Part shown: in pieces, positions 1-64,000 of the stretch
How positions within the stretch are numbered: the stretch's first letter is position 1
How the letters are laid out: each line of letters starts with the position of its first letter
Assembly (NCBI GenBank): GCA_963835065.1
Contig: CAWIEK010000041.1
Location: 1 to 64,000 of the forward strand
DNA from: an uncultured Chthonomonadaceae bacterium
Lineage (GTDB): Bacteria > Armatimonadota > Chthonomonadetes > Chthonomonadales > Chthonomonadaceae
DNA: 64,000 nucleotides
Reading direction: 5' to 3'
Position numbers and translations under genes: made by a program
The notes under the pieces: generated by a model
What the model was told of the DNA's origin: nothing
What the model saw: only the letters and a program-made list of their open reading frames with translations
Databases searched by the model: none

Positions 1-9
1 GCGCGTGGG

Positions 10-1159
10 CTATTTGCCGACGACGATGATCGAAAACGAACCGGGAACCATCGGCGCGCGTCCGCCGCGTCCGCCGCCCGGCCTGCCCTGTCCACCTTGT
101 CCGCCTGCCTGTGGCGCAGGCGCTGCCGCCGCCGGGGGCGCTGCCGGGTCTGCGGGAGGAGGCGCGGGCGCTCCGTACTCGGCGGCAATCAGGTAAACCT
201 TGCCCGTTTTGCTGTCCAGCGTCATGGTCTTTGCGCCGGTCATGGTCTTGACGGTCTGTTCCACCGCAAAGCTGGCCGGTGCGTCGCCCTTTTTGGTTTC
301 TTTAATGACCGTCAGTGTGCCGTCGCCCTGCGAACTGAAACATTCCATCGTTTTCGGGTTGAACGCCGCGCCGTCGCAGCCTCGGCCAATGGGAACGTCG
401 CCCAGATACTTGCCGTCGTTGGCGTCCAGCATCACCATCACCTGCGGCGTCGCGGCAGGCGACGAACAGAACGTGGTTCTTCGCGTCCAGCGCCAGTCCC
501 GCGTTGCCGCCGCCCTTGCCGTTGAGGCTGTACTGCCCGGTCACTTTCATCGTTGCCGCGTCTATAACGGCCACGCTGTCTTTGTCTTCGATGTCCACAT
601 AGATGTGGCCCTTGCCGTCCGTTGCCGCCTGTTCGGGAGCGCCGCCTAAATCAATCGTGCCAAGCACGGTCCCGTCCGCCGCATCCAGTACCGTTGCGTT
701 GGGCGCGCTGTGGCTGAAAATGTAAACCCGGTGGTTGAAAGCATCGGCTAAAATGCCGTCCGGCCTGCCGTCTACCGGAATGGTTTTCACCAGCGCCATC
801 GTTTTCGTGTCCCACATCGCCACGGGCTTGCTGGACGCGAAGCCATGATGGGACTGCGCATCCGAAGCCGCGCCCCGCGCATTGGTCATCGGAATTTCAC
901 CCGCAGATTCCAGCGTGTCGAGATTGAACGCGGAAACGCGCGGCATTGGCCCGGAACGCGCAATATACAAGCGGCGTCCATCCGCGTCCGCGTACACATA
1001 ATCGAAGCCGCCCTCGCCGCCCACTTTGGCGGTTTTCTGCACATGGTAAGGACCGGCAGTAGTGGCTTGCGCCGTTGTTTCCGCAGGGGGCTGCTGCGCC
1101 AATCCGGTTGCTCCAACAATCGCAAGCCCGGCTGCCAGGGATGGGAAAAAGAATTTCAT
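10..1159 (-). CDS. Secreted YncE/YVTN-like beta-propeller protein (frameshift near 445)
   Basis: Signal peptide, GGEGGFDYVYAD start and propeller repeats. ORF 302..1174 continues into ORF 10..441 after a 1-nt shift. Confidence 0.8.
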
Positions 1160-1424
1160 TGTTGCTGCCTCCACAAATCAAAAAAACAAAATCAGAAAAC
1201 AAGAAAACACGATTGACAATGCCCGATAGGTTTCGCGCCACGAATTAGGACACGAAGCAGGCAGAAGAAGTATCCCGAAGTGGCATGCCCGCCCACAGCG
1301 ATTTTACTACGTAGAGATTTACTACTAAATTAGACTGACGAGTTCGTCAGTAGTTAGCATCATTTTTTCAAGTCTGCTCGCTAATATAAGCCCAACGTGG
1401 TTTACGAGGACTTTGAAGAAAAGC

Positions 1425-4133
1425 CTAATGCCGTGGCTTAACTTCCTCGTCGGCTATCTTGATAGCGTCAGCCAAAGACATGGCAAAGCCCTGTTCATGC
1501 TGCGCTTCGTAGGCTGCCTCCGTTCCTATCGCTTGTTTCAGGTCGGCAATCAGCTTGTCATAGTATTCTGCCCTGTCCGGTTTCGGCAAGGGGCTGCCGA
1601 TCCCTTTGCGAATTTTGTCAGCCGCGCCAATAAGGACCGCGGACTGATTGGGGCTGTCCTGATGCGCGAAGGCCGCAATTCGCTCGAAGATCAAAGCCAG
1701 GCGGCCCTTATCCTTGATTTCGCTGAACAACTCAAGGCTCTCGGCATATTCCCGGCGGGCCTCATCCAAATTATTCAGCCTGCAATCAATGTTGCCAAGC
1801 GCAAGCAAAGCGGTGGCTATCGCGCGAGTCTCGTCAGCTCCTCGGAAGAAGGTAAGGCTCGCGCGGATGTGCTGGGCCGCCTGCTCATAATTCTGTTGGG
1901 AACGCGCAAGGTTGCCGAGTTCATAAAGCGACTCGGCTTTATCCTTGTCTGTCTTGCTTGTCTGATAAGCGTTGTTCAGGTGTTCTTCTGCATCTTCCCA
2001 CTGCCTTTGGTGCCAGGCTAGAACGCCCAAATGTCGCAGAACGCGCGCCGCTCCCGACGAGTCGCCATGCGCCTGAAACGCCTCCAAGCTCTCATCGTAA
2101 AGCTCCTGGGCGCGCGGAAACTCACCGATATGCCGCGAAAGATGCCCTGCCACTGATGCCGCTTCCGCCCATTCAGGAAGGCTCTTGTCTGCTTTCTTTA
2201 GAAGCGCCTCAATGCGCTCAATTCCCATATTAGCGTAACCGCGCATCCACCAGAAATTCCAAAGTTCGGCAGCCACGCGCAGTCCCAAAGGAACATTCTT
2301 ACTCACGCACCATTCCAGCGCCGCGCTCAAGTTTTGGAGGTCCGCTTCCAGTCGGTCTACCTTCTTCTTGTTTGCAGGCTCCGTTTTCTTGATTAGAGGA
2401 GCCGTTGTTTCGGCCAGTGTCAGATAATACTTTGCCAATCTTTTCTTCATATCGCTGCTTTCTCGCGGAGTAGGGAAGGATGCTGCCGCAGGGGGAGGAT
2501 TCGCCAGTTTTTCTGCTGCGTAGGCACGGGTAAAACGGTGAAAGCGATAGCGCTGGATACCGTCCACCTCGGCGTATTGCAGCAGAGATACATCATAAAG
2601 AGCATCCAGCAAGCCTTCATTCTTATCCGCATGTTTGTTCGAGACAACATCAACGGCTTCCTCTGTGAAACTGTCGGCGAAGAGACTGAGGACAGCAAAA
2701 AACCGTTGCGCTTCCTCTGCCAGCAGGCTGAAAGACCAATCCAGAGAGCGCGTCAACGAATCATGGCGTTTGGACGGCATCGCGCGCCCTGCCTTAACCG
2801 GAACTCCGCTCATCTGCCCCAACGGGGTCTCCTGCAAGCCATCGGCGATTTTCTGAATGGTGCGGTTTCCTGACCATCCGGCAGCCAGTTCAATCGCCAG
2901 CGGAATGCCTTCCGTCAGCGTCACAATGCGCTGAATATTGGTTTCGTCGTCAAGGGTCGGTATCCATTCTTCGCCACGACTTGTACGACGCGCATAAGCC
3001 ACAAACATCTCCCGCGCCTGCTGTCGTTCCATACCCGCATCCATCGAAACGATGCGTTCGCGATCCGACAAGCCTACCGTAGTACGCCCGGTTACGAGCA
3101 GACGCAGAGCGTTCGTCTTAAAGATAAGGTCGCCCAAAAAACAGCGTACCTCCTCGCTTTGCGCGGACTCGTAGTTATCCAGTATCAACAAGCTTTTGGA
3201 GTGTCGAAGCGACGTCAGCAGAGTGTCCGGCTGCACCTCCGCTCCGTTTAATGTCATGATCTTTCCAATGGCTTCAGCCATAGCCTCGCGCGTACAGGAA
3301 CTTAGTTCCGACAGGTCAACAAAATACACGCCATCCTCATAGCGCCCGGCTATCTCCAGCGCGCAGGCGATTGCCAGCCGTGTCTTTCCCATACCGCCGT
3401 CCGCCAGCAACGTTACCAGACGGCTTTTGGTCAGATAATCCATAACTGTCTGTTGCAACTGCGGGCGTGGGATGTAACAATCGGACTCGCCCTGATACCA
3501 TTCCGGTAGCCAGCGGCTTCCTGCCGCAAACGGCTTCTGATCTGCAAAGTAAAGAATTTCGTACAGGTCATGAGGACCGGGGAAACTTTTCAGAAGGCAT
3601 CCAGGCAGAAGATGTACGGCGCAGGGCGGTTGTTCGTAGCCGCTGAGTTTGCGCGCGTGGTTGTACGTCGCCTGCGACACGATGATATGCCCACCCGGAC
3701 TGTAGCCGCCAACACGCGCCGCGTAATTAGTGTCACTGCCGGGATATTCCGGCAAACCGTTTTCCATCAGAGTTGGCTTGCGCTGGTCAACGGTGGTATG
3801 GACGCCAATTCGCACCTTGACTTTATACGTCTTGCCGTCTTCAGTATACTCGATAGGATTGGCATGGAGCGCCTGCTGAAATGCGACTACGCAGGTCAAT
3901 GCATCATCGGCAAATTGGAAGACCAGCAGATGCCCATCTCCGGCCCTATGTATTTCATGGCCGTTATGTTTAGCGGCAAGTTTCAGCAGGAGATTGCGGT
4001 GTGGGTCACGCAATTCCCGCTCGTATGTTCCAATGCGCGTCCGCTCCAATTCCGAAGTCATGCTGGAGGAATTTTCGATGTCCGTAAACACCAACGTGAT
4101 ATTGCCCACCGGGTAAGCGCTGACATCCAACAT
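1425..4133 (-). CDS. Class III nucleotidyl cyclase - STAND (NB-ARC-like) ATPase - TPR fusion, 902 aa
   Basis: Cyclase motifs LVFTDIENSS, AGDG, VRIGVHT and NYAARV. Walker A-like ADGGMGKT, Walker B LLILDNYE, GIPLAIELAA, RHDSLTRSLDWSF, then C-terminal TPR helices. RBS AGAGGAG upstream of the ATG. Confidence 0.9.
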   Translation of the reverse strand: MLDVSAYPVGNITLVFTDIENSSSMTSELERTRIGTYERELRDPHRNLLLKLAAKHNGHEIHRAGDGHLLVFQFADDALTCVVAFQQALHANPIEYTEDGKTYKVKVRIGVHTTVDQRKPTLMENGLPEYPGSDTNYAARVGGYSPGGHIIVSQATYNHARKLSGYEQPPCAVHLLPGCLLKSFPGPHDLYEILYFADQKPFAAGSRWLPEWYQGESDCYIPRPQLQQTVMDYLTKSRLVTLLADGGMGKTRLAIACALEIAGRYEDGVYFVDLSELSSCTREAMAEAIGKIMTLNGAEVQPDTLLTSLRHSKSLLILDNYESAQSEEVRCFLGDLIFKTNALRLLVTGRTTVGLSDRERIVSMDAGMERQQAREMFVAYARRTSRGEEWIPTLDDETNIQRIVTLTEGIPLAIELAAGWSGNRTIQKIADGLQETPLGQMSGVPVKAGRAMPSKRHDSLTRSLDWSFSLLAEEAQRFFAVLSLFADSFTEEAVDVVSNKHADKNEGLLDALYDVSLLQYAEVDGIQRYRFHRFTRAYAAEKLANPPPAAASFPTPRESSDMKKRLAKYYLTLAETTAPLIKKTEPANKKKVDRLEADLQNLSAALEWCVSKNVPLGLRVAAELWNFWWMRGYANMGIERIEALLKKADKSLPEWAEAASVAGHLSRHIGEFPRAQELYDESLEAFQAHGDSSGAARVLRHLGVLAWHQRQWEDAEEHLNNAYQTSKTDKDKAESLYELGNLARSQQNYEQAAQHIRASLTFFRGADETRAIATALLALGNIDCRLNNLDEARREYAESLELFSEIKDKGRLALIFERIAAFAHQDSPNQSAVLIGAADKIRKGIGSPLPKPDRAEYYDKLIADLKQAIGTEAAYEAQHEQGFAMSLADAIKIADEEVKPRH

Positions 4134-4230
4134 TTGAACTGTACTCCTCTGCGTTCCCGCAGCGACTTTACCATAACATCTTTACCGTAACAGCGTTATC
4201 GCAACAAAGCATTGCAACTGAATTACGACA

Positions 4231-4941
4231 TTAGCGCAACGACGTAACAAGGACGGCTAGTAGCGCAAGGGCGATGCTGGCGGCAAGGGACCAGACCGCC
4301 AACGTGACCTGGCGATGCTTTTTCCGCGATACCCGCGCATTCATCCAAACCTGCTGCGAAACTTGCTCGAATACCACTTCCTCGCTGCCCAACGCTTTTG
4401 CCTGCGCCTGGTACGCTTCCTTTGTTTTGAACTCAGCGATATGTCCAAAGAAGAGCAGCGAAGCCGTCTTGGGATCATGCGTGGCGTGAAACCGAGTCGT
4501 CTTGGGATTGATGCACGAAAGGCAACAGCCCGCGGAAACCAGCAACGCTGCGCCACTGAAAACAGCAAGAATCAGCGCGGCAAGGCTGGCGCGCACAACA
4601 TCCGCGTTGTTTTTGAGCGCAGACAGGATTGTGGCAAGCACAACGCCATTCGCGGTAAGCAGGGCGCCAGCCTTGATGTCGGCGAACCGAATCCACTCGC
4701 TGTTGGCCTGGTAGATTCTCCACTGCATTTCCGCCGCTTTGGCAAAATCAGTGACGATAGGCTGCACACCAACAATAGGAGTTGTAGACTGTGTACCGAC
4801 AACAGGAGCGTCGGTCGCAAGCGGGGCGTTTGACACGGCAATGCTGCCTGCCTTAACACCACTGTTGTTGGCAATGGGCGTCAGGAGGGGAGTAGTGTTG
4901 GCTTTTGGCGTCGCTTTGCGCTGAACTGTCTGTCGTGCCAT
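4231..4941 (-). CDS. Pycsar effector-like (PycTM/DUF5706) transmembrane protein
   Basis: EWIRFADIKAGALL, two TM helices, SLLFFGHIA, QVWMNARVSRKKH and a final TM helix match the PycTM pattern. ATG at 4941 with GGAGG RBS. Confidence 0.82.
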   Translation of the reverse strand: MARQTVQRKATPKANTTPLLTPIANNSGVKAGSIAVSNAPLATDAPVVGTQSTTPIVGVQPIVTDFAKAAEMQWRIYQANSEWIRFADIKAGALLTANGVVLATILSALKNNADVVRASLAALILAVFSGAALLVSAGCCLSCINPKTTRFHATHDPKTASLLFFGHIAEFKTKEAYQAQAKALGSEEVVFEQVSQQVWMNARVSRKKHRQVTLAVWSLAASIALALLAVLVTSLR

Positions 4942-5313
4942 TAAAAGCCTCCATACCGGCGTGTTGGCTCTAAATAGAAATTGTAAAAGCAGGAGCAAAC
5001 GTTAGCGTTCTGTCTTTCGTTTTGTTCCCTACTCCTTTAACATTCAACACCCGTGTTTCGTTCTCAGCCATCATCTATCTCCGTCCTATTTATAACAAAT
5101 TTGTGAAAGAATCGCGGCGTTGCTATAACCTTTTCCTGCCGAACTGCCGAACATCGAAGTGAGCTATGCGTTTCCGGCGATGTAAGCGCTGCGCTCCACA
5201 TGTTCCGCCACAAACATGCCCGGCATGTTCTTAGCGCGACATGTTCCTCACTCCTACCCGTGCCTGTCATGGATTGACGGGCCGATTTTCGCCTGACTCA
5301 TGGAGGTATTATC

Positions 5314-6075
5314 ATGGGCGAAGCGCCATTAACCCATCTGTGGAAGATGTGCAAGCAGCACAAGGACCAGGACGCGCGCAGTCAGATCATTCAGCGTTAC
5401 GCGCACCTCGTTTCCATTACCGCCGGACGCCTGTTCGGGCCAATGCCTTCCGGCGTGGAGCGCGACGACCTTGTCGGCGCGGGCGTCGTCGGATTGGTGA
5501 AAGCCGTAGACCAGTTCGATCCGGGACGGGGCATCAAGTTCGAGACGTATGCCATTACCCTGATACGCGGCGCGATTCTGGAAATGCTGCGCGGCGACGA
5601 CTGGGTTCCCCGCCTCGTCCGCGACCAGCAGAAGCAGTTGAAACAAGCGTATATGCGCCTGGAAGCCAAACTGGGACGCCCGGCCACCGAAGAAGAAGTC
5701 GCCGCAGAACTCGGTATCACCACCGATAAACTCGACAAGATACTCAACAACATCGGGCGTACCGGCGTCCTTTCCCTCGACGACCTGCGCATGGGCAGCG
5801 AACAGCAGCGCCTGATTGACACCCTGCCCACTGATGACCTGTCTCCACTCGAATGTGTGGCCGTGCGCGACCGCCAGCGCGCTCTTGCCACCGCCGTAGA
5901 CAAACTCCCGGACCGCGAACGTACCGTCGTTGCCCTGTACTACCACGAAGGACTGACCTTCAAGGAGATCGGCACTGTCCTGACCGTTTCCGAATCCCGC
6001 GCCTATCAGCTCCACTCCCAGGCCGTCACGCGCCTGCGCGGGTATCTCAACCCCGAAGTGGAATTGTTTCCCTGA
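5314..6075 (+). CDS. fliA: RNA polymerase sigma factor, FliA/WhiG family
   Basis: DDLVGAGVVGL, FDPGRGIKFETYA, IRGAILEMLRGDDWVPR and region 4 LTFKEIG..SESRAYQLH. Confidence 0.92.
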   Translation: MGEAPLTHLWKMCKQHKDQDARSQIIQRYAHLVSITAGRLFGPMPSGVERDDLVGAGVVGLVKAVDQFDPGRGIKFETYAITLIRGAILEMLRGDDWVPRLVRDQQKQLKQAYMRLEAKLGRPATEEEVAAELGITTDKLDKILNNIGRTGVLSLDDLRMGSEQQRLIDTLPTDDLSPLECVAVRDRQRALATAVDKLPDRERTVVALYYHEGLTFKEIGTVLTVSESRAYQLHSQAVTRLRGYLNPEVELFP

Positions 6076-6090
6076 CACATACAACTGCAA

Positions 6091-6158
6091 GCCAAAACTC
6101 CCGACCTGTGCGCGAACCTGCCTGTGCAGGCGCGTACCGGTGGGGAGTTTTGGCTTTT
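6091..6158 (+). terminator. Stem-loop downstream of fliA, likely terminator
   Basis: gccaaaactccc ... ggggagttttggc followed by a T run. Confidence 0.55.
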
Positions 6159-6252
6159 ATAATTTTTTCTTTTCCCGGCAGGATTATAAATAGAAGATAA
6201 CGAACCTTTCCCTGTAATATAAACCGATGTAGTTGTAAGGGAGGATACGTTT

Positions 6253-7896
6253 ATGACCTGCTTGAGAAGCCTTGTGGTGCTGCTGTCGTGCCTGGTTCTG
6301 CTGTCCGGCTGTGGAAGCGGAAAGGGGAGCGGTAGCAGAACCACGCCCGTCAAGCTGAGTATCGTCTGGAGCCAGCGCAGCCGCGCCGTCAACGCGCCCG
6401 CTTCCGCGCTTTCCGCCATCGTCACCCTTGCCAAAGCCGGCCCTGCGGGCGCGGATTTTACCTACAGCGTCAACCGCGAAGCCGCGCCCCAAACCTATAC
6501 GGGCAATTACACCACTCTCAGCAGCGCGAAGATCGGCGTCGCGCCCTTCACCATACGCTTTTACGCGCAGCCAAACGGAACCGGGGCGGTTGTGGGTATC
6601 GCGCAGGCGACCGTGACAATCAAAGCGGACGGCACGGGGATTGGCAGCGTTTCCACCGCCAACACCATCGCGTCGGTTGCCATCACAGCAGGGCAAAAAG
6701 TTCGCGTCGGGCAAACAACCGACCTGGCCTTTACCGCCCTCGACGCGCAGGGGAACATGGTTGCCGTGACGCCGGGTTCCGCCGCGTTTACGGTTGCCGG
6801 TGGCGCGGACAAGCTCCAGATCGTCAACGGGCAGGCCAAAGGCATAGCCGTCGGCACGGCTGCCGTCAGCGTCACGCTTGACGGCAAGGCCGGCGCGAAT
6901 ACGGATGTCGCCATCGCGCCCCTGACGCCCACCGCCTACGCCTTTACCGACCTGGGAACACTGCCCGGCGATACGGAGTCAGGCGCCACAAGTATCAATT
7001 CCCAGGGAACCATCGTCGGCTATAGCTACCGCGCGTCTTCCGGGGACAGCAACAACACGGCGGCTGTGGCAGCGCCACATGCCGTGATCTGGCGAAACGG
7101 CGTGATTGCCGACATGGGGATTCTCTCTTCGGGGGATACTATCATGCCTGTTCAGATCAATGACGTCGAGCAAGTGACCGGCACGATTGGCAATCGGTCT
7201 TTCTACTGGGCCAACGGCCTCACCACCGATCTTGGGATGCTCAGTGGCACCGATTATATCAGCGCGCGGTCTATCAACAACAACAGCGTCATTGTCGGCT
7301 ACGCGATAAGCAATACTGGGCTTGATTACCACGCTTTTACATGGCAAAAAGGAAGCCTGACCGATCTGGGCGCATTCAAGGCGAACGCTATCAACGACGC
7401 CGGCGTGATTACCGGGAGCAGCGCAAAAACGGAACAGCAAAGCGGGCAGGCCATCACCTGGCAGAACGGAGCGTTCACAAACATCGGCCCCGATATTGCC
7501 GGCGAGGGAACCGTGATTAATGCCGCCGGCCATGTCGCCGGTGACTACTATAACTACGACACGGACACTTTCTTATGGAAAGACGGCGCGTTCACGGATC
7601 CGGGCATGCTGACACATCGTTCCGCGCCGCAACGCTCGATATTTGTTGGCTTCATTGTGCCCTACAGTCTTAACGACTCGGACCAAGTTGTGGGCGAAGG
7701 GGGGCTAAGTCCGATTATATCCGATTCTTATGCCTTTCTTTATAGCGAGGGTAAACTCGTTGATCTGAGTACCTTCCTTCCGGCCAATTCCGGCTGGGAC
7801 CTTGCCCGCGCAAAGAGCATCAACAACAACGGCATGATTGTCGGAGAAGGTACAATCAACGGCCATACGCGCGCTTTCTTGCTGACCCCGCAATAA
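6253..7896 (+). CDS. Lipoprotein with Ig-like domain and HAF-family extracellular repeats
   Basis: Lipobox LSGC; repeats such as TDLGTLPG, INNNSVIVG and YHAFTWQKG; C-terminal RAFLLTP. Confidence 0.85.
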   Translation: MTCLRSLVVLLSCLVLLSGCGSGKGSGSRTTPVKLSIVWSQRSRAVNAPASALSAIVTLAKAGPAGADFTYSVNREAAPQTYTGNYTTLSSAKIGVAPFTIRFYAQPNGTGAVVGIAQATVTIKADGTGIGSVSTANTIASVAITAGQKVRVGQTTDLAFTALDAQGNMVAVTPGSAAFTVAGGADKLQIVNGQAKGIAVGTAAVSVTLDGKAGANTDVAIAPLTPTAYAFTDLGTLPGDTESGATSINSQGTIVGYSYRASSGDSNNTAAVAAPHAVIWRNGVIADMGILSSGDTIMPVQINDVEQVTGTIGNRSFYWANGLTTDLGMLSGTDYISARSINNNSVIVGYAISNTGLDYHAFTWQKGSLTDLGAFKANAINDAGVITGSSAKTEQQSGQAITWQNGAFTNIGPDIAGEGTVINAAGHVAGDYYNYDTDTFLWKDGAFTDPGMLTHRSAPQRSIFVGFIVPYSLNDSDQVVGEGGLSPIISDSYAFLYSEGKLVDLSTFLPANSGWDLARAKSINNNGMIVGEGTINGHTRAFLLTPQ

Positions 7897-8058
7897 ATCT
7901 ACGCTTCCCGGCCCAGGTTCCGCCCAGGCATCCCAAGCGGAGTAACTTCGCGTGGATACTTAATGCGCCTGCGCCCAATTCTGCGTCACGGACGCGAATG
8001 GCGTTCCCATCCCGGAACGCCATTCGCGCGTATTCGCGGCGAACCTCCCCTTCCCATT

Positions 8059-8400
8059 TCATCGCCGAACCCGCGCCGCCAGTTCCTTCAAACTCACCTT
8101 GATTTCCGTCAAATCCGTTCGCACCTGCGCCAGCGTGTCGTCGGTCTTGTCTACCCGGTGATGCAGATCCGCCCGGTCCGCAATGCTGATCTGATTCTGG
8201 TACTCGCAGGTGCTGACCCGCGTATTCAGCAGCGAATACCCCGTACCCGCCGCCACCAGCAGCGTAATCCACGCCGGCGCTTTCTCAAACAGCGTGTTCA
8301 CCGTCCACCCCGCCGGACGGGGAGCCTGCATCTGCTCCCGTTGCTGCGCCACCTGCGCCCGCACAATCTCTTTCGCCAAATCTTCGTATTCGCCAGACAT
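8059..8400 (-). CDS. Single-TM coiled-coil protein, holin-like (XhlA-like)
   Basis: One hydrophobic helix (WITLLVAAGTGYSLL) then a coiled coil; last gene of the module. Confidence 0.45.
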   Translation of the reverse strand: MSGEYEDLAKEIVRAQVAQQREQMQAPRPAGWTVNTLFEKAPAWITLLVAAGTGYSLLNTRVSTCEYQNQISIADRADLHHRVDKTDDTLAQVRTDLTEIKVSLKELAARVRR

Positions 8401-8418
8401 TGGTGTCTCCGGGAAAGG

Positions 8419-8515
8419 AGGCATAGGCATTAGGCATTAGGCACTAGCAGGCAGGCACAAACACTTTTCCCTTCTGCCTTCTTCCCTAATGCCCAATGCC
8501 TAATGCCTAATGCCT
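8419..8515. repeat. Inverted pair of heptamer arrays (TAGGCAT)n/(ATGCCTA)n
   Basis: Same family at 12046-12139, 12641-12757, 15685-15742 and about 55700-55750. Confidence 0.9.
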
Positions 8516-8521
8516 TCCTCC

Positions 8522-8914
8522 TCACTGCCTCTGCGCAATCACATGCCGCGCCAGAACCACGCCCGCGTATACTTCCGGCTGTGTGCCGATTGTCAGCCAG
8601 GTCGCGCCCTGATACGGCCCGATCACGTCGCCGCTTGTAATCGCCACCCCGCCCGCGCAGACAAAATCCATCGTCATGGCGGCCGCGATGTTGATAACGC
8701 CCTCGTATTGCAGCCGCGTCAACGTGGAAGCGCTGATAGGCTGCGGCACAAACGCAATGTTGCGCGTCAGCGCCCCGCTGCCGCCCTGCCCTGCCGTCGT
8801 CACCGCAAGTGATTGCCCCACCCGCGCAATCTGTTCCTGCATCGCCGCCGCCAGCCGCGCGCCTTCGCCCAAATCCTCCCGGCTGTTCCCCCGCCCGCCA
8901 CTCTCCATTCGCAT
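8522..8914 (-). CDS. Putative head-closure/stopper protein
   Basis: 130 aa beta-rich protein with ITSGDVI..YQGATW, located directly after the adaptor. Confidence 0.5.
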   Translation of the reverse strand: MRMESGGRGNSREDLGEGARLAAAMQEQIARVGQSLAVTTAGQGGSGALTRNIAFVPQPISASTLTRLQYEGVINIAAAMTMDFVCAGGVAITSGDVIGPYQGATWLTIGTQPEVYAGVVLARHVIAQRQ

Positions 8915-8954
8915 AACTTCTCACCTGCCTTCCACTTTCACTCTCCACTCTCAC

Positions 8955-9656
8955 TTACCAATCCCCCGCCGCAAACACAGGATCGGGCGAAACCACAACC
9001 GGCGTTGTCAAAACGATGCCGCGCAACTGTTGGGCGCGTTCCTGCAAGGCCGCGCACACGCCCGCTTCGTTGCTGCCCAATGCGCCCACCTTCACCACCA
9101 ATGCCATGCGCGCGCGATCCGTCGCCATCACTTCCAATCCCAGACTCGCCGCCAGAAGCGGAACGCCGCCCGCATCGCTCAAAAATTGCGTCCACTCCGC
9201 ATCACTGAAAACGGCTGTCGCCACATCCGTATCCAGCCCGTACAACCGCGCCTGCCCGATAGCCGTTGCCACATCATACGTCGCCGCCACTTCCACGCCC
9301 GCCAGAATTCGCGCCTGCACTTCACACGCCAGTTCGCGCGTCAGTCCGTCCGCAGTAGAGCGCGCGGCAAACACAAACCGTGCCACATACGCGCCGGGGT
9401 TCAGCCCGTTCGTGTTCAGCACAAACCAGATCAGCGGCGCGGCCAATGCCGTGCCCTGATAACTCGTAGCCGGAATCGCAACCCCGTCAAAACCCGCCAC
9501 CGCCCTTCCCAAACCATCCAGCAGCGTAAACGCCGGGGCGCTATACGGGCTTGCCGGCGCGCTCACAATCGTCACGGTATCATTCGGCGCGGCAATCGCC
9601 TGCCCGTACACAGGCCGTATCTCGCCCTGCCGCAAGGTAATGCTTGCTTCGTACAT
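8955..9656 (-). CDS. Head-to-tail adaptor with extra N-terminal beta domain
   Basis: C-terminal half TYDVATAIGQARLYGLDTD..FSDAEW..LLAASLGLE resembles SPP1 gp15-type adaptors. Confidence 0.6.
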   Translation of the reverse strand: MYEASITLRQGEIRPVYGQAIAAPNDTVTIVSAPASPYSAPAFTLLDGLGRAVAGFDGVAIPATSYQGTALAAPLIWFVLNTNGLNPGAYVARFVFAARSTADGLTRELACEVQARILAGVEVAATYDVATAIGQARLYGLDTDVATAVFSDAEWTQFLSDAGGVPLLAASLGLEVMATDRARMALVVKVGALGSNEAGVCAALQERAQQLRGIVLTTPVVVSPDPVFAAGDW

Positions 9657-9668
9657 GGGAACTCCAGA

Positions 9669-9790
9669 AGTAGTCAGTAGCGAGTAGTCAGTAGTCAGTA
9701 GAAGAACCCGTTTTCCAACTACTGCTATCGCGCGCAGCCGTGAGTAGCCGAGCATTTCTACTGGCTACTGACTACTCGCTACTGACTACT
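9669..9790. repeat. Inverted pair of heptamer arrays (TAGTCAG)n/(CTGACTA)n
   Basis: Same family at 47920-48044. Confidence 0.9.
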
Positions 9791-9794
9791 ACCC

Positions 9795-10364
9795 CTAACT
9801 TACGCTCCAAATGATATTCAGCGTGTCTGCCGCGCCCTTGTTCACCGCCGCGAACACTTGATGCGCCAATAGATTGCCGCCCGAACCCGCGTCCAGCAGG
9901 CCGGCTTCCGTGATTGCGCCCGTGCCGGTTCCGGCTCCGAACGTATACTGCACCTGATACACGTTCGCGCTCGGATTGGTCGGCGTTTGCGCCGCGCTGC
10001 GGGCGGCTTCCGTTCCCAGCGTGGTATCGCTTGCGCTTGCCGCCGTCGTGCCCGTGCCAATCGCGATATAGGCAAACGCCGTCAGCGCTTCCCCGCCCGA
10101 CACCGCCAGCAATTTGTTCTTGCCCGCCGTACAAATCAGATTGTGTATCCGCCGCTCGTCTTTCAGCGTTCCCGTCGCGTCATGCACCTGAATACACAAG
10201 TTCGTATGCAGTTTCAGGCTTTCCCCATCCATGCCGTCGCGCATCTGCTGCAATTCCCGCAAAAAGCCATCCAGTCGCTCCGAAAGCGCCAGAGTTGCGC
10301 GCGGAGCCTCGCCAACCACCGGCGCGTTTCCCTGACAATTCTCCCCAACAAAATCAACAACCAT
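9795..10364 (-). CDS. Phage fibre/collar-type structural protein
   Basis: NLICTAGKN, YIAIGTGTTAA..DTTLGTE, GTGAITEAGL and KGAADTLNIIW, a widespread virion fibre-base pattern. Confidence 0.7.
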   Translation of the reverse strand: MVVDFVGENCQGNAPVVGEAPRATLALSERLDGFLRELQQMRDGMDGESLKLHTNLCIQVHDATGTLKDERRIHNLICTAGKNKLLAVSGGEALTAFAYIAIGTGTTAASASDTTLGTEAARSAAQTPTNPSANVYQVQYTFGAGTGTGAITEAGLLDAGSGGNLLAHQVFAAVNKGAADTLNIIWSVS

Positions 10365-10375
10365 GCTCTTCCTCC

Positions 10376-11599
10376 TCATCCTTTCCCGCCAAACTCTGTC
10401 AGGGCATCTCCATGCCCGCTCTTGCCAAGCCCGTCTCCGAACGCTCCGCTTGTCACCAGCGTCAGCACGGCAAGCCCTGCGCCCGTCGCCTGCGCATTGT
10501 CCGCAAAGCCGAGCGCTTCGCCGATACGCCGCGCCAGTCCCAACGCGCGGCTGTCCGTCACATTCAGCGTTTCCACCACGAGTTTGCTTGCTTGCGCCTG
10601 GCGCGCGTCCGACCACGCCAATGCTTCCGTCAGCAATTTGGAAAGCGCCTGCCCGCCTCCATTGAGCATGGAAGCAAGGGTATCCGCAAGGCTCACGCCG
10701 TCATTCAATGCCTTGCCTGCCCGATTTATGCGCCCATCCGCAAGCCCAAGCGTCTCGCCCATCGCCTTGCTTGTGAGCAAGCGCGCGGCATCCGACAACA
10801 GCAGCGACTCGGCAAGCCATTGCTGCCATACCTGCGCCATCCCGTAGAAACGCCGCACACTGCTCGGCAGAAACAGGTCATACGGCTGCGCGTAAAGCGC
10901 GGCCACTTCCCCGCCCGTCAGCGCGCGATTGAAGTACGCCCACTGACCGATCTTTGTGCCGGACGCCAGCGTGATTCCCGCGCCGTTGCGATTGAACAAA
11001 TTGATATTGGCATTGAGGACCGCAACGGGAGCCGCCGTCGCCGTACTTCCGATTTGAACGCCATTGCGGTACAAAACGCTGCCCGCCGAAGACCAAACCA
11101 GCGCATACGTTTGCCATTGGTTTTGCGCCCAATTGCCTGCTGAAGCCGCCACAACGACCCGCCCATCCACGCCCCCGCTCGTCCAGCCGAAGTACAGATT
11201 GTTGTCCGAGTATTTCTGACAGCTAAATTCGACAGAGGGAGAAGCCTGATACCCGCCCCACAGCATCTCAATGGAAGCGCTGTTGTACGCCGCCGCCGGG
11301 TACGCCCGAAAGACAATCGTGCCGCTGCCGGAACTCACGCGCAGCCCGGTATCGAAATAATCCGTCGTTGTCGCTGTGGAAGCGTTTTTCACCAGGCACG
11401 GCCCCTCCTCGGAAGCCGACCAGCCAATCCCACCCGTCAAGGCCCCGCCCGCCCCGCCAACGACATCGCGCGGCGCTCCCCCGCCCTCGTTCAGCACAAG
11501 CCAGTTCGCCAGCCCCTGCGCCGACAGGCGCGACACATCCACCATCGCGCCCCACTCCGGCTTAACCGTCGGATCGCGCCCCATACCCGCAAGCGGCAT
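10376..11599 (-). CDS. LamG/concanavalin-like jelly-roll protein with C-terminal fibre-type repeats
   Basis: NWLVLNEGGG, WQTYALVW, LYRNGVQIG and FNRALTGGEVAALY, followed by K-x-x-x-E-x-L-x-x-x-D repeats. Confidence 0.7.
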   Translation of the reverse strand: MPLAGMGRDPTVKPEWGAMVDVSRLSAQGLANWLVLNEGGGAPRDVVGGAGGALTGGIGWSASEEGPCLVKNASTATTTDYFDTGLRVSSGSGTIVFRAYPAAAYNSASIEMLWGGYQASPSVEFSCQKYSDNNLYFGWTSGGVDGRVVVAASAGNWAQNQWQTYALVWSSAGSVLYRNGVQIGSTATAAPVAVLNANINLFNRNGAGITLASGTKIGQWAYFNRALTGGEVAALYAQPYDLFLPSSVRRFYGMAQVWQQWLAESLLLSDAARLLTSKAMGETLGLADGRINRAGKALNDGVSLADTLASMLNGGGQALSKLLTEALAWSDARQAQASKLVVETLNVTDSRALGLARRIGEALGFADNAQATGAGLAVLTLVTSGAFGDGLGKSGHGDALTEFGGKG

Positions 11600-11608
11600 A
11601 ACATCCTC

Positions 11609-12028
11609 CTAACTCAACTTTTCCAACTCAAACAAAACCGCCACCGTCGCGCTTGCGCCCGTCGCGTTGTTCAGGCACGAAACCGCCATATAGCGGCTGG
11701 CCGGAACCCGCCCCAACGGAACCTTTTGCGTCCCATTCGTCGGCGGCAGGCTGCGCGAAAGGCTTGTCCGCGCATAGACCTGCCCGGATACCCGCCGGTT
11801 ATTGATCGTAATGTCAATCGAGCCTGCCGTCACCGTACTCGTAATCACCGCGTATAGCCACAAATCTCCCACGCTGGCATTGTCCCCCAGCACATCCACC
11901 TCGCCGTTGGAATTGGCGTTGTTGGGAGTGTTCGTCGCCGTCGTTTGCAGCGTTGAATTGTTCAGCACAATCACCCCCGTGCTTTCATCCGTCCCAAACA
12001 GCGCCCCCGTAGATCGCGTAATCGCCAT
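11609..12028 (-). CDS. Phage virion-associated beta-sandwich protein
   Basis: Own RBS (AAGGAGG), beta-rich, located between capsid and LamG genes. Confidence 0.5.
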   Translation of the reverse strand: MAITRSTGALFGTDESTGVIVLNNSTLQTTATNTPNNANSNGEVDVLGDNASVGDLWLYAVITSTVTAGSIDITINNRRVSGQVYARTSLSRSLPPTNGTQKVPLGRVPASRYMAVSCLNNATGASATVAVLFELEKLS

Positions 12029-12143
12029 GAAGCCCTCCTTCGGAATAGGCATTAGGCATTAGGCATTGGCAAGCAGATAGGAAGTTCTTCTGTCTTCTGC
12101 CTTCTGTCTTCTTCCCTAATGCCTAATGCCTAATGCCTCTCCT

Positions 12144-12623
12144 CTACCACTCCCCCACCTCCGCGTTGCGAACATCTTCAGCCGAAACCGCCGCGCCCCG
12201 GCCCAGCAGCTTTTCCGCCCGGCTGACGGCAACCGTAGAGATGTCCTGTATCCGCGCCGTCGCCGCGCTTGCGCTGCCCATCAGCCCGTAAGCCGCCAAT
12301 ACCGCCAAAAACTGCTGCGTCGGTGTCGTTTGCATGTTGATAGGGTCTACATACTTGATGTCCGACAGCAATTGCTTCAAAACCGGAACCGTCATGCCGC
12401 TCGGAACCCCACTCGGAACCGCCGTATCGTCCGGCAACTGCCGCAGACCCACCACCACATCGAACAAATCCCCCAACAGCACTGTGGGAGCCACCAGCCC
12501 GCGCGGAATTGCATCCGTTCCCGGCGCGTTCAGCAAACCGGCGATCTGCGCGTCCGTCTTCCCCGCATACCCCAGCCCCTTCGGGTCCCCCGCAATCTCC
12601 GCCTTCAACACCGCATAATCCAC
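12144..12623 (-). CDS. Phage hypothetical protein
   Basis: GTG start with GGAGG; DYAVLKAEIAGDP..YAGKTDAQIAGLLNA resembles genes found after capsid genes in phages. Confidence 0.55.
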   Translation of the reverse strand: MDYAVLKAEIAGDPKGLGYAGKTDAQIAGLLNAPGTDAIPRGLVAPTVLLGDLFDVVVGLRQLPDDTAVPSGVPSGMTVPVLKQLLSDIKYVDPINMQTTPTQQFLAVLAAYGLMGSASAATARIQDISTVAVSRAEKLLGRGAAVSAEDVRNAEVGEW

Positions 12624-12754
12624 GTCCCACCTCCATTCAGAATAGGCATCAGGCATTAGGCATCAGGCATTAGCAAGCAGACACAAAACACTTTTGTCTT
12701 CTGTCTTCTGTCTTCTGCCTTCTCTCTTCTTCCCTAATGCCTAATGCCTAATGC

Positions 12755-13135
12755 CTACACCGCCAGGTCACGCCAGCTTCCATCCGCCTCTTGCTGCATC
12801 TGCCCGCAGTCATGGAACACAAAGGCCGCGTGGACATGCCCGCGCCACTCCCGCCCATGCGTTTCCGAAGCAACCGGCAAACCCGGCGGCAAATGGTACG
12901 GGTCATAATCCGTCACCACGCACGCCCGGTTCACGCCCTCCACTTCCAGCGGCAGCCAGTACGCCGTATCCGCATCCCGCCACCGCGTCACGCGCCCGCC
13001 ACCCAAAAGCGGCACATACTGCCGCGCCTGAAGCGCATGGTCAAAAACCACAATCTTCCCGTTCACAGACATCAGCGACGGCTGCGAACACCCCGCCCGA
13101 TAAATGCCGATAGCGGCGAAAGAAGGGAGAGACAT
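12755..13135 (-). CDS. Hypothetical protein in the head module
   Basis: ATG with GGAGG RBS, in operon orientation. Confidence 0.5.
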   Translation of the reverse strand: MSLPSFAAIGIYRAGCSQPSLMSVNGKIVVFDHALQARQYVPLLGGGRVTRWRDADTAYWLPLEVEGVNRACVVTDYDPYHLPPGLPVASETHGREWRGHVHAAFVFHDCGQMQQEADGSWRDLAV

Positions 13136-13148
13136 AGCAACCTCCAAA

Positions 13149-13268
13149 GTGATGAATGATGAATGATGAGTGATGAATAAGATGCTATCTCATACCCGCT
13201 CGGTATTGCCGGGAGCAGAATACTGGATTGGGCATTTCATTCATCACTCATCATTCATCATTCATCAC
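13149..13268. repeat. Inverted pair of heptamer arrays (GATGAAT)n/(ATTCATC)n
   Basis: Directly visible downstream of the capsid gene. Confidence 0.9.
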
Positions 13269-13271
13269 TTA

Positions 13272-14330
13272 CTACAGCGTCGTCCCATAGATCAAATAGC
13301 CCGCCGTCGCGTACCCTGCCGACTGCCAGCCGTTTGTCGAGCCGTCTACGCACAGGAATCGCCAGTCGCGCAGGAACGCGGCTTCGATCATATCGCCTTT
13401 GCGCTTGTCTTCGCGCCACCGGCGCACCGAAATGCCCCGCTGTCCCGTCGTGTCGTCCGGCGCGTCGAACGTGTAGCCCAGGCTTACGGTTTTCAGGCCG
13501 GGATGCGGCGCGATGTAGCAGACCAGCGCGGCCCCAAACGCCGTGCCCGTATCGAGCGCGTTCCACAGATACCCGCCCGCGTATGCCTGCCCCTCGCCCG
13601 CGCTGTTGCGCTGCGCCATGCCCACAACCGTTTTCAGGCCGCGTATGGTTTTGGGCAGTCCCGACCCCGAAACCATATCCGGGTTCGTGTACTGCATCAG
13701 CGTCTTGATTTCCGCCGTTTCCGCCAGTGCCAATGCGCTGTCATAGCCCATCACCAGCGTATTCGCGTCCCGCGCAATGCTCGCAATGATCTGCGTCCGC
13801 GCCGCCTTGATGTTGGCAAGCGGACTTGTGTTCGCGTTGTTCTTGGCCCAGGACACGTCGCCCGGATTAGTTCCCGCCCCGTTCACCAGCAGCTTCTTGT
13901 TGCTCGCCGCGTAACTCGCCGCGCCCAATGTCATTAGCGCCACCTGATACTCATGATCAATCAGCAGCCGTTCGGTCAACTGAATTGTCTGGTCGGTATC
14001 GGGCATCAGCGGGTTATCCGCAATCGCCACTTCCGCGTCCGTCACCAGCCCGCGATACGCATACTCTTCCGCGTAGTAGTTCTGGTTGCTCAACGACAGA
14101 TCAATTTCCGCCGCTTCCGCCCCCTGCGCCCGCAAACTCGTCGGACGGTTCCCCGCATCCAATAGTGAACCCGACAGAAAATCCTCCCGCTTGTACACGA
14201 AATACTTGTTTGAACGCTTCGTCACCGGCAAGGGCGGCAAAACCTGATCCGCCACATAACTCTCGTTCCGGTACATCAAGGACACATTGGTAAGCGCTTG
14301 GTCAATGTGAATCTGGCTAATCGCAGGCAT
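13272..14330 (-). CDS. Major capsid protein (HK97 fold)
   Basis: HIDQALTNVSLMYRN..YVADQVLP N-terminus and SLGYTF..AGYLI C-terminus; 352 aa; follows the cement gene. Confidence 0.85.
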   Translation of the reverse strand: MPAISQIHIDQALTNVSLMYRNESYVADQVLPPLPVTKRSNKYFVYKREDFLSGSLLDAGNRPTSLRAQGAEAAEIDLSLSNQNYYAEEYAYRGLVTDAEVAIADNPLMPDTDQTIQLTERLLIDHEYQVALMTLGAASYAASNKKLLVNGAGTNPGDVSWAKNNANTSPLANIKAARTQIIASIARDANTLVMGYDSALALAETAEIKTLMQYTNPDMVSGSGLPKTIRGLKTVVGMAQRNSAGEGQAYAGGYLWNALDTGTAFGAALVCYIAPHPGLKTVSLGYTFDAPDDTTGQRGISVRRWREDKRKGDMIEAAFLRDWRFLCVDGSTNGWQSAGYATAGYLIYGTTL

Positions 14331-14352
14331 GAAGAAACTCCTTTCAAGCAGA

Positions 14353-14458
14353 GGGGTCAGGATTCAGGATTCAGGGGTCAGTGAAAGCGTACTGTTTTGT
14401 ACAGTCTTCCGTACAACTGCAGCATTGCCCTGACTCCTGACCCCTGAATCCTGACCCC
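14353..14458. repeat. Inverted pair of heptamer arrays (GGATTCA/GGGGTCA)n
   Basis: Lies between the cement and capsid genes. Confidence 0.9.
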
Positions 14459-14872
14459 TTATTCAACAACCACTCCCGGCTGAAGCAGCACATCAATGAG
14501 CGTGTCCGTTGCCGCCGTGGACGCAATGGACTGCATAGCGATACCGACAAGGCCGCGCACGTTCGCGCCGCCCGTAGCTACGGGAACCGCTTTGGTCACG
14601 CGCCCCGACGTGTCGGCAATCTTGATCGGATCGCCGAAGTTGATGGCCGTGCCGGTCAGGAAGCGGCACTGCGCGATGCCCGACAGCACAACCGGCCCGT
14701 AACTGTTATTGTCGAACGCCAACTGCGTCACGCCGATAACGCTCGCCGCGCCTGCCGCGCTTGGCGCTTTCACATTACCCGCGTTGGCTCCCGACGCGAC
14801 CACGACCGTATTGGCCGCCAGAACCGTGTCGCCCGGAAACGACTTCACCAAAACCGGAGTTTGTCTCGCCAT
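14459..14872 (-). CDS. Capsid cement/decoration protein (DUF2190-like)
   Basis: VIGVTQ, VVLSGIA, INFGDPI..DTSGR, VGIAMQ and LIDVLL. Confidence 0.75.
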   Translation of the reverse strand: MARQTPVLVKSFPGDTVLAANTVVVASGANAGNVKAPSAAGAASVIGVTQLAFDNNSYGPVVLSGIAQCRFLTGTAINFGDPIKIADTSGRVTKAVPVATGGANVRGLVGIAMQSIASTAATDTLIDVLLQPGVVVE

Positions 14873-14877
14873 ACTGT

Positions 14878-16161
14878 TTAATTCCCCTCCTGCGAACGGG
14901 CGCGAACCGACAGCGCCAGATCGCGGTTTTCGCCGCACACTTCCTTGAACGCGGCGGTATGGTCCAGTCCCGCCGTCCGCATCTTCTGTTGCGTCAGTGC
15001 TTCCAATCGCCCCACGTCCGCCGTTTCCGACGCTTTGACCGTCGCGCCGCCCGCCAACTGCGGCAGTTTGGCGCGTACATTCAGCGCGGGGATCGCGGCG
15101 GCAAACGCGACAGGCGTGTCCCGCGCTACGGTTCGCCACGCTTCCGCTTCCGCCGGGGTCATTTGAAACGCCCGTACCCACCCGTCAATCAAGCGCGAGT
15201 CAACCGTAAACCGCGCCGCCTGCTCCGCGTCCTGCGCCTGCTGCCGCAAGCGGTTCAGTTCCGCTTCCATAGCGGCAAACCGCGCTTCGCCACTCTCCAC
15301 AGCGAAAAGGCTTCCCTCCCCACCAACGGACACGCCCACGCCTGCCGCCCCGCAGATGTTTTCCTCTCCCGTAGCGGACATAACGGATGTGCCGGCGCTA
15401 TCCAAAACCGGCGCGTCAGCCGAGTTTGCCCCTTTCAGTTCCGGCGTATGCAAATGCGCGTCAATCTCCTCCGAAGACACTCCCACGCGCTGAAACAACG
15501 CCCGCAATCCCGCAAGCAAAGCCATCGAAACCAACTCCTTCCCGGCGTTCCCGCCATCCTCTATGCTGTTCTCGTCCTCCACCCCCACAGCAAACCCCAC
15601 GCCCCGCAAACTCCCTTCCTCCCCTTCCTCCCCGCCGCAACACAAAGGCAGAAGACCATTCCCGTCTTCTGCCTTTCTGCTGCTCAATGCCTGATGCCTA
15701 ATGCCTAATGCCTCCTCCCTAATGCCTAATGCCTGATGCCTGATACCTTCCTCCCGAAACGCCGCCTGCATCACCGCATCGGCCACGCGGGGATGCAGCA
15801 CGAACGCGCCGCCAATCGGCTGCTTGCTCGTCCGGTTCCATTCGCTGCTGATCTTGATGGGTTCGCCCTGCGTCACGTCTTGCAGCCAGCGTGGAATGGC
15901 GTACTCGGCCAGAATGGCCTGTCCCTCCCGCCACAACTTCCGCACCACGCCCAGTTTGCCGTCAAAGATCGTCGGAATGTGTTCGATGTTGAGCGGCACG
16001 GGCGCAAACCCGGCAATCGCCGCGTCCGCTTCCGCCTCGCTCAACCCGAACTGCTTGTCGGGATAATCTCCAACCCGAAAGAACGTGCCCTTCCGCACAA
16101 CAAAATCGCCCCGCGCAGCGTTCGGCTGCGTCGGGGCGGCAAGCGTAACCTCATCCTGCAT
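14878..16161 (-). CDS. Mu-like prohead protease/scaffold protein
   Basis: FRVGDY, VPLNIEH, ISSEW and GGAFVLHPRV protease domain, then an acidic/helical scaffold; carries a translated heptamer repeat. Confidence 0.75.
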   Translation of the reverse strand: MQDEVTLAAPTQPNAARGDFVVRKGTFFRVGDYPDKQFGLSEAEADAAIAGFAPVPLNIEHIPTIFDGKLGVVRKLWREGQAILAEYAIPRWLQDVTQGEPIKISSEWNRTSKQPIGGAFVLHPRVADAVMQAAFREEGIRHQALGIREEALGIRHQALSSRKAEDGNGLLPLCCGGEEGEEGSLRGVGFAVGVEDENSIEDGGNAGKELVSMALLAGLRALFQRVGVSSEEIDAHLHTPELKGANSADAPVLDSAGTSVMSATGEENICGAAGVGVSVGGEGSLFAVESGEARFAAMEAELNRLRQQAQDAEQAARFTVDSRLIDGWVRAFQMTPAEAEAWRTVARDTPVAFAAAIPALNVRAKLPQLAGGATVKASETADVGRLEALTQQKMRTAGLDHTAAFKEVCGENRDLALSVRARSQEGN

Positions 16162-16202
16162 GGTTTCCTCCCATACTCATAATGCCTGCGCCTCGCCAAA
16201 GC

Positions 16203-16231
16203 AAAAAGACCGGCAAAATGCCGGTCTTTTT
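16203..16231. terminator. Bidirectional rho-independent terminator
   Basis: aaaaagaccggc-aaaat-gccggtcttttt. Confidence 0.7.
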
Positions 16232-16268
16232 CCGTTATAACTTCCTGTCTTTCTCGCGCTGCGCGGCC

Positions 16269-16691
16269 TCAGCAACCCGGGCCGTCCGGCAGTAGATGCA
16301 CATAGAAGGAACGCGAGACTACCAGCGTTCCATCCACGATCACATCCACAAAGTACCGTCCCGCTTCGGTAAGCAGCGAACCGCTCAGAGTAAATTCAAG
16401 ATTAATAACCCTGGAAACGTCGTCAAACCAGATGACGTCATCCAGGCGCGTTAACTCTTTACCCGAGGGACAGCGCACAGACATCCCTAAAGGCCACGCG
16501 CCCATTGCCTCTGCAAAAGAAGCGACCACAACCATGCGTGGACATGGGGCGGGCAGGCGCAACATCCCAATGTTGGCAAAGAGACCCACCAGCGTTATTT
16601 TGCCCGTTCGCCTATCGTCAATAACTTCGTCACAGATGATAATCGAAATGCACTGCGGCCTGCCGTTTAGAAATCCAGTCAAGTCACTCAT
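16269..16691 (-). CDS. Small beta-sandwich protein (DUF6941-like)
   Basis: IIICDEVIDDRRTGKITLVGLF and EAGRYFVDVIVDG; lower GC; flanked by 24-bp direct repeats. Confidence 0.65.
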   Translation of the reverse strand: MSDLTGFLNGRPQCISIIICDEVIDDRRTGKITLVGLFANIGMLRLPAPCPRMVVVASFAEAMGAWPLGMSVRCPSGKELTRLDDVIWFDDVSRVINLEFTLSGSLLTEAGRYFVDVIVDGTLVVSRSFYVHLLPDGPGC

Positions 16692-17038
16692 AGCGCTGAT
16701 CCTACCCCGGCTTGTTCCTACCCGCCTGTTTTTCTCGCGCTGCGCGGCGCCGGCAATGCTTCGCTTCTGATGCTTGACGGCGCTAATCGCAACTTAGTTG
16801 CATCATTATAACACGTTTGCCGACATATCCGAAATACAGGCACAACAAGTAACTGTTCAGGGTTGTGAGAATCTTTTTAGCGTATGCCTGACAACAATTT
16901 GTCTTTGCCTTTTCGTCCTTTTTCGTGTGCTTCGCGTGTTTCGCGGTTCCCTATCTCCTTTTCTCCTTTTCTTTAATCTTTGCCGTCTTTGCCCCTTTGC
17001 GGTTCGATGTATTCGCGTTCATTCGCGTTTATTCGCGG

Positions 17039-18466
17039 CTAATCTCCTTCGCCGTTGTAGTTCAGCGCAGTCGTCAGCAATTCGATTGCCCGTGCCCCCT
17101 GCGCGTCGCTCATCGGCGCAATCCTGCTGCTGTTACGCGCGTCTGCGATTTGGCTTTGCGCTTCCCGCCGCGCCGTTTGCTCCTGCGCCAAGCCCCGTTC
17201 CTCGTCCGCATCGAGCGGCGGGATGCCTAACTCTTCGCGGACAAACTTCGCCTGCTTCCAGATCACGCCGTTGTCAATGAGCGTGGAAAACATCTGCGCG
17301 GTTTTCAAGCGGTCGCCGCTTTCCCCGCTTCCTAATCGCAGGCGCGGCAGCAGGCTCGTATCGCAATTCGCGAAGTTGAGAACGCACAGGCGGCGGATGA
17401 TCTGTTGATTGACTACGCCCTCCAAATCGCGGCGCAGAAAATCGTAAACCGTTTGCCCCGTGTCCTGATGCACTTCACCAAGCGCGAGGCTGTTCTGCCC
17501 CGCGCCCGTAGTCAGCGTGTTGCTGTGGATGTTAAGCGCGATCTGCTCGTTATGGTAGCGAATGGCGTTCAGAAAGCCGTCGAATACCTGCGACACCACG
17601 CTCACCAGTTCGTACTTCACGTTTTCCGGCAAAACCGGAGCCGCGCCTTGCCGGATACTGTCGAGGGCGGTTTGCGCGTCCTGCATCGCCCGCGTATTGC
17701 CCGCCGGGTATTGCGCAATCAAAACTGGAGCGCCCCACCGTTCCAGCGCCATCGAAAGAAACCGCGTCAGGTTGTCGGCGCTAAACCAGTGCTTGTAACA
17801 CGCCCGCCAATCGCCCATACCATGCGGCAGCCCGCCCTGCGGATTGTGCGTATACAACACGCATTTCGCGGCGGGAACCTCAAAGTCATATCCCGAAAGC
17901 GGCGTATAGCTCGTCAAAGTTTCGATTTGCAGAGTTTGCGGATTCAGGTTAAAGTCTATCTGCTTGGCGGGCTTGGCGTAAAAGCCGTCGTACCCGATTT
18001 TGCCCCGGTATGGCCCGTCCTCCAAATACCGATACCCGATCTCGCACACCTTGAAGCCGTCCCACGCCGCCCGCAGCATCTCGAACAACACCGCCCGGAA
18101 ATCCTGCGCCAGTCCGGCAGGGGAAACGATGTTGTTCAGGCTCCACGCCACAAACGCCGCGTACTCGCTCGCCCTTGCGTGGCGCGTATCCTGCGGATCG
18201 GTCACAGCCGCAACGATCTGCCAGCCGTCGGCCAGTATCGCGTACCGCTTCAAATTGAAATTCGCCCGACACGCCGCATACGTCAGCATATCGTCCGCCG
18301 TATCAAACCCCTTTTGCGACGTGAGCCGATCCGGGTTGTACGGCGGGAACTTGTACGCGGGGGCAAAAATCCCGTCATAGCTGCCCATGACGGGATTTTC
18401 GATTGCCGATTTTTGATTTTTGATTGGCGCATCGCCGGACGCGGCGCGCTGTGTTCTGGCTGGCAT
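17039..18466 (-). CDS. Phage portal protein (Mu gp29/DUF935 family)
   Basis: GFKVCEI, PHGMGDWRACYKHW, LERWGAPVLIAQYP and SLALGEVH; GGAGG RBS before ATG 18466. Confidence 0.85.
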   Translation of the reverse strand: MPARTQRAASGDAPIKNQKSAIENPVMGSYDGIFAPAYKFPPYNPDRLTSQKGFDTADDMLTYAACRANFNLKRYAILADGWQIVAAVTDPQDTRHARASEYAAFVAWSLNNIVSPAGLAQDFRAVLFEMLRAAWDGFKVCEIGYRYLEDGPYRGKIGYDGFYAKPAKQIDFNLNPQTLQIETLTSYTPLSGYDFEVPAAKCVLYTHNPQGGLPHGMGDWRACYKHWFSADNLTRFLSMALERWGAPVLIAQYPAGNTRAMQDAQTALDSIRQGAAPVLPENVKYELVSVVSQVFDGFLNAIRYHNEQIALNIHSNTLTTGAGQNSLALGEVHQDTGQTVYDFLRRDLEGVVNQQIIRRLCVLNFANCDTSLLPRLRLGSGESGDRLKTAQMFSTLIDNGVIWKQAKFVREELGIPPLDADEERGLAQEQTARREAQSQIADARNSSRIAPMSDAQGARAIELLTTALNYNGEGD

Positions 18467-18768
18467 AGCCCTTATCCTCCTTCCCCTTCTTTCCCCTACA
18501 AGTCCAGAAAGCCACGGCATTTACGCCTATGGAGGAATGGACTTCTTGTTGCGAAACCGCTGTCTCGGCAAAGGGCTTTGTAATTGCCCCTGCCCGTGAG
18601 CAGGGGCTTACGCGCCCACGTAGTATATACACACTTGTATGCTTTTTTAGAAGGTCGGTTTGGAGGAATTTGGAAGTTTTTTGAAAATATTTTGTTGCTG
18701 TCCAAAATTCGTTGATTTGACCTTGCGGTATAAAACGCGCCAATCTGATCATCAACGAATTTTGGACA

Positions 18769-19721
18769 CTACCAAATTTGCCTGAAAATGCAATGACAGG
18801 CGACGGAATGAATTCCTTCGCTCAATGGCGTTCCGCCAAGTGTCCTTCGGACACACCATTTATCAAAAGCGAGTCCGTATCCGAATTGCTGAAACGCCGT
18901 TGCCAGCAACCCTGAAACTTGAACGATTGCCTGTAGCAACAAATATACGCAGGGCAACGCCACAAGGTCGGGACGGTGTAGCTGTTGGGCAAGCAGGAGT
19001 GGAGTAATGCCATCCTTGTCGAGATGGTTCGGGGCGGCTCCATGCGCCAGAAGTTGACAGCAAATGTTCCCGTTCATTATAAACCTCATGACATAATGTA
19101 AGGCGGTTTGCCTGTACTCATTTTCAATGGAAACGTCTGCGCCATGCCCTAACAGCAGGCGCGTCATGTCCACATGGTTATTCGTAATAGCCCACATCAA
19201 CGGCGTCTCGCCCTCACTATCCTGTTGGTTGATGTTCGCGCCATGTTCCAAAAGCAGTTGCGCCACCTGCAAGTGGTTGCACATAATCGCATAGTGCAGG
19301 GCAGATTGGTGATTCCTATCGGTTGCGTTGCAATCCGGGCTATGTGCGAGCATACTGCGGACTAACGGCACTTCTTCCCAGTAAAAAGAACTGATAATCC
19401 CTCCGTCTGCCTCGTCCACATACGAGTTCCACAAGCGAACATAAATGCTGTCGGGGTAGTATCCACAGGTGCAGAGGAACGGTGCAGCAGTTGGCTGAGC
19501 AACAATTTGAGCGTAGGAGCAGGCGGTGTGTTAAAGCGCGTGTTGGGGTCGGCTCCGGCATTGGCAAGCGCAAACGCCTGTTTTCTGTCGTTGTTAATCA
19601 GGGCGGCAATCAGTTGGCGGTTGAGGGCATACTGCCGCTGCTGGGAGCGCACCCATAATCCCATGCCGGCCATGAGCAACGAAACCGGCAGCAGTAACAA
19701 CAGCAGGGAACGGCGTTTCAT
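18769..19721 (-). CDS. Membrane-anchored ankyrin-repeat protein (frameshift near 19435; 3' end uncertain)
   Basis: N-terminal TM, AGADPN, SALHYA, GETPLMWA and GITPLLLA spread over two frames. Confidence 0.75.
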
Positions 19722-19744
19722 ACACGCGGCTTCTTTCGTAGTGG

Positions 19745-20445
19745 CTACTTCCCGGCAAAAACGTTCTTGCCGCGAACGGTGATAGTGCTGACGCCATCAT
19801 CTATGTAGGCGGAAGGGATTGCGCGAACGAGTTTCAGCGTCCCGTCCGCTTGTACGCGAAACACAGAAACGATGTGGCCTCTATTGTCCGGGCCATCGGA
19901 AACAACGCAGGCAAAGCGCCTGCTTGCATCAAAGAGCAGGGGCGAGGGATCGCTGCTGACATAAACCTGCGTTGGCGTAAGCGGCACGAGTTGACCGGTG
20001 CGCCTCATGCGGTACTGGCAGATAGCCCCATGCGTACACGACACATACGCAAAACGTCCGTTCGGATGCAAACTGATGTTGCCGGGATGACTATGCGCCG
20101 CGACCTTGAACGGCGTCAGGGGATACAGTCTCCTGCCTTGTCCGATGCGATACTGCTCTACATAAAAAAAGTCGTCCCTGCAAGAGTACACAAACTTCCT
20201 ATTGGCAGGCACGGCTACGGAGCGCGAATCCTCCGTGAGTTTGGTACCCGGCGAACCGAGACGGACACGAGCAGGTTTAGGCTCGTCTGTCGGTTCCGGC
20301 AGCGTCGCCGACCTCTGAGGGAAGTAGTGGAAATGTGAATGCGCTGTTGTGTCGTGTCGGAAGTGGCGCGGGCAATCGGAACGGCATGTTTCCTGCCGAC
20401 AGGAGACAGCGTAGCGAACAAGAATAGCGTCAAGGGGATGTACAT
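19745..20445 (-). CDS. Secreted lactonase-family beta-propeller protein (frameshifted)
   Basis: Signal-like N-terminus, then HPNGRFAYV, FDASRRFACV and FRVQADGTL in a second frame. Confidence 0.6.
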
Positions 20446-20596
20446 TGCTTACCTCTCAGATTACTGTCTTTTTCGTTTTGGTTCGCTTCTTTCGCGGTTT
20501 CTCACTCCTCGTCTCGCCGTCTCCTTGTCTCCACCTCCCCAATTCTTCTCTGTGACCCCTCTGTGTCTCTGTGCCTCTGTGGTTCAAATTCTCTCC

Positions 20597-20932
20597 TCAC
20601 GCAAGGGCGAACTCCGTATACTTGCGTATGGTCGGATGCTTAAAGGCAAGCACAATGTCGGAATGAGGGACGCCCCCCGCGAGGAATATCTCTGCGATGT
20701 CCATGTCCGTGCCGTTGTGTTCAATGTAAATCTTGTCGTTGAGGATGTCGCAGTGAACGAGGATGCCGTGAATGCGGCTATTGTTCAGCCATCCGACCTG
20801 TAGAAGTTCATAGTGACCCTGCTCGTCATTGCAAACCATTTCGGTGCGAATGTCCTGAATTTTCGGAATCTCGGCGGCGACAGCGCACAAAGCCTGCCGA
20901 ATCAAGGCCCGGTATCTATCTATTCTATCCAT
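20597..20932 (-). CDS. xisI: XisI family protein
   Basis: GHYELLQVGW, HGILVHCDI, IYIEHNGTD and GVPHSDIVLAFKHP. Confidence 0.9.
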   Translation of the reverse strand: MDRIDRYRALIRQALCAVAAEIPKIQDIRTEMVCNDEQGHYELLQVGWLNNSRIHGILVHCDILNDKIYIEHNGTDMDIAEIFLAGGVPHSDIVLAFKHPTIRKYTEFALA

Positions 20933-21336
20933 CGTGCTATCTCCTCCCGGTCAGAATGAAATACCAGCAGGCGCAGCGATTCATCCTCAATCAAATTGCG
21001 CCCTTCAAGGATGTCGAAATGTTCGTCATACGCGGGAACGGACACGGCAAGATACAGGACGCGCTCAGGATCATTGCGCCGCAGCAGACTTCGATATAGC
21101 ATGTACTGGCCTAATCCGCGTTGCAGTTCCGGCATTTCCACGCCGCCTACCAAACTCTTGATTTCCACCGCGATCCTGCGTCCGTCCCGTTCCGCCGCAA
21201 CCAGTACCTCCGCGCCCAAATCAATATACAGCGTTTGCTTGCCGCGCTTGATCGGATAAGGGTCATGCGTAATCGTCCATCCCGCTTTGATAAGCGCGTT
21301 TTTGCAGGCGTCGTGGAAAAGGTCTAGTCTTGACAT
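20920..21336 (-). CDS. xisH: XisH family protein
   Basis: FHDACKNALIKAGWTITHDP, IDLGAE, IAVEIKS and GQYMLYR. Confidence 0.9.
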   Translation of the reverse strand: MSRLDLFHDACKNALIKAGWTITHDPYPIKRGKQTLYIDLGAEVLVAAERDGRRIAVEIKSLVGGVEMPELQRGLGQYMLYRSLLRRNDPERVLYLAVSVPAYDEHFDILEGRNLIEDESLRLLVFHSDREEIARWIE

Positions 21337-21477
21337 ACTGTTTGATACGACATGCCGAAGTGAAAAACCTTCCGGCGCGTTGCTTCTTTTCTGGTGATTT
21401 GCCAAGATCGCGCAGGAGTTGCCGCCTGCTTTGGCGAACTCAGAAGACGCACCCATTGCCCGAAAGGAACGCCGCTC

Positions 21478-23280
21478 GTGACTGCCGACAACCCACTTGA
21501 TATTCGCTTTGATACCTACTACAATTACGCCGATTTAACGGAACGCTTGCAGGCGCTTGTCGCCGCGTATCCCCATCTGCTTTCCCTTGAAAGCATCGGC
21601 AAATCGCATGAAGGGCGCGACGTGTGGTGCGTGACCGCCACCAATACGGCTACCGGGCCGGCGCAGGAGAAACCCGCGTTCTGGTGCGACGGCAATATCC
21701 ACGCGACGGAAGTGTCCGCGTCGTCCGCCTGCCTGCTCATCCTGCACAAACTCGCCACGCGGCACGGCGCGGACGCCACCATCACCCGCGCCCTCGATAC
21801 CCGCGCCTATTACATCGTGCCCCGCGTCAACCCGGACGGCGCGGAATTGTATTTTGCCGACAAGCCCAAATACATTCGCTCGTCCACGCGCCCCTATCCC
21901 TACGACGAAGAGCCGATTGACGGCCTGAAATACGAGGACATAGACGGCGACGGGCGAATGCTGCAAATGCGGATTCCCGACGCGAATGGCGCGTGGAAAA
22001 TCCACCCGGAACATCCGCGTCTGATGGTCAAGCGTGAGCCGACCGATTATGAAGGCAAGTTTTACCGTATTCTGCCCGAAGGCGTGTTGGAAAACTGGGA
22101 CGGCGTGACGCTCGAACTGCAAAAGAACAAGGAAGGCTTGGACCTCAACCGCAACTTTCCCGCGAACTGGCGGCAGGAAGGCGAGCAGTTCGGAGCCGGG
22201 CCGTTTCCGGGCAGCGAGCCGGAAGTGTACAATCTGGTCAAGTTTATTGCCGCGCATCCCAACATCACGGGCGCGATTACGTTCCACACGTTCAGCGGCG
22301 TGATTCTGCGCCCGTATGGAACGCAGGCCGACGACGCGATGCCAGCCGAAGACCTGTGGACGTTTCAGGCCATCGGCAAACAGGCGACCGAAATGACCGG
22401 CTACCCGACCGTGAGCGTGTACCACGATTTTCGCTACCATCCCAAAGAAGTGATTACGGGCGTGTTCGACGACTGGATGTACGATCACCTGGGCGTGTAT
22501 GCGTGGACGTGCGAAATCTGGTCGCCGCAGCGTCAGGCAGGCTTGACGGAAGGCTTCGACAAGAACACCAAAGCCGGTTCGTTCAAGTTCATTGACTGGC
22601 GGCGCAATCACCCTATCGAAGACGACATCAAAATGCTGGAATGGTCGGACACGCAGTTAGACGGCAAAGGCTATGTCGAGTGGCATTCCTTCACGCATCC
22701 CCAATTAGGCCCAATCGAACTCGGCGGCTGGGACGCCCAACTCGCCTTCCGCAACCCCCCGGCCCAATTCCTCGAAAAAGAAATTACGCCCCTCGTAGAT
22801 TGGGCCATCTGGCACGGCCTCATCGCCCCGGAACTCAAGCTGCACAGCGTTACGCTAACGCCGCTGGAAGAAAAGGAGAAAAGGAGAAAAGGAGAAAAGG
22901 AGACAGAAGATAGTAGCCTATCAACTATCAACTATCAACTATCAACTTCTTACCTCCTGCGCGTAGTCGTAGACAACGCCGGCTGGCTGCCGACGTATAT
23001 CAGCAAGAAGGCGCTGGAAAAGAAGGCGGTGCGCGGCGTGGTGGCGGAAATCGAATTGCCGGGGGGGGCTGTGCTGGAAACGGGCAAAAAGCGCGTGGAA
23101 CTCGGCCAGTTGGAAGGGCGGGCGTACAAGGCCGTCGCGCCGTATGGCTGGACAGCCGACACCACGCAGGAGCGCGTGAAAATCGAATGGGTAGTGCGCG
23201 GCGTTCCCGGCAGCGTAGTAAACGTGGCAGTGCGTCACGAGCGGGCGGGCATTGTCCGCTGCGAAGTGACGTTGACATAA
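21478..23280 (+). CDS. M14 zinc carboxypeptidase
   Basis: GNIHATE, VNPDG, DLNRNF, SEPE and TFHT motifs. Confidence 0.92.
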   Translation: MTADNPLDIRFDTYYNYADLTERLQALVAAYPHLLSLESIGKSHEGRDVWCVTATNTATGPAQEKPAFWCDGNIHATEVSASSACLLILHKLATRHGADATITRALDTRAYYIVPRVNPDGAELYFADKPKYIRSSTRPYPYDEEPIDGLKYEDIDGDGRMLQMRIPDANGAWKIHPEHPRLMVKREPTDYEGKFYRILPEGVLENWDGVTLELQKNKEGLDLNRNFPANWRQEGEQFGAGPFPGSEPEVYNLVKFIAAHPNITGAITFHTFSGVILRPYGTQADDAMPAEDLWTFQAIGKQATEMTGYPTVSVYHDFRYHPKEVITGVFDDWMYDHLGVYAWTCEIWSPQRQAGLTEGFDKNTKAGSFKFIDWRRNHPIEDDIKMLEWSDTQLDGKGYVEWHSFTHPQLGPIELGGWDAQLAFRNPPAQFLEKEITPLVDWAIWHGLIAPELKLHSVTLTPLEEKEKRRKGEKETEDSSLSTINYQLSTSYLLRVVVDNAGWLPTYISKKALEKKAVRGVVAEIELPGGAVLETGKKRVELGQLEGRAYKAVAPYGWTADTTQERVKIEWVVRGVPGSVVNVAVRHERAGIVRCEVTLT

Positions 23281-23321
23281 GTTGTAATTTTTAAGTTGTA
23301 ATTTTCAAGTTTCGAGAAAAC

Positions 23322-23508
23322 ATGCTTGGTGTTCTTGTTCTCGTGGCTTTGCTGATGCCGTCGAAGTCCGCGACGGTCAAAACGCCTCCCGCGCCCGTAA
23401 AAATCTACCCGATGGTTGGTTCCTTTGCAAAATACGCCGTTAAAAAGGGAGACCCCTACTATAAAATCGCCCGCTCGCACAATGTCAGCCGCCTGATATT
23501 GCTGCAAT
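23322..23508 (+). pseudogene. LysM-like protein 5' fragment cut by an IS630 insertion
   Basis: YAVKKGDPYYKIARSHNVS ends at the IS end. Confidence 0.6.
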
Positions 23509-23842
23509 TATACTATCGGCAGGTGAGCATCTCGAAGTTCTCGGTCATCAGGGTAGCTAACTCGCTCCTGTAGCGCGGCAGGTTGTGGAAGAAGGCATCA
23601 ATCGCCTGCGTGAACTGCGCGTAGGTGGCATAGAACGGGACCAACACCGTCTTCTTGCACAACTTCCCTAAGCGCTCAATGAGGTTCAAGTTGGGCGAGG
23701 AAGGAGGCAGATACACAAGCCCAACGCGCTTGCCTGTTTGTAGCGGCAACTCAGTGCCGCGTGTTCTTCGTCAGTAAGGGTGAGTAGGCGTTTCATGCCT
23801 TTATTTTACCCCCTTACCGCTTTCTCAGACGCCGATAGTATA
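23509..23842 (-). mobile_element. Internally deleted IS630-family element
   Basis: Terminal inverted repeats tatactatcggc (23509-23520) and gccgatagtata (23831-23842) with TA ends. Transposase start MKRLLTLTDEE is joined to the C-terminal YLPPSSPNLNLIERL. Confidence 0.85.
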
Positions 23843-23906
23843 GCAACACCGGAAGCAACGGATGTGAGACAGATGATAAGCATCTACCAAATGCGCGGAT
23901 GAGCAG

Positions 23907-24076
23907 AAGGTAAACGAGAAACGCTTCTCAAACAACTACGCTTGAAATTTGGTTCGCTGCCGGAGGGAGGCGAGGCAACCCTTCCGACGGCTGCAAGCGA
24001 AGCTGAGTTGGACTCTCTGCTGGAGCGCGTGTTGACAGCCAACTCCCTTCAGGAAATGCAGTTGAAAGTAGATTAG
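23907..24076 (+). pseudogene. Rpn/DUF4351-like C-terminal fragment
   Basis: EGKRETLLKQLRLKFGSLPE..ELDSLLERVLTANSLQE with an in-frame stop just upstream. Confidence 0.6.
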
Positions 24077-24107
24077 AAGTTCGGAAGCAGCTTGGATTGG
24101 AGAGGAA

Positions 24108-24353
24108 ATGAAGCAGGCGAAATGGGATATACGGCGGAAGGGACGCGCCTGGGTAAGCGGGGAGGCATGGCCTCGTTACGAACTTTGTCCCGGAAAACTG
24201 GAGATGATTGAAGGGAAACTACTCTGGAATGAGGAAGATCGTTTGACCCTCCTTGCGCTGCTGCTGGAAAATGTCGGCGCGGATGAGGCCGTTCGGCTTG
24301 GCGACCCTGCGGTTTGGCGCGCAGCCGTAGCGGATTTGCCCGAAATTGTCTGA
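24108..24353 (+). CDS. Small hypothetical protein
   Basis: GGAGAGG RBS; PGKLEMIEGKL resembles a Uma2 N-terminal motif. Confidence 0.55.
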   Translation: MKQAKWDIRRKGRAWVSGEAWPRYELCPGKLEMIEGKLLWNEEDRLTLLALLLENVGADEAVRLGDPAVWRAAVADLPEIV

Positions 24354-24390
24354 GTAGCGGCCTCGTTGTTCGCTGTGTAAAGGTGTGCTT

Positions 24391-27333
24391 ATGCGCTCGT
24401 TACCTTCTATGATTATCAGTCTTGCGTTTGTTGGCAGTTTGTGCGGTCTTAAATTGACCGCGCAAGCCGATAAGCCGGGCAAAGCGCCGCCTGTGGCCGC
24501 TGTCAGTTTCCGCAACCATGTGCTGCCGATTTTGACGAAAAACGGGTGCAATTCGGGAGCGTGTCATGGCGCGGCGGCGGGCAAGGGCGGGCTGAAACTG
24601 AGTTTGCGCGGTTTTGATGCCGACGCGGATTACGCCGTTCTGACGCGGCAGGCGTGGGGGCGGCGCGTGGCGGCAGGCGATCCCGCTCATAGCCTGCTGC
24701 TGCTCAAGCCGACTATGCGGATCGGACACGGCGGCGGCGAACGCATCAAGTGGGGTTCGCCCGATTACAAAATCGTTGCCGACTGGATTCAGGCCGGCGC
24801 GCTTCCGCCTCGCAGCTGACGATGTAAAGCTGCTGTCGCTGGACGTGTCGCCTTCCGTGATTTCGCTGCATCCCGGCGACAAGCGGCAGGTGACGGTTCG
24901 CGCCCATTACGCTAACGGCAAAGTGGAAGACGTGACGCGGTGGGTCAAGTTCGGAACCAGTGACGGCAATGTGGCGAACGTGGACGATGGGGGCAGGGTC
25001 ACGGTGCAGGGGCGGGGCGAAGCCGCGATTACCGTTTGGTTTTCCAGCAAAGTGACGTTTGCTCGCATTGTGTCGCCGTTTCCCAGCGCGCCCGCGCCCG
25101 CCGTTTACGCCCGCTCCCCGCGCAATAATTTCATTGACGGTTTGGTTGTCAATAAGCTGCAGGCGCTCGGTCTGCCGCCCTCCAATCCCTGCTCCGACAG
25201 CGAGTTTATCCGGCGCGCGTTTCTGGACGCGGCGGGAATCCTGCCCACGCCGAAAGAAACAACTGCGTTTCTCGCCGACACCCGCCCGGACAAACGCGCC
25301 CGCCTGATTGACGCCCTCTTGGAACGCCCGGAATTCGTAGACTATTGGACGTACAAGTGGTGCGACCTGCTTCTGGTCAGCAGCCGCAAACTCAATCCGC
25401 CCGCCCTGAAAGCGTTTCAAGGCTGGATACGGCAAAGCGTACAGGCCGATAAGCCCTGGGACGTGTTTGCGCGGGAACTGCTGACGGCGCGGGGCAGTAA
25501 TCTGGAAAACGGCGCGGCCAACTATTACGTACTCCATAAAGAGCCGATTGATTTGACCGAAACCACCACGCAGGCGTTTTTGGGCATGTCGCTGACGTGC
25601 GCGCGCTGCCACAATCACCCGCTGGAAAAATGGACGCAGCGCGACTATTTTCAAATGGCGAATCTGTTTGCGCGCGTCCGGCTGAAGAACGGCGACCAAC
25701 CGGGCGAAGCGTTGGTAATCGCGGCCAAAAACGGCGACATCAACCTGCCGCGTCTGAACATCCCGCTTGCGCCGCGTCCCTTAGACGGACAGGCCATGAC
25801 GCTGACGGACACGAGCGACCGGCGCGAACTTCTGGCCGATTGGCTCACGTCGCCCGGCAATCCCTATTTTGCCCGCGCTGTCGTCAACCGCGTATGGCGC
25901 AATTTCATGGGCCGGGGATTGGTGGAAGCCGAGGACGATCTCCGCCTGACCAATCCGCCGAGCAATCCGGCTCTGCTGGATGCGCTTGCCCGCGATTTCG
26001 CGCAGCCAAACGCAGGCAAACTCGCGCCGCAAAACGCGCTTAACCTTGCGCCGCAAAACGCGCTTAACCTTGCGCCGCAAAACGCAACCCAACCTGCGCA
26101 GCCAAATGCCTTTACGAACGCCTCTAAAAGCGTCTCTGCAAATGCCTCTATAGAGGAAAGGAACCCGCTTCATGTTAGACATACTGCGCCGATTGCAGCG
26201 CATCGCCCTGCGGCGCGGACAGCAGGAGTTTCAGCGCTGGCACGAAACCTGGAACCCGCCTTATTCCCTGTTGGGAACAGCCGGAGTGGTGGCGTGTTCG
26301 GAGCCGCGTTGTGCCTGCTGTTCACGATGTTCGCAACGACGATTTTGATTTGGGATATGCGGCAAGATCAAATGTTCTGGATGCTGGTCGTGGTCATCGC
26401 CTTTACGTATGGCGCGATTCCCGGCCTGGCATTGGGCGCGGCGTCGGGACTGGCGCAGGCCCTGGTGTGGACGCGCCGAATGCGACTCGCGGGACTGGCC
26501 TGCATCCTGGGGAGCGCGCTGGTAACGGGGCGGTTGATTTTAATCATGGTGGATCAGCTTTCCTACGATCCCGAATGGCGAACGAGCCTGCTGCAAATGC
26601 TGTTTCTGTTTGCCGCGCCGCTGACATGGGGCGTAATCCTGATGCTGAAGGGACTGCGCCTGCTGACCGCGAAGAAACCCTGACAGCCAATCAAGCGCCC
26701 GCCGCCAATATCACGCCCTACGACATCAAGCGCCTGATACGGACGATTATGAACTCCGCCGCGTATCAGCGTTCCGCCGTTCCCGTCGGGCTTGCCGCCA
26801 AAGATGACCGCTATGGCTCGCATTATGTGGTAAAGCGCCTGCCCGCCGAAGTGATTCTGGATGGCTTGTCGCAGGTGACGGGCATGTCTACCGATTTCAC
26901 CGGTTATCCTAAAGGGACGCGCGCCCTGCAATTGCCCGATTCGCAGGTGGCCTCCTACTTTTTGACCGCCTTTGGCCGGCCCGAACGGGAACGAACCTGC
27001 GCCTGCGAACGCCAGCAGGAGCCGAATGTCGCGCAAGCCCTGCACCTGTCCAACGGCGACACCATCAACCAAAAACTGCGCGCGTCCGGCGGTTTGGTGG
27101 AGCAATGGGCAAAAAACAACATGCCCGACGCGCAGGTTTTGGAGCAGTTGTATCTCGCCGCCCTGTGCCGCGTCCCAACCGCAGCCGAACGCGCCCGCGC
27201 CCTGGCCGTCCTTGCCGAATCGCGCTCCAATCCTGCCCTGCCCCCCGCGCAGCAGCAGGCCGCCCGCCGCATGGTGCTGGAAGACCTCTTTTGGGCCGTG
27301 CTGACCGACAAAGAGTTTTTGTTTAATCATTAA
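24391..27333 (+). CDS. DUF1549/DUF1553 (PSD1/PSCyt) protein with Ig-like domain; two frameshifts and a ~237-codon insertion
   Basis: GCNSGACHG, FIRRAFLD, CARCHNHP, NPYFARAVVNRVW, YDIKRLIRTIMNSAAYQRS, CACER and EDLFWAVLTDKEFLFNH across three frames. Confidence 0.85.
26021..26085 (+). repeat. 24-nt tandem repeat (LAPQNALN), about 2.7 copies
   Basis: gcgccgcaaaacgc starts at 26024, 26048 and 26072. Confidence 0.9.
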
Positions 27334-27338
27334 GATGT

Positions 27339-27451
27339 CGGTGTTCGGTGTTCGGTGTTCCGTATTCGGATTGGCGCTCTTCAACCAATTAGGCTGGCAG
27401 CAGTTGCCCGAACACCGAACACCGAACACCGAACACCGAACACCGAACACC
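27339..27451. repeat. Inverted pair of heptamer arrays (TTCGGTG)n/(CACCGAA)n
   Basis: Intergenic; a related octamer pair lies at 27989-28103. Confidence 0.9.
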
Positions 27452-27462
27452 GGAGGTATCTT

Positions 27463-27987
27463 ATGTGGAACGCGCTGAAACAGTACATGCGGACGCTTAA
27501 CGAACAGGGCCGCGCCCGGTTTGCGAGTTTGGCTTCAGATACGGAGCGGACGACGGCGACGGTTTCCACTGTTGGCATCGGAGCAGCGTCCGGGTTTGCC
27601 ATCTTGTCGTCGCTGTACTTCGCGCTGTATGCGGTTCTGGCAATTATCTTGCTCCGCGATGAATTAGGCAATCCGCAATTGTGGCTAAAAATCTATTACA
27701 TCAGCCTGATGTTCGGGCTGGTGCAGGGCAGCGCGATTGGAGCCGTGTTCGCGTGGGCATTGGCGCTGACATGGCAGGGCAAGCGGCACAAAGCCGCGCT
27801 GACCGCGTTGATTGGCGGCGGAACCATCCTCGTCCTCCTCGCGCTGTTCCAATCCCAGTACTACGACCCGGCCTTTCCCCCGGAGCAGTTTGTCTTTTGG
27901 GCGCTGCTCCTGTTCAGCCCCGCGTATTTCACCGCCGCCTGCGTCACGGCGTGGGGAGTCAATATGATGAGTGGAGAAAAGGCGTAG
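27463..27987 (+). CDS. Four-TM membrane protein, paralog A
   Basis: NEQGRARFA, QGSA.G, KRHKA and FSPAYFT shared with 28122..28649. Confidence 0.8.
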   Translation: MWNALKQYMRTLNEQGRARFASLASDTERTTATVSTVGIGAASGFAILSSLYFALYAVLAIILLRDELGNPQLWLKIYYISLMFGLVQGSAIGAVFAWALALTWQGKRHKAALTALIGGGTILVLLALFQSQYYDPAFPPEQFVFWALLLFSPAYFTAACVTAWGVNMMSGEKA

Positions 27988-28121
27988 GTCAGGTATTCGG
28001 GTGTTCGGGTATTCAGGTGTTCAGGAAATACAAAAGTACCAGTTCACTTTAACGCGCTAAAACAATCAGCCGAACACCCGAATACCTGAACACCTGAATA
28101 CCTGATTACCGGAGGTGCTTT

Positions 28122-28649
28122 ATGTCGAACGCGCTGATACGTTTTATTGAAGGTCAGAATGAGCAGGGCCGTGCCCGGTTTGCCGCTCTGGACACGGATA
28201 CGGAACGCCTGATACATACGAAATATACGGCGGGCGTGGCTTCCATAGTGACGGCCATCGTTTTCGTGATTGCCTACATCCCCGTATTGAGCGTGATGTA
28301 CGTCCATTTTGTGCCGCCGGAGTACCGCGACCCGATGATATGGAAGTACCTCGTGTATCTGAGCGTGTGGTTCGGCGGGATGCAGGGCAGCGCGGCGGGC
28401 AGCGTCCTGGGGTGGGGATTGGGGCTGTTCTGGCAGAACAAGCGGCACAAAGCGGGCATCGTGCTTGCGGTCGGGGGCGCTATCGGCATCTTCCTGCTGA
28501 TTTTGTTCCAGTCCATCTACTATGATTTCATTGACATGCCGCTCAACGAATATATCTTCTGGGCCGTGTTCGCGTTCAGCCCCGCGTACTTCACTTCGGC
28601 AAGCGCATTGGGCTGGGGCCTGTCCCTGCTCACCTCGAAAGAAGAATAA
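28122..28649 (+). CDS. Four-TM membrane protein, paralog B
   Basis: Clear paralog of the preceding gene; GGAGG RBS. Confidence 0.8.
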   Translation: MSNALIRFIEGQNEQGRARFAALDTDTERLIHTKYTAGVASIVTAIVFVIAYIPVLSVMYVHFVPPEYRDPMIWKYLVYLSVWFGGMQGSAAGSVLGWGLGLFWQNKRHKAGIVLAVGGAIGIFLLILFQSIYYDFIDMPLNEYIFWAVFAFSPAYFTSASALGWGLSLLTSKEE

Positions 28650-28710
28650 CGGCGGCTCCAACTCTACACCGCCAACCAACAACCCACTCAACAAAAAAGG
28701 AACAACCTAT

Positions 28711-28998
28711 TTGAGCCAACTGCGCCAGCAAATTTTGATTTTACATCTGTCGAACTCGGAACTGGATTCGCAAACGGTTGCCTGGGCGCTGTACGACGGC
28801 GCGGCTCCCGCAGACAAAATCCAGATGCAGTCGGGAGATCAGGACAAGCCGCCGTACCGCTCCGTATTGGAAGCTATGCGCGACGGCTGGTTTGTGCTGC
28901 AGGTTCCGCCCCTGCCTTATTACGCGCATGGTCACGAGCATGAAGTGGGCCATCTGCCCTACGAATACGTGCTGGAAAGAAAGGTCGAAATCGCATGA
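28711..28998 (+). CDS. Small protein translationally coupled to the dioxygenase
   Basis: TTG start after AAAGGA; PPYRSVLEAMRDGW; ATGA overlap with the next gene. Confidence 0.7.
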   Translation: MSQLRQQILILHLSNSELDSQTVAWALYDGAAPADKIQMQSGDQDKPPYRSVLEAMRDGWFVLQVPPLPYYAHGHEHEVGHLPYEYVLERKVEIA

Positions 28999-29870
28999 CA
29001 AACGTAATGGACAAGCCGACGCGCGCAATGGAAACGGCCAAGCCTGCCGTAAAAGCGCCCGTTCGCGTGGAAACGGATGGCAAATGGCCCGCCGGGCAAA
29101 GCGTTCCCAAAGAACATCTGCTCACCGCTGCGCAAATGGCGCAGTTCGTGCAGGACGGCTTTCTGATGTTTGACGGCTTTGTGCCGCCGGAAATGAACGA
29201 GGCTGTATACGCGGATCAGCAGGCAGGGAAAGGGCACTGGCAAACCTCGGAAGCCATACGCGCCATATTCGATTGGCTGCCCGTGCGCGGCATCCTGCAA
29301 AGTCTCGTCGGCGTCAACCCGGTTTACGACCATTCCGCGCTGCACATCGTCGGGCCGCAAAAACACGACGCGCAGGTCTGGCATGCCGATTCGATCATAG
29401 ATGCTCGCCCGCTTGCCTTCGACATTCAGGCCATGTACTTTTCCCACGACGCGCCCAGAGAAATGGGACCGACATTAGTTCTGCCCGGCTCCCACCTGCG
29501 CCGCACAAGCAACGTCAGCATCGCCCGCTACAAAAACATCGTCGGGCAAAAGCAGCTTATCGGCAAGGCGGGCACAATTGCCTTTCTGCATCACGGGATT
29601 TGGCACTGCGCCCAGCCCAATTTCACCGACCAGACGCGCTACATGTTCAAGCTGCGCCTGCGTACCGGGCAGGAACAGCGCGGCCTGTTCAACACGGATG
29701 GTTACGATGACCCGGAAACCCGCCGCATTGTCGGCGCGTTCAAGCACAACTGGCAGGGCGACTTCGCCCGCGCCGAAAACGTGGAACGCGCGAAACTATG
29801 GCGCTACGTGTGCGGCGACGACAACGCCGACGTGTCCTTCGAAGGCGTCCTCACCCGAATGCATTTATAG
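28995..29870 (+). CDS. Phytanoyl-CoA dioxygenase (PhyH) family Fe/2OG oxygenase
   Basis: WHAD, GPTLVLPGSH, GIWH and R-YMFK. Confidence 0.88.
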   Translation: MTNVMDKPTRAMETAKPAVKAPVRVETDGKWPAGQSVPKEHLLTAAQMAQFVQDGFLMFDGFVPPEMNEAVYADQQAGKGHWQTSEAIRAIFDWLPVRGILQSLVGVNPVYDHSALHIVGPQKHDAQVWHADSIIDARPLAFDIQAMYFSHDAPREMGPTLVLPGSHLRRTSNVSIARYKNIVGQKQLIGKAGTIAFLHHGIWHCAQPNFTDQTRYMFKLRLRTGQEQRGLFNTDGYDDPETRRIVGAFKHNWQGDFARAENVERAKLWRYVCGDDNADVSFEGVLTRMHL

Positions 29871-30011
29871 AAGAAAAAACCGTCCGCCTGCCCTGAAGAC
29901 GTTCCCGCAACGTGGCTTCAAATAAGTAGAGGCGTTGTACCACGAAACGCGACAACATTGCACATTGCCGGTAGGTAGATGTTGTAGAAGGTTTCGTGGC
30001 ATATTTCAGGG

Positions 30012-31575
30012 CTAACGGCGATTCCAAAGCAAAACAGTAACTTTCGTTCCCTGCCCGGAATGGCTCGTGATCTGCAGCTCGGCTCCCAATCGAAGGGCGC
30101 GCTCCTGCATGCCCGTGACGCCGAACCCGGCGCTGCCCGCATGTGGATCAAACCCGCGTCCGTCGTCGTAAACCGTGAGATGCACTTGATCTTCAAAGTA
30201 GGTAAGGGACAGAGCAACATGCTGCGCCTGGCTGTGCCGCAGCGCATTGGTAAGCGCTTCCTGCCCGATACGATACAGGTCGTTTTCCACCAATCCCGAT
30301 AACGGGTAGGGGGTGCCTTCTGCTGTAAAAACGACCTTTGCGCCGCCGTCGGCTTCCTGCGCCATCTGCTTGAAGGCTTCCACCAGCGTACCCGTCTCCA
30401 GCAGGGGCGCGCGCAGCGCCCGAATGGAACTGCGCGCTTCTATCTGGCTCTGTTGCGCAATTTCACGCGCTCGCAAGAGATGCCGCAAGCCCTCCTCTAT
30501 CCCCGGCGGAGTCTCTTCAAGAGCAGCCTCCGCCACGTCCAACTGCATTTTGATGCCGGTGAAGCCCTGCGCCAGCGTGTCATGCAGTTCCTGCGCCATT
30601 CGGGTGCGCTCCTGAAGCAAGGTCGTCTCGCGCTCCTTAACGGCCCGCTCCTCCTCGACTCGCTTGCGCTCGGTCAAGTCGCGGCTGATTTTAACGAAGC
30701 CCAGCAGCGCTCCGTCTGTGCCCCGGATCGCAGTGGCTATCTCATTGCCCCAAAACAGGGAGCCGTCCTTATGAACGCGCCAACTCTCGTCCTCATTGCG
30801 CCCGGTCGCCGCCGCATGTTCGAGTTCGTGTTCGGGCTTTTGGGCCTGTTGGTCTTCCTGCGTATAGAAGATGCGGAAGTGCTGCCCAATTATCTCGTCG
30901 GTTTCATAGCCTTTGATCCGCCTGGCTCCCTCGTTCCAACTCGTTACCCGCCCCTGGGTATCCACATTGAAAATGGCATAGTCGTAGAATGTTCTCGACC
31001 GTTAGCCGATACTGCTCTTCACTTTTGGTCAAGGCTTCTTCGGCCTGCTTACGCGCGGTCAAGTCCCGCATAATCTTGGCATAGCCGAGAAAGTTGCCAT
31101 GCGCGTTGAAAAAAGGGGTCATCACTCCACTGGCATAGAAGAGGCTGCCGTCTTTACGCAGGTGCCAGCGCTCATCCTCCACCCGCCCGGACGCGAGCGC
31201 GGTTCGCATCTCCTCCTCTGGAACACATCGCTCCCGGTCTTCGCGCGTAAAGATGAGCGCGCTCGGCTGGCCCAGTATCTCAGACTCGGTATAGCCGAGT
31301 ACGCGCTCCGCTCCCGCGTTCCAGCTGTTGTAACACCCTGCCGGATCAAGGGTAACAATGGCATAGTCCCAGGCGTTCTCGACCAGCAGGCGATAAGGGC
31401 GTTCCGCCGTTTCGATGGTATGGACCTGTTCTCCAAGCGGCCCGCAGACAACGAGCGCATCCACCTCCTGATGGCGAAGCGCATAGATAATCTGCTCGGC
31501 TTCTTCCAAACGGGCGCGCAGAGCCTCATTTTCTTGCCGGAGCAACGACTCCGAACTCGCGTTTTCCATACTCAT
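30012..31575 (-). CDS. Two-PAS sensor histidine kinase, HisKA_3 type (frameshift near 30985)
   Basis: Coiled coil + EVDALVV, two PAS/PAC domains, ERTRMAQELHDTLAQG, QEALTNALRH and DDGRGF. Confidence 0.88.
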
Positions 31576-31684
31576 AGGGTCTCTTATTCTGTGACTGAGG
31601 GCCAGGAAAAGCCTTAGCGCCCGGAGCGCAAATCCAGCGCTATTCGCGCGCTTTGCAGGCTAAATCGCGCGGACTTCTGGAAAA

Positions 31685-32017
31685 TTAGAGGCGCGGGCGA
31701 ATGTCCAGGCCCACCAACGTTCGCTCCGTATTTGACAGGTCGCCAATCACTTTCTTCATGGGCGAAGGCAGCTTGCGTATCAGCGTGGGAATTGCCAGTA
31801 TCTGGTCGCCCTTCGCGAGATGGGGCTGTTCTATCAAGTCAATGACCTCTATATGATATTGCCCCGCCAGATGTTCTTCACAGAGACGTTTGAGATTGGC
31901 AAAGGCCGCTGTGGACTTGGGAGATTTTCCGGCCACATAGAGCCGTAATTCGTAGTATTCACCGGGGAGTTCCTCCGAGGCAACAACCGGGGGATTGGAT
32001 ATTTGCTTTTCGCTCAT
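31685..32017 (-). CDS. kaiB: KaiB
   Basis: [26 protein letters not shown] and IGDLS. Confidence 0.95.
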
Positions 32018-33783
32018 GTCTTCCTTCCCTTTCCGGCATCGTCAAGAGGCGCGGCTGCCTGAGCGATTGTGTCCGCCTTGCGGCAGTGTGCCATCGTAAC
32101 TTGCGCTTCCTGTAAATGCTCCTCCCAGGCGCGCTCCTCGACGCGGGCTTGTTCCCATTCTACGCTCTCGGCTTCCATTTCCGCCTGGAGCGCGGCAATC
32201 TGCGTTTCGAGCGCCTTGCGCCTGCGCTCCGCCTGAAGCTGTCTTCGCGCGCCTTCCTGCTGTCGCGCCGCTGCCTCCGCGCGATCCCTGGCTTCCTGCG
32301 CGAAACGGGCCGATCCGGTCAGCACGCCTTCCGGCCCCAGGTAGACATCCAAAAGTTCGATTCCCTGGTCCGTAAGCACATATTCACGAATCTGATTAGA
32401 GTGGGCCATGCCCCGCGATTTCAGCACATACAGCCCGCGATTGCGCTCGCCCCCGATTTCGATGTCGCGCAGAAGCAGCCAGGTATCCATCACTGATGAG
32501 ATGCCGTAGTCGGTGGACTCCGGGTTCGCATCGCTCTGCGTCCTGCTGGATAGATGCGTGAAGAAGGCGGTGATTTGTTCGGCCTTTAAGTAATCCACCA
32601 GTCGGGTGAGCATGGCCCGGACTTCTTCATTGTTGCCTACAGCGATAAGATTGCTGATAGGGTCAATAACGACGACCTGCGGGCGAAGCGCCTGGATACG
32701 TTTATGCATCAGCGCCAGATGCATCTCCAGGCCAAAGAGCGTGGGTCTCGCGGCAAAGAGATGGAGATTCTTCTGCGTGATCCAGGGTTCTAAGTCAATT
32801 CCGAGGGAACGCATGTTGCGGACGATCTGAGACGGCGACTCTTCAAAGGCAAAATAAAGGCAGGTGTCGCCCCGTTGACACGCGGCATTCACAAAATGCG
32901 CGGCCAGGCTTGTCTTGCCCACGCCCGCAGTGCCGGACACCAGAATGCTGCTGCCGCGATAGAAGCCCTGCCCGCCCAGCATCGTATCCAGGCGAGCTAT
33001 CCCGCTGGAAACGCGCTCGGTGGAGGCCACATGGTCTAAACCCAGGGAAGTGATCGGCAGCACGCTGAATCCGCTCTCGTCAATGAGGAAGGGATACTCA
33101 TTTGTGCCATGGGACGATCCACGGTATTTGACCACCCGCAGGCGGCGCGTGGAAATTTGCCCGATAACCCGATGGTCCAGCAGAATGACACAATCGGAAA
33201 CGTATTCTTCTAATCCTTGCCGGGTCAGCGCGCCGTCGCCGCGCTCCCCGGTAATGATGGCCGTGACGCCTTTCTCCTTGAGCCATCCAAACAGGCGTCT
33301 TAATTCCGCGCGAAGTATGGCCTCATTGGATAAGCCTGAAAAGAGGGCTTCGATAGTATCCAGCACTACGCGCTTGGCGCCGATGGAGTCAATGGCAAAG
33401 CCCAGTCGGATGAACAGCCCCTCCAGGTCGTATTCGCCCGTTTCTTCAATCTCGCTGCGCTCGACATGCACGTGATCAAGCGCCAACTTGCCCTGCGCGA
33501 CCAGCTCTTCAAGATCGAAGCCGAGCGAGGCTGCGTTCTGGGCCAGGTCCTCGGCCGTCTCTTCAAAGGCCAGAAACACGCCGGGTTCGTTGTATTCGGT
33601 GGCCCCCCGCGCGAGGAATTCCATTGCCAGCAGGGTCTTGCCGCAGCCCGCGCTGCCGCACACCAGTGTGGGACGGCCTTGCGGCAAACCGCCCCGGGTA
33701 ATCTCATCCAGGCCATCAATTCCCGTGGGACACTTCGGAAGCCGAGGCAAAGAGCGGTTAATTTTGAGGTTTGGTTCCAGCAT
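32014..33783 (-). CDS. kaiC: KaiC with C-terminal coiled coil
   Basis: Two RecA domains ([16 protein letters not shown]), FEE motifs, [14 protein letters not shown] and a long coiled-coil tail. Confidence 0.95.
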
Positions 33784-34126
33784 ACGGACTATTTCTACTC
33801 TCGTAAAAGCGGGCGCTTACTTCGGTGATACTACTGCCTTATTCGCCAAGGGGAACTTTATCTCCTCCCTCTTCTTTTCAGCTATCGTCCATGATACATT
33901 CCGCTCCTGAACTCAATTCCTATTTTGCCATCTGCCTCCAATGATAGAAATAAGCCCGGCTATGAAAATTATTTTCAAATTTTCGGTTTGCAGGCATTTT
34001 TAGCAGGATTATGGCTGATTGTGCTGAAATATATGCCACGCCACCCGTGACAAGTCAATATGTCACGCTTACTACACGTTCAACGCAATTAGGGCCACTT
34101 ATGAAAACATTGGAAGGAATACAACA

Positions 34127-34510
34127 ATGTCCGCAAGTCCTATGGAAATTCGGAACCGCGTGACCCAGGAATTCCTCGGTTACGTTGGCACCGGCGTCAA
34201 CAACTCTGTCAAGGTCGCCGGGGAAGATGCCCTGATCAACCTGAACTGGGCAGAAAAAGATGGAAATACGTATCTCGCCAGGGATAACTACTGGCTGGGG
34301 GAGGGCAAGGATAGCTGGGCGGATTGGGCCTACTACTCCTGGTACTGCGCGGTTGTCTACAATCCGGACCACACGATTTCCATGAAGAGCGATCCGACAA
34401 GAAAGCTTTACATAGACGATTGGGATGGCATGCAGTATTTGCGCTGGACGGCCAGCGGGGATGACAACAATGAGGCCATCGTCACATTCGAGTTTGCGCC
34501 GCCGAAATGA
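34127..34510 (+). CDS. Hypothetical Trp/Tyr-rich beta protein
   Basis: GGAAGGA RBS, 127-aa ORF upstream of the secreted enzyme gene. Confidence 0.6.
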   Translation: MSASPMEIRNRVTQEFLGYVGTGVNNSVKVAGEDALINLNWAEKDGNTYLARDNYWLGEGKDSWADWAYYSWYCAVVYNPDHTISMKSDPTRKLYIDDWDGMQYLRWTASGDDNNEAIVTFEFAPPK

Positions 34511-34614
34511 CGTTCTGCCACTCACTCGAGAAGCTGTCGCCCGTGAATACGGGCTTCAGTCGTAGAGGTTCTCGTTTTCCGGCTTCCTGTTGCCGGGACA
34601 AAAAGGGGTGCGAA

Positions 34615-36897
34615 ATGGTTCGCAGTAAATGGATATTGCTCGCGTTGGCGATAGCGGCCTTCGTTCTGCCCGCCACGCCGTCCTCGGCTTACGAGGAAGA
34701 CACCCACTTCGGCATGACGTATATGATCTGCCGATCCGTTGGCTTCACGCCGGACGAAGCGTTGCTGGTTGCCGCCGCCGATCAGGGCGTGGACGATTCG
34801 GATGGCACAAGCCCCGTCGGCCCGCATTTCTACAACGCGGTCGCGGAACGCTACATCGCTAATCAATGGATGTGGCACGCGATTGGCCGCAGTTACCGCG
34901 TCATCTTCGCGCAGCGGGATCGGATGTTCGCTATTTCCCAGGACGTGTGGCTGTCCAACAATCAGCGAGAGCGATTGGTCTTGCTGGGCGTATTCTTCCA
35001 TTACCAGCAGGATACATGGGCGCACCGCCGTCACTATCAAGAGGCTCAAAACACGGAAAGTTTGATCCCGGCCAGCCGAACAAGTTATACGCCCTATGCG
35101 TCTCCCTTCGGCCATTTTGTGACACTGGACAACGTGGTCTCATCCCCCTCAGACTATCATCAGCCGGACCGCCCGCCGTTCGATCCGGCGGCGGCGCTCA
35201 TGAACCTTGAAGACGGAATCGGCTATGCCAGCGCCTTTCTTAAGAACGTGCTGCACAGGACGCCCAACGCCCTTTTCAGCAGCTATGTCCCCGAAAACGG
35301 GGTTGTGGAAAACGGCGCCCAAACAAGTCCCTATGTACATCAGCTTCGGGTCGCTGCCACAGACCCGGCGCACAAGTACCTGCAGGAACTGGTCCATCAG
35401 CAGATCACGGCCTACGCCTATAGCGCGGCTCTGGATGAGGGCGACTACCCGGGCGAGTACTATGACCAGAAAAGACGTTGGCGCAATCAATCTGTTTCCA
35501 GCCTGGGAGACCTGGGCAAAGTGATGCAGCAATTCCGGGGGGTATGGGGCAACTACAAACAGCACTTCAACAACGAGGAGCTGCAGCCTGCGATAACCGG
35601 GGACGATACAACGCAGAAGTGGCAAGCCCTGAAGGAAAAAACGCAATTCACGGAGGGAAAGACCTGCAAGGACTATACGCGGCCCTATCTTGAAGGCATG
35701 ATGGGCGGATGGCAGGACGTGTTGGGACTGGATGTAAAGCCTTCCACGGATCTCCAACGGATCACCGGCCCCTGGACGCTGGTTCCGAAACCGGACAGCC
35801 CCACATCCCCGGCAACTCGTATCGTCTCTATAACGGCGGGGAAAAATGGCGCGATCCTGGGCGTCGGCGAAAACAATCTGGTTTATGCCAAAGCCAGCTT
35901 GGAGGCCGACTGGAAACTGATACCGGACCTCAGTCTCTCTGCCCCCGCCACAGCGGTGATGCCCTATAAGACGATGCTGAGTGTCTCCTCGGGGGTTTTG
36001 TTGGTGAAGCGGCCCTCCGACGCCGGCTGGAAACGCGCTCCGAACTCCAACGCTTTCATCGGCCCTACCCGCACGTGCGCTTTGATTTCTGTGGCGGCGC
36101 TGCCGGATGGCCGGGTACTGGGCATAAATGACGCGCATCAGCTAATGATCAAAGGGCAAAGCCCGTGGCAGCCTCAGCACGGCTATCTGACCTCTATCAC
36201 CGTCGCTCCAGATGGCTCCCTGTGGGGAGTGAATACGAAAATTCCCCATGGAAACAACGTCTTCCACCTGGTCAACGGCGCATGGCAACTGTCCGCGGCC
36301 AGATTAACTTTCATCGCTGCCGCCCCGAATGGAAATATATGGGGATCACCGGTCACGCCCGGTTCGCTCATGCGGCTGGAAAAAGGCGCCTCCCAATGGA
36401 CAACCCAGCCGGGCGCCGGAACCGCCTTCGCTCTCGACCCGGCGGGAAATATGTGGGCGGTAGATACGACACAATCCACGAGCAGTTCCTACCCGGACAA
36501 CATCTGGTTGTATGTGAAGATAGGCCAGCAGAACTCTATAGCCACCAAAAGCCGCTGGATAGGCCCAATGTATCTGACCGATATCGCCGTTGACTCGGAT
36601 GGCAATCCCTGGGGAGTGAACACGAAAATCCCCGCTGGCAACAACGTCTTCCACCTGTACGGCAACACATGGCAACCGTCAGCAACAAGACTGGTCCATA
36701 TCGCCGTCGCGCCGGACAAAACCGTGTGGGGGGTGACGGAAAGCGGTTCCGTTCAGCGGCTTGCGCCGGGCGCGTCACAGTGGGAGGATGTGCCCGACAT
36801 TCATCTGACCAATATCGTGATCGGCCCGGACGGAAGGGTGTGGGGAGTGGATACAACTTCCACGCAGCGCAACAATATCTACTTTCTGGTTCCGTGA
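34615..36897 (+). CDS. Secreted protein with PLC/P1-nuclease-like Zn domain and tectonin-like propeller repeats
   Basis: Signal peptide ending SSA, YEEDTH, DQGVDD, WHA and HYQQDTWAH; repeats I-x-V-x-P-D-G-x-x-W-G-V. Confidence 0.65.
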   Translation: MVRSKWILLALAIAAFVLPATPSSAYEEDTHFGMTYMICRSVGFTPDEALLVAAADQGVDDSDGTSPVGPHFYNAVAERYIANQWMWHAIGRSYRVIFAQRDRMFAISQDVWLSNNQRERLVLLGVFFHYQQDTWAHRRHYQEAQNTESLIPASRTSYTPYASPFGHFVTLDNVVSSPSDYHQPDRPPFDPAAALMNLEDGIGYASAFLKNVLHRTPNALFSSYVPENGVVENGAQTSPYVHQLRVAATDPAHKYLQELVHQQITAYAYSAALDEGDYPGEYYDQKRRWRNQSVSSLGDLGKVMQQFRGVWGNYKQHFNNEELQPAITGDDTTQKWQALKEKTQFTEGKTCKDYTRPYLEGMMGGWQDVLGLDVKPSTDLQRITGPWTLVPKPDSPTSPATRIVSITAGKNGAILGVGENNLVYAKASLEADWKLIPDLSLSAPATAVMPYKTMLSVSSGVLLVKRPSDAGWKRAPNSNAFIGPTRTCALISVAALPDGRVLGINDAHQLMIKGQSPWQPQHGYLTSITVAPDGSLWGVNTKIPHGNNVFHLVNGAWQLSAARLTFIAAAPNGNIWGSPVTPGSLMRLEKGASQWTTQPGAGTAFALDPAGNMWAVDTTQSTSSSYPDNIWLYVKIGQQNSIATKSRWIGPMYLTDIAVDSDGNPWGVNTKIPAGNNVFHLYGNTWQPSATRLVHIAVAPDKTVWGVTESGSVQRLAPGASQWEDVPDIHLTNIVIGPDGRVWGVDTTSTQRNNIYFLVP

Positions 36898-36936
36898 TTT
36901 TGACGCGGCGACTTTGCCCGCGCCGTTCGCGTAGAA

Positions 36937-37008
36937 TAGACCTCTTTCATAAGTCTGCTCAATGAGCTAGCGATTGCCGTGTTCGCAAGGACTTATGAAA
37001 GAGGTTTA
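36937..37008. mobile_element. MITE-like 72-bp element with 19-bp terminal inverted repeats
   Basis: tagacctctttcataagtc ... gacttatgaaagaggttta. Confidence 0.5.
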
Positions 37009-37015
37009 ATGTGCC

Positions 37016-37058
37016 GTTGCCTTCCTTTTCTGCTTCCGGGACAGAAAAGGAAGGCAAC
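37016..37058. terminator. Perfect 17-bp stem-loop between convergent genes
   Basis: gttgccttccttttctg-N9-cagaaaaggaaggcaac. Confidence 0.65.
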
Positions 37059-37479
37059 AGGTTCTGCATCGTGACAGAAGCGGATTAGAACAGGATGCTG
37101 TTGAGCGTCTGGTCAGTGCCCAGAATAATGTCCATGTCAATGTTGCTGTAGCCGTAGTTGCTTAGTGAGCGGGTGGTAAACGTCCGGGTTACCCACTGGC
37201 CGGGCTGCAACAGCGGCAAGCTGCCGGACAACGGCATCTTGGCCCCCAGGTCCCCATCCGCGTAGGGAGCGTAGTTGACCGTCACTGGCATTTGCGGAGA
37301 CGCGATATGGCAGATGTTCGTGAACGTCACAGCAAAGGTGACGCTGCCATCGGCATTGGTAACGCGGCTGCTTTCCTGCGCTTGTATGTTGTAAGTGGCA
37401 TCCAGGAAATTGTTGAGCTAGTAGGTGTGGTTGCTTACCACCGCTTGCGCATACAGGTACTGGCCGTGCAGGTTCTGGC

Positions 37480-38200
37480 TCGGCATGAGCGGCAGCGTGG
37501 CCCTGATCCGCTTGCTGTTACAGCGCGTTCCCTCCCTGTCATTATTGGTCACTTCCCGGCAAGCGCTGCGACTGGGCGGCGAAACCGCGTATCCCCTGCC
37601 ACCGCTTGCCCTGCCCATCGAGGCCGACATAGTTTCGCTGGAAAGTTTGCGCGGCAATGACAGCATCGCCCTGTACATGGACCGCGCCCGCGCCGCGCGC
37701 CCGGATTTCGCGCTGACGGCGCAGAACGCGCCCGCCATCGCCGCCCTGTGCCGGCGTCTGGAAGGCATGCCCCTCGCGCTTGAAATGGCGGCGGCATGGG
37801 TCAAAACCATTCCGCCCGCCAAAATGCTGGAGCGGCTGTCCCAACAATTGGATATGCTGGTAAGCCGCCGACGCGACCTGCCGCACATCGAGGAGGGTTT
37901 GCGCCTGCGCGAGGAAAACGACGATCTCGCGGGGCTGGTGGAAACGCTGGAAACCATTGTAGAGGTTATGGCGACGCGGGGCGAAAACGAACGCGCCGCG
38001 CGCCTGGCCGGCAGCGCGCAGGCATTGCGTTTGCGAACCATAGGCCCCGCGCCCCGCCAACGAAGAAGCGCAGTTTGCCCGCAGCCTGGGACAAGCGCAG
38101 GCAACCCTGGAAGCCTCCGCGTTTGAAGCCGCGTGGAAACAGGGCGAAGCCCTGACGCGCGAACAGGCAATTGAAATGGGGCGCGCGTACATACATGCGC
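37480..38200 (+). pseudogene. Truncated and internally deleted STAND ATPase-TPR gene
   Basis: LLVTSRQAL, LCRRLEGMPLALEMAAAW, then an abrupt jump from RRRDLP to the final TPR; no Walker A. Confidence 0.75.
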
Positions 38201-38263
38201 TGCCGTAGGCGATTGAAGGCAGTCTCGTCTAAAGAACACAGTCGGCGCAAAAGGTACATTGTT

Positions 38264-39046
38264 TCACTCGCGCCTGCTCTCCCCCGGAAGCAAGGTAGAG
38301 CCATCGGGCGCGCACACCGGCGCGGCGCTTCCCGGATGCCGCGCGCCTGCAAGCGGATAATAACCGTTCTCCTTTAGAATACGCGGAACCTCTTTGCCGC
38401 TAATCCAACACGTTCTGCCCGCAAACGTGTAGCCATGACAATTGAAGGTGGACGTACTGCTTCCCACACGATGCAGTTTAGGATACAGGCAGGAACCAAT
38501 CATGTGTTTAACAGCCGCTAGACTGGGCTTCTGTGTTTCTGTTTCGGGATGGATGGGAGAGATAGTATGTCCGCGATCTGTTTGAAATTGCAGCGTATTT
38601 CGCGGGCTGGTGAGGCGTGAGGACGTTCGCTTGAGTTGGTTACTGCCTCGATCCGTATGGTAGGCTACCCACGTGCCATAGTGAATGGAGGGAATATCAT
38701 CGGGATTATGTCGGTATAGCCCTAAATTGCCCCATTGACTTTCTATTTCGCGCACCGTTCTTCGATCTGTGTCCACGCGCGTAATCACGCCGGAATGAAC
38801 AATGACGCCTTTGAGGGTATACACCACAATATCGCCGGGACGCGGCTCCGATACATCGGCAGCCACGCGAATATTGCGCGGCTTGTCCTGCCTTCCCCCT
38901 GACGCAGAGGCGCGCGCCAACGTATTCGGCGTTTGGACAGAGCCGAACACGTTACTGATTCTGTGGGAAGCCGCGATAGTGACGAGGAAAGGAGACACAG
39001 CTAAGACACTAACAAACACGAGCCAACGCAATGACTTCAAGGTCAA
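38264..39046 (-). CDS. Secreted putative cysteine hydrolase (papain/NlpC-like)
   Basis: Signal/TM segment; PGDIVVY..HSGVI..ESQWG and FNCHGYTF. Confidence 0.55.
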   Translation of the reverse strand: MTLKSLRWLVFVSVLAVSPFLVTIAASHRISNVFGSVQTPNTLARASASGGRQDKPRNIRVAADVSEPRPGDIVVYTLKGVIVHSGVITRVDTDRRTVREIESQWGNLGLYRHNPDDIPSIHYGTWVAYHTDRGSNQLKRTSSRLTSPRNTLQFQTDRGHTISPIHPETETQKPSLAAVKHMIGSCLYPKLHRVGSSTSTFNCHGYTFAGRTCWISGKEVPRILKENGYYPLAGARHPGSAAPVCAPDGSTLLPGESRRE

Positions 39047-39395
39047 AGTTCCTATCTAAAGCAACCGTAAAGGCGCATCAAATTTCGTGATGCTTAACTA
39101 AACCTGTCCCAACGCTGACGGTTTCACTTCCCATCTTTCTTGACTGTTTCCTGCTGTGCTTATAGGATACAAAGCCGGCATGAAAAAAATATGAACGGAA
39201 AATGAAGAAGTTATGAAAAGACTGTCCCGGCGGCAACCCTCGCTCTGCAAGGCAATGCCCGCTTTCATAACTTTTTCATCGAAAAATGGCATCCTACAGA
39301 TGGCATCCTATTAACAAAACTATAATGAAAGCTAAATGGAAGATAAATGGAAGCGAGGTATGCTGTCCTATCGGAGAGGAAGTGGAACCAGAACC

Positions 39396-40082
39396 GTGCG
39401 GATTTTACTTATCGAAGACGAAGAAGATATAGCCGATGTCGTTCGGCTCGGTTTGGAGGAGGCGCACTACTTTGTGGATGTTGCCTCGGACGGGCTGATG
39501 GGACTGCAAATGGCCTCCGAGCAGGGGTATGCCCTGCTTCTGCTGGACGTCATGCTGCCCGGTATCAGCGGGTGGGAAGTCTGCCAGCGCCTGCGCGCCC
39601 GCCGCGACCTCACGCCTATCCTGATGCTGACCGCCCGAGACGCTTCTCAGGATCGGGTGCGCGGGCTGGATATAGGAGCCGACGACTATCTGCCCAAGCC
39701 CTTCGACTTCCCGGAATTGCTGGCGCGCATTCGCGCGCTTCTGCGCCGTGACAAGATGCACCGCACCCGCGTGATACGCATTGCCGACCTCGAAATAGAT
39801 ACCGGCGCGCGCCGCGTGTTTCGCAGCCGCAGGGAAATCAGCCTGACGGAGCGGGAGTACACGCTGTTAGAGGCCCTGGCGACCCACGAGGGGCGCGCTT
39901 TGTCACGGGAGTTCATTCAGGAGCGCGTGTGGAGCGATGATGCCAGCTATTCCAATACCGTTGATGCCTACATCCGCCTGCTGCGTAAGAAGATCGACAT
40001 TCATCATGCGCAGAAGCTGATCCAAACCGTGCATGGCGTCGGCTATGCCTTGCGAGCCGCGCCAGGCGAGGAGGTGCCATGA
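39396..40082 (+). CDS. OmpR-family response regulator
   Basis: LLIEDE, LLDVMLPG, GADDYLPKPF and QTVHGVGY. Confidence 0.95.
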   Translation: MRILLIEDEEDIADVVRLGLEEAHYFVDVASDGLMGLQMASEQGYALLLLDVMLPGISGWEVCQRLRARRDLTPILMLTARDASQDRVRGLDIGADDYLPKPFDFPELLARIRALLRRDKMHRTRVIRIADLEIDTGARRVFRSRREISLTEREYTLLEALATHEGRALSREFIQERVWSDDASYSNTVDAYIRLLRKKIDIHHAQKLIQTVHGVGYALRAAPGEEVP

Positions 40083-41599
40083 GAGCGTTTCCCTTTTTGC
40101 GTACCATGCGGGCGCGTCTTACCCTGTGGAACGTGTTCGTCCTCGCCCTCATGCTCCTGACCCTGGGCGGCATCCTGCGCGCCGTCGTGACGCACAATCT
40201 CATGGCTGCCATTGACAGCGATCTTGCCCACCGCGCGCTGCGTCACAAAGAATTTTGGGCCAACGTGCCCCAGGCAAGTCACGAACACTGGCCCCCGGAG
40301 AAACGTCCCTCGGGGAAACTACCCGAAGGGCCATCAGTCGGCGCGCAATCCGTCCGCCAACGACCGCGAACAACGTTGGTAGCCGCATCCTCTATCGAAA
40401 TAGGCACGGCGTCCCGCTGGCGCGCGCCCGTCATCGAGCGCGTGTTCGATGGCAACGCAAAGCAGAGCTGGCCGCCCTATGAACAGGAAGCGCCCTGGAG
40501 TCTGGAGGCGTTTGCTCACGCCGCGCAGGGACAGGAGACATATTCGACTATTTTGGAGGGAGGTGAGCGGGTGCGGGTTCTGTCTGCGCCGCTGCGCCGC
40601 CGCTCCGGGCAGGTGGCGGGTGTCGTCCAGGTGGGGGCCTCGCTCGCCGATGTGGACCGTTCTCTGAACAATCTGAATACGACCTTGCTGACCCTCATGC
40701 CCGTTGCTCTACTGATTGCCGGTGTGGGAGGACTGTTGCTGACGGGCCGGATGCTGCGGCCTCTGCGCCATGTCAATCAGGAAATCGCGCTCATCCGAGC
40801 CGAAGACCTGTCCCGTCGCCTCATGGTGAGCGGGCAGGACGAATTCTCGAATCTGGCAACCAATGTCAACGCCATGCTCCATCGCCTGGAGGAGGCATTC
40901 GCGCAGCAGCGTCGCTTTACTGCCGATGCCTCACACGAACTGCGTACGCCGCTCACGGTTATCAAAGCCCACTCCAGTCGGGGTGTGGCCGATCCAGAGA
41001 GTTCCGAGAAGCAGCGGCGGGCGTGGGCCGCGACAGATCGGGCCGCGACCCTCATGAACGCTATTGTCCAGGATTTGCTCCTCCTGGCCCGCTCCGACGC
41101 GGGACAACTCACCCTGGCCCTGCATCCTACGGCCTTATGGGACAGCGTTGAGGCGGCGAGGGAGGCTGTTCAGGCGGAAGGCAGTGCCACAATCTCCAAC
41201 CATGTTCCTCGCCATCTGATGGTAAGCGGCGATACGATGCTCCTCACGCGGCTGTTTACCAACCTGCTGAAAAACGCGCTGCGCCATACGCCAGCCGAGG
41301 GTTCTATCACAATCATGGCAGAGGCAAGGAACGATACGATCATCGCCACGGTTGCAGATACGGGCACGGGCATCGCGCCCGATCACCTCCCCCATCTCCT
41401 GGAACGCTTCTACCGCGTGGACGAAGCGCGTTCGCGCGCCGGGGGCGGAACCGGGTTGGGGCTGTCGATCTGCCAGAGTATTGTGAGCGCGCATGGCGGC
41501 AGACTTGAAATCACCAGTTCTGTAGGTGTAGGCACGACGGTGCATGTCTCTCTGTGCCCCATAAATCCAACCGATGTTATAATCAAGCGGGCGAATTAA
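40079..41599 (+). CDS. HAMP sensor histidine kinase (CusS-like)
   Basis: Two TMs, ADASHELRTP, NLLKNALRH, DTGTGI and GTGLGL. Confidence 0.95.
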   Translation: MRAFPFLRTMRARLTLWNVFVLALMLLTLGGILRAVVTHNLMAAIDSDLAHRALRHKEFWANVPQASHEHWPPEKRPSGKLPEGPSVGAQSVRQRPRTTLVAASSIEIGTASRWRAPVIERVFDGNAKQSWPPYEQEAPWSLEAFAHAAQGQETYSTILEGGERVRVLSAPLRRRSGQVAGVVQVGASLADVDRSLNNLNTTLLTLMPVALLIAGVGGLLLTGRMLRPLRHVNQEIALIRAEDLSRRLMVSGQDEFSNLATNVNAMLHRLEEAFAQQRRFTADASHELRTPLTVIKAHSSRGVADPESSEKQRRAWAATDRAATLMNAIVQDLLLLARSDAGQLTLALHPTALWDSVEAAREAVQAEGSATISNHVPRHLMVSGDTMLLTRLFTNLLKNALRHTPAEGSITIMAEARNDTIIATVADTGTGIAPDHLPHLLERFYRVDEARSRAGGGTGLGLSICQSIVSAHGGRLEITSSVGVGTTVHVSLCPINPTDVIIKRAN

Positions 41600-41810
41600 T
41601 AACAGGTGCAGCCTTATGAAAACAGCAACGCGCTTCGCCTTCCCGATCAGGAAACCGGAATGGGAGCGGCGGCCTTTGCCGCCGCTTATGAGACGGGATG
41701 CCTGGCTGAATGGGAGCAGATCGTCGTTTCCGCATTGGAACCCGGTTTGCCCTTGATGCCTGCCGCCCCTCCCTCCGGCCCGTGAACGCTCCGTCTATCT
41801 GGCGTTCCGC

Positions 41811-41988
41811 CAATGGGAGTTTCGCATGGGCGGGTATCAGTCCACGTTCAAGTGGCTCGATGACCGCAGGCCGTGTCCTGACCGAAACCGACATTACGCA
41901 TTACCGCAAAATGCTCGCATCGTTGCGCGAAACGAGCGTGTTGCTGCCGTCTGTGGATGCCGTGTTCACGCGGATGCTGGGCGGATGA
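41811..41988 (+). pseudogene. C-terminal remnant of a type ISP restriction-modification enzyme
   Basis: WEFRMGGYQ..KWLDDR, then after a shift GRVLTETDITHYRKMLASLRET. Confidence 0.65.
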
Positions 41989-42607
41989 GGGTCCAATCTT
42001 CCAATCTGTACAAACAAGACAAAAAGAGCAAAATAACACGGAAAAAGCGAAACTTTTGCTCGATACGTCCGTCTAAATACTAGAATAACGTCTACTATAC
42101 AGACGTTATACATACAGGAAGGGAGGTGCCAGTCCTATGTTTCACCCCTCCCGTTCGCCCTGACGCTTACGAGGCCACGACGCCTCTCTCCTACAACTTG
42201 ACACAACGAGACATCGGGCTGGAAGCGCTGCATTGCCAAGATTTCGACGATGACTCTACATACTCTTTTTTCTACATGCCCTTTTTCCGGCGCTTTCATC
42301 CTTCATCCTGCGAAAATGCGGGCAGGCATAGGGTCGGTGTTCATCCAGGATGTGCTTCGCAATGTCGAGCGTACCATTGGGTGAGCTGCAATCTGACAAC
42401 GCAAACACCCTGTTCCTTATTTGGAAGCAGGGCGTTTGTCATCTTCGGGCGGCGCGAATGTAGGTATACTGTTTCCATGCGAGAAACAGTTTACAGGAAC
42501 GTTCTGGTTCCTCAAACGGCAATAGCTTGGTGTGAGGACACCGCGAAAGGAGAATACGCGCAAGTTTTAACCGTCTCTGGCGGAGCGGCTTAGGCGTAAA
42601 GCAGACT

Positions 42608-43417
<810 letters not shown>

Positions 43418-43614
43418 CCGGTATAGAGTGCAGTGGCAAACCGTCTGCAAAGCCTGTAACTGTGAGCTGGCTTGCGCTGTCAAAGAGTTTGAATTCCGGC
43501 ATTGACACCGCGTGGGTTTTTTGCTACACTAGAGAAAGTTTCTTGACACAGCAACTGATACCTTTGAAAAGCGAAGTCTGCTTTGCCGTGCCATTGTCGA
43601 GAAGGAGAGGTGAA

Positions 43615-43827
43615 ATGGCCGAAGTTACTGTAGATACCGAGCAGCAGGTGGAAACATCTGCAAACGTGGTTGCCCATGCCTTGTCGCAGGGCACTGCAAC
43701 GCAACAGGTTGTTTCTCCAGAACAGGCTGCTGACCTCTGTGAAACGCTAACGGATGTCAAACCTGCTACGGAGGCGCTGCGCAAAGCGGCTGCAAAACCG
43801 CGTCGTTTTGTGTTTGTTGCCCGATAA
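43615..43827 (+). CDS. Putative antitoxin (resembles DUF1778 C-terminus)
   Basis: AGGAGAGG RBS; VSPEQAADLCETL..PATEALRKAA; directly upstream of the GNAT gene. Confidence 0.55.
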   Translation: MAEVTVDTEQQVETSANVVAHALSQGTATQQVVSPEQAADLCETLTDVKPATEALRKAAAKPRRFVFVAR

Positions 43828-43839
43828 AGCAGGCCGCAG

Positions 43840-44332
43840 ATGCTGACCATCGTTGCCCTTACTGAGTCGCATAATCGAAAGTCGTTCAATTGCGGTAGAC
43901 CTGCATTGAACGACTTTTTGATAAAACGCGCCCTTTCTCCGTATTTCCGAACGTATGTGGTTGTGCCGGAACGAACCTCATCCGAAATCATCGCCTTCTT
44001 CACGATAAGTCCCGATCCTACGGAAATTATACGGGGTGACTACAAAGCAGGCGGGCTGCTCACTCGTCTGGTGAAGCTGGAGTATTTAGCCGTTGATAAC
44101 AACTAGCAACGGCATAGGGGAAGACCTGCTCGTCTACATCATGGAGCAAGCCGTACAAGCCGCCACAGAGTACGCGATTGACGCTCTGGTTTTGACGCCG
44201 CTCGACAAAGAGGCCGAGCAGTGGTACCTAAAACGCGATTTCGGATTCGCGGTAACGTACATACCCGACAGAGCATTAATTTTGTCTGTTGAAACCATGC
44301 GAACAGTACTCGGCGGTTCCTCAACAGAATAG
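43840..44332 (+). CDS. GNAT toxin-like acetyltransferase (frameshift near 44104)
   Basis: HNRKSFNCGRPALNDFL, LAVD / GIGEDLL and AEQWYL..FGF. Confidence 0.7.
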
Positions 44333-44489
44333 TAAGCAGGAACATTCCTATTTGTTTTTGTTCTTTTTCGTTTATTTCGCGTCTTTCGCGGTTCCCTCGC
44401 TCCTAATCTTTTCTCTGTGACCCCTCTGTGTCTCTGTGTCTCTGTGGTGCAAGTTTCTTACTCTTCTTTGCGTTCATTCGAGGTTACTT

Positions 44490-45528
44490 ATGCCAACCGA
44501 CTCTGTTCTGCCTTTGTGCCTGACCGCCTATAGCCTGCCGCATACGATGGGCTATGTGAAAACGCGCGACGATGCGCCCAATGCCGCGCCCCTGACGCCG
44601 CTTGGCCTAGCGGATTTAGCCCGCGATTTGGGACTGGCGGGCGTGGAACTGCCGCTTGCCGCTCGCGTCCCCTCGTTCAACGGCCAGATTGTGGAAGCTG
44701 CAGGCGTCCCGGACAATTTTCCTGAAGAACTGGCGTCCCGGAATTTAAAACTGGTGGCGGATTACGGCGCGCTGCTGGATTACGACGCGGCGCATACCCG
44801 CGCTTATCTGAACAAGGCCGCGCAGGAGGGCGCAAAAGTCGTGCGCGCGATTTTAAGCCATTTGCTGTGCGGCGACCGGCGTAAAATGGCAGGCGGATGG
44901 GACGCGCACCGGGACGCGATTGCCGTGCGCCTGCGCGAACTGCTGCCGTATGCCGAAGACAAAGGCATAATTCCTGGCATTGGAAAACCATCAGGACGCG
45001 ACAACCGAAGATTTCTGGTGGCTGTATGAGCAGACGGGGCAAAGCGCGGCGTTCGGCGTCACGCTCGACACGGGCAACCCGCTTTCCGTCGGACAAGACC
45101 CCGCAGAAGCGGCGCGGCAACTGGCTCCTCTCATCCGGCACGTGCATCTAAAAGATTATACGATGCACTTTGCGCCCGAAGGCTTTCGGCTTGTACGCTG
45201 CGCGGCCGGGGAGGGCGTGATTGACTTTCCGGCCATTATGAAAGCCGTTCGCGCCAACGGCCATGACCTGCTGCCGGGAATCGAAATCGCCGCGCAGCAG
45301 ACGCGCACCATTCCGCTTCTGGAACCCGATTGGTGGGAACATTACCCGGTCAGAACTACGGACGCGCTCATTCCCGTCCTGCAAATCCTGTGGGCAAAGG
45401 GCAGGCCGCAAAACGAACCCTATTCCAGCGCGTGGGAGCGTGGCGAGGGTTCCGAAACGGTGAAGCAGGAAGAATTAGACGTGGTTCGGCGCAGCGTGGC
45501 GTACTTCCGCTCACTGTCAACAACATAA
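44490..45528 (+). CDS. Sugar phosphate isomerase/epimerase (frameshift near 44975)
   Basis: ENHQD, LDTGN, HVHLKD and GEGVID. Confidence 0.85.
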
Positions 45529-45682
45529 AGAAACCGACAATTCACGGGGCGCGTAGGGGCTGTTAAGAGCCACTCCCAGTAGGCGCGGCATTTGCGTCCG
45601 CAGGACGCTTGTACTTTCCTGCCGGGTACTTTCAGTACCCGGCCTATGGGGAGTGGCTGTTAAGAAAAGGGGCGAAGCCGCC

Positions 45683-46544
45683 ATGAAATCTCCTGCGCAT
45701 CCGGTTAAGGCATTCTCGTTGGTTGAGTTGCTTGTGGTGATTGCGGTTATTCTGATATTGGCCGCGCTGCTGTTTCCGGTGTTTGGAAGCGCGCGGGGCA
45801 AAGCGCGGCAGACCGCCTGCCTGTCGAACGCGCGGCAGCTTGCCCTTGCCTGCGAACAGTACGTCAGCGATAACGACAACACTTACCCGCTCCTTTGGTG
45901 GGCGGGCGCGGCTTATCCCTACGTCAACAACACCGCCGTCTTACCATTGTCCCGAAGATGGCAACCGGGCCGCAAAAATGGACAAGGGCGCGACGGCTTA
46001 CCCGGTTTCCTACGCCTACAACATCAACCTGCTGGACATGCCCCACCATACCACAGCGGAGGTGACTTCCCCGGCGCAATCCGTGCTGCTGTTCGAGGCG
46101 ACGGGCATCAACGCGCAGTTGCTGGATACGACGGAAGGCGTTCGCTCCGATACGATTGGCCCGCAGCAGTTTTCCGGCGGCGGCGACGGCCTTGATTGTA
46201 ATCTGGAAACCACCGGCCCAACCACGCAGGACACATCTCAATACCCTAATGCGCTGTATGCAACCGGCCTCCTGGACAACTGGCAGGAAACCACCGACCA
46301 CTGCCCCCCGCAATACGAAGACCACAACGGGCGCCACAACAACGGCTCTGTCTTTGTCGCAGTGGATGGACACGCCAAATGGCTGCCGGGCATGCAAGTG
46401 AGCGCGGGCTACAACGCCCCATCCGCAAGCGCCGATCAAACCCGCAGCGGCTGCATCTCCCACGACATCCAAGCGCAGCCAACGCAGCCCTGCGCCGCCG
46501 GTTCCGCCAACGGCAAACACACATTGACGTTCAGCATCAAATGA
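45683..46544 (+). CDS. Prepilin-type N-terminal / DUF1559 / H-X9-DG protein (frameshift near 45940)
   Basis: AFSLVELLVVIAVI, ARQTACLSN and RHNNGSVFVAVDGHAKW. Confidence 0.88.
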
Positions 46545-46679
46545 ACGGCATAATCAGCAACAAATAGGCGGCAAAACACGATGAGCAAAGAAACGTATTC
46601 GCCTGTGGAAACTTCCATTGGATTTCTGCGTGGACGCGATGCTGTGTATCTGTATACGCTCCATTATGACGGCAGTACG

Positions 46680-47909
46680 TTAGAGTGTTTGCGACAAGGG
46701 ACAAGCAAAGAACGCTTCTTGACGGCTGTGTTCCGTCACGGCTTTTGCTTCCTCCGTATTCCTGCTTTCAGCATGAAGCGGCGATTGGCGTTCGCGCAAA
46801 GCGTTGCCTGCGCGTCCGGCGACAACGGCTTGCAGTTCGGCCACAATGGACAGCGCGATTTCATCCGGGTTGTCCGCGCCGATGTCAAGGCCGACCGGCC
46901 CATGCAGGCGGGCACGTTGGGCGTGGGTTGGCGTAACGCCTTCCCCTTCGATATGCTCCAGCAGGCGGTGCAGGCGCTTCTTCGGCCCTAAGACGCCGAT
47001 GTAGCGCGCGGGCGAAACGAGTAACTGCGCCAGCAAATCCGCGTCGTGCAGAAAGTTATGCGTCATCAGTAGGGTGAAGGTGTCCGGGGCGATTTCTAGT
47101 TTTTGAGGCAGGGCGTCCGGGGTGCAGCCGACAACCGAATCGGCCTCCGCGAACCGTTCCGCCGATACCAATGTACAGCGCGGATCAACAACGGTGACAT
47201 GCCAGCCCATTTGTTTCGCCAGGCGGACAACGGGCAAAGCGTCCTGTCCCGCCCCGAAAACAACCAGCGGGCGCGGCGGCAGCACACATTCGAGACTGAT
47301 TTCCACTGTCGCGCCATGTGTCTCGTAGCGCCGAACTTCGGTTTTACCCTCCTGCCGCATACGAACCATATCCTGAATCAAAATGTCGTGAAGCGGGCCA
47401 CAGCGCAGACGGCCCTCACTGTTTCCATTCTCATGCAGAATCAGCCGGTCGCCAACCACCATGCCGGACTTTGAACCCTCCTCATTCGTAACGCGCAGTA
47501 CCGTTGCAAGTACGCCTCGCTTGCGCGTTTCCAGACACGTTTGCAGAAATGCCAGTACATCCTTATCAGGAACTTGGGCGGTTGTTGGCGTCAAGCGTTC
47601 CAGCAGCACATGTACCACGCCGTTGCAGCCCAGCCCGAAACCCCAAACAATATCTTCATTCGCGGTTGAATCATACGTGACAAGTACCGGCCCGCTTGCC
47701 GTCCGTTCCCACGCGGTTTGCAGCATATCCGCTTCCAGACACCCGCCGCTGATCGCGCCCGCCGCCCAACCTTTATTGGTAAACAGCATCCGCGCGCCCG
47801 GACGCCGGTACGTGGAACCCTCCGTTTGCACAACGGTTGCCAGAAACGCCGGTTCGCCCGTTTCCCGTATCTGCCGCCACGCTTCCAAGATGGCCTGTGT
47901 TTCGTTCAT
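46680..47909 (-). CDS. xdhC: XdhC/CoxI molybdenum cofactor accessory protein
   Basis: GSTYRRPGARML, ISGGCLE, GLGCNG, MTHN and PVGLDIGA. Confidence 0.93.
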   Translation of the reverse strand: MNETQAILEAWRQIRETGEPAFLATVVQTEGSTYRRPGARMLFTNKGWAAGAISGGCLEADMLQTAWERTASGPVLVTYDSTANEDIVWGFGLGCNGVVHVLLERLTPTTAQVPDKDVLAFLQTCLETRKRGVLATVLRVTNEEGSKSGMVVGDRLILHENGNSEGRLRCGPLHDILIQDMVRMRQEGKTEVRRYETHGATVEISLECVLPPRPLVVFGAGQDALPVVRLAKQMGWHVTVVDPRCTLVSAERFAEADSVVGCTPDALPQKLEIAPDTFTLLMTHNFLHDADLLAQLLVSPARYIGVLGPKKRLHRLLEHIEGEGVTPTHAQRARLHGPVGLDIGADNPDEIALSIVAELQAVVAGRAGNALRERQSPLHAESRNTEEAKAVTEHSRQEAFFACPLSQTL

Positions 47910-47919
47910 TGTAGTTCCT

Positions 47920-48044
47920 GAGTAGTCAGTAGTCAGTAGTCAGTAGTCAGTAGAAATACCTGCTTACTCAAAATTGTGCAGTGCGGTAACAACTTACAGG
48001 CGAGGGTTTTTCTACTGACTACTGACTACTGACTACTGACTACT
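47920..48044. repeat. Inverted pair of heptamer arrays (TAGTCAG)n/(CTGACTA)n
   Basis: Lies between paoC-like copy 2 and xdhC. Confidence 0.9.
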
Positions 48045-50320
48045 ACAAAAGCTTATCCGGCGTAATCGGCAGGTCGCGGACGCGCTTGCCGGTGGCGTGG
48101 AAAATGGCGTTGGCGATGGCGGCGGGACCGCCCGTGATGCCGATCTCGCCTACGCCTTTCACGCCAATCGGGTTGACATGCATATCCGTTTCCTGCACGA
48201 AAAAGGCGTCTATGTCGGGCACATCGGCGTTGACGGGAACGTGGTACTCGGCAAGGTCGCGGTTGACGACGCGGCCCAGGCGCGGGTCCATGATCGTCGC
48301 TTCGTGCAGGGCCATGCCGATAGCCCACACCATGCCGCCTAAAATTTGCGAACGGGCGGTCTTGGCATTTAGAATACGCCCCGCCGCGAACGCGCCCACC
48401 ATGCGGGCAATCCGCGTTTCACCCGACGCCGGGTTGACATGGACTTCCACAAACTGCGCGCCGAACGCATGGGACGAATACTCTTTCTTTTCTTCGCCCG
48501 GTTTCGCGCTGCCTTCCGCCGTCAGCATATCCTTGTTGTTACGTTTCAGCAAGTCAGCGTAGCTTTCGCCCTGCGCGGGGTTGTTTTTGACGAACAAGCG
48601 CCCGTTTTCGCTGCCGATCTGGTCTTCGGCTTGGCCGTGTAAGGGCGAGTTGGCATCCCCTATCGCTAATTGAACAGCCTGCTTGCGAACTTCAAGCGCC
48701 GCCGCTTTTAAGGCCGAGCCGACGCTTGCCGCCGTTTGCGAACCGCCCGACACCGGAGCCTGCGGCATCCGAGTATCGCCCAACTCAAAGCGGGCTTTCT
48801 CTACCGGGACGCCCACAATTTCCGCGATAAGCTGCGTCATGATCGTATACGTGCCTGTGCCCAAATCCTGCGTTCCGCTCACGCCCCGAACGCGCCCGTC
48901 CGCCATGATTTCTACGCGGGCGGTTGCCTCACTGCGGTTTGTCGGATACGTGGACGTTGCCATGCCATAGCCGATTAGCCAGCCATTTTCGGTTTTCATG
49001 GAGCCGATTGCGGGGTTGCGCTTGCTCCAGCCGATGCGCTCCGCGCCCTGCCGGTAACATTCGCGCAGTTCCTTGCTCGACCAGGGCAGTTTGCGGTGTT
49101 CGTCCATTTCGGCATAATTGCGCAGGCGCAGTTCAACGGGGTCAAGATGCAGCGCGTATGCCAGTTCGTCCATTGCGGACTCCAGCGCGAAACAGCCCGG
49201 CGCTTCTCCCGGCGCGCGCTGGCTTGTGGGCGTCCCTTTGTTGATGCGAACCAGTTTATGCGTCCCTACCACATTCGGGACATGAGTACAAAATGGGCGC
49301 GACAACGCCGCATTTTTCCGTAAACTCGTCATAGGGCGAGGTGTTGTTCGTTGTCGCGTGAATGATGCTTTGCAGTCTGCCATCCCTGTCCGCTCCAAGC
49401 GCGACGCGCTGCAATGTCTGCGCCCGATGCCCTACGGACGTAAACATCTGCTGCCGCGTCAGTTCCAATTTGACGGGACGGCCTACTTTGCGCGCGGCAA
49501 TCGCGGCCAAAACGACGTGCGGCCACGTAAACCCCTTGCATCCGAACCCGCCGCCCACAAAATAGCAGACGGTACGGACGTTTTCGCGGGGTATGCCCAA
49601 AATTTTAGCCGTGACGTTTTGTGAACCCGAAACCCATTGCGTCGCGTCGTAAATGGTCAGTTTATCGCCTTCCCAGGCGGCAATTGTGGCCGAAGGTTCC
49701 ATCGGGTTGTGGTTTTCCACGGGCGTTCGGTACAGGCGATCCACTTTTACGGGAGAAAGCGCAAGCGCCACTTCCGGTTCGCCGCGCTTGCTGTCGTTGG
49801 GTTCGCGTCCCGCATCCGCCGGCGCTTTGATGGCTTCGTGCAGATGCCGCTCCATTTCGGTTTTGGGCGGCTCCTGCTGGTACTCCACTTTCACCCGTTC
49901 CCCCGCGTACCGCGCCTGCTCAAACGTTTCCGCGACGACGACGGCGATATGCTGTCCGCTGTAATAAATGGTGGCATCTTGAAGCGGCAGGAGTTTTTGT
50001 CCCGGTTTGCCGGGATTCTGCTGCTGTTGCTGCTGCTGCGCGTCTTCGGGCTTGCTTTTGGCGTTGGCCTGTGGGAACTGGTTTAATTTAGGCGCGTTGA
50101 GGTGCGTGATAATGGTCAGGACGCCGGGCAGATGTTCCGCTTCACTGGTGTCTATGCTGACAATGCTGCCGCGCGCAATCGTGCTTTGGATGATGTAAGC
50201 GTGGACAAGGCCGGGCAGGTCGAACTCTGCCGCATACGGTGCGGTTCCCGTCACCTTTTGCCGCCCATCAATGCGGTTGAGCGGCTTGCCCACAATCTGC
50301 CCACCTAAACCATTGCTCAT
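48043..50320 (-). CDS. Xanthine dehydrogenase family Mo subunit, PaoC/YagR-like, copy 2 (frameshift near 49285)
   Basis: RIDGRQKVTG, HNPMEP, VGGGFGCK, RAPGE, DLGTGTYT and KGVGEIG. Confidence 0.9.
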
Positions 50321-50353
50321 GTCTGTTTCAAGCTGCATGACTCAAAACTCCTG

Positions 50354-51064
50354 TTACTTTCTGTGTTGCTTTTCGTGTTTTTCTTTCAGGTCTTCCGTCA
50401 AGGCCCAGAGCGCTATGCGCTGAAGCAGAACGCCGATGACGGCAACCGCGCCGGCAAAAGCCGAATAACGCATAATCTCCGAAGGCGTGGTGGGAATATA
50501 CAGCAGCGCTCGGTTGATATAGGGACTCAGCCATTTTAGCGTCATCAACTCACCGGCAAAGACCACGCTTCCCATGAGGAAGGCTTTTGCAGGGCGTCGA
50601 ATCAACAGGCCAAGCGCAAAAGCGATGCAAAAACCGCCCGTTTCCAGCCTGACCATGCCCATCAAACTGCCAAGCCCGCATAGCGCGGCCAGAATCGCGC
50701 CGAACACGTGAAAAGAACGTTTTCCAGTCCGTCCGTCAGCAGTCGGCGCGGCGAATGGAAGAAGGAGCGTTCGCCGCGTGGGAACCTCGCCAACCGTCAT
50801 GACTTCCTGCTGCGCTTCCGCCGCAATCTCGGCAATGGCCTGCCGCACGAAAGATCGGGTTCAGCTCGGTTTCCACGCAGGATAATTGCAGTTCCTGAAC
50901 GGTTCCCATAGCAACACTGCTCAAGGCGGTTCCCGAATTTCGCGCCGCAAGCATCGCGTCTGCTGCTGCAATCGCGCCGCCCGTTCCCAAACGTCGCGCT
51001 GCATGGTGGCATCCGGGCGCAGCGTGGAAGTGGGCGCTTGTTCCAGTTGTTCAAAGTGTTGCAT
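50354..51064 (-). CDS. Membrane protein between the two Mo subunit genes (two frameshifts)
   Basis: ATG 51064 after GAGG; VWERAARLQ, then VRQAIAE and several TM helices in ORF 50354..50848. Confidence 0.55.
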
Positions 51065-51088
51065 AGGACGCTCTTGCCGTCTGCCTCC

Positions 51089-53574
51089 TCAAACAATTTT
51101 ATCCAGCGTGATCGGCAGGTCGCGGACGCGCTTGCCGGTTGCATGGTAAACGGCGTTGGCGACGGCTGCCGCTACGCCCGTAATGCCGATTTCGCCGACG
51201 CCCCGCGCGCCCGGACCGCCGATGTGCGGGTCGGGAATGTCGAGGAAGTAAGTTTCAATGGGCGGAATGTCGGCGTTGACGGGAACATGGTACTCGGCAA
51301 GGTCTCGGTTGAGAATACGCCCCGTGCGCGTGTCGGTAACGGTTTCTTCCAGCAGCGCCATGCCGATGCCCATAATGGTTCCGCCGACAATCTGGCTGTT
51401 GGCGGTTTTCGGGTTGAGGATTTTGCCCACGTCGAACACGTTTACAACTCGCGCAATGCGGATTTCACCGGATTTAGGATTGATATGCACTTCCACGAAC
51501 TGCGCCCCGAACGAGTGAAAGGCATACTTGATCATGTTAGCGTTGGCGTCCGGGTCGGCGGAAATGGTAAGGGCGTCCGGCATGTCGCCGCCCGTCGGGA
51601 TTTTAGGCTGGCTGATGGTGTCACTGTTTCCGCTTCCACTCCCGCTGCCTGCCGTTTGCCCCGATTTCTGACTGTTCCGGCTGTTCTGATTGTGCTGGCT
51701 GCTCTGACTGTCTTTGTTGTCCGGCTTTGCGGCGTGTTTGTCGGTTTGGCGGGCGTCGGGCTTGCTTTTGTTTTCTTCCTGCTTGCCCTGCATTTCCGAG
51801 GTTGCCGTTGGCGCGTTGATGACGACTTCCACAGACGGCTGGCCGGAACCTTTTACCACGTCCGCAAAGGACATGAATTTGTCCGCCTGCCCGCGAACAA
51901 CCAATTTGCCGTCTATGGCCTGCACTTCGCTTGGCGACCTGCCGGACAGAGGAGAATTGGCATCTTTGCATGGCAAGCGTCACGAGTTTGTCTATCAGGG
52001 CGCGGGCTGCGCGCTGCACGGCGGGAGCGACGCTGGCAACGGTTTGTGATCCACCAGAAACGGGCGCGGGCGGCAGGCTGGAATCGCCCAACATAAACGT
52101 AACCTGTTCGATGGGCAGGCCGAGGGCGTCCGCCGCCACCTGCGCCATAACCGTATATGTGCCCGTGCCAATATCCTGCGTGGCGCTTGACACAACCACG
52201 CGGCCATCCGGGGAAATGGAAGCGCGGGCGGACGCGGGCGAGCGCAGGGCAGGATAGGTGGCGGTTGCCATGCCCATGCCGACCAGCCAGCCGTCCGCCG
52301 TTTTCATCGAACCGGGCATCGGGTTGCGCCGGTTCCAGCCGAACTTGTTCATGCCCAGGCGGTAGCAGGCGATCAAATATTTACTCGACCAGGGCTGCCC
52401 GGTTTGCGGGTGCGCGTCGGCATGGTTACGGATGCGCAGTTGAACCGGGTCAATCTGCATTTCGTAGGCCAGTTCGTCCAGCGCGGACTCCAGCGCGAAC
52501 GTGCCGGGGGATTCACCGGGCGCGCGCATGGGCGTAGGCGTACTCCGGTTCAAACGCGCAAGGGTGTGCGACACTTCCAGATTGGGGCAGGCGTACAGCA
52601 TTTTCGTGGTTAGACCCGGCGGCTCGCAGAACTCGTCCACTTCCGAGGTGTGCGTGACCGTGTGATGCCGGATGCCCATCAGACTGCCGTTGGCGTCCGC
52701 GCCCAATGAAATTTGTTGTACCGTTCGCGCCCGGTAGCCATTCGACGTGAACATCTGCTGCCGCGTGACGGCGATTTTCACCGGGCGGCCCACTTTGCGC
52801 GCCGCGGCGGCCGCCAGAATGGGAGGCCACCACGTCAGCCCCTTGCTGCCGAACCCGCCGCCCACATACGGCGAAACGATTTTCACCTGATTCGGGCGAA
52901 ATGCCCAATGCCTGCGCGCAAATGATGCGGCTGGCAACCACGCCCTGCGCGGAGTCGTACAGCGTCAGATGGTCCCCGTCCCAAACCGCAATCGTGGCGT
53001 GGGGTTCCATCGGATTGTGATGCTCGACGGGCGTACTGTACGTCTGCTCGATCTGCACGGCGGATTGCGCCAGCCCTTCAGTCGGGTTCGCGCGCCGGGT
53101 TTGCAGGTCTTCAAAGCCGAAGAACTTGGCGGGCTTGTACGCCCGGTTCATGCCCTGCTCGATTTCCACAACCGGCTTTTGCGCTGCATACATGACTTCC
53201 ACGAGGTCGGCGGCATGTTGGGCGTGTTCCAGCGTATCGGCAATCACAAGCGCGATGTGCTGTCCGTTGTAATGAATCGCATCCGTTTGCAGAGGAACGA
53301 ACAGTTCACCCGGCTTGCTGCCCCCCGCGCCGTTCGGGTCGGGCATGTTCAAGCGCGGCATATTCTGGTAGGTGAAAACAGCAAGCACACCCGGCGCGGC
53401 CTGCGCCGCGTTGGTATTAAGTGACGCAATGCGCCCCTTGCTAATAACACTTTGCACCAAAACGCCGTGCGCCAGATTGTCTATGTTATGTTCCGCCGCG
53501 TAGGTGGCGGTTCCGGTCACTTTCGCGCGCCCGTCCACGCGGTCTACGGGCTGTCCGATAGTTCCAAAGCTCAT
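51089..53574 (-). CDS. Xanthine dehydrogenase family Mo subunit, PaoC/YagR-like, copy 1 (two frameshifts)
   Basis: RVDGRAKVTG, HNPMEP, VGGGFGSK, MRAPGE and RGVGEIG across three frames. Confidence 0.9.
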
Positions 53575-53634
53575 GTCGGCCTCCTGTTCGCATCAGCACC
53601 GTTCAAATAAAGCGGTTGCCACCTCCAAAACAAG

Positions 53635-53748
53635 TTCGTAGGGACACAACATGTTTGTGTCCTCCTCCGGCAGAGGCGTGTCCTCCGGTAGATGAGAGCG
53701 CGGACACAACATTGCCAATGCGGACACAACATGTTGTGTCCCTACGAA
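53635..53748. repeat. REP/BIME-like palindromic unit with GTAG ends
   Basis: ttcgtagggacacaacatgtt ... aacatgttgtgtccctacgaa with internal ggacacaac copies. Confidence 0.65.
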
Positions 53749-53772
53749 GTTTCATCTGAAGCGCTGATGCTG

Positions 53773-54759
53773 TTATGCCATGCTGCTGACAACGGCAAGG
53801 CCGCGAACAATAGTACGCCTGGCGAGTTCCACTTTGAAACCGTTGTACTTGTACTTTTTTGCGCCATGCAGGGCTATGTCCGCCGCCATTTTGAAGGAGG
53901 CTTCGTTGGCGGGCTTGCCGGTCAAGGCTTTTTCCGCGTCCAGCGCGCGCCAGGGCTTGTGCGCTACGCCGCCAAGAACCAGGCGGCAATTTGCAATCGT
54001 GCCGTTCTGCACGTCCAATGCCGCCGCAACGGACACGAGCGCGAACGCATAACTGGCGCGGTCACGCACCTTGATGTAATGGGAACGCGCCGCCCAGGGC
54101 ATCGCGGGCAGTTCGACGTGCGTAATCAGTTCGCCATGTTCCAAAATGGTTTCAATGTGGGGCGTGTCACCGGGCAACAGATGAAACTCCGCGATGGGAA
54201 TACGCCGAACACCCTTCGCCCCCTGCGTGACGACAACCGCGTCCAGCGCGTACATGGCAACGGCCATATCGGACGGGTGCGTGGCGATGCACTTGTTGCT
54301 CGTGCCCAAAATGGCGTGGATGCGATTGAAGCCTTCCAGAGCGGAACAGCCCGACCCCGGCTCGCGCTTGTTGCAGGGCGTGGCCGTGTCGCGGAAATAG
54401 TAGCAGCGCGTCCGCTGCAGCAGATTGCCGCCCGTTGTCGCCATGTTGCGCAATTGCGCCGACGCGCCCGCCAGTATCGCTTCCGACAGCACGGGGTAAC
54501 TTTTGCGTATGGTTTCATCATGCGCCAGGTCGCTGTTGCGAACCAGCGTTCCGATACGAACGCCGCCGCCCGGCAGGGTTTCTATCTTGTTTAAGGGCAG
54601 GCCGTTTACATCAATCAGACGCTGCGGTGTTTCCACATTCAGTTTGATGTTGTCAATCAGGTTGGTTCCGCCCGCCAGAAACGTCGCCTGCGGGTTGGGG
54701 GCGACTTCGGCGACGGCTCCGTTCGCGTCCGCTGCGCGCATGTAGGAAAAAGGCTGCAT
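53773..54759 (-). CDS. FAD-binding subunit, PaoB/YagS-like
   Basis: AGGTNL, RNMATTGGNLLQRTRCYYF, C..C Fe-S insert and KVRDRASYAFA. Confidence 0.93.
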   Translation of the reverse strand: MQPFSYMRAADANGAVAEVAPNPQATFLAGGTNLIDNIKLNVETPQRLIDVNGLPLNKIETLPGGGVRIGTLVRNSDLAHDETIRKSYPVLSEAILAGASAQLRNMATTGGNLLQRTRCYYFRDTATPCNKREPGSGCSALEGFNRIHAILGTSNKCIATHPSDMAVAMYALDAVVVTQGAKGVRRIPIAEFHLLPGDTPHIETILEHGELITHVELPAMPWAARSHYIKVRDRASYAFALVSVAAALDVQNGTIANCRLVLGGVAHKPWRALDAEKALTGKPANEASFKMAADIALHGAKKYKYNGFKVELARRTIVRGLAVVSSMA

Positions 54760-54761
54760 GG

Positions 54762-55511
54762 CTAAGATTTCCCTTCCTGCTTGTGCTTGTCGTCCATCAC
54801 GCTCTGGATGGCCGCAACGATGTTGGGGTACGCCCCGCACCGGCAGATGTTGCCGCTCATTTGTTCGCGGATGTCAGCCGGGGTTTTGGCCGTGTTTTCG
54901 CTGACAACGGCAACCGCCGACATAATTTGTCCCGGCGTACAGTAGCCGCATTGAAAACCATCGTGGGCGATGAACGCGGACTGCATCGGGTGCAGATTAT
55001 CGCCGTCCGCCAGACCCTCAATCGTGGTGATTTTCTGTCCCTGGCACATAATGGCAAGCGTCAGGCAGCTATTAACGCGCCTGCCGTCAATGTGAACGGT
55101 ACACGCGCCGCACTGTCCGTGATCGCAGCCTTTTTTCGTGCCGGTCAAGTGCAGGCGTTCGCGCAGGGCGTCCAAAAGCGTGACGCGCGGTTCCAAAGAA
55201 AGCATTTGTTCCTTGCCATTGATGTTGAGCGTTATGTCAACTGGCGCGACGGGGGGCGCAGCCGCGCGAACGGGCGCATGCGCGACAACGGGGTTTGCCC
55301 CGGCCTCGCTTTCCAGCAGCAAGGGCGCGACGGCAAGACTGGCGCCCACGCCCGCCGCGCCCGCCAGAAATTCCCGGCGCGAGGGCGCATTGCCGGATAT
55401 AGTAGGTTCGGTATCCGGCTTCAAATCCAGAATATGCGGGCGTGAATGCGCGCGTTCCTCCGCTTCGGTTGTGAGCGGGTCCTGTAAATTGTTGTTTTCC
55501 AGTTCTTCCAA
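54762..55511 (-). CDS. 2Fe-2S subunit, PaoA/YagT-like, with Tat signal
   Basis: SRREFL, GCDHGQCGAC, QCGYC and CRCGAY. Confidence 0.93.
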   Translation of the reverse strand: MEELENNNLQDPLTTEAEERAHSRPHILDLKPDTEPTISGNAPSRREFLAGAAGVGASLAVAPLLLESEAGANPVVAHAPVRAAAPPVAPVDITLNINGKEQMLSLEPRVTLLDALRERLHLTGTKKGCDHGQCGACTVHIDGRRVNSCLTLAIMCQGQKITTIEGLADGDNLHPMQSAFIAHDGFQCGYCTPGQIMSAVAVVSENTAKTPADIREQMSGNICRCGAYPNIVAAIQSVMDDKHKQEGKS

Positions 55512-55786
55512 TTGGGAAACCTCCGCGTTGGCGACACATAAATCGAAGGGCAGATCAAGAGCGGAATGGGGTAGTGCCTATATTTGGAATTACGCGCCGG
55601 TATAAAGGATTGGTTCATCAGGCGCTGGTTATATATCGAAATACAGGTGTTCAGGTATTTGGGATTAAGTGATTCGGATGTTAGGATGTAGATGAGGTTT
55701 CTGATGCCTAATCTCTGAATCTCTAATGCCTAATGCCCAATGCCTGATGCCTTCTCTGTTCGGAGGAACTCTGGTACAATAATGGT

Positions 55787-56794
55787 ATGAAATTACCACT
55801 CTTCTTTGGACGCTGTTTGCTGGCGGGAATGGGCGTGGCGCTGCTGCTGACGAGCGCGGTTTTGCTGGGCGCGAGCGTGTTCGGCAGTTGGCGGTTTGTG
55901 CTGGGATGGACGTTTCATCTTGTCGGGCAGGCTTGCTGTCTGAGTATGTTGTGCCTGCCCGGATGGTGGCGTTTGGCTTCGCAACAGCGCGCAACGCGGC
56001 TGACGGGGCAAAAGGACGCTTCACGGCTGGCGTCTGTAGGCGCTATTCGCCCGGCGCGTTTCCGCCCGGAAGCGCAAATTCTACGCCTGCTGGCAGCAGG
56101 GGGCGCGGTGTTTATAATGTTATGCGCGCTGACAGTGGGCGCTATCGGACTGCGCAATCTGCTGCGCCTGCGCGAACATGGCGTTATGACGCTTGCCACA
56201 ATCACGGGAACCACGTTCCGCGAAGCCGGCCCGATGCTGACCGTGACGTATGCGTTTGTCACGCCGCATGGCCTGCCCGTGACGGACACGTTTCGCGCGC
56301 CCCGGCATTTGCTGCAATCCTTGCGCACAGGCAACACTCTGCCGGTCACGTACCTGCCTTCCGACCCCGCTGTCCATACCTTGCAGCGCGTGGATAATGG
56401 CCTGGTGGCGCGGCATTTCCTGTCGGGAGTGGCGGTATTACTCACGCTTGCCGCGTATATTGGGCTTCCCCTGTTGCTGGTTGAGCGGCGATTGCGCAGG
56501 CAATTGCGATTGGCGCGCGTCGGCGTGGGCGTGACGGGCAGCATCGTGGTCTGCAAGCCGCTCCTGTGGCGCAAAAAGAAACGCGGCTACCTGCTGACGT
56601 ATGCCTTCGCCACACCGGGCCGTCAGGTGTTCATCGGGCGCGCGCTGATTCCCTACATCCCGGATGAGCCGACCCTGCCGGGCTTTCCGCTCACGGTTTT
56701 GTACGACCCTCTGGTTCCCGGCATCAGCCTGCCCCTCGCCGCCTTCCACACCGTCGAACTGCCCAACATCCGCAAAACGGTTCTGGCGGCGTAA
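55787..56794 (+). CDS. Membrane protein with duplicated DUF3592-like domains
   Basis: TM + G..ATITG..TYAF..VTYLPSDP pattern present twice. Confidence 0.7.
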   Translation: MKLPLFFGRCLLAGMGVALLLTSAVLLGASVFGSWRFVLGWTFHLVGQACCLSMLCLPGWWRLASQQRATRLTGQKDASRLASVGAIRPARFRPEAQILRLLAAGGAVFIMLCALTVGAIGLRNLLRLREHGVMTLATITGTTFREAGPMLTVTYAFVTPHGLPVTDTFRAPRHLLQSLRTGNTLPVTYLPSDPAVHTLQRVDNGLVARHFLSGVAVLLTLAAYIGLPLLLVERRLRRQLRLARVGVGVTGSIVVCKPLLWRKKKRGYLLTYAFATPGRQVFIGRALIPYIPDEPTLPGFPLTVLYDPLVPGISLPLAAFHTVELPNIRKTVLAA

Positions 56795-56999
56795 ACCAAT
56801 CTGTCTTGAACTATGATTTCTGTGATTTGCAGGATTACCATGATTGAGAAGACGCACCGTCATGGTAATCATAACAATCATGTGAAATCATGGTTCAAGA
56901 CAATGCCGCCGTTAAGCAAGGCCACAGTCATACACGATAAAATCAAAGGACTGCGCCGTGAAGCGCTGCCCTCTATCACAAAGACGAGGAGGCAACAAC

Positions 57000-57554
57000 T
57001 TGCTTAAAGGGGAACGAGTGACATTGCGCGCTTGCGAGCGCGAGGATTTGCCGCGCCTGCACGAATTCAACAACGATTTGGAAGTGGAATTATTGGGCGG
57101 CGGGGATGCGCCCAAACCGAAATCCCGCGAACAGATGCAGGCGCAGTTCGAGGAGCGCGAAAAATCCGACAAGCCGCGCCCGCAGGTCGTGGGCGATTTT
57201 GTCATCGAAGCGGATGGCAAGGTCATTGGGATGTGCGGACTGTGGCGCTATGACCCGACGGCTTCCACCTGCGCGATGGGCATTGGCATCGGCGACCGCG
57301 AGTATTGGGGCAAGCATTACGGGCGCGAAGCCATCGGCCTGCTGCTGGATTATGCGTTTCGCGTCCACAACCTGCGGCGCGTATGGCTGGACACATCGAG
57401 CGCCAACCCGCGCGCCTTGCGCTGCTATGTGGCCTGCGGTTTCGTGGAAGAGGGCCGATTGCGCCAGCACGACTGGAACAACGGACAGTACGTAGACCGC
57501 GTATATATGGGCATACTGCGCGATGAGTACGAAGCAAGCATAAATGTGAAGTAA
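57000..57554 (+). CDS. RimJ/RimL-type GNAT acetyltransferase
   Basis: GIGDREYWGKHYG, NPRALRCY and GFVEEGRLR. Confidence 0.9.
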   Translation: MLKGERVTLRACEREDLPRLHEFNNDLEVELLGGGDAPKPKSREQMQAQFEEREKSDKPRPQVVGDFVIEADGKVIGMCGLWRYDPTASTCAMGIGIGDREYWGKHYGREAIGLLLDYAFRVHNLRRVWLDTSSANPRALRCYVACGFVEEGRLRQHDWNNGQYVDRVYMGILRDEYEASINVK

Positions 57555-57580
57555 GTGTAAAGGACATTTCCGGCCTGCGC

Positions 57581-58591
57581 ATGGACAATGAGAACGAGAG
57601 CCAACCTGCCGCGCCGCATGACGCCGACGTACCCCTGCCGGAACAAAGGACACCCAACATTCCGCCACAAGCAGACAATGTTGATGTTACGCATACCGTA
57701 TGGGAAGCGCATAGCCGGGAAGCCGGACTGCGCCGCGCGGCGTTGAAGCGTTTGCAGCGCATGGGCGTGGCAGGCCTCGAACCTCTGCTTCAATTGCTGC
57801 AGGAACACATGAGTCGGCGGCGGCGCGTCCGTATGGTTGTGACGACGCTTGCCTGGCTGTTGCTGCCGGTCTCGCTGCTCATGGCTCCCGGCCTGCTGCT
57901 GAGTATCTGCATGGGCGGCAATGCGGTTTTCTTTGGTATCGCCTTTGTTGTCTGGATTGCCAACTGGGTCTTGTTCGTGATGCGCTCACGCCTTCCCATG
58001 ACGGCGCGGCAGCGTGAAATCGTGGATATATTCGCTGACATCCATGATTTGCGCGCCATTTGCCCCCTGCTGGACGCCCTGAGTTTGCAGCCGGAAAACG
58101 ATCCGCCTATGCTACGCGAAACCTTGAAGCGTCTGCTGACGCAGGCGCGCGCCTCGGATGCCGGCCTGTTCACTCCGCGCCAGCGTTCCATTCTGTACCG
58201 GGAACTGATTACGAAAAGCCGCCATCCCGCGCAGTACGGTTTCATCCTTGCCATCCTTAAAGCATTGGAGCAAATCGGAACCACAAGCGCGATTCCCTAC
58301 GTGGCGGAACTGGCGCAGCGCGCTTATCCCCGCCCTGCCCCCCTCGAGGTGCGGGAAGCGGCATACCGTTGTGCGGAGTATCTGCGCGACCATGCGGGGG
58401 AACTGACAACCCGCCAAACCCTGCTGCGCGCCTCCGCCCCCAATCAATCCCGAACGGAAACCCTGTTACGCCCCGCGCAGGAGCCGGAAACGTCCCGCCC
58501 GGAAACCCTGCTGCGCCCCGATATGTCCCCGCCTGCTAATTCCTCTACTCCTTCTGATACACAGCCGCCTGATGCGCCTCCTGCGCCGTAG
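57581..58591 (+). CDS. Two-TM HEAT-repeat protein
   Basis: TM pair, DLRAICPLLDAL, ILKALEQIG and repeated TLLR tail. Confidence 0.7.
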   Translation: MDNENESQPAAPHDADVPLPEQRTPNIPPQADNVDVTHTVWEAHSREAGLRRAALKRLQRMGVAGLEPLLQLLQEHMSRRRRVRMVVTTLAWLLLPVSLLMAPGLLLSICMGGNAVFFGIAFVVWIANWVLFVMRSRLPMTARQREIVDIFADIHDLRAICPLLDALSLQPENDPPMLRETLKRLLTQARASDAGLFTPRQRSILYRELITKSRHPAQYGFILAILKALEQIGTTSAIPYVAELAQRAYPRPAPLEVREAAYRCAEYLRDHAGELTTRQTLLRASAPNQSRTETLLRPAQEPETSRPETLLRPDMSPPANSSTPSDTQPPDAPPAP

Positions 58592-59152
58592 GCCATAAAA
58601 TGAGGAACGTCCATATTCCCGCCGCTTACCCCGTAATTTTTCGTGAAAATTTGCACAGAACTCTTGACGCTCTTTTGAACCGTGTGCCATAATATGTCAT
58701 TAACATCAATCACCATGCAACACCGCGTCATTGATGTGACAGCGAACCTTCCACGTTGTAGTTTGCTCCTGTTTGACGGCGGTGTTCTTGTTCCGTATAT
58801 TTTTAACGGAGAGGGACTACTTGCATGATGCTTCCTGTTTTTACACGCCCTCGCTTGCTTGCCGCAAGCGCCTTGCTGTGCGCTGCCCTTTCGGGCTGTC
58901 GGCAGCCGTCTGTACCTTCCGCCGTTGTACCTGTCTCTGTACAGGCGAATAGTCGTACCACACCAACCCGTATCTTCTCCACCACACATGTTCAATCGCT
59001 GCCGCTGTACCGTCAGGCGCAACAGGCTTGTTCCCATCGGAGCGTATAGCGCAATATGCGGCTCGTTGTGGTTCTGTTCCCGGCAAATCCCGGTAGGTTC
59101 CTTCCACGTCCAGCGCGGCCCTTGATTGTCGCGTTGTATTTCCTGCCCTCGT

Positions 59153-62100
59153 ATGGCAGAAGAAAGGAACATTGCCTTGGTAAGCAACACACAGGAAAGC
59201 GAAATCCAATCGCTTTCGCAACAACAAAGCAGAGTGGCCCGCTCCGGTTGGCTGCGCCGCGCCGCTCTGTTGACTTCGGTTTCTTTCGCGTGGAGTTTTG
59301 TGCTGGCCCCGCCTGCGCTTGCCCTCGCGCATTCCCCGCGACAAGACCGCGTCGGCGTCCGCCTGCTCACGCCGGAACAGATGCGGCGTATGTGGGGGCG
59401 GCAGACAAAGCCACAGGCCCATGCCGTTTCGGTGGCTGCCGCGCCCGGCGACACCTTCCCCTGGGAGGGCAGCGCGGGCGACGCCAACACGGGCAACGGC
59501 AACAAGCAGACGGAAATTCCCCTTGTCGGCTGGACACAGAAGGGCGGCATGCCGGTCAATCTGACGCTCACCCATAACAGCGAAACCAACCGCAATGCCG
59601 AGTTGGGCTACAAGTGGAGCCACAGCTACGACATCTACCTGATGAGCAGCGGCGGTAACAGTGGAGGAGGAACCGGCGGCAGTGGCGGCACAGGCGGTTT
59701 TGCGCAGGCAGGTACGGCTCCCAACGCGCCCGGTGGCGGCGGCGGAACGGGAGGCGGCGGCGCGTTCGCGTCGGGCAGCAATCTTACGGTTCATTGGGGC
59801 GATGACCTGTCGTACCCGTTCGCCAACAACGGCAGCAATGCGTTTGCCGCGCCGACGGGCATTCACGACACGCTGGTTCAGAACGTGGACGGCACGTTCA
59901 CGCTGACCAAAACCAGTCAGGTCAAGTACCACTTCAATGCCGCGCTGTACTGCGACAGTATCACCGACCCGAACGGCAACAGCCTCAGCATTGCCCGCAA
60001 CGCGGCAAGGTATGTCACGAGTGTCACCGACGTAAGCGGGCGCAGCCTCACCTTCGGCTATGACGGCAGCAATCGGATCACGTCCGTGACCGATCCGCTT
60101 AACCGAGTGTGGACGCTGGCGTATGATGGCAGTGGCAACCTGGCTTCGGTCAGCCTGCCGGTTCTGAACGGCGCGACCTATACCTATGCGTTCCTTTACG
60201 ACGCCAACCACTGCCTGACGGATCTGAAAACGCCGAAAGGCAATCATTCCACGTTCGGCTACAATGGGGATGGCAGCGTGGCATGGGAACAGGACGCGAT
60301 GGGCAACCAGACGGCCTTTGCCTACCAGAGCGGCCTGACAACGATCACGGACGCCAACGGCCACGCGACCACGCACACGTACACCAACGGGCTTTTGACC
60401 CGCGTGACGGACGCATTGGGCTACCACGAGGATTACCAGTACGATGCGTCCAACAACAAAACACAGGTGAGCGACAAGCGCGGCTTTGCGTGGAACTTCA
60501 CCTTCGACGGCAGTGGCAACCTGCTGACAAGCAAAGACCCCTACCTCAACACCACGACAACAGCCTACAACGCCAAGAACAAGCCGCTGACGGTCACTCT
60601 GCCGTCGGGACGGCAGACGGTCAACACTTATGACGGCAGCGGCGTTCGCGTGACGCTTGCGCAGCAGAAAGCCGCCAACGGTACAGTGGTTTCTTCCACT
60701 TCCTTCGCGTACAACGCGGACGGAACCGTTGCCGGTAAGACCGATGCCAACAGCCATACCACGAGCTACGGTTACGATGGGAATGGCAACCTGACCAGCG
60801 TGACCACGCCCCTCGGCCATGCCACCACGTTCGGCTACAATGCGCTTGGCGCGCAAACGAGCAAGACCGATGCGCTGAACCGGACGACGATCTACACCCT
60901 CGACGCCTGGAACCGCACAGTTGCCATCACGTATCCCGACAGCACCACTAAAACGCTGGCCTACGATGCGGACGGCAACCTGACCGGTTTCACGGACGCA
61001 ACCGGCACAACCACGCGCAGCTACGATGCCGACAATCGCCTGCTCTCAGAAAGCAAGAACGGCGCTGCCGTCGTCAGTCACACGTATGACGCGACGGGGC
61101 AGAAGGGCTTGCTGTCCACCACAACCGACGCCAACGGGCGGGTTCTGACATACTCCTATACGAGCCGCAATGAACTTGGCGGCGTGAGCGAAGCGGCAGG
61201 CGCGGTCAGCTACGCCTACGATGCGGACGGCCACGAAACGGGTATTAGCAACCCCAACGGAACCGTCGTCAGCAAGAGCTATGACAATGCCGGGCAGCTT
61301 ACGAGTGTGGTGAACAAGACCGGCAGCGGCAGCGTTCTGTCTTCCTTCTCTTACACGCTGGACGTGGACGGCAGGCGCGCGGCGGTTGGGGAAGCGGACG
61401 GCAGCAGCGTCAGCTATGGTTATGACGGCGCGGGGCGGCTGACAAGCGAAACCCGCAGCGGAACCGGCGCATACAGCCTGTCGTATGTGCTGGACGGGGC
61501 AGGCAACCGCCTGAGCCAGACGAGCAGCAATGGCACAACCACGTTCGCTTATGACAGCGACGACGAACTGCTGTCCACAAGCGGCGTGTTCACCAACAGC
61601 TATGGCTACAACGCCAATGGCGAGCAGACCACGCGCACACTGAACGGCACGACCTACAATCTGGCGTTCGACTTTGACGGGCAGATCAGCAGCATCGCGC
61701 AGGGCGCAAACGTGGTCAGCTTCGCCTATGATGCGGCAGGGCGGCGCGTGAGCCGGACGGCAGGCGGGACAACGACCAACTTCCTGTACGATGGCGGGCA
61801 AGTTCTGCTGGAAACGCAGGGAAGCAGCACGACAGCGACGTACACGTATGGCAACGCGCTTGTCAGGAAGGATGGCGAGTTCCCGCTCTTCGACGGACAG
61901 GGCAGCGAGCGAACGGTGACGAACAGCAGCCAATCGGTGCAGGGCAGCATCGTCTACAACGCTTTCGGGCAGACGGTTTCCAGCACCGGCAGCAGCACAA
62001 GTCCCTACCTGTACGCGGCGACAAGCGGGTACAGGAACGATGGCGATGCCGGACTGAGCCATGTGGGAGCGAGGTACTACGACGCGCAAGTAGGCCGCTT

Positions 62101-62500
62101 CATCTCCCGTGACACCTACCTTGACCAGAAGCCCTACCTCTACTGCGAACACGACCCCGTGAATCGGCTTGATGCCAATGGACATTCTTGGAAAGGATGG
62201 GGTGTGGGACTTGTAGCAGGAATTACTGTCGGTATTCTGCTCAGCGCCGCAGTAGACATCGTTACGGCAGGAGCAGGAGCGCCTGCGAACCCTGTCATTA
62301 TCGACATTTCTATCGGCGTTATCTCCGGCGGGTCTGGAGGATATGTGACAGGACAAATTGATGGGAATGTGGGGACAAGCACTCTGCAAGGCGCAATCGG
62401 CGGCGGTATCATCGGACCGATTTCCGGTGCGCTTGGTTCAGTTGGCAAACCCTTGGTCCGGGCAGTAGCAAAATTCTTTGCCCAGATCAAATTCGATTAG
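59153..62500 (+). CDS. RHS/YD-repeat toxin with signal peptide and hydrophobic Gly-rich tip
   Basis: Many YD repeats, HVGARYYDAQVGRFISRD and DPVNRLDANG cleavage-type motif; start could be the TTG at 59177. Confidence 0.93.
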   Translation: MAEERNIALVSNTQESEIQSLSQQQSRVARSGWLRRAALLTSVSFAWSFVLAPPALALAHSPRQDRVGVRLLTPEQMRRMWGRQTKPQAHAVSVAAAPGDTFPWEGSAGDANTGNGNKQTEIPLVGWTQKGGMPVNLTLTHNSETNRNAELGYKWSHSYDIYLMSSGGNSGGGTGGSGGTGGFAQAGTAPNAPGGGGGTGGGGAFASGSNLTVHWGDDLSYPFANNGSNAFAAPTGIHDTLVQNVDGTFTLTKTSQVKYHFNAALYCDSITDPNGNSLSIARNAARYVTSVTDVSGRSLTFGYDGSNRITSVTDPLNRVWTLAYDGSGNLASVSLPVLNGATYTYAFLYDANHCLTDLKTPKGNHSTFGYNGDGSVAWEQDAMGNQTAFAYQSGLTTITDANGHATTHTYTNGLLTRVTDALGYHEDYQYDASNNKTQVSDKRGFAWNFTFDGSGNLLTSKDPYLNTTTTAYNAKNKPLTVTLPSGRQTVNTYDGSGVRVTLAQQKAANGTVVSSTSFAYNADGTVAGKTDANSHTTSYGYDGNGNLTSVTTPLGHATTFGYNALGAQTSKTDALNRTTIYTLDAWNRTVAITYPDSTTKTLAYDADGNLTGFTDATGTTTRSYDADNRLLSESKNGAAVVSHTYDATGQKGLLSTTTDANGRVLTYSYTSRNELGGVSEAAGAVSYAYDADGHETGISNPNGTVVSKSYDNAGQLTSVVNKTGSGSVLSSFSYTLDVDGRRAAVGEADGSSVSYGYDGAGRLTSETRSGTGAYSLSYVLDGAGNRLSQTSSNGTTTFAYDSDDELLSTSGVFTNSYGYNANGEQTTRTLNGTTYNLAFDFDGQISSIAQGANVVSFAYDAAGRRVSRTAGGTTTNFLYDGGQVLLETQGSSTTATYTYGNALVRKDGEFPLFDGQGSERTVTNSSQSVQGSIVYNAFGQTVSSTGSSTSPYLYAATSGYRNDGDAGLSHVGARYYDAQVGRFISRDTYLDQKPYLYCEHDPVNRLDANGHSWKGWGVGLVAGITVGILLSAAVDIVTAGAGAPANPVIIDISIGVISGGSGGYVTGQIDGNVGTSTLQGAIGGGIIGPISGALGSVGKPLVRAVAKFFAQIKFD

Positions 62501-62506
62501 CAGATT

Positions 62507-62542
62507 GCCCCACCCCTATGCAGAATTGCATAGGGGTGGGGC
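62507..62542. terminator. Perfect hairpin between the RHS and immunity genes
   Basis: gccccacccctatgca-gaat-tgcataggggtggggc. Confidence 0.6.
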
Positions 62543-62573
62543 CTACTAACATCAGACGGCATGTAGGTGTTAT

Positions 62574-63044
62574 ATGAGACTTCAGGTTCCAGAATTATAC
62601 GCCAAGCAGATTAAAATAAGAAGGGTAGGCTTTCTTCTTATTCTTCTATTAATATGCTGTTCACTCGCATGGCTTGTAAGTACGGCATTTTCGGTAGGAG
62701 GCTGTGCAATAACCTGTGTTGGATTAATTAACGTGATTTTGAACTATCGTAGACCTTTATTTTACGACTTAGATGATCAGGGAATTTGCCTCAGCACAGT
62801 ACAAGGAACATTAAGCTTAAATGGGCTGAATGGTTGTGTAGCAAGGTACTGGATAGATTGGAGTAAAGACCCACTTGAGGCTTTCGATCTTACTCATTGG
62901 CAACAGTTCCCTGCGCTACTTCTCGTATCTAGCCGTTTTCCGCAAGGCAGGCTCATGCCTATTTACAGGCAAGATGTAGAGCGGGTCGTCATTTTTTTAG
63001 AAACACAGGTTAGTTTACTTGCAACATGCTCAGGCAAGCATTAG
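62574..63044 (+). CDS. Putative immunity protein (two TMs plus small domain)
   Basis: Low GC, directly after the RHS gene; paralog at 63662. Confidence 0.7.
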   Translation: MRLQVPELYAKQIKIRRVGFLLILLLICCSLAWLVSTAFSVGGCAITCVGLINVILNYRRPLFYDLDDQGICLSTVQGTLSLNGLNGCVARYWIDWSKDPLEAFDLTHWQQFPALLLVSSRFPQGRLMPIYRQDVERVVIFLETQVSLLATCSGKH

Positions 63045-63052
63045 GAGCGAGA

Positions 63053-63565
63053 GGCAGCAGCAATCCCTACCTGTACGCGGCGACAAGCGGGTACAGGAAC
63101 GACGGTGACGCCGGGCTGATGCACGTGGGAGCGCGGTACTACGACGCGCAGGTGGGACGCTTCCTCTCACGAGACACGTTCCTTGACCAGAAGCCTTACC
63201 TCTACTGCGAACACGATCCCGTCAACTACACCGATCCCACTGGGCATCTCAGTAAAGGTCAATGGGCCGGCCTCGTAGTTGGCGGAGCGATTATCATCGG
63301 TGTCACCGTAATAACTGGTGGCGCGGACTTGCCTGTGCTTGGAGCCATAGGAATCAACTGTGGCACAGGGGCGTTGGCAGGAACAATCGGTGGTGCGGTC
63401 CAGAGCGGCGTTGATCATGACCACAATCTGGGAGGGGACATGAGAGACGGAGCTATCCAAGGAGCCATTGGAGGCGGATTGACCGGATCACTGGGAACAG
63501 GTCCCATAGGCAAGCCGATTGTCAACTTCATTCGTGCCCTATGTAAGTTGGTCCCGATTAAGTAG
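63053..63565 (+). pseudogene. Orphan RHS core plus alternative C-terminal tip
   Basis: ~175-bp near-identical repeat of 61988-62164 followed by a different tip. Confidence 0.85.
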
Positions 63566-63661
63566 CTGATTGTTGTGGTTGCTCACGCAGATTATCTTAG
63601 TCAGCGTGAGCAACCACAACAACACAACCAAGCATGGAAACTCCTGTTGTGGAGGTAGATT

Positions 63662-64000
63662 ATGCTTATTTCATTACGGATGGCCTGGAAACTTCAATTG
63701 CATTCCCTAATACTGCGCGTCTTGCTGATAACCGGTTTTGCGCTTGTTTTGCTTCTGCCCGGAGCGCTTGGCTATACCGTCTTTGGCTCGGCTGCCTTGA
63801 CAGGAGGATTAGGTGTGGCGTTAGGGAATGGTATTTTGTTGGTGTGGAGCAGCAGGAACCGCTGGCGGTACACCCTTGACGAAAAGGGAATTCATCTTGT
63901 TATGGGAAGTTCTTCTTTCGCAAGCTCGCGCCTTCTCTTCAATTGGCAGCAGGCTTCCCTGTCTTCTATATCTTTGCATCACTGGCGTGATTTGCCCAGT
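63662..64000 (+). CDS. Putative immunity protein of the orphan module (runs off the window)
   Basis: GGAGG RBS, ATG 63662; MLISLRMAWK.., two TMs; YTLDEKGIHL and HHWRDLP match YDLDDQGICL and THWQQFP of 62574..63044. Confidence 0.75.
   Translation, partial: MLISLRMAWKLQLHSLILRVLLITGFALVLLLPGALGYTVFGSAALTGGLGVALGNGILLVWSSRNRWRYTLDEKGIHLVMGSSSFASSRLLFNWQQASLSSISLHHWRDLPS

Follow-up and report, generated by a model that had tools for sequence, protein, structure and literature searches.

Pycsar immunity in the form that uses PycTM (PycC clades A-F; PMC11224242, PMC13069673) is built from two genes, a class III nucleotidyl cyclase and a PycTM-family neighbor, and in clade F the effector gene comes first. 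According to the accessible text of a recent preprint (10.64898/2026.08.12.744502), PycTM-type proteins also partner purine (cGMP) cyclases in Pucsar-TM, and an "immune clade 1" comprises predicted immune cNMP cyclases with a fused STAND domain of the NACHT or AP-ATPase kind; the membrane effectors in that text belong to clade 2 (Pycsar, Pucsar), and it names no effector partner for the STAND-fused clade. Avs and bNACHT proteins (PMC13581612; 10.1101/2022.07.19.500537) have an effector-STAND-TPR architecture, and the N-terminal domains predicted for bacterial NACHT proteins include cNMP cyclases (10.1101/2022.07.19.500537). Numerous STAND-TPR families recognize phage proteins (PMC13581612). 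Defense and non-defense STAND clades are interspersed in the same study, which counts against the immune reading proposed below, and the word "cyclase" is absent from its main text and seven supplements. Class III cyclases also occur with a STAND-type ATPase and TPRs in the mycobacterial Rv0386-type cyclase-ATPase-TPR-LuxR regulators, where a glutamine-containing base pocket has been tied to a guanylyl side activity.

The window analyzed here, 64,000 nt from an uncultured Chthonomonadaceae bacterium, contains two minus-strand ORFs in which a PycTM-family gene, counted from its ATG, precedes a cyclase-STAND-TPR fusion gene (Table 1). The co-orientation, the spacing, and a ribosome-binding site for each gene are as the earlier note had described them; the site of the fusion gene is AGAGGAG at 4150-4144 (-), within the spacer and 10 nt 5' of the ATG. 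A terminator scan of the coding strand of the 4134-4230 spacer found no terminator-like site, and promoters and terminators were about as numerous as in shuffled sequence. The pair had also been placed in a low-GC patch. It does lie below the genome mean (54.7% vs 57.0%), with third-position GC of 0.60 and 0.63 in the two genes vs a median of 0.69, but this is only the 15th percentile of 15,552 segments of equal length, and the pair appears low in GC mainly because its flanks are at 60-63%; the patch was overstated, and we dropped the GC argument. Because the two genes that flank the pair are unlinked in both same-genus genomes, no exact insertion site can be defined. We considered whether the pair belongs to a nearby prophage remnant and rejected this assignment, as it is separated from the remnant by a gene for a FliA-type sigma factor and one for a 547-aa protein, which are syntenic in G002.

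Table 1. Features of the gene pair, in positions of the window
Feature	Position	Strand	Basis
Shine-Dalgarno-like GGAGG, 6 nt 5' of the PycTM ATG	4948..4952	-	sequence
PycTM-family (pJV1-spdB3 / DUF5706-type) membrane protein, 236 aa, predicted receptor-effector	4231..4941	-	PF18967 and PADLOC PycTM
97-nt spacer between the PycTM and fusion genes	4134..4230	-	sequence
Cyclase-STAND-TPR fusion, 902 aa, predicted sensor and signal generator	1425..4133	-	domain profiles, model fold search
Class III nucleotidyl cyclase core	3651..4121	-	PF00211, alignments
STAND NTPase module, about residues 215-545	2499..3491	-	motifs, invariant columns in 83 homologues, fold search
TPR array, about residues 556-902, predicted sensor	1428..2468	-	TPR_12, TPR_2 above cut-off

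The earlier note had staked its proposal on the upstream gene being a PycTM, and the protein does match the family models, with 59.4 bits against PF18967 (cut-off 27.2) and E 1.5e-26 against the PADLOC PycTM model. It is the sole PycTM match of this genome. Its first 55 or so residues form a Pro/Thr-rich tail, followed by three hydrophobic segments, with hydropathy peaks near residues 91-109, 114-144, and 211-235, and the predicted structure is helical (pLDDT 83). A sequence search of solved structures found none related to it, and a fold search with the model returned generic helical bundles only (best Z 10.6), which is uninformative. Single-protein searches with this PycTM gave no relative in 60 related genomes and two loci only in genome contigs, one an HD-domain fusion and one a spurious match. 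An initial metagenome scan and a search of plasmids had no match, and viral contigs gave a single weak match of 33 residues.

The N-terminal domain of the fusion is a class III cyclase, as had been proposed: residues 5-161 match Guanylate_cyc (PF00211) with 35.9 bits (cut-off 21.9), the alignments place the metal ligands at D18 and D66 and the catalytic Asn and Arg at N136 and R140, with K182 present as well, and the fold matches Ma1120, which is also the nearest solved relative of the clade cyclase profile (E 1e-21). The base pocket has His62 and Glu129 where adenylyl cyclases carry Lys/Asp; the domain belongs to a STAND-fused clade with an unusual pocket of His or Gln, plus Glu. The product of the clade is likely to be something other than plain cAMP, with cGMP as a first guess and a pyrimidine nucleotide as the second; such a product would insulate PycTM from the genome's other class III cyclases, roughly 30 in number. 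The Pycsar label that was first suggested does not hold in the strict sense. At E 1e-4 the PADLOC PycC models do not match this cyclase, local true PycCs scoring E 1e-25 to 1e-87 against the same models; in the tree its neighbors are STAND-fused cyclases, with four PycCs standing separately, and hhalign against a local PycC gives a probability of 32%. By sequence it is not a PycC. Since current PADLOC models do not call it one, loci of this kind are likely to be missed by defense annotation.

We assign the central module to the STAND ATPases on the basis of its motifs, the NB-ARC matches of its relatives, and the fold matches of the model. The Walker A sequence ADGGMGKT (residues 244-251) has Ala in place of the first Gly, a position replaced likewise in most clade members, and is followed by Walker B LLILDNYE at 315-322, VTGR at 347, and GIPLAIEL at 409, so that Walker A/B, the sensor Arg, the GxP motif, and a helical and winged-helix module ahead of the repeat sensor are all present, as are the invariant columns of the module among 83 homologues. 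The NACHT match (21.6 bits) is below its cut-off; NB-ARC is above cut-off in the relatives L033 and L034. The predicted structure (pLDDT 92.6) has its best fold matches in 6mfv, a STAND-TPR protein, and in Apaf-1 and CED-4. With 59.6 bits to TPR_12 in the C-terminal part, these results bear out the proposed STAND-TPR fusion to a cyclase. A search with PADLOC 2.0 (2023), a library from which the newer Avs7-21 families are absent, gave no Avs model match. The TPR region is divergent: its best matches are unrelated paralogues in the same genome (113-124 bits), against at most 60 bits to members of its own clade, and by this comparison the sensor of the 1425-4133 fusion has apparently been swapped relative to the rest of the clade.

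The pairing recurs. Among 401 genomes of the same phylum, 8 of 28 other PycTM matches are directly followed on the same strand by a cyclase-STAND gene, in seven genomes from at least four families, and 1 of 12 metagenome PycTM loci has such a partner. The junctions are operon-like, with a stop/start overlap (ATGA) in L035, L036, and L037 and gaps of 5-22 nt in L034, L040, and L070; order and strand are constant in all 10 adjacent pairs, and the flanking genes differ between loci. Five further pairs are implied by contigs of the same source and identical length (91,124; 12,704; 36,356; 62,111; 628,994). In the carrier genomes with just two and five PF00211 matches, all three PycTMs precede a cyclase-STAND fusion. 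With an assumed chance of 0.005 per gene, and with kin that are not independent, the binomial tail is 1e-12 for the 8 of 28 matches and, counted by rough lineages (5 of 20), 5e-8. That the adjacency is accidental, the caveat of the earlier note, is therefore unlikely. Two outcomes that the note had named as refuting did not occur, since the upstream gene passes the PycTM model and those of the closest cyclase-STAND relatives whose context can be read adjoin PycTM genes; the direct succession is also frequent in the phylum, three times with overlapping stop and start.

The trees of both partners group the window pair with L035-L037 and L070 (support 97 and 99), and over the trees as a whole the paired genes are spread across several lineages in either family. 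Pairwise identity in one partner correlates with that in the other (rho 0.78, 14 pairs, 0 of 5,000 shuffles), also within the clade (rho 0.47, p 0.013, 9 clade pairs). Congruent partner trees could arise from shared host ancestry alone. The distribution of the pair is patchy even within a genus, with none in the two same-genus genomes searched. Members without a partner are frequent: 17 of the 28 PycTM matches in the phylum lack a directly adjacent cyclase or STAND gene, 17 of the 18 cyclase-STAND ORFs of this genome have no PycTM, and a PycTM in G352, whose DNA region is about 84-85% identical to that of paired copies, occupies the same site but has no fusion gene. In a second phylum, none of 18 PycTM loci had a cyclase-STAND gene within 1.5 kb, and the clade cyclase profile had no match at E 1e-30 in 401 genomes, a search that shows little with seven candidates scored per genome. 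In the phylum of the window, the same profile exceeds 300 bits solely on the four loci that built it, which is circular. Related cyclase-STAND fusions also follow a receptor gene unrelated to PycTM, CNBD-DUF1003, which precedes a cyclase gene in 3 of 7 matches; this arrangement supports signaling by a cyclic nucleotide, and CNBD-DUF1003 would be a candidate new effector.

We propose, with a probability of about 0.55, that the recurring pair is a sensor-gated, Pycsar-like abortive-infection immune switch. By analogy with the known families, the TPR repeats would recognize a foreign protein, probably from a phage, upon which the STAND ATPase would oligomerize and bring the cyclase domains together; the cyclase, presumably active only as a dimer, would be gated by this oligomerization. 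Its cyclic nucleotide product would then activate the adjacent PycTM membrane protein, and the activated PycTM would arrest the infected cell. To a broader view we give slightly less than even odds, namely that such loci form a family of NLR-like receptors that signal by a second messenger in place of a fused toxin, with swappable TPR sensors, a private nucleotide reflected in the Gln/His-Glu pocket, and PycTM or CNBD-DUF1003 as interchangeable receptors.

The surroundings of the loci count against an immune role, as do the many orphan PycTMs and the 17 paralogous fusions of this genome that have no PycTM. The defense-island enrichment that the earlier note had looked to was not seen: among 70 neighbors at eight loci (54 at seven pair loci and 16 around the window pair, a small sample with ORFs chosen by length), PADLOC 2023 found no recognizable defense system, its six matches being an ArsR, a ParA, a ParB, an ABC permease, a sigma factor, and an ankyrin protein. 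The module could instead be a real cyclase-receptor pair with an ordinary physiological role, in which STAND-TPR senses a metabolite or stress, as in MalT- or AfsR-like regulators, and the nucleotide tunes a membrane protein without killing. Housekeeping genes as neighbors fit such a role, as do the very large size of the fusion family (6,248 of 8,000 scored candidates, with 18 members in this genome), the frequency of orphan PycTMs, and the nearest NCBIfam models of the fusion, regulators like HaaT and AfsR whose scores fall far short of the cut-off. We nevertheless regard it as unlikely, since the patchy presence within a genus, the exchanged TPR region, and the exchanged receptor type are patterns of conflict systems, and the cyclase-linked PycTMs tested in the literature searched were all anti-phage. 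Repeated coincidence, with both gene types entering the same insertion-prone sites of STAND-TPR-rich genomes, would suit the many paralogues per genome, a genus in which the fusion gene has been cleanly gained or lost while the PycTM ahead of it stayed in place, and the mixed lineages of the partners; given the constant order and strand, the ATGA overlaps, the differing flanks, a clade of its own in either tree, and the small binomial tail, we hold it to be very improbable, and it is already disfavored for the clade of the 1425-4941 pair.

Two further possibilities retain the association but alter the part played by the nucleotide. PycTM might contact STAND-TPR directly, as an anchor, an inhibitor, or a directly activated effector, with the cyclase product incidental. 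This would accommodate the PycTM genes of G360 and G817, two genomes of one genus, which precede a STAND-TPR gene of SARP type that has no cyclase, and the variable pockets of the paired cyclases, which are of the ordinary Lys/Asp adenylyl kind in L033 and L034 and lack the catalytic Asn in L039 and L040. The SARP cases, however, share 90% DNA identity and amount to one event, and close PycTM relatives in L047 and L049 have no such neighbor; a true cyclic-nucleotide-binding domain takes the place of PycTM upstream of related fusions, and both metal-binding Asp residues are retained in all 10 adjacent pairs, so that direct contact seems to us quite improbable. We think about as little of an inverted, guard- or decoy-like logic, in which a steady level of nucleotide keeps PycTM shut until a phage interferes with the sensor or the nucleotide. 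Panoptes reportedly uses inverted logic for another pair of nucleotide and membrane effector, which counts in its favor, but intact orphan PycTMs, including the near-identical G352 copy with no fusion gene behind it, should then be toxic unless another cyclase covers for the missing one, and characterized PycTMs are switched on by cNMP.

If the broader view is right, Avs-type pattern recognition and Pycsar-type signaling would be united in one two-gene system, and PycTM would be activated by way of a defined sensor. This would suggest that orphan PycTMs receive their signal in trans, from the many cyclases with fused STAND modules that these genomes encode. A first concrete output would also be available for the cyclase-STAND-TPR proteins, thousands in number, that carry only the annotation "predicted ATPase / class 3 adenylate cyclase". 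Both infection sensing in Pycsar and nucleotide reading by PycTM become testable through a pair with a built-in STAND-TPR sensor.

The earlier note knew of no description of this architecture. In the literature searched we likewise found no pairing of PycTM with cyclase-STAND-TPR, although a figure and a table of the Pucsar preprint might hold it; cyclase-STAND fusions alone, according to its accessible text, are already predicted to be immune. With PycTM-type Pycsar, the locus shares the two-gene combination of a class III cyclase and a PycTM-family neighbor and, with clade F, the leading position of the effector gene; it differs in a cyclase that is not a PycC and that is fused to a STAND ATPase and to TPRs, with the sensor thereby built in. 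From the Rv0386-type regulators it is set apart by the lack of a C-terminal DNA-binding domain and by the dedicated membrane receptor gene upstream. The domain order is that of Avs and bNACHT proteins, but whereas in characterized Avs proteins the killing domain is part of the same polypeptide, the N-terminal domain here would make a messenger for a separate membrane protein.

The two co-oriented genes that the earlier note had described are present as proposed, separated by a 97-nt spacer, with a Shine-Dalgarno-like motif before each. The upstream product (236 aa) is confirmed as PycTM, scoring 59.4 bits with the Pfam model and E 1.5e-26 with the PADLOC one, and is the sole PycTM match within the source genome. 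The 902-aa downstream protein does combine a class III cyclase domain with a STAND module and TPRs. Its fold is predicted with high confidence (pLDDT 92.6, pTM 0.84), and the model resembles Apaf-1, CED-4, a solved STAND-TPR protein and the cyclase Ma1120. The suggested low-GC patch is a weak one, with 54.7% GC for the pair versus 57.0% for the genome (15th percentile). On the 3' side of the pair lies an apparently frameshifted YncE-like gene; in its relatives the frame stays open over 359-376 aa. The window contains no tRNA.

Coordinates of the pair, neighbouring genes and related arrangements
Feature	Location	Strand	Remarks
PycTM gene (P0002)	window 4231..4941	-	
Cyclase-STAND-TPR gene (P0001)	window 1425..4133	-	
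YncE-like beta-propeller gene	window 305-1174		3' of pair; apparent frameshift near 3' end (continues in ORF 10-441)
Prophage-like structural genes	window 7900-18520	-	Mu-type portal, head, tail-fibre-like, LamG genes
Mu-type portal	window 17042-18520	-	prophage-like region
Major head protein	window 13275-14330	-	prophage-like region
CNBD-DUF1003 membrane protein, then cyclase-STAND-TPR paralogue	L140:4503-8184 (G000:C1:120502-124183)		source genome
CNBD-DUF1003 directly upstream of cyclase gene	L146, L150 (G020:C12)		
Classic PycC-PycTM Pycsar loci	L041, L042, L099, L124, L126		same and second phylum
PycTM, then SARP-type (Trans_reg_C-BTAD-STAND-TPR) gene	L050 (G360), L143 (G817)		no cyclase
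Tandem of two divergent PycTM genes	L051:7904-9114, L056:7824-8967		two genomes, one genus; no cyclase adjoining
PycTM-like C-terminal region fused to HD-domain protein	L003:5158-6525		Chitinophagales

Because the source genome holds 31 PF00211 matches and 18 ORFs with cyclase and STAND domains (by our own profiles), chance adjacency, against which the earlier note had cautioned, needed testing; PycTM adjoins only the window's copy. Across 401 genomes of the phylum, PF18967 was matched 29 times in 26 genomes, window counted, one of these matches being under the family cut-off yet matching PADLOC PycTM at E 9e-19, and all 26 non-window loci were extended to read their gene context. The adjacency is unlikely to be chance: a cyclase-STAND gene lies directly 3' on the same strand in 8 of the 28 non-window matches (L033-L040; seven genomes), although at L039 a contig end cuts the fusion before its TPRs, and the L039 and L040 cyclase domains were detected by our own profile and missed by Pfam at 1e-3. 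Classic PycC flanks PycTM in two further cases (L041, L042) and a SARP-type gene follows it in one (L050); no gene of these kinds directly adjoins the remaining 17. The PycTM stop overlaps the fusion start at L035, L036 and L037, gaps are 5 nt at L040, 15 nt at L034 and 22 nt at the metagenome pair L070, and they reach 125-234 nt at L033, L039 and L038. Two genomes have few cyclases (G320, two PF00211 matches; G302, five), yet all three of their PycTMs precede the fusion. If the chance is taken as 0.005, the binomial tail comes to 1e-12, and to 5e-8 when 5 of ~20 lineages are counted instead; these figures serve as guides only since related genomes are not independent.

Family-level searches yielded no further pair; they added a classic Pycsar locus (L099) and, in G817, two PycTMs, of which one precedes a SARP-type gene and the other lies at a contig end. 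A metagenome motif scan found the pair at one of 12 PycTM loci (L070), several of the others stopping at or near the PycTM gene. Eight of 20 PycTM relatives looked up lie on contigs >5 kb, and four of these match a cyclase-STAND protein in source and contig size (91,124; 12,704; 36,356; 62,111); a fifth such match (628,994) involves a STAND protein starting where the cyclase domain ends. By the size match, these five imply a common contig, on which the two genes may be adjacent. In a second phylum (centre G411), no cyclase-STAND gene lies within 1.5 kb of any of 18 PycTM loci (14 of 301 genomes), two of which have a PycC-like gene nearby.

The window, L035-L037 and L070 form one group in both the PycTM tree (a quick IQ-TREE search; support 97) and the cyclase-STAND tree (FastTree; support 99). 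Six metagenome loci with no visible nearby cyclase also fall inside this PycTM group. In neither tree do the L033/L034, L038, L039 and L040 pairs join this group, which means that the pairing either is ancient or has several origins. Partner identities correlate (rho 0.78, 14 pairs, four of them resting on contig-size match; 0 of 5,000 shuffles as high), as they do within the clade (n=9, rho 0.47, p 0.013), a correlation that shared host ancestry could also produce.

PycTM occurs in other settings as well. L047 and L049 encode close relatives of the SARP-linked PycTMs and have no SARP-type neighbour; the tandem PycTMs of L051 and L056 might form a hetero-oligomer; and L059-L064, L066 and L067 make up a tight, long-branched metagenome group, solitary among unrelated genes. 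Some related-group PycTMs bear extra-long C- or N-terminal regions (P0233, 574 aa; P0179, 338 aa; P0222, 360 aa).

The window cyclase retains D18, D66, N136, R140 and K182. In its base pocket, numbered after the PfPucC E118/D122 logic in the Pucsar preprint (10.64898/2026.08.12.744502), the residue four places ahead of the second Asp is His, although Gln prevails there in the clade, and Glu occupies the second position; most paralogues carry Lys/Asp at these two positions. This unusual pocket makes the product uncertain. A glutamine-asparagine pair occurs in a mycobacterial cyclase-ATPase that we take to be Rv0386. Because guanylyl side activity is linked to that pair (10.1101/2024.03.06.583649), cGMP may be guessed, by analogy, as the window product. 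The ordinary Lys/Asp pocket at L033 and L034 and the missing catalytic Asn at L039 and L040 argue against one uniform chemistry. Several cyclase-STAND-TPR paralogues split over two or three frames on source-genome contigs C2, C11, C44, C53 and C1 may be pseudogenes or assembly errors; their base-pocket residues are highly variable.

A CNBD-DUF1003 membrane protein, carrying a true cyclic-nucleotide-binding domain, is a candidate second effector type. Seven matches to this family occur in 5 of 201 genomes, and three precede a cyclase gene (the source-genome locus, where the paralogue has frameshifts in its cyclase and TPR parts, and two in G020), a sample of two genomes; four do not. One G020 cyclase-STAND gene looks intact, and the other, cut by a contig end, was detected by our own profile only. 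Two unrelated membrane proteins, one with a cyclic-nucleotide-binding domain, in the same slot favour a diffusible nucleotide signal.

Evidence against an immune role comes from gene context. The defence-island setting raised by the earlier note is not apparent: among 54 neighbours at seven loci and 16 in the window, the six PADLOC matches (ArsR, ParA, ParB, an ABC permease, a sigma factor, an ankyrin) include no defence gene. Pair neighbours are housekeeping genes, with mobile genes nearby only at L038. G352 has an intact PycTM at the site occupied in G302, with the fusion cleanly absent and cyclase-STAND genes elsewhere.

The window protein is 37-60% identical to clade members over the cyclase and 33-44% over the STAND module. 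Since its TPR region scores higher against unrelated own-genome paralogues (113-124 bits) than against the clade (<=50 bits; sister group, 60 bits), these comparisons suggest that it was exchanged; the L035 and L036 TPRs share 59% identity.

The two genes are a real, recurring module. That they form a functional pair we hold with very little doubt; a nucleotide link between such partners is highly likely, and an anti-phage role, granted that link, is probable, giving a joint probability of about 0.55. A ligand bound by the TPRs would assemble STAND oligomers, bring cyclase domains into a dimer and yield a nucleotide that triggers pore-like action of PycTM, a chain whose joining we infer. Its individual steps have precedent in published accounts: the dimer interface required by class III cyclases (10.64898/2026.08.12.744502; PMC11224242), ligand-driven STAND oligomerisation (PMC13581612) and the pore-like action (PMC11224242).

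In the literature searched, mostly open papers, the pairing was not found, and a term search of the main text and seven supplements of PMC13581612 returned no "cyclase"; Figure 1 and Table S1 of the Pucsar preprint may bear on novelty. An immune role for cyclase-STAND fusions is already predicted in that preprint (10.64898/2026.08.12.744502). PycTM with cyclases is likewise known, and it is the combination with cyclase-STAND that appears undescribed in the literature searched. Strict Pycsar identity, as the earlier note's label implied, does not hold: the window cyclase groups with STAND-fused cyclases and matches no PycC model at E 1e-4, where true PycCs give 1e-25 to 1e-87 and three other paired cyclases match weakly (1e-5 to 1e-7). 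Our verdict is that the module probably functions in the manner of Pycsar, with an NLR-type sensor built in, and is not Pycsar by membership.

Follow-up and report, generated by a model that had tools for sequence, protein, structure and literature searches.

Why would a bacterium keep the genes for a phage head and neck, in order and with every frame open, when the set appears to end at the protein that seals the head? We analysed such a locus in an uncultured Chthonomonadaceae bacterium (genome G000, 92% complete), within a 64,000-nt stretch of contig CAWIEK010000041.1 (assembly GCA_963835065.1), here called the window. The module comprises 12 genes, from portal to holin-like gene, all on the minus strand. 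A first-pass annotation had proposed a head-and-neck gene set with open frames at this place, and Pfam and PHROG matches, a fold comparison, homologues and gene position confirmed it. The adaptor, protease and holin labels come from position and homologues, the window's own proteins having no direct family match. The features are as follows:

18769..19721, minus strand: ankyrin-repeat gene of the host flank, outside the module (Ank Pfams), split by a frameshift
18621..18660, minus strand: promoter-like motif, core CTTCTAAAA-N9-ARTGT, with an A/T-rich tract upstream
17039..18466, minus strand: portal protein, Mu-like, 475 aa (PF06074 Portal_Mu, E 7e-56; phrog_113, E 7e-60)
16269..16691, minus strand: DUF6941 gene, between portal and protease (PF22091, E 2e-14)
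14878..16161, minus strand: putative head maturation protease/scaffold
14459..14872, minus strand: capsid cement/decoration protein, 137 aa (PF09956, E 2e-5)
13272..14330, minus strand: major capsid protein (MCP), 352 aa (phrog_1005, E 5e-46)
12755..13135, minus strand: g6, conserved small protein directly 3' of the MCP, its family common to relatives
12144..12656, minus strand: g7, genus-specific accessory protein, no family match
11609..12028, minus strand: g8, genus-specific accessory protein, no family match, putative head fibre
10376..11599, minus strand: LamG/concanavalin-domain protein (PF13385, E 6e-9)
9795..10364, minus strand: gp80-like fibre/virion structural protein, 189 aa (PF23140, E 3e-5; phrog_5417, phrog_4176, phrog_240)
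8955..9656, minus strand: fused N-terminal domain of ~118 aa and C-terminal domain, the latter a putative head-tail adaptor by position
8522..8914, minus strand: head-closure (stopper) protein, 130 aa, by fold match of the long-tailed phage neck type
8059..8400, minus strand: holin-like small protein with one moderately hydrophobic stretch and a predicted coiled tail

Host genes border the module on both sides, and it sits 8 kb inside a 210-kb contig. As first described, an ankyrin gene takes the place of terL upstream of the portal; it has 163 tblastn matches genome-wide. Pfam scans of the window's longer ORFs (at least 250 aa beyond 30 kb) detected no gene for an integrase, replication, a tail or a lysin, in agreement with the earlier reading of the locus. 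Base composition also proved host-like (GC3 is 0.734, the median of 68 host genes 0.725), and host repeats fill the module's spacers, with 140–324 genome-wide matches in six of eight tested. Two neighbours were considered as module parts and set aside: FliA (5314-6075) is unmatched in relative loci and has its orthologue elsewhere in the same-genus genome G001, and the upstream XisH/XisI pair belongs to a multi-copy host family (15 matches).

Several head proteins are shared with relatives. The cement family was found in 18 of the compared loci, and so was the g6 family, one of these loci being a prophage. The MCP is 85% identical to that of G001, and a library-wide MCP search returned 47 proteins at E 1e-30 or better, all unnamed. 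The protease itself matches no family; it is 61% identical over 117 aa to a protein of genome G009 that has weak Mu-like_Pro and phrog_2976 matches, and it carries an in-frame host repeat at 15680-15760 (324 matches genome-wide). By sequence comparison the DUF6941 gene is a lineage-specific insertion, with no tblastn match across 20 relative loci. Among the compared loci g7 was found in G001 only, and g8 is 65% identical to its G001 copy. A model of g6 (pLDDT 85) gave no clear match in fold searches (best Z 5.2). The fast-evolving LamG protein is likely a head fibre or adhesin.

At the neck, the two halves of the adaptor gene stand as separate genes in most relatives, and the only family match is phrog_1732, of unknown function, in 10 of 13 members. 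Sequence searches of solved structures gave no match for the MCP or either adaptor half. The modelled stopper (pLDDT 84) has a best structural match at Z 10.6 (rmsd 3.2, 103 aligned); of its 22 top matches, 20 have titles that name neck or virion entries of phage, PBSX, SaPI or GTA, and comparison with RcGTA virion entry 6tba gives Z 8.4. An Atlas lead was PF25138, in 28% of one cluster. As modelled, then, the last structural gene encodes a long-tailed-phage stopper fold. A podovirus-type particle was rejected, since this 130-aa product of the gene after the adaptor matches long-tailed-phage stoppers and not a nozzle. The holin-like protein matches no family and has a hydropathy of 1.09 over 19 residues (1.53 in G001); we infer a holin function for the 8059-8400 product.

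The first-pass annotation described a module without terminase or lysin, which is correct for this locus and not for the genome, where both are encoded at other loci. With a neighbour's terL as query, tblastn found two copies, on contigs C63 and C22, as expected if the terminase lay elsewhere; Pfam terminase searches of the same genome were negative though terL is present, and so misleading. The C63 copy is 79% identical to the G001 terL. Walker A/B and nuclease motifs are intact in the distant copies, both have dN/dS of 0.16–0.19, and the terL profile has its best PDB matches in 8dkr, 4idh and 5m1q, which we take to be headful enzymes from phages E217 and Sf6 and from a Thermus phage. On single contigs terL lies 275 kb from the portal in G023 and 413 kb in G013; in G001 it is attached to the tail-less cluster. 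An endolysin-like gene is found at C16 (phrog_21825, E 9e-18), and in G001 its homologue adjoins the module, after the holin-like gene. A repressor/sigma-like pair at C56 is a candidate regulator. DinB is linked to the module in eight relative loci. A profile search of this genome found no terS, and homologues of DUF3467, F10 and F18 were not found in it.

The motif upstream of the portal is common to both distant terL copies and also precedes terL in G001 and in G002, a further genome of this genus. Its 11-mer core was seen 10 times against 1.4 expected, and a looser version gave 7 matches in this genome against 4 control matches. We infer that it is a promoter. It also heads an unrelated multi-copy element, four copies of which had no Rfam match at the gathering score; it is thus not module-specific, and we abandoned the hypothesis of a dedicated regulon for that reason. 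No examined motif site heads a tail-like gene. LexA control of the operon is unsupported: a GTACG-N12-CGTAC dyad, the candidate LexA operator, precedes lexA in four of five genomes and is absent from 37 module-related upstream regions (up to one mismatch) and from five recA leaders.

A tail encoded elsewhere in the genome had been the other expectation. We searched with families, with the tube of G009 and with relatives' profiles and found none, which favours the tail-less option among those first proposed. The G009 tube query found matches in 5 of 61 genomes, and in none of G000, G001, G013 and G023. Profiles of the tube, a terminator-like protein and two distal proteins, made from tailed relatives, had no match in the six frames of this genome, where the stopper profile recovered 8522-8914. 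PF18906, PF06199, PF11367 and PF10145 were negative for G000 and G001; PF06199 and PF11367 match in a Caulobacter control, and PF18906 also missed G009's own tube. Tape-measure and terminator Pfams matched only inside a G013 prophage (five genomes in each search). A PHROG scan of 49 hand-picked ORFs (27 from tail-less loci, picked out of some 108 unassigned ORFs and a few more on the opposite strand) showed no tube or tape measure in tail-less loci and also missed the G009 tube; phrog_167 matched in all 14 controls and was uninformative. Family searches are insensitive here, Pfam having missed this genome's own terL as well as the G009 tail tube.

Of 60 relatives, 22 carry the MCP gene (23 of 61 genomes when this one is counted), 21 of them as a single copy; it is present in 16 of 39 members of the order compared with 7 of 261 other members of the phylum, five of those seven being weak. 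The MCP query found no module in the other 38 relatives, among them the 99% complete, single-contig G005. Where present, module gene order is conserved. Compared with G001, all but two of the 12 module genes have dN/dS of 0.09–0.33, the median of 81 host genes being 0.158: holin-like 0.09, g6 0.11, g8 0.13, portal 0.14, gp80-like 0.15 and protease 0.33, with LamG at 0.50 and g7 at 0.57. Module pS spans 0.40–0.78, the host 10–90% range being 0.51–0.63. By these ratios the module genes are under purifying selection in this genus. Purifying selection between two species fits host-level or earlier phage-level selection alike. The MCP is at most 28% identical to those of isolated or IMG/VR phages. 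Single-copy presence across the order, synteny, purifying selection, spacer repeats and this distance from phages uphold the view that the module is maintained and not randomly decaying.

Vertical inheritance, named at the outset as a point to check, describes the main lineage, which co-diverges with RpoB (rho 0.81–0.83, four genomes left out), and not this genus. By sequence, its portal groups with the tailed G009 cluster, away from the family's main module, and the AU test rejects its placement in the family clade (p 2e-98); its terL belongs to a different type; for the MCP the same placement is compatible with the data (AU p 0.16). This genus has had its portal and terL replaced, which shows exchange with phages. 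An unrelated head module that also ends in adaptor and stopper takes the same role in 10 of 22 genomes of family f3, and is lacking from the 8 that carry the main module. Serine-recombinase elements are inserted in the capsid gene of two relatives.

Maintenance and a distant terminase were borne out from the first interpretation; a tail elsewhere was looked for and not found, and simple vertical descent fails for this genus. Our preferred reading, to which we assign a probability of about 45%, is that a host-kept, phage-derived head-and-neck operon makes tail-less, DNA-filled, GTA-like heads. The operon would build capsids, headful packaging would fill them with host DNA, the stopper would plug the filled heads and lysis would release them. 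That the DNA would be the host's is suggested by a negative result: we found neither a replication origin nor an integrase nor a terS that would give the module's own DNA preference. The portal operon and terL would be co-expressed from the duplicated promoter, with the C56 pair as a possible switch. By analogy with cf-PICI capsids, the tail of a related temperate siphophage might dock on the conserved stopper for delivery.

The strongest competitor, though a doubtful one, is an anti-phage device in which heads, neck proteins or terL hinder related tailed phages: tails would be soaked up, capsids mis-assembled or phage DNA mis-packaged, or fibre-decorated heads would serve as decoys. The conserved product stops exactly at the tail-docking stopper, the fibre genes evolve fast, and tailed relatives circulate in the same order (a G052 prophage, G032, and contig C215 of G008). 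The MCP gene is the attachment site of two elements, a complete siphophage of 38 kb and an island of 23 kb, and integration of either would switch the module off; but recombinase elements commonly target any conserved gene. A full set of motor, portal, plug and lysis genes also seems to exceed the needs of interference. A conventional split GTA, its tail at another locus, too divergent to recognize or in the unassembled 8% of the genome, is unlikely. The terL, endolysin-like and regulator genes are indeed dispersed already, the closest portal relative is the 13-kb G009/G030 cluster with tube and tail genes (no replication gene was seen in its examined flanks), and family searches failed on known positives. 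Yet the tube query, the nearest tailed relatives' profiles, the prophage-confined tape-measure and terminator matches and the motif sites all weigh against it.

We think it less probable again that the system works in relatives and that this copy is packaging-dead or decaying. Each terL copy has one frameshift in this assembly, where 10 breaks were counted over 44,185 aa; at that measured rate two independent terL errors would be about a 1% event. DinB is frameshifted at C22, homologues of terS, DUF3467, F10 and F18 were not found, as noted, and G002 (80% complete) has terL with no MCP or portal match. Against this, all 12 module frames are open, both terL copies have low dN/dS, and rpoB, rpoC and recA are also broken, hence the assembly has indel errors. 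Of the two terL frameshifts the C63 break was compared with outside contigs: those from three public runs (two studies), one of them ~95% identical over 1.4 kb, lack one base there, so that the break is absent from relatives' contigs. Relatives' contigs align on the module, none spanning portal to terL. Least probable, and largely refuted, is an ordinary prophage remnant or a cf-PICI-like capsid-forming satellite without its other genes. The module's ancestry is mosaic, a tailed cluster and a prophage being nearest to its portal and protease, and the G001 copy lies near a tRNA gene, with flanks that differ between G000 and G001; but no integrase, replication or regulatory module adjoins it, synonymous divergence equals that of host genes, and the setting among host genes, the repeats in spacers and the 28% best phage MCP match all speak against this reading.

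The module is apparently an undescribed variant of gene transfer agents. To our knowledge, few GTA-like systems are known outside Alphaproteobacteria, and these are described as head-plus-tail particles; listings from a targeted literature search gave no description of such a tail-less head system. An order-wide head-only kit, with at least two unrelated head lineages ending at the stopper, suggests that the selected product is a tail-less sealed head. A natural series for asking why cells keep costly viral genes leads from a tailed prophage to a tailed cluster, then to tail-less clusters, first with terL attached (G001) and then with terL moved away (the genome studied here), and finally to capsid genes interrupted by excisable elements. 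More speculatively, and we regard the whole as improbable though worth stating, Chthonomonadales may have repeatedly domesticated different siphophage heads, discarding the tail each time, to yield a host-owned 'tail-pirating GTA': sealed heads of host DNA would be infectious only with tails captured from passing phages, so that gene flow, and perhaps the suppression of phages, would depend on phage outbreaks. Temperate elements would counter it or hitch a ride by capsid-gene integration, capsids being made only after excision.

Closest at hand are the tailed G009/G030 cluster and prophage C40 of G052, with homologous portal, protease, cement, MCP and g6 and, in G009, fused adaptor and stopper; they go on to terminator-like, tube (Phage_tube_2-like) and distal tail genes, none of which was found in this genome. 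The cited passages on Faecalibacterium FpGTA describe a two-locus GTA-like system outside Alphaproteobacteria that encodes short-tail (podovirus-like) proteins and whose particles lack an identifiable tail (PMC12946183), whereas the neck here ends in a long-tailed-phage stopper. RcGTA and CcGTA, in the portions cited, have packaging and structural genes of phage origin and none for replication or integration, along with distant loci, long clade retention and a headful-type terL (PMC11841831; PMC7947584). Our module resembles them in its chromosomal head and packaging genes without replication or integration genes, dispersed loci and headful-type terL. It differs in its Mu-like portal, phrog_1005 capsid, phylum (Armatimonadota), repeated head-gene replacement and lack of detected tail genes. 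An RcGTA-type identity (Rhodogtaviriformidae) was rejected on the portal, the stopper and holin-like ending and the unmatched PF06199 and PF11367 in G000 and G001. The cf-PICIs, as the cited sections describe them, have portal, protease, capsid, adaptor and connector genes and no tail, together with integrase, replication and regulation modules, terS and HNH; they lack lysis genes and package their own DNA, and their tail-less heads could dock foreign tails (10.1101/2025.02.11.637232). The module shares the stopper (by fold), the adaptor (by position) and the absence of a tail module at the locus, but is old and chromosomal, with a putative holin gene, an endolysin-like gene that lies at C16 in this genome, and no mobility genes; having no linked integrase, replication or regulation modules and host genes on both sides, it was not classed as a cf-PICI. 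If the preferred reading is true, host-owned gene transfer agents and satellite tail piracy become joined ideas.

The source genome (8.0 Mb, 92% complete) carries, on contig C41, a twelve-gene head-and-neck module:
18466 to 8059, minus strand: in order, Mu-like portal, protease/scaffold, cement, major capsid protein (MCP), five accessory genes, fused adaptor, 130-aa stopper and holin-like gene
A DUF6941 gene is an insertion directly after the portal. Family matches were obtained for the portal, MCP, cement, LamG and gp80-like proteins; the labels protease, adaptor and holin are inferred from homologues and position. The predicted structure of the 130-aa protein (pLDDT 84) matches stoppers of the long-tailed-phage neck type, such necks being the titles of 20 of the top 22 rows in the structure comparison (best Z 10.6). 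For the conserved protein g6, a fold search of the predicted structure gave no clear match. All twelve frames are open, as described in the first-pass annotation; GC3 is host-like, and no integrase, replication or tail genes were found among the scanned ORFs of the window. Host genes lie on both sides, and six of eight tested repeats from the module's spacers and interior have 140–324 genome-wide matches. The host repeats at 8435-8520, 9660-9795, 12060-12145, 12690-12760, 13150-13270 and 15680-15760 are palindromic and low-complexity; they occupy spacers, apart from that at 15680-15760, which sits in frame, translated, within the protease gene. An XisH/XisI pair lies upstream of the module (20597-21456), with 15 XisI matches in the genome.

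The proposal of a maintained locus, rather than a decaying prophage, fits the distribution and selection of the module. The MCP was found in 22 of 60 relatives, as a single copy in 21; the exception, G052, carries another within a prophage, and in the same-genus relative G001 the gene is in two pieces. Across the phylum sample it occurred in 16 of 39 members of the order versus 7 of 261 others, five of these weak, and among 61 genomes we found the portal in 24 and terL (large terminase) in 41. Neither a set of 50,697 phage records nor IMG/VR, where the scan picks up close relatives only, gave an MCP match better than 28%. By simple Nei-Gojobori counting on one genome pair, dN/dS versus G001 was 0.09–0.33 for ten module genes and 0.50–0.57 for g7 and LamG, with a host median of 0.158 over 81 genes; the 5' MCP piece was saturated (pN/pS 0.15), and module synonymous divergence overlapped the host range.

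Two of the three module-bearing genomes with five or fewer contigs have the MCP split, at different codons, by independent large-serine-recombinase elements:
G001:C2:3194142-3217245 (L026-L027): 23-kb island with large serine recombinase and type III restriction-modification system, near codon 116
G013:C1:1516260-1554470 (L161-L163): complete 38-kb siphophage, near codon 15
Judging from the element junctions, precise excision would restore the MCP frame in both. The inferred attachment site of the siphophage contains a 20-bp inverted repeat.

The module had been described as lacking a terminase, which holds for the locus but not for the genome. Pfam searches of the genome for a terminase were negative. 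Of 20 relative loci examined, 7, including that of G001, have a phrog_2 terL immediately 5' of the portal, and a genome-wide tblastn search recovered two orthologues at other loci of the source genome, each retaining ATPase and nuclease motifs and each with one frameshift:
C63:205310-206816: terL (79%)
C22:11361-12897: terL (73–76%)
Since terL and portal lie 275 kb apart in G023 and 413 kb apart in G013, on a single contig each, the split is not due to an assembly break. No small terminase gene was found in the source genome by profile search. Contig C16 carries a homologue (28%) of the ORF after the holin-like gene in G001, with an endolysin family match (E 9e-18). A DinB-type polymerase gene occurs in or beside the module, at variable positions, in eight relative loci (L026, L029, L031, L033, L036, L037, L040 and L045); the source genome has one at C22:2141-3449. 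In six loci an NAD-dependent epimerase gene lies antisense between portal and protease. A contig of run X1 covering L099 has terL and, 632 bases on, repeats the region upstream of terL, which suggests that a tandem duplication took place in the close relative it represents.

A promoter-like motif is common to the portal and both terL copies, and also lies 5' of terL in G001 and its congener G002; the simplest reading is that the operon promoter was copied when terL moved off. Its 11-mer core was observed 10 times versus 1.4 expected. Against 0 in controls, the pattern occurred 4 times in G001 and 11 times in G002; G009 had one site, while G023 and G005 had none. A looser version gave 7 matches in the source genome versus 4 in the control. 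Nine or 10 of the 11 G002 sites stand before an unrelated multi-copy element of ~250 nt, in which the motif is followed by a strong ribosome-binding site, an ORF of 8–10 codons and a conserved downstream block:
source genome C57:110941; G002 loci L248, L250, L252, L254-L260: multi-copy element
C33:67158, C2:204633, C19:86980, C48:89572, C46:24506, C30:38091, C44:342683: further source-genome matches
The element may be a small RNA, a leader or a type I toxin-antitoxin locus; none of four copies reached the gathering score of an Rfam family.

Each of the genus's three genomes keeps a sigma-like gene paired with a divergent XRE repressor (C56:28223-29472; L210:6224-7473). The sigma-like gene has a short C-terminal motif in common with the gene 5' of terL in ten main-lineage loci; weaker homologues occur in genomes without the module. 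It may act as an activator, and the pair is a candidate switch for the module. DNA-damage control is unsupported, the candidate LexA dyad not being found 5' of module genes. That dyad, GTACG-N12-CGTAC, lies directly 5' of lexA in four family-f1 genomes (C49:624139-624160 in the source genome; L261-L264) and is a candidate for an unusual LexA operator.

Vertical inheritance fits the main lineage but not every part of this genus's module. Tree distances followed RpoB (rho 0.81 for MCP, 16 genomes; 0.83 for portal, 15; 0.81 for terL, 14) with G001, G002, G009 and G030 omitted, a choice made after the trees were seen; with them included rho was 0.22–0.37. Throughout, two out-of-order genomes were omitted and the source genome had no RpoB row. 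In 16-row IQ-TREE analyses, membership of the family clade was rejected for the portal of the source genome and G001 (AU p 2e-98), which grouped with G009, and was compatible with the MCP (p 0.16). terL is of a second type common to other genera. The module of this genus is thus mosaic, apparently an ancestral capsid with replaced portal and motor.

A second head-only module, unrelated to the main one, is found in family f3. There, 10 of 22 genomes have it and the eight with the main module all lack it, so that the two are mutually exclusive in this family:
L166 (G040), L168 (G047), L213, L214, L216: DUF3467, SPP1-like portal, scaffold, phrog_267 capsid, adaptor, stopper
Both modules have DUF3467 and a small helical gene. 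In the eight genomes examined, the mapped genes of the second stop at adaptor and stopper, the region 3' of the stoppers being assessed by eye.

Our preferred reading (probability roughly 0.45), which extends past gene content, fold, selection and distribution to what we infer, is that operon and terL would be turned on together, a headful-type motor would fill procapsids with host DNA, adaptor and stopper would seal the filled heads, fibres would decorate them and lysis would set them free. Delivery would depend on a tail, for which related phages are the most plausible source. Phage interference is a less probable alternative. A tail that is present but undetected is unlikely. In the genus of G009 and G030 the related cluster has tail genes, among them one for a Phage_tube_2-like tube:
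L044:1943-15383 (G009); L217, L220 (G030): 13-kb tailed cluster flanked by host genes, running from terL to the distal tail genes
This cluster, kept in both genomes and showing neither a replication nor an integrase gene, is a candidate conventional tailed gene transfer agent (GTA). A search for its tube gave matches in 5 of 61 genomes, the source genome and G001 not among them. The first-pass annotation had allowed for tail genes elsewhere; tube, terminator-like and distal tail profiles found nothing in six frames of the source genome, where the stopper profile does find 8522-8914. A small locus at C44:60767-67394 has Rhs genes alongside a gene of 203 aa and one for a 1145-aa protein that weakly resembles a tape measure. 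It may belong to an injection or polymorphic-toxin system; no test ties it to the module.

Decay of the copy in this genome, to which the terL frameshifts might point, is more doubtful still. Among 91 orthologues compared with G001, eight are interrupted, by 10 breaks over 44,185 aa; rpoB and rpoC are among them, and recA is also in two pieces:
C48: rpoB and rpoC, single-base frameshifts
C54: recA, single-base frameshift
window 302-1174, 18769-19721, 48043-53574: single-base frameshifts
Frameshifts so frequent, even in essential genes, show that the assembly carries indel errors (~1 per 4,400 codons). As contigs of three public runs have one base fewer at the C63 break, that frameshift is likely an assembly error; this outside-contig check covered the C63 break only, and two independent terL errors would be a ~1% event at the mean error rate. 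A prophage or satellite remnant is the least probable account.

Targeted searches of the literature available found no description of this system. The module resembles GTAs in gene logic (PMC11841831; PMC7947584; PMC9953437) and capsid-forming satellites (cf-PICIs) in particle design (10.1101/2025.02.11.637232); by membership tests it falls outside both RcGTA-type clusters and cf-PICIs. FpGTA is likewise reported to form particles without a visible tail, although it encodes short-tail proteins (PMC12946183).
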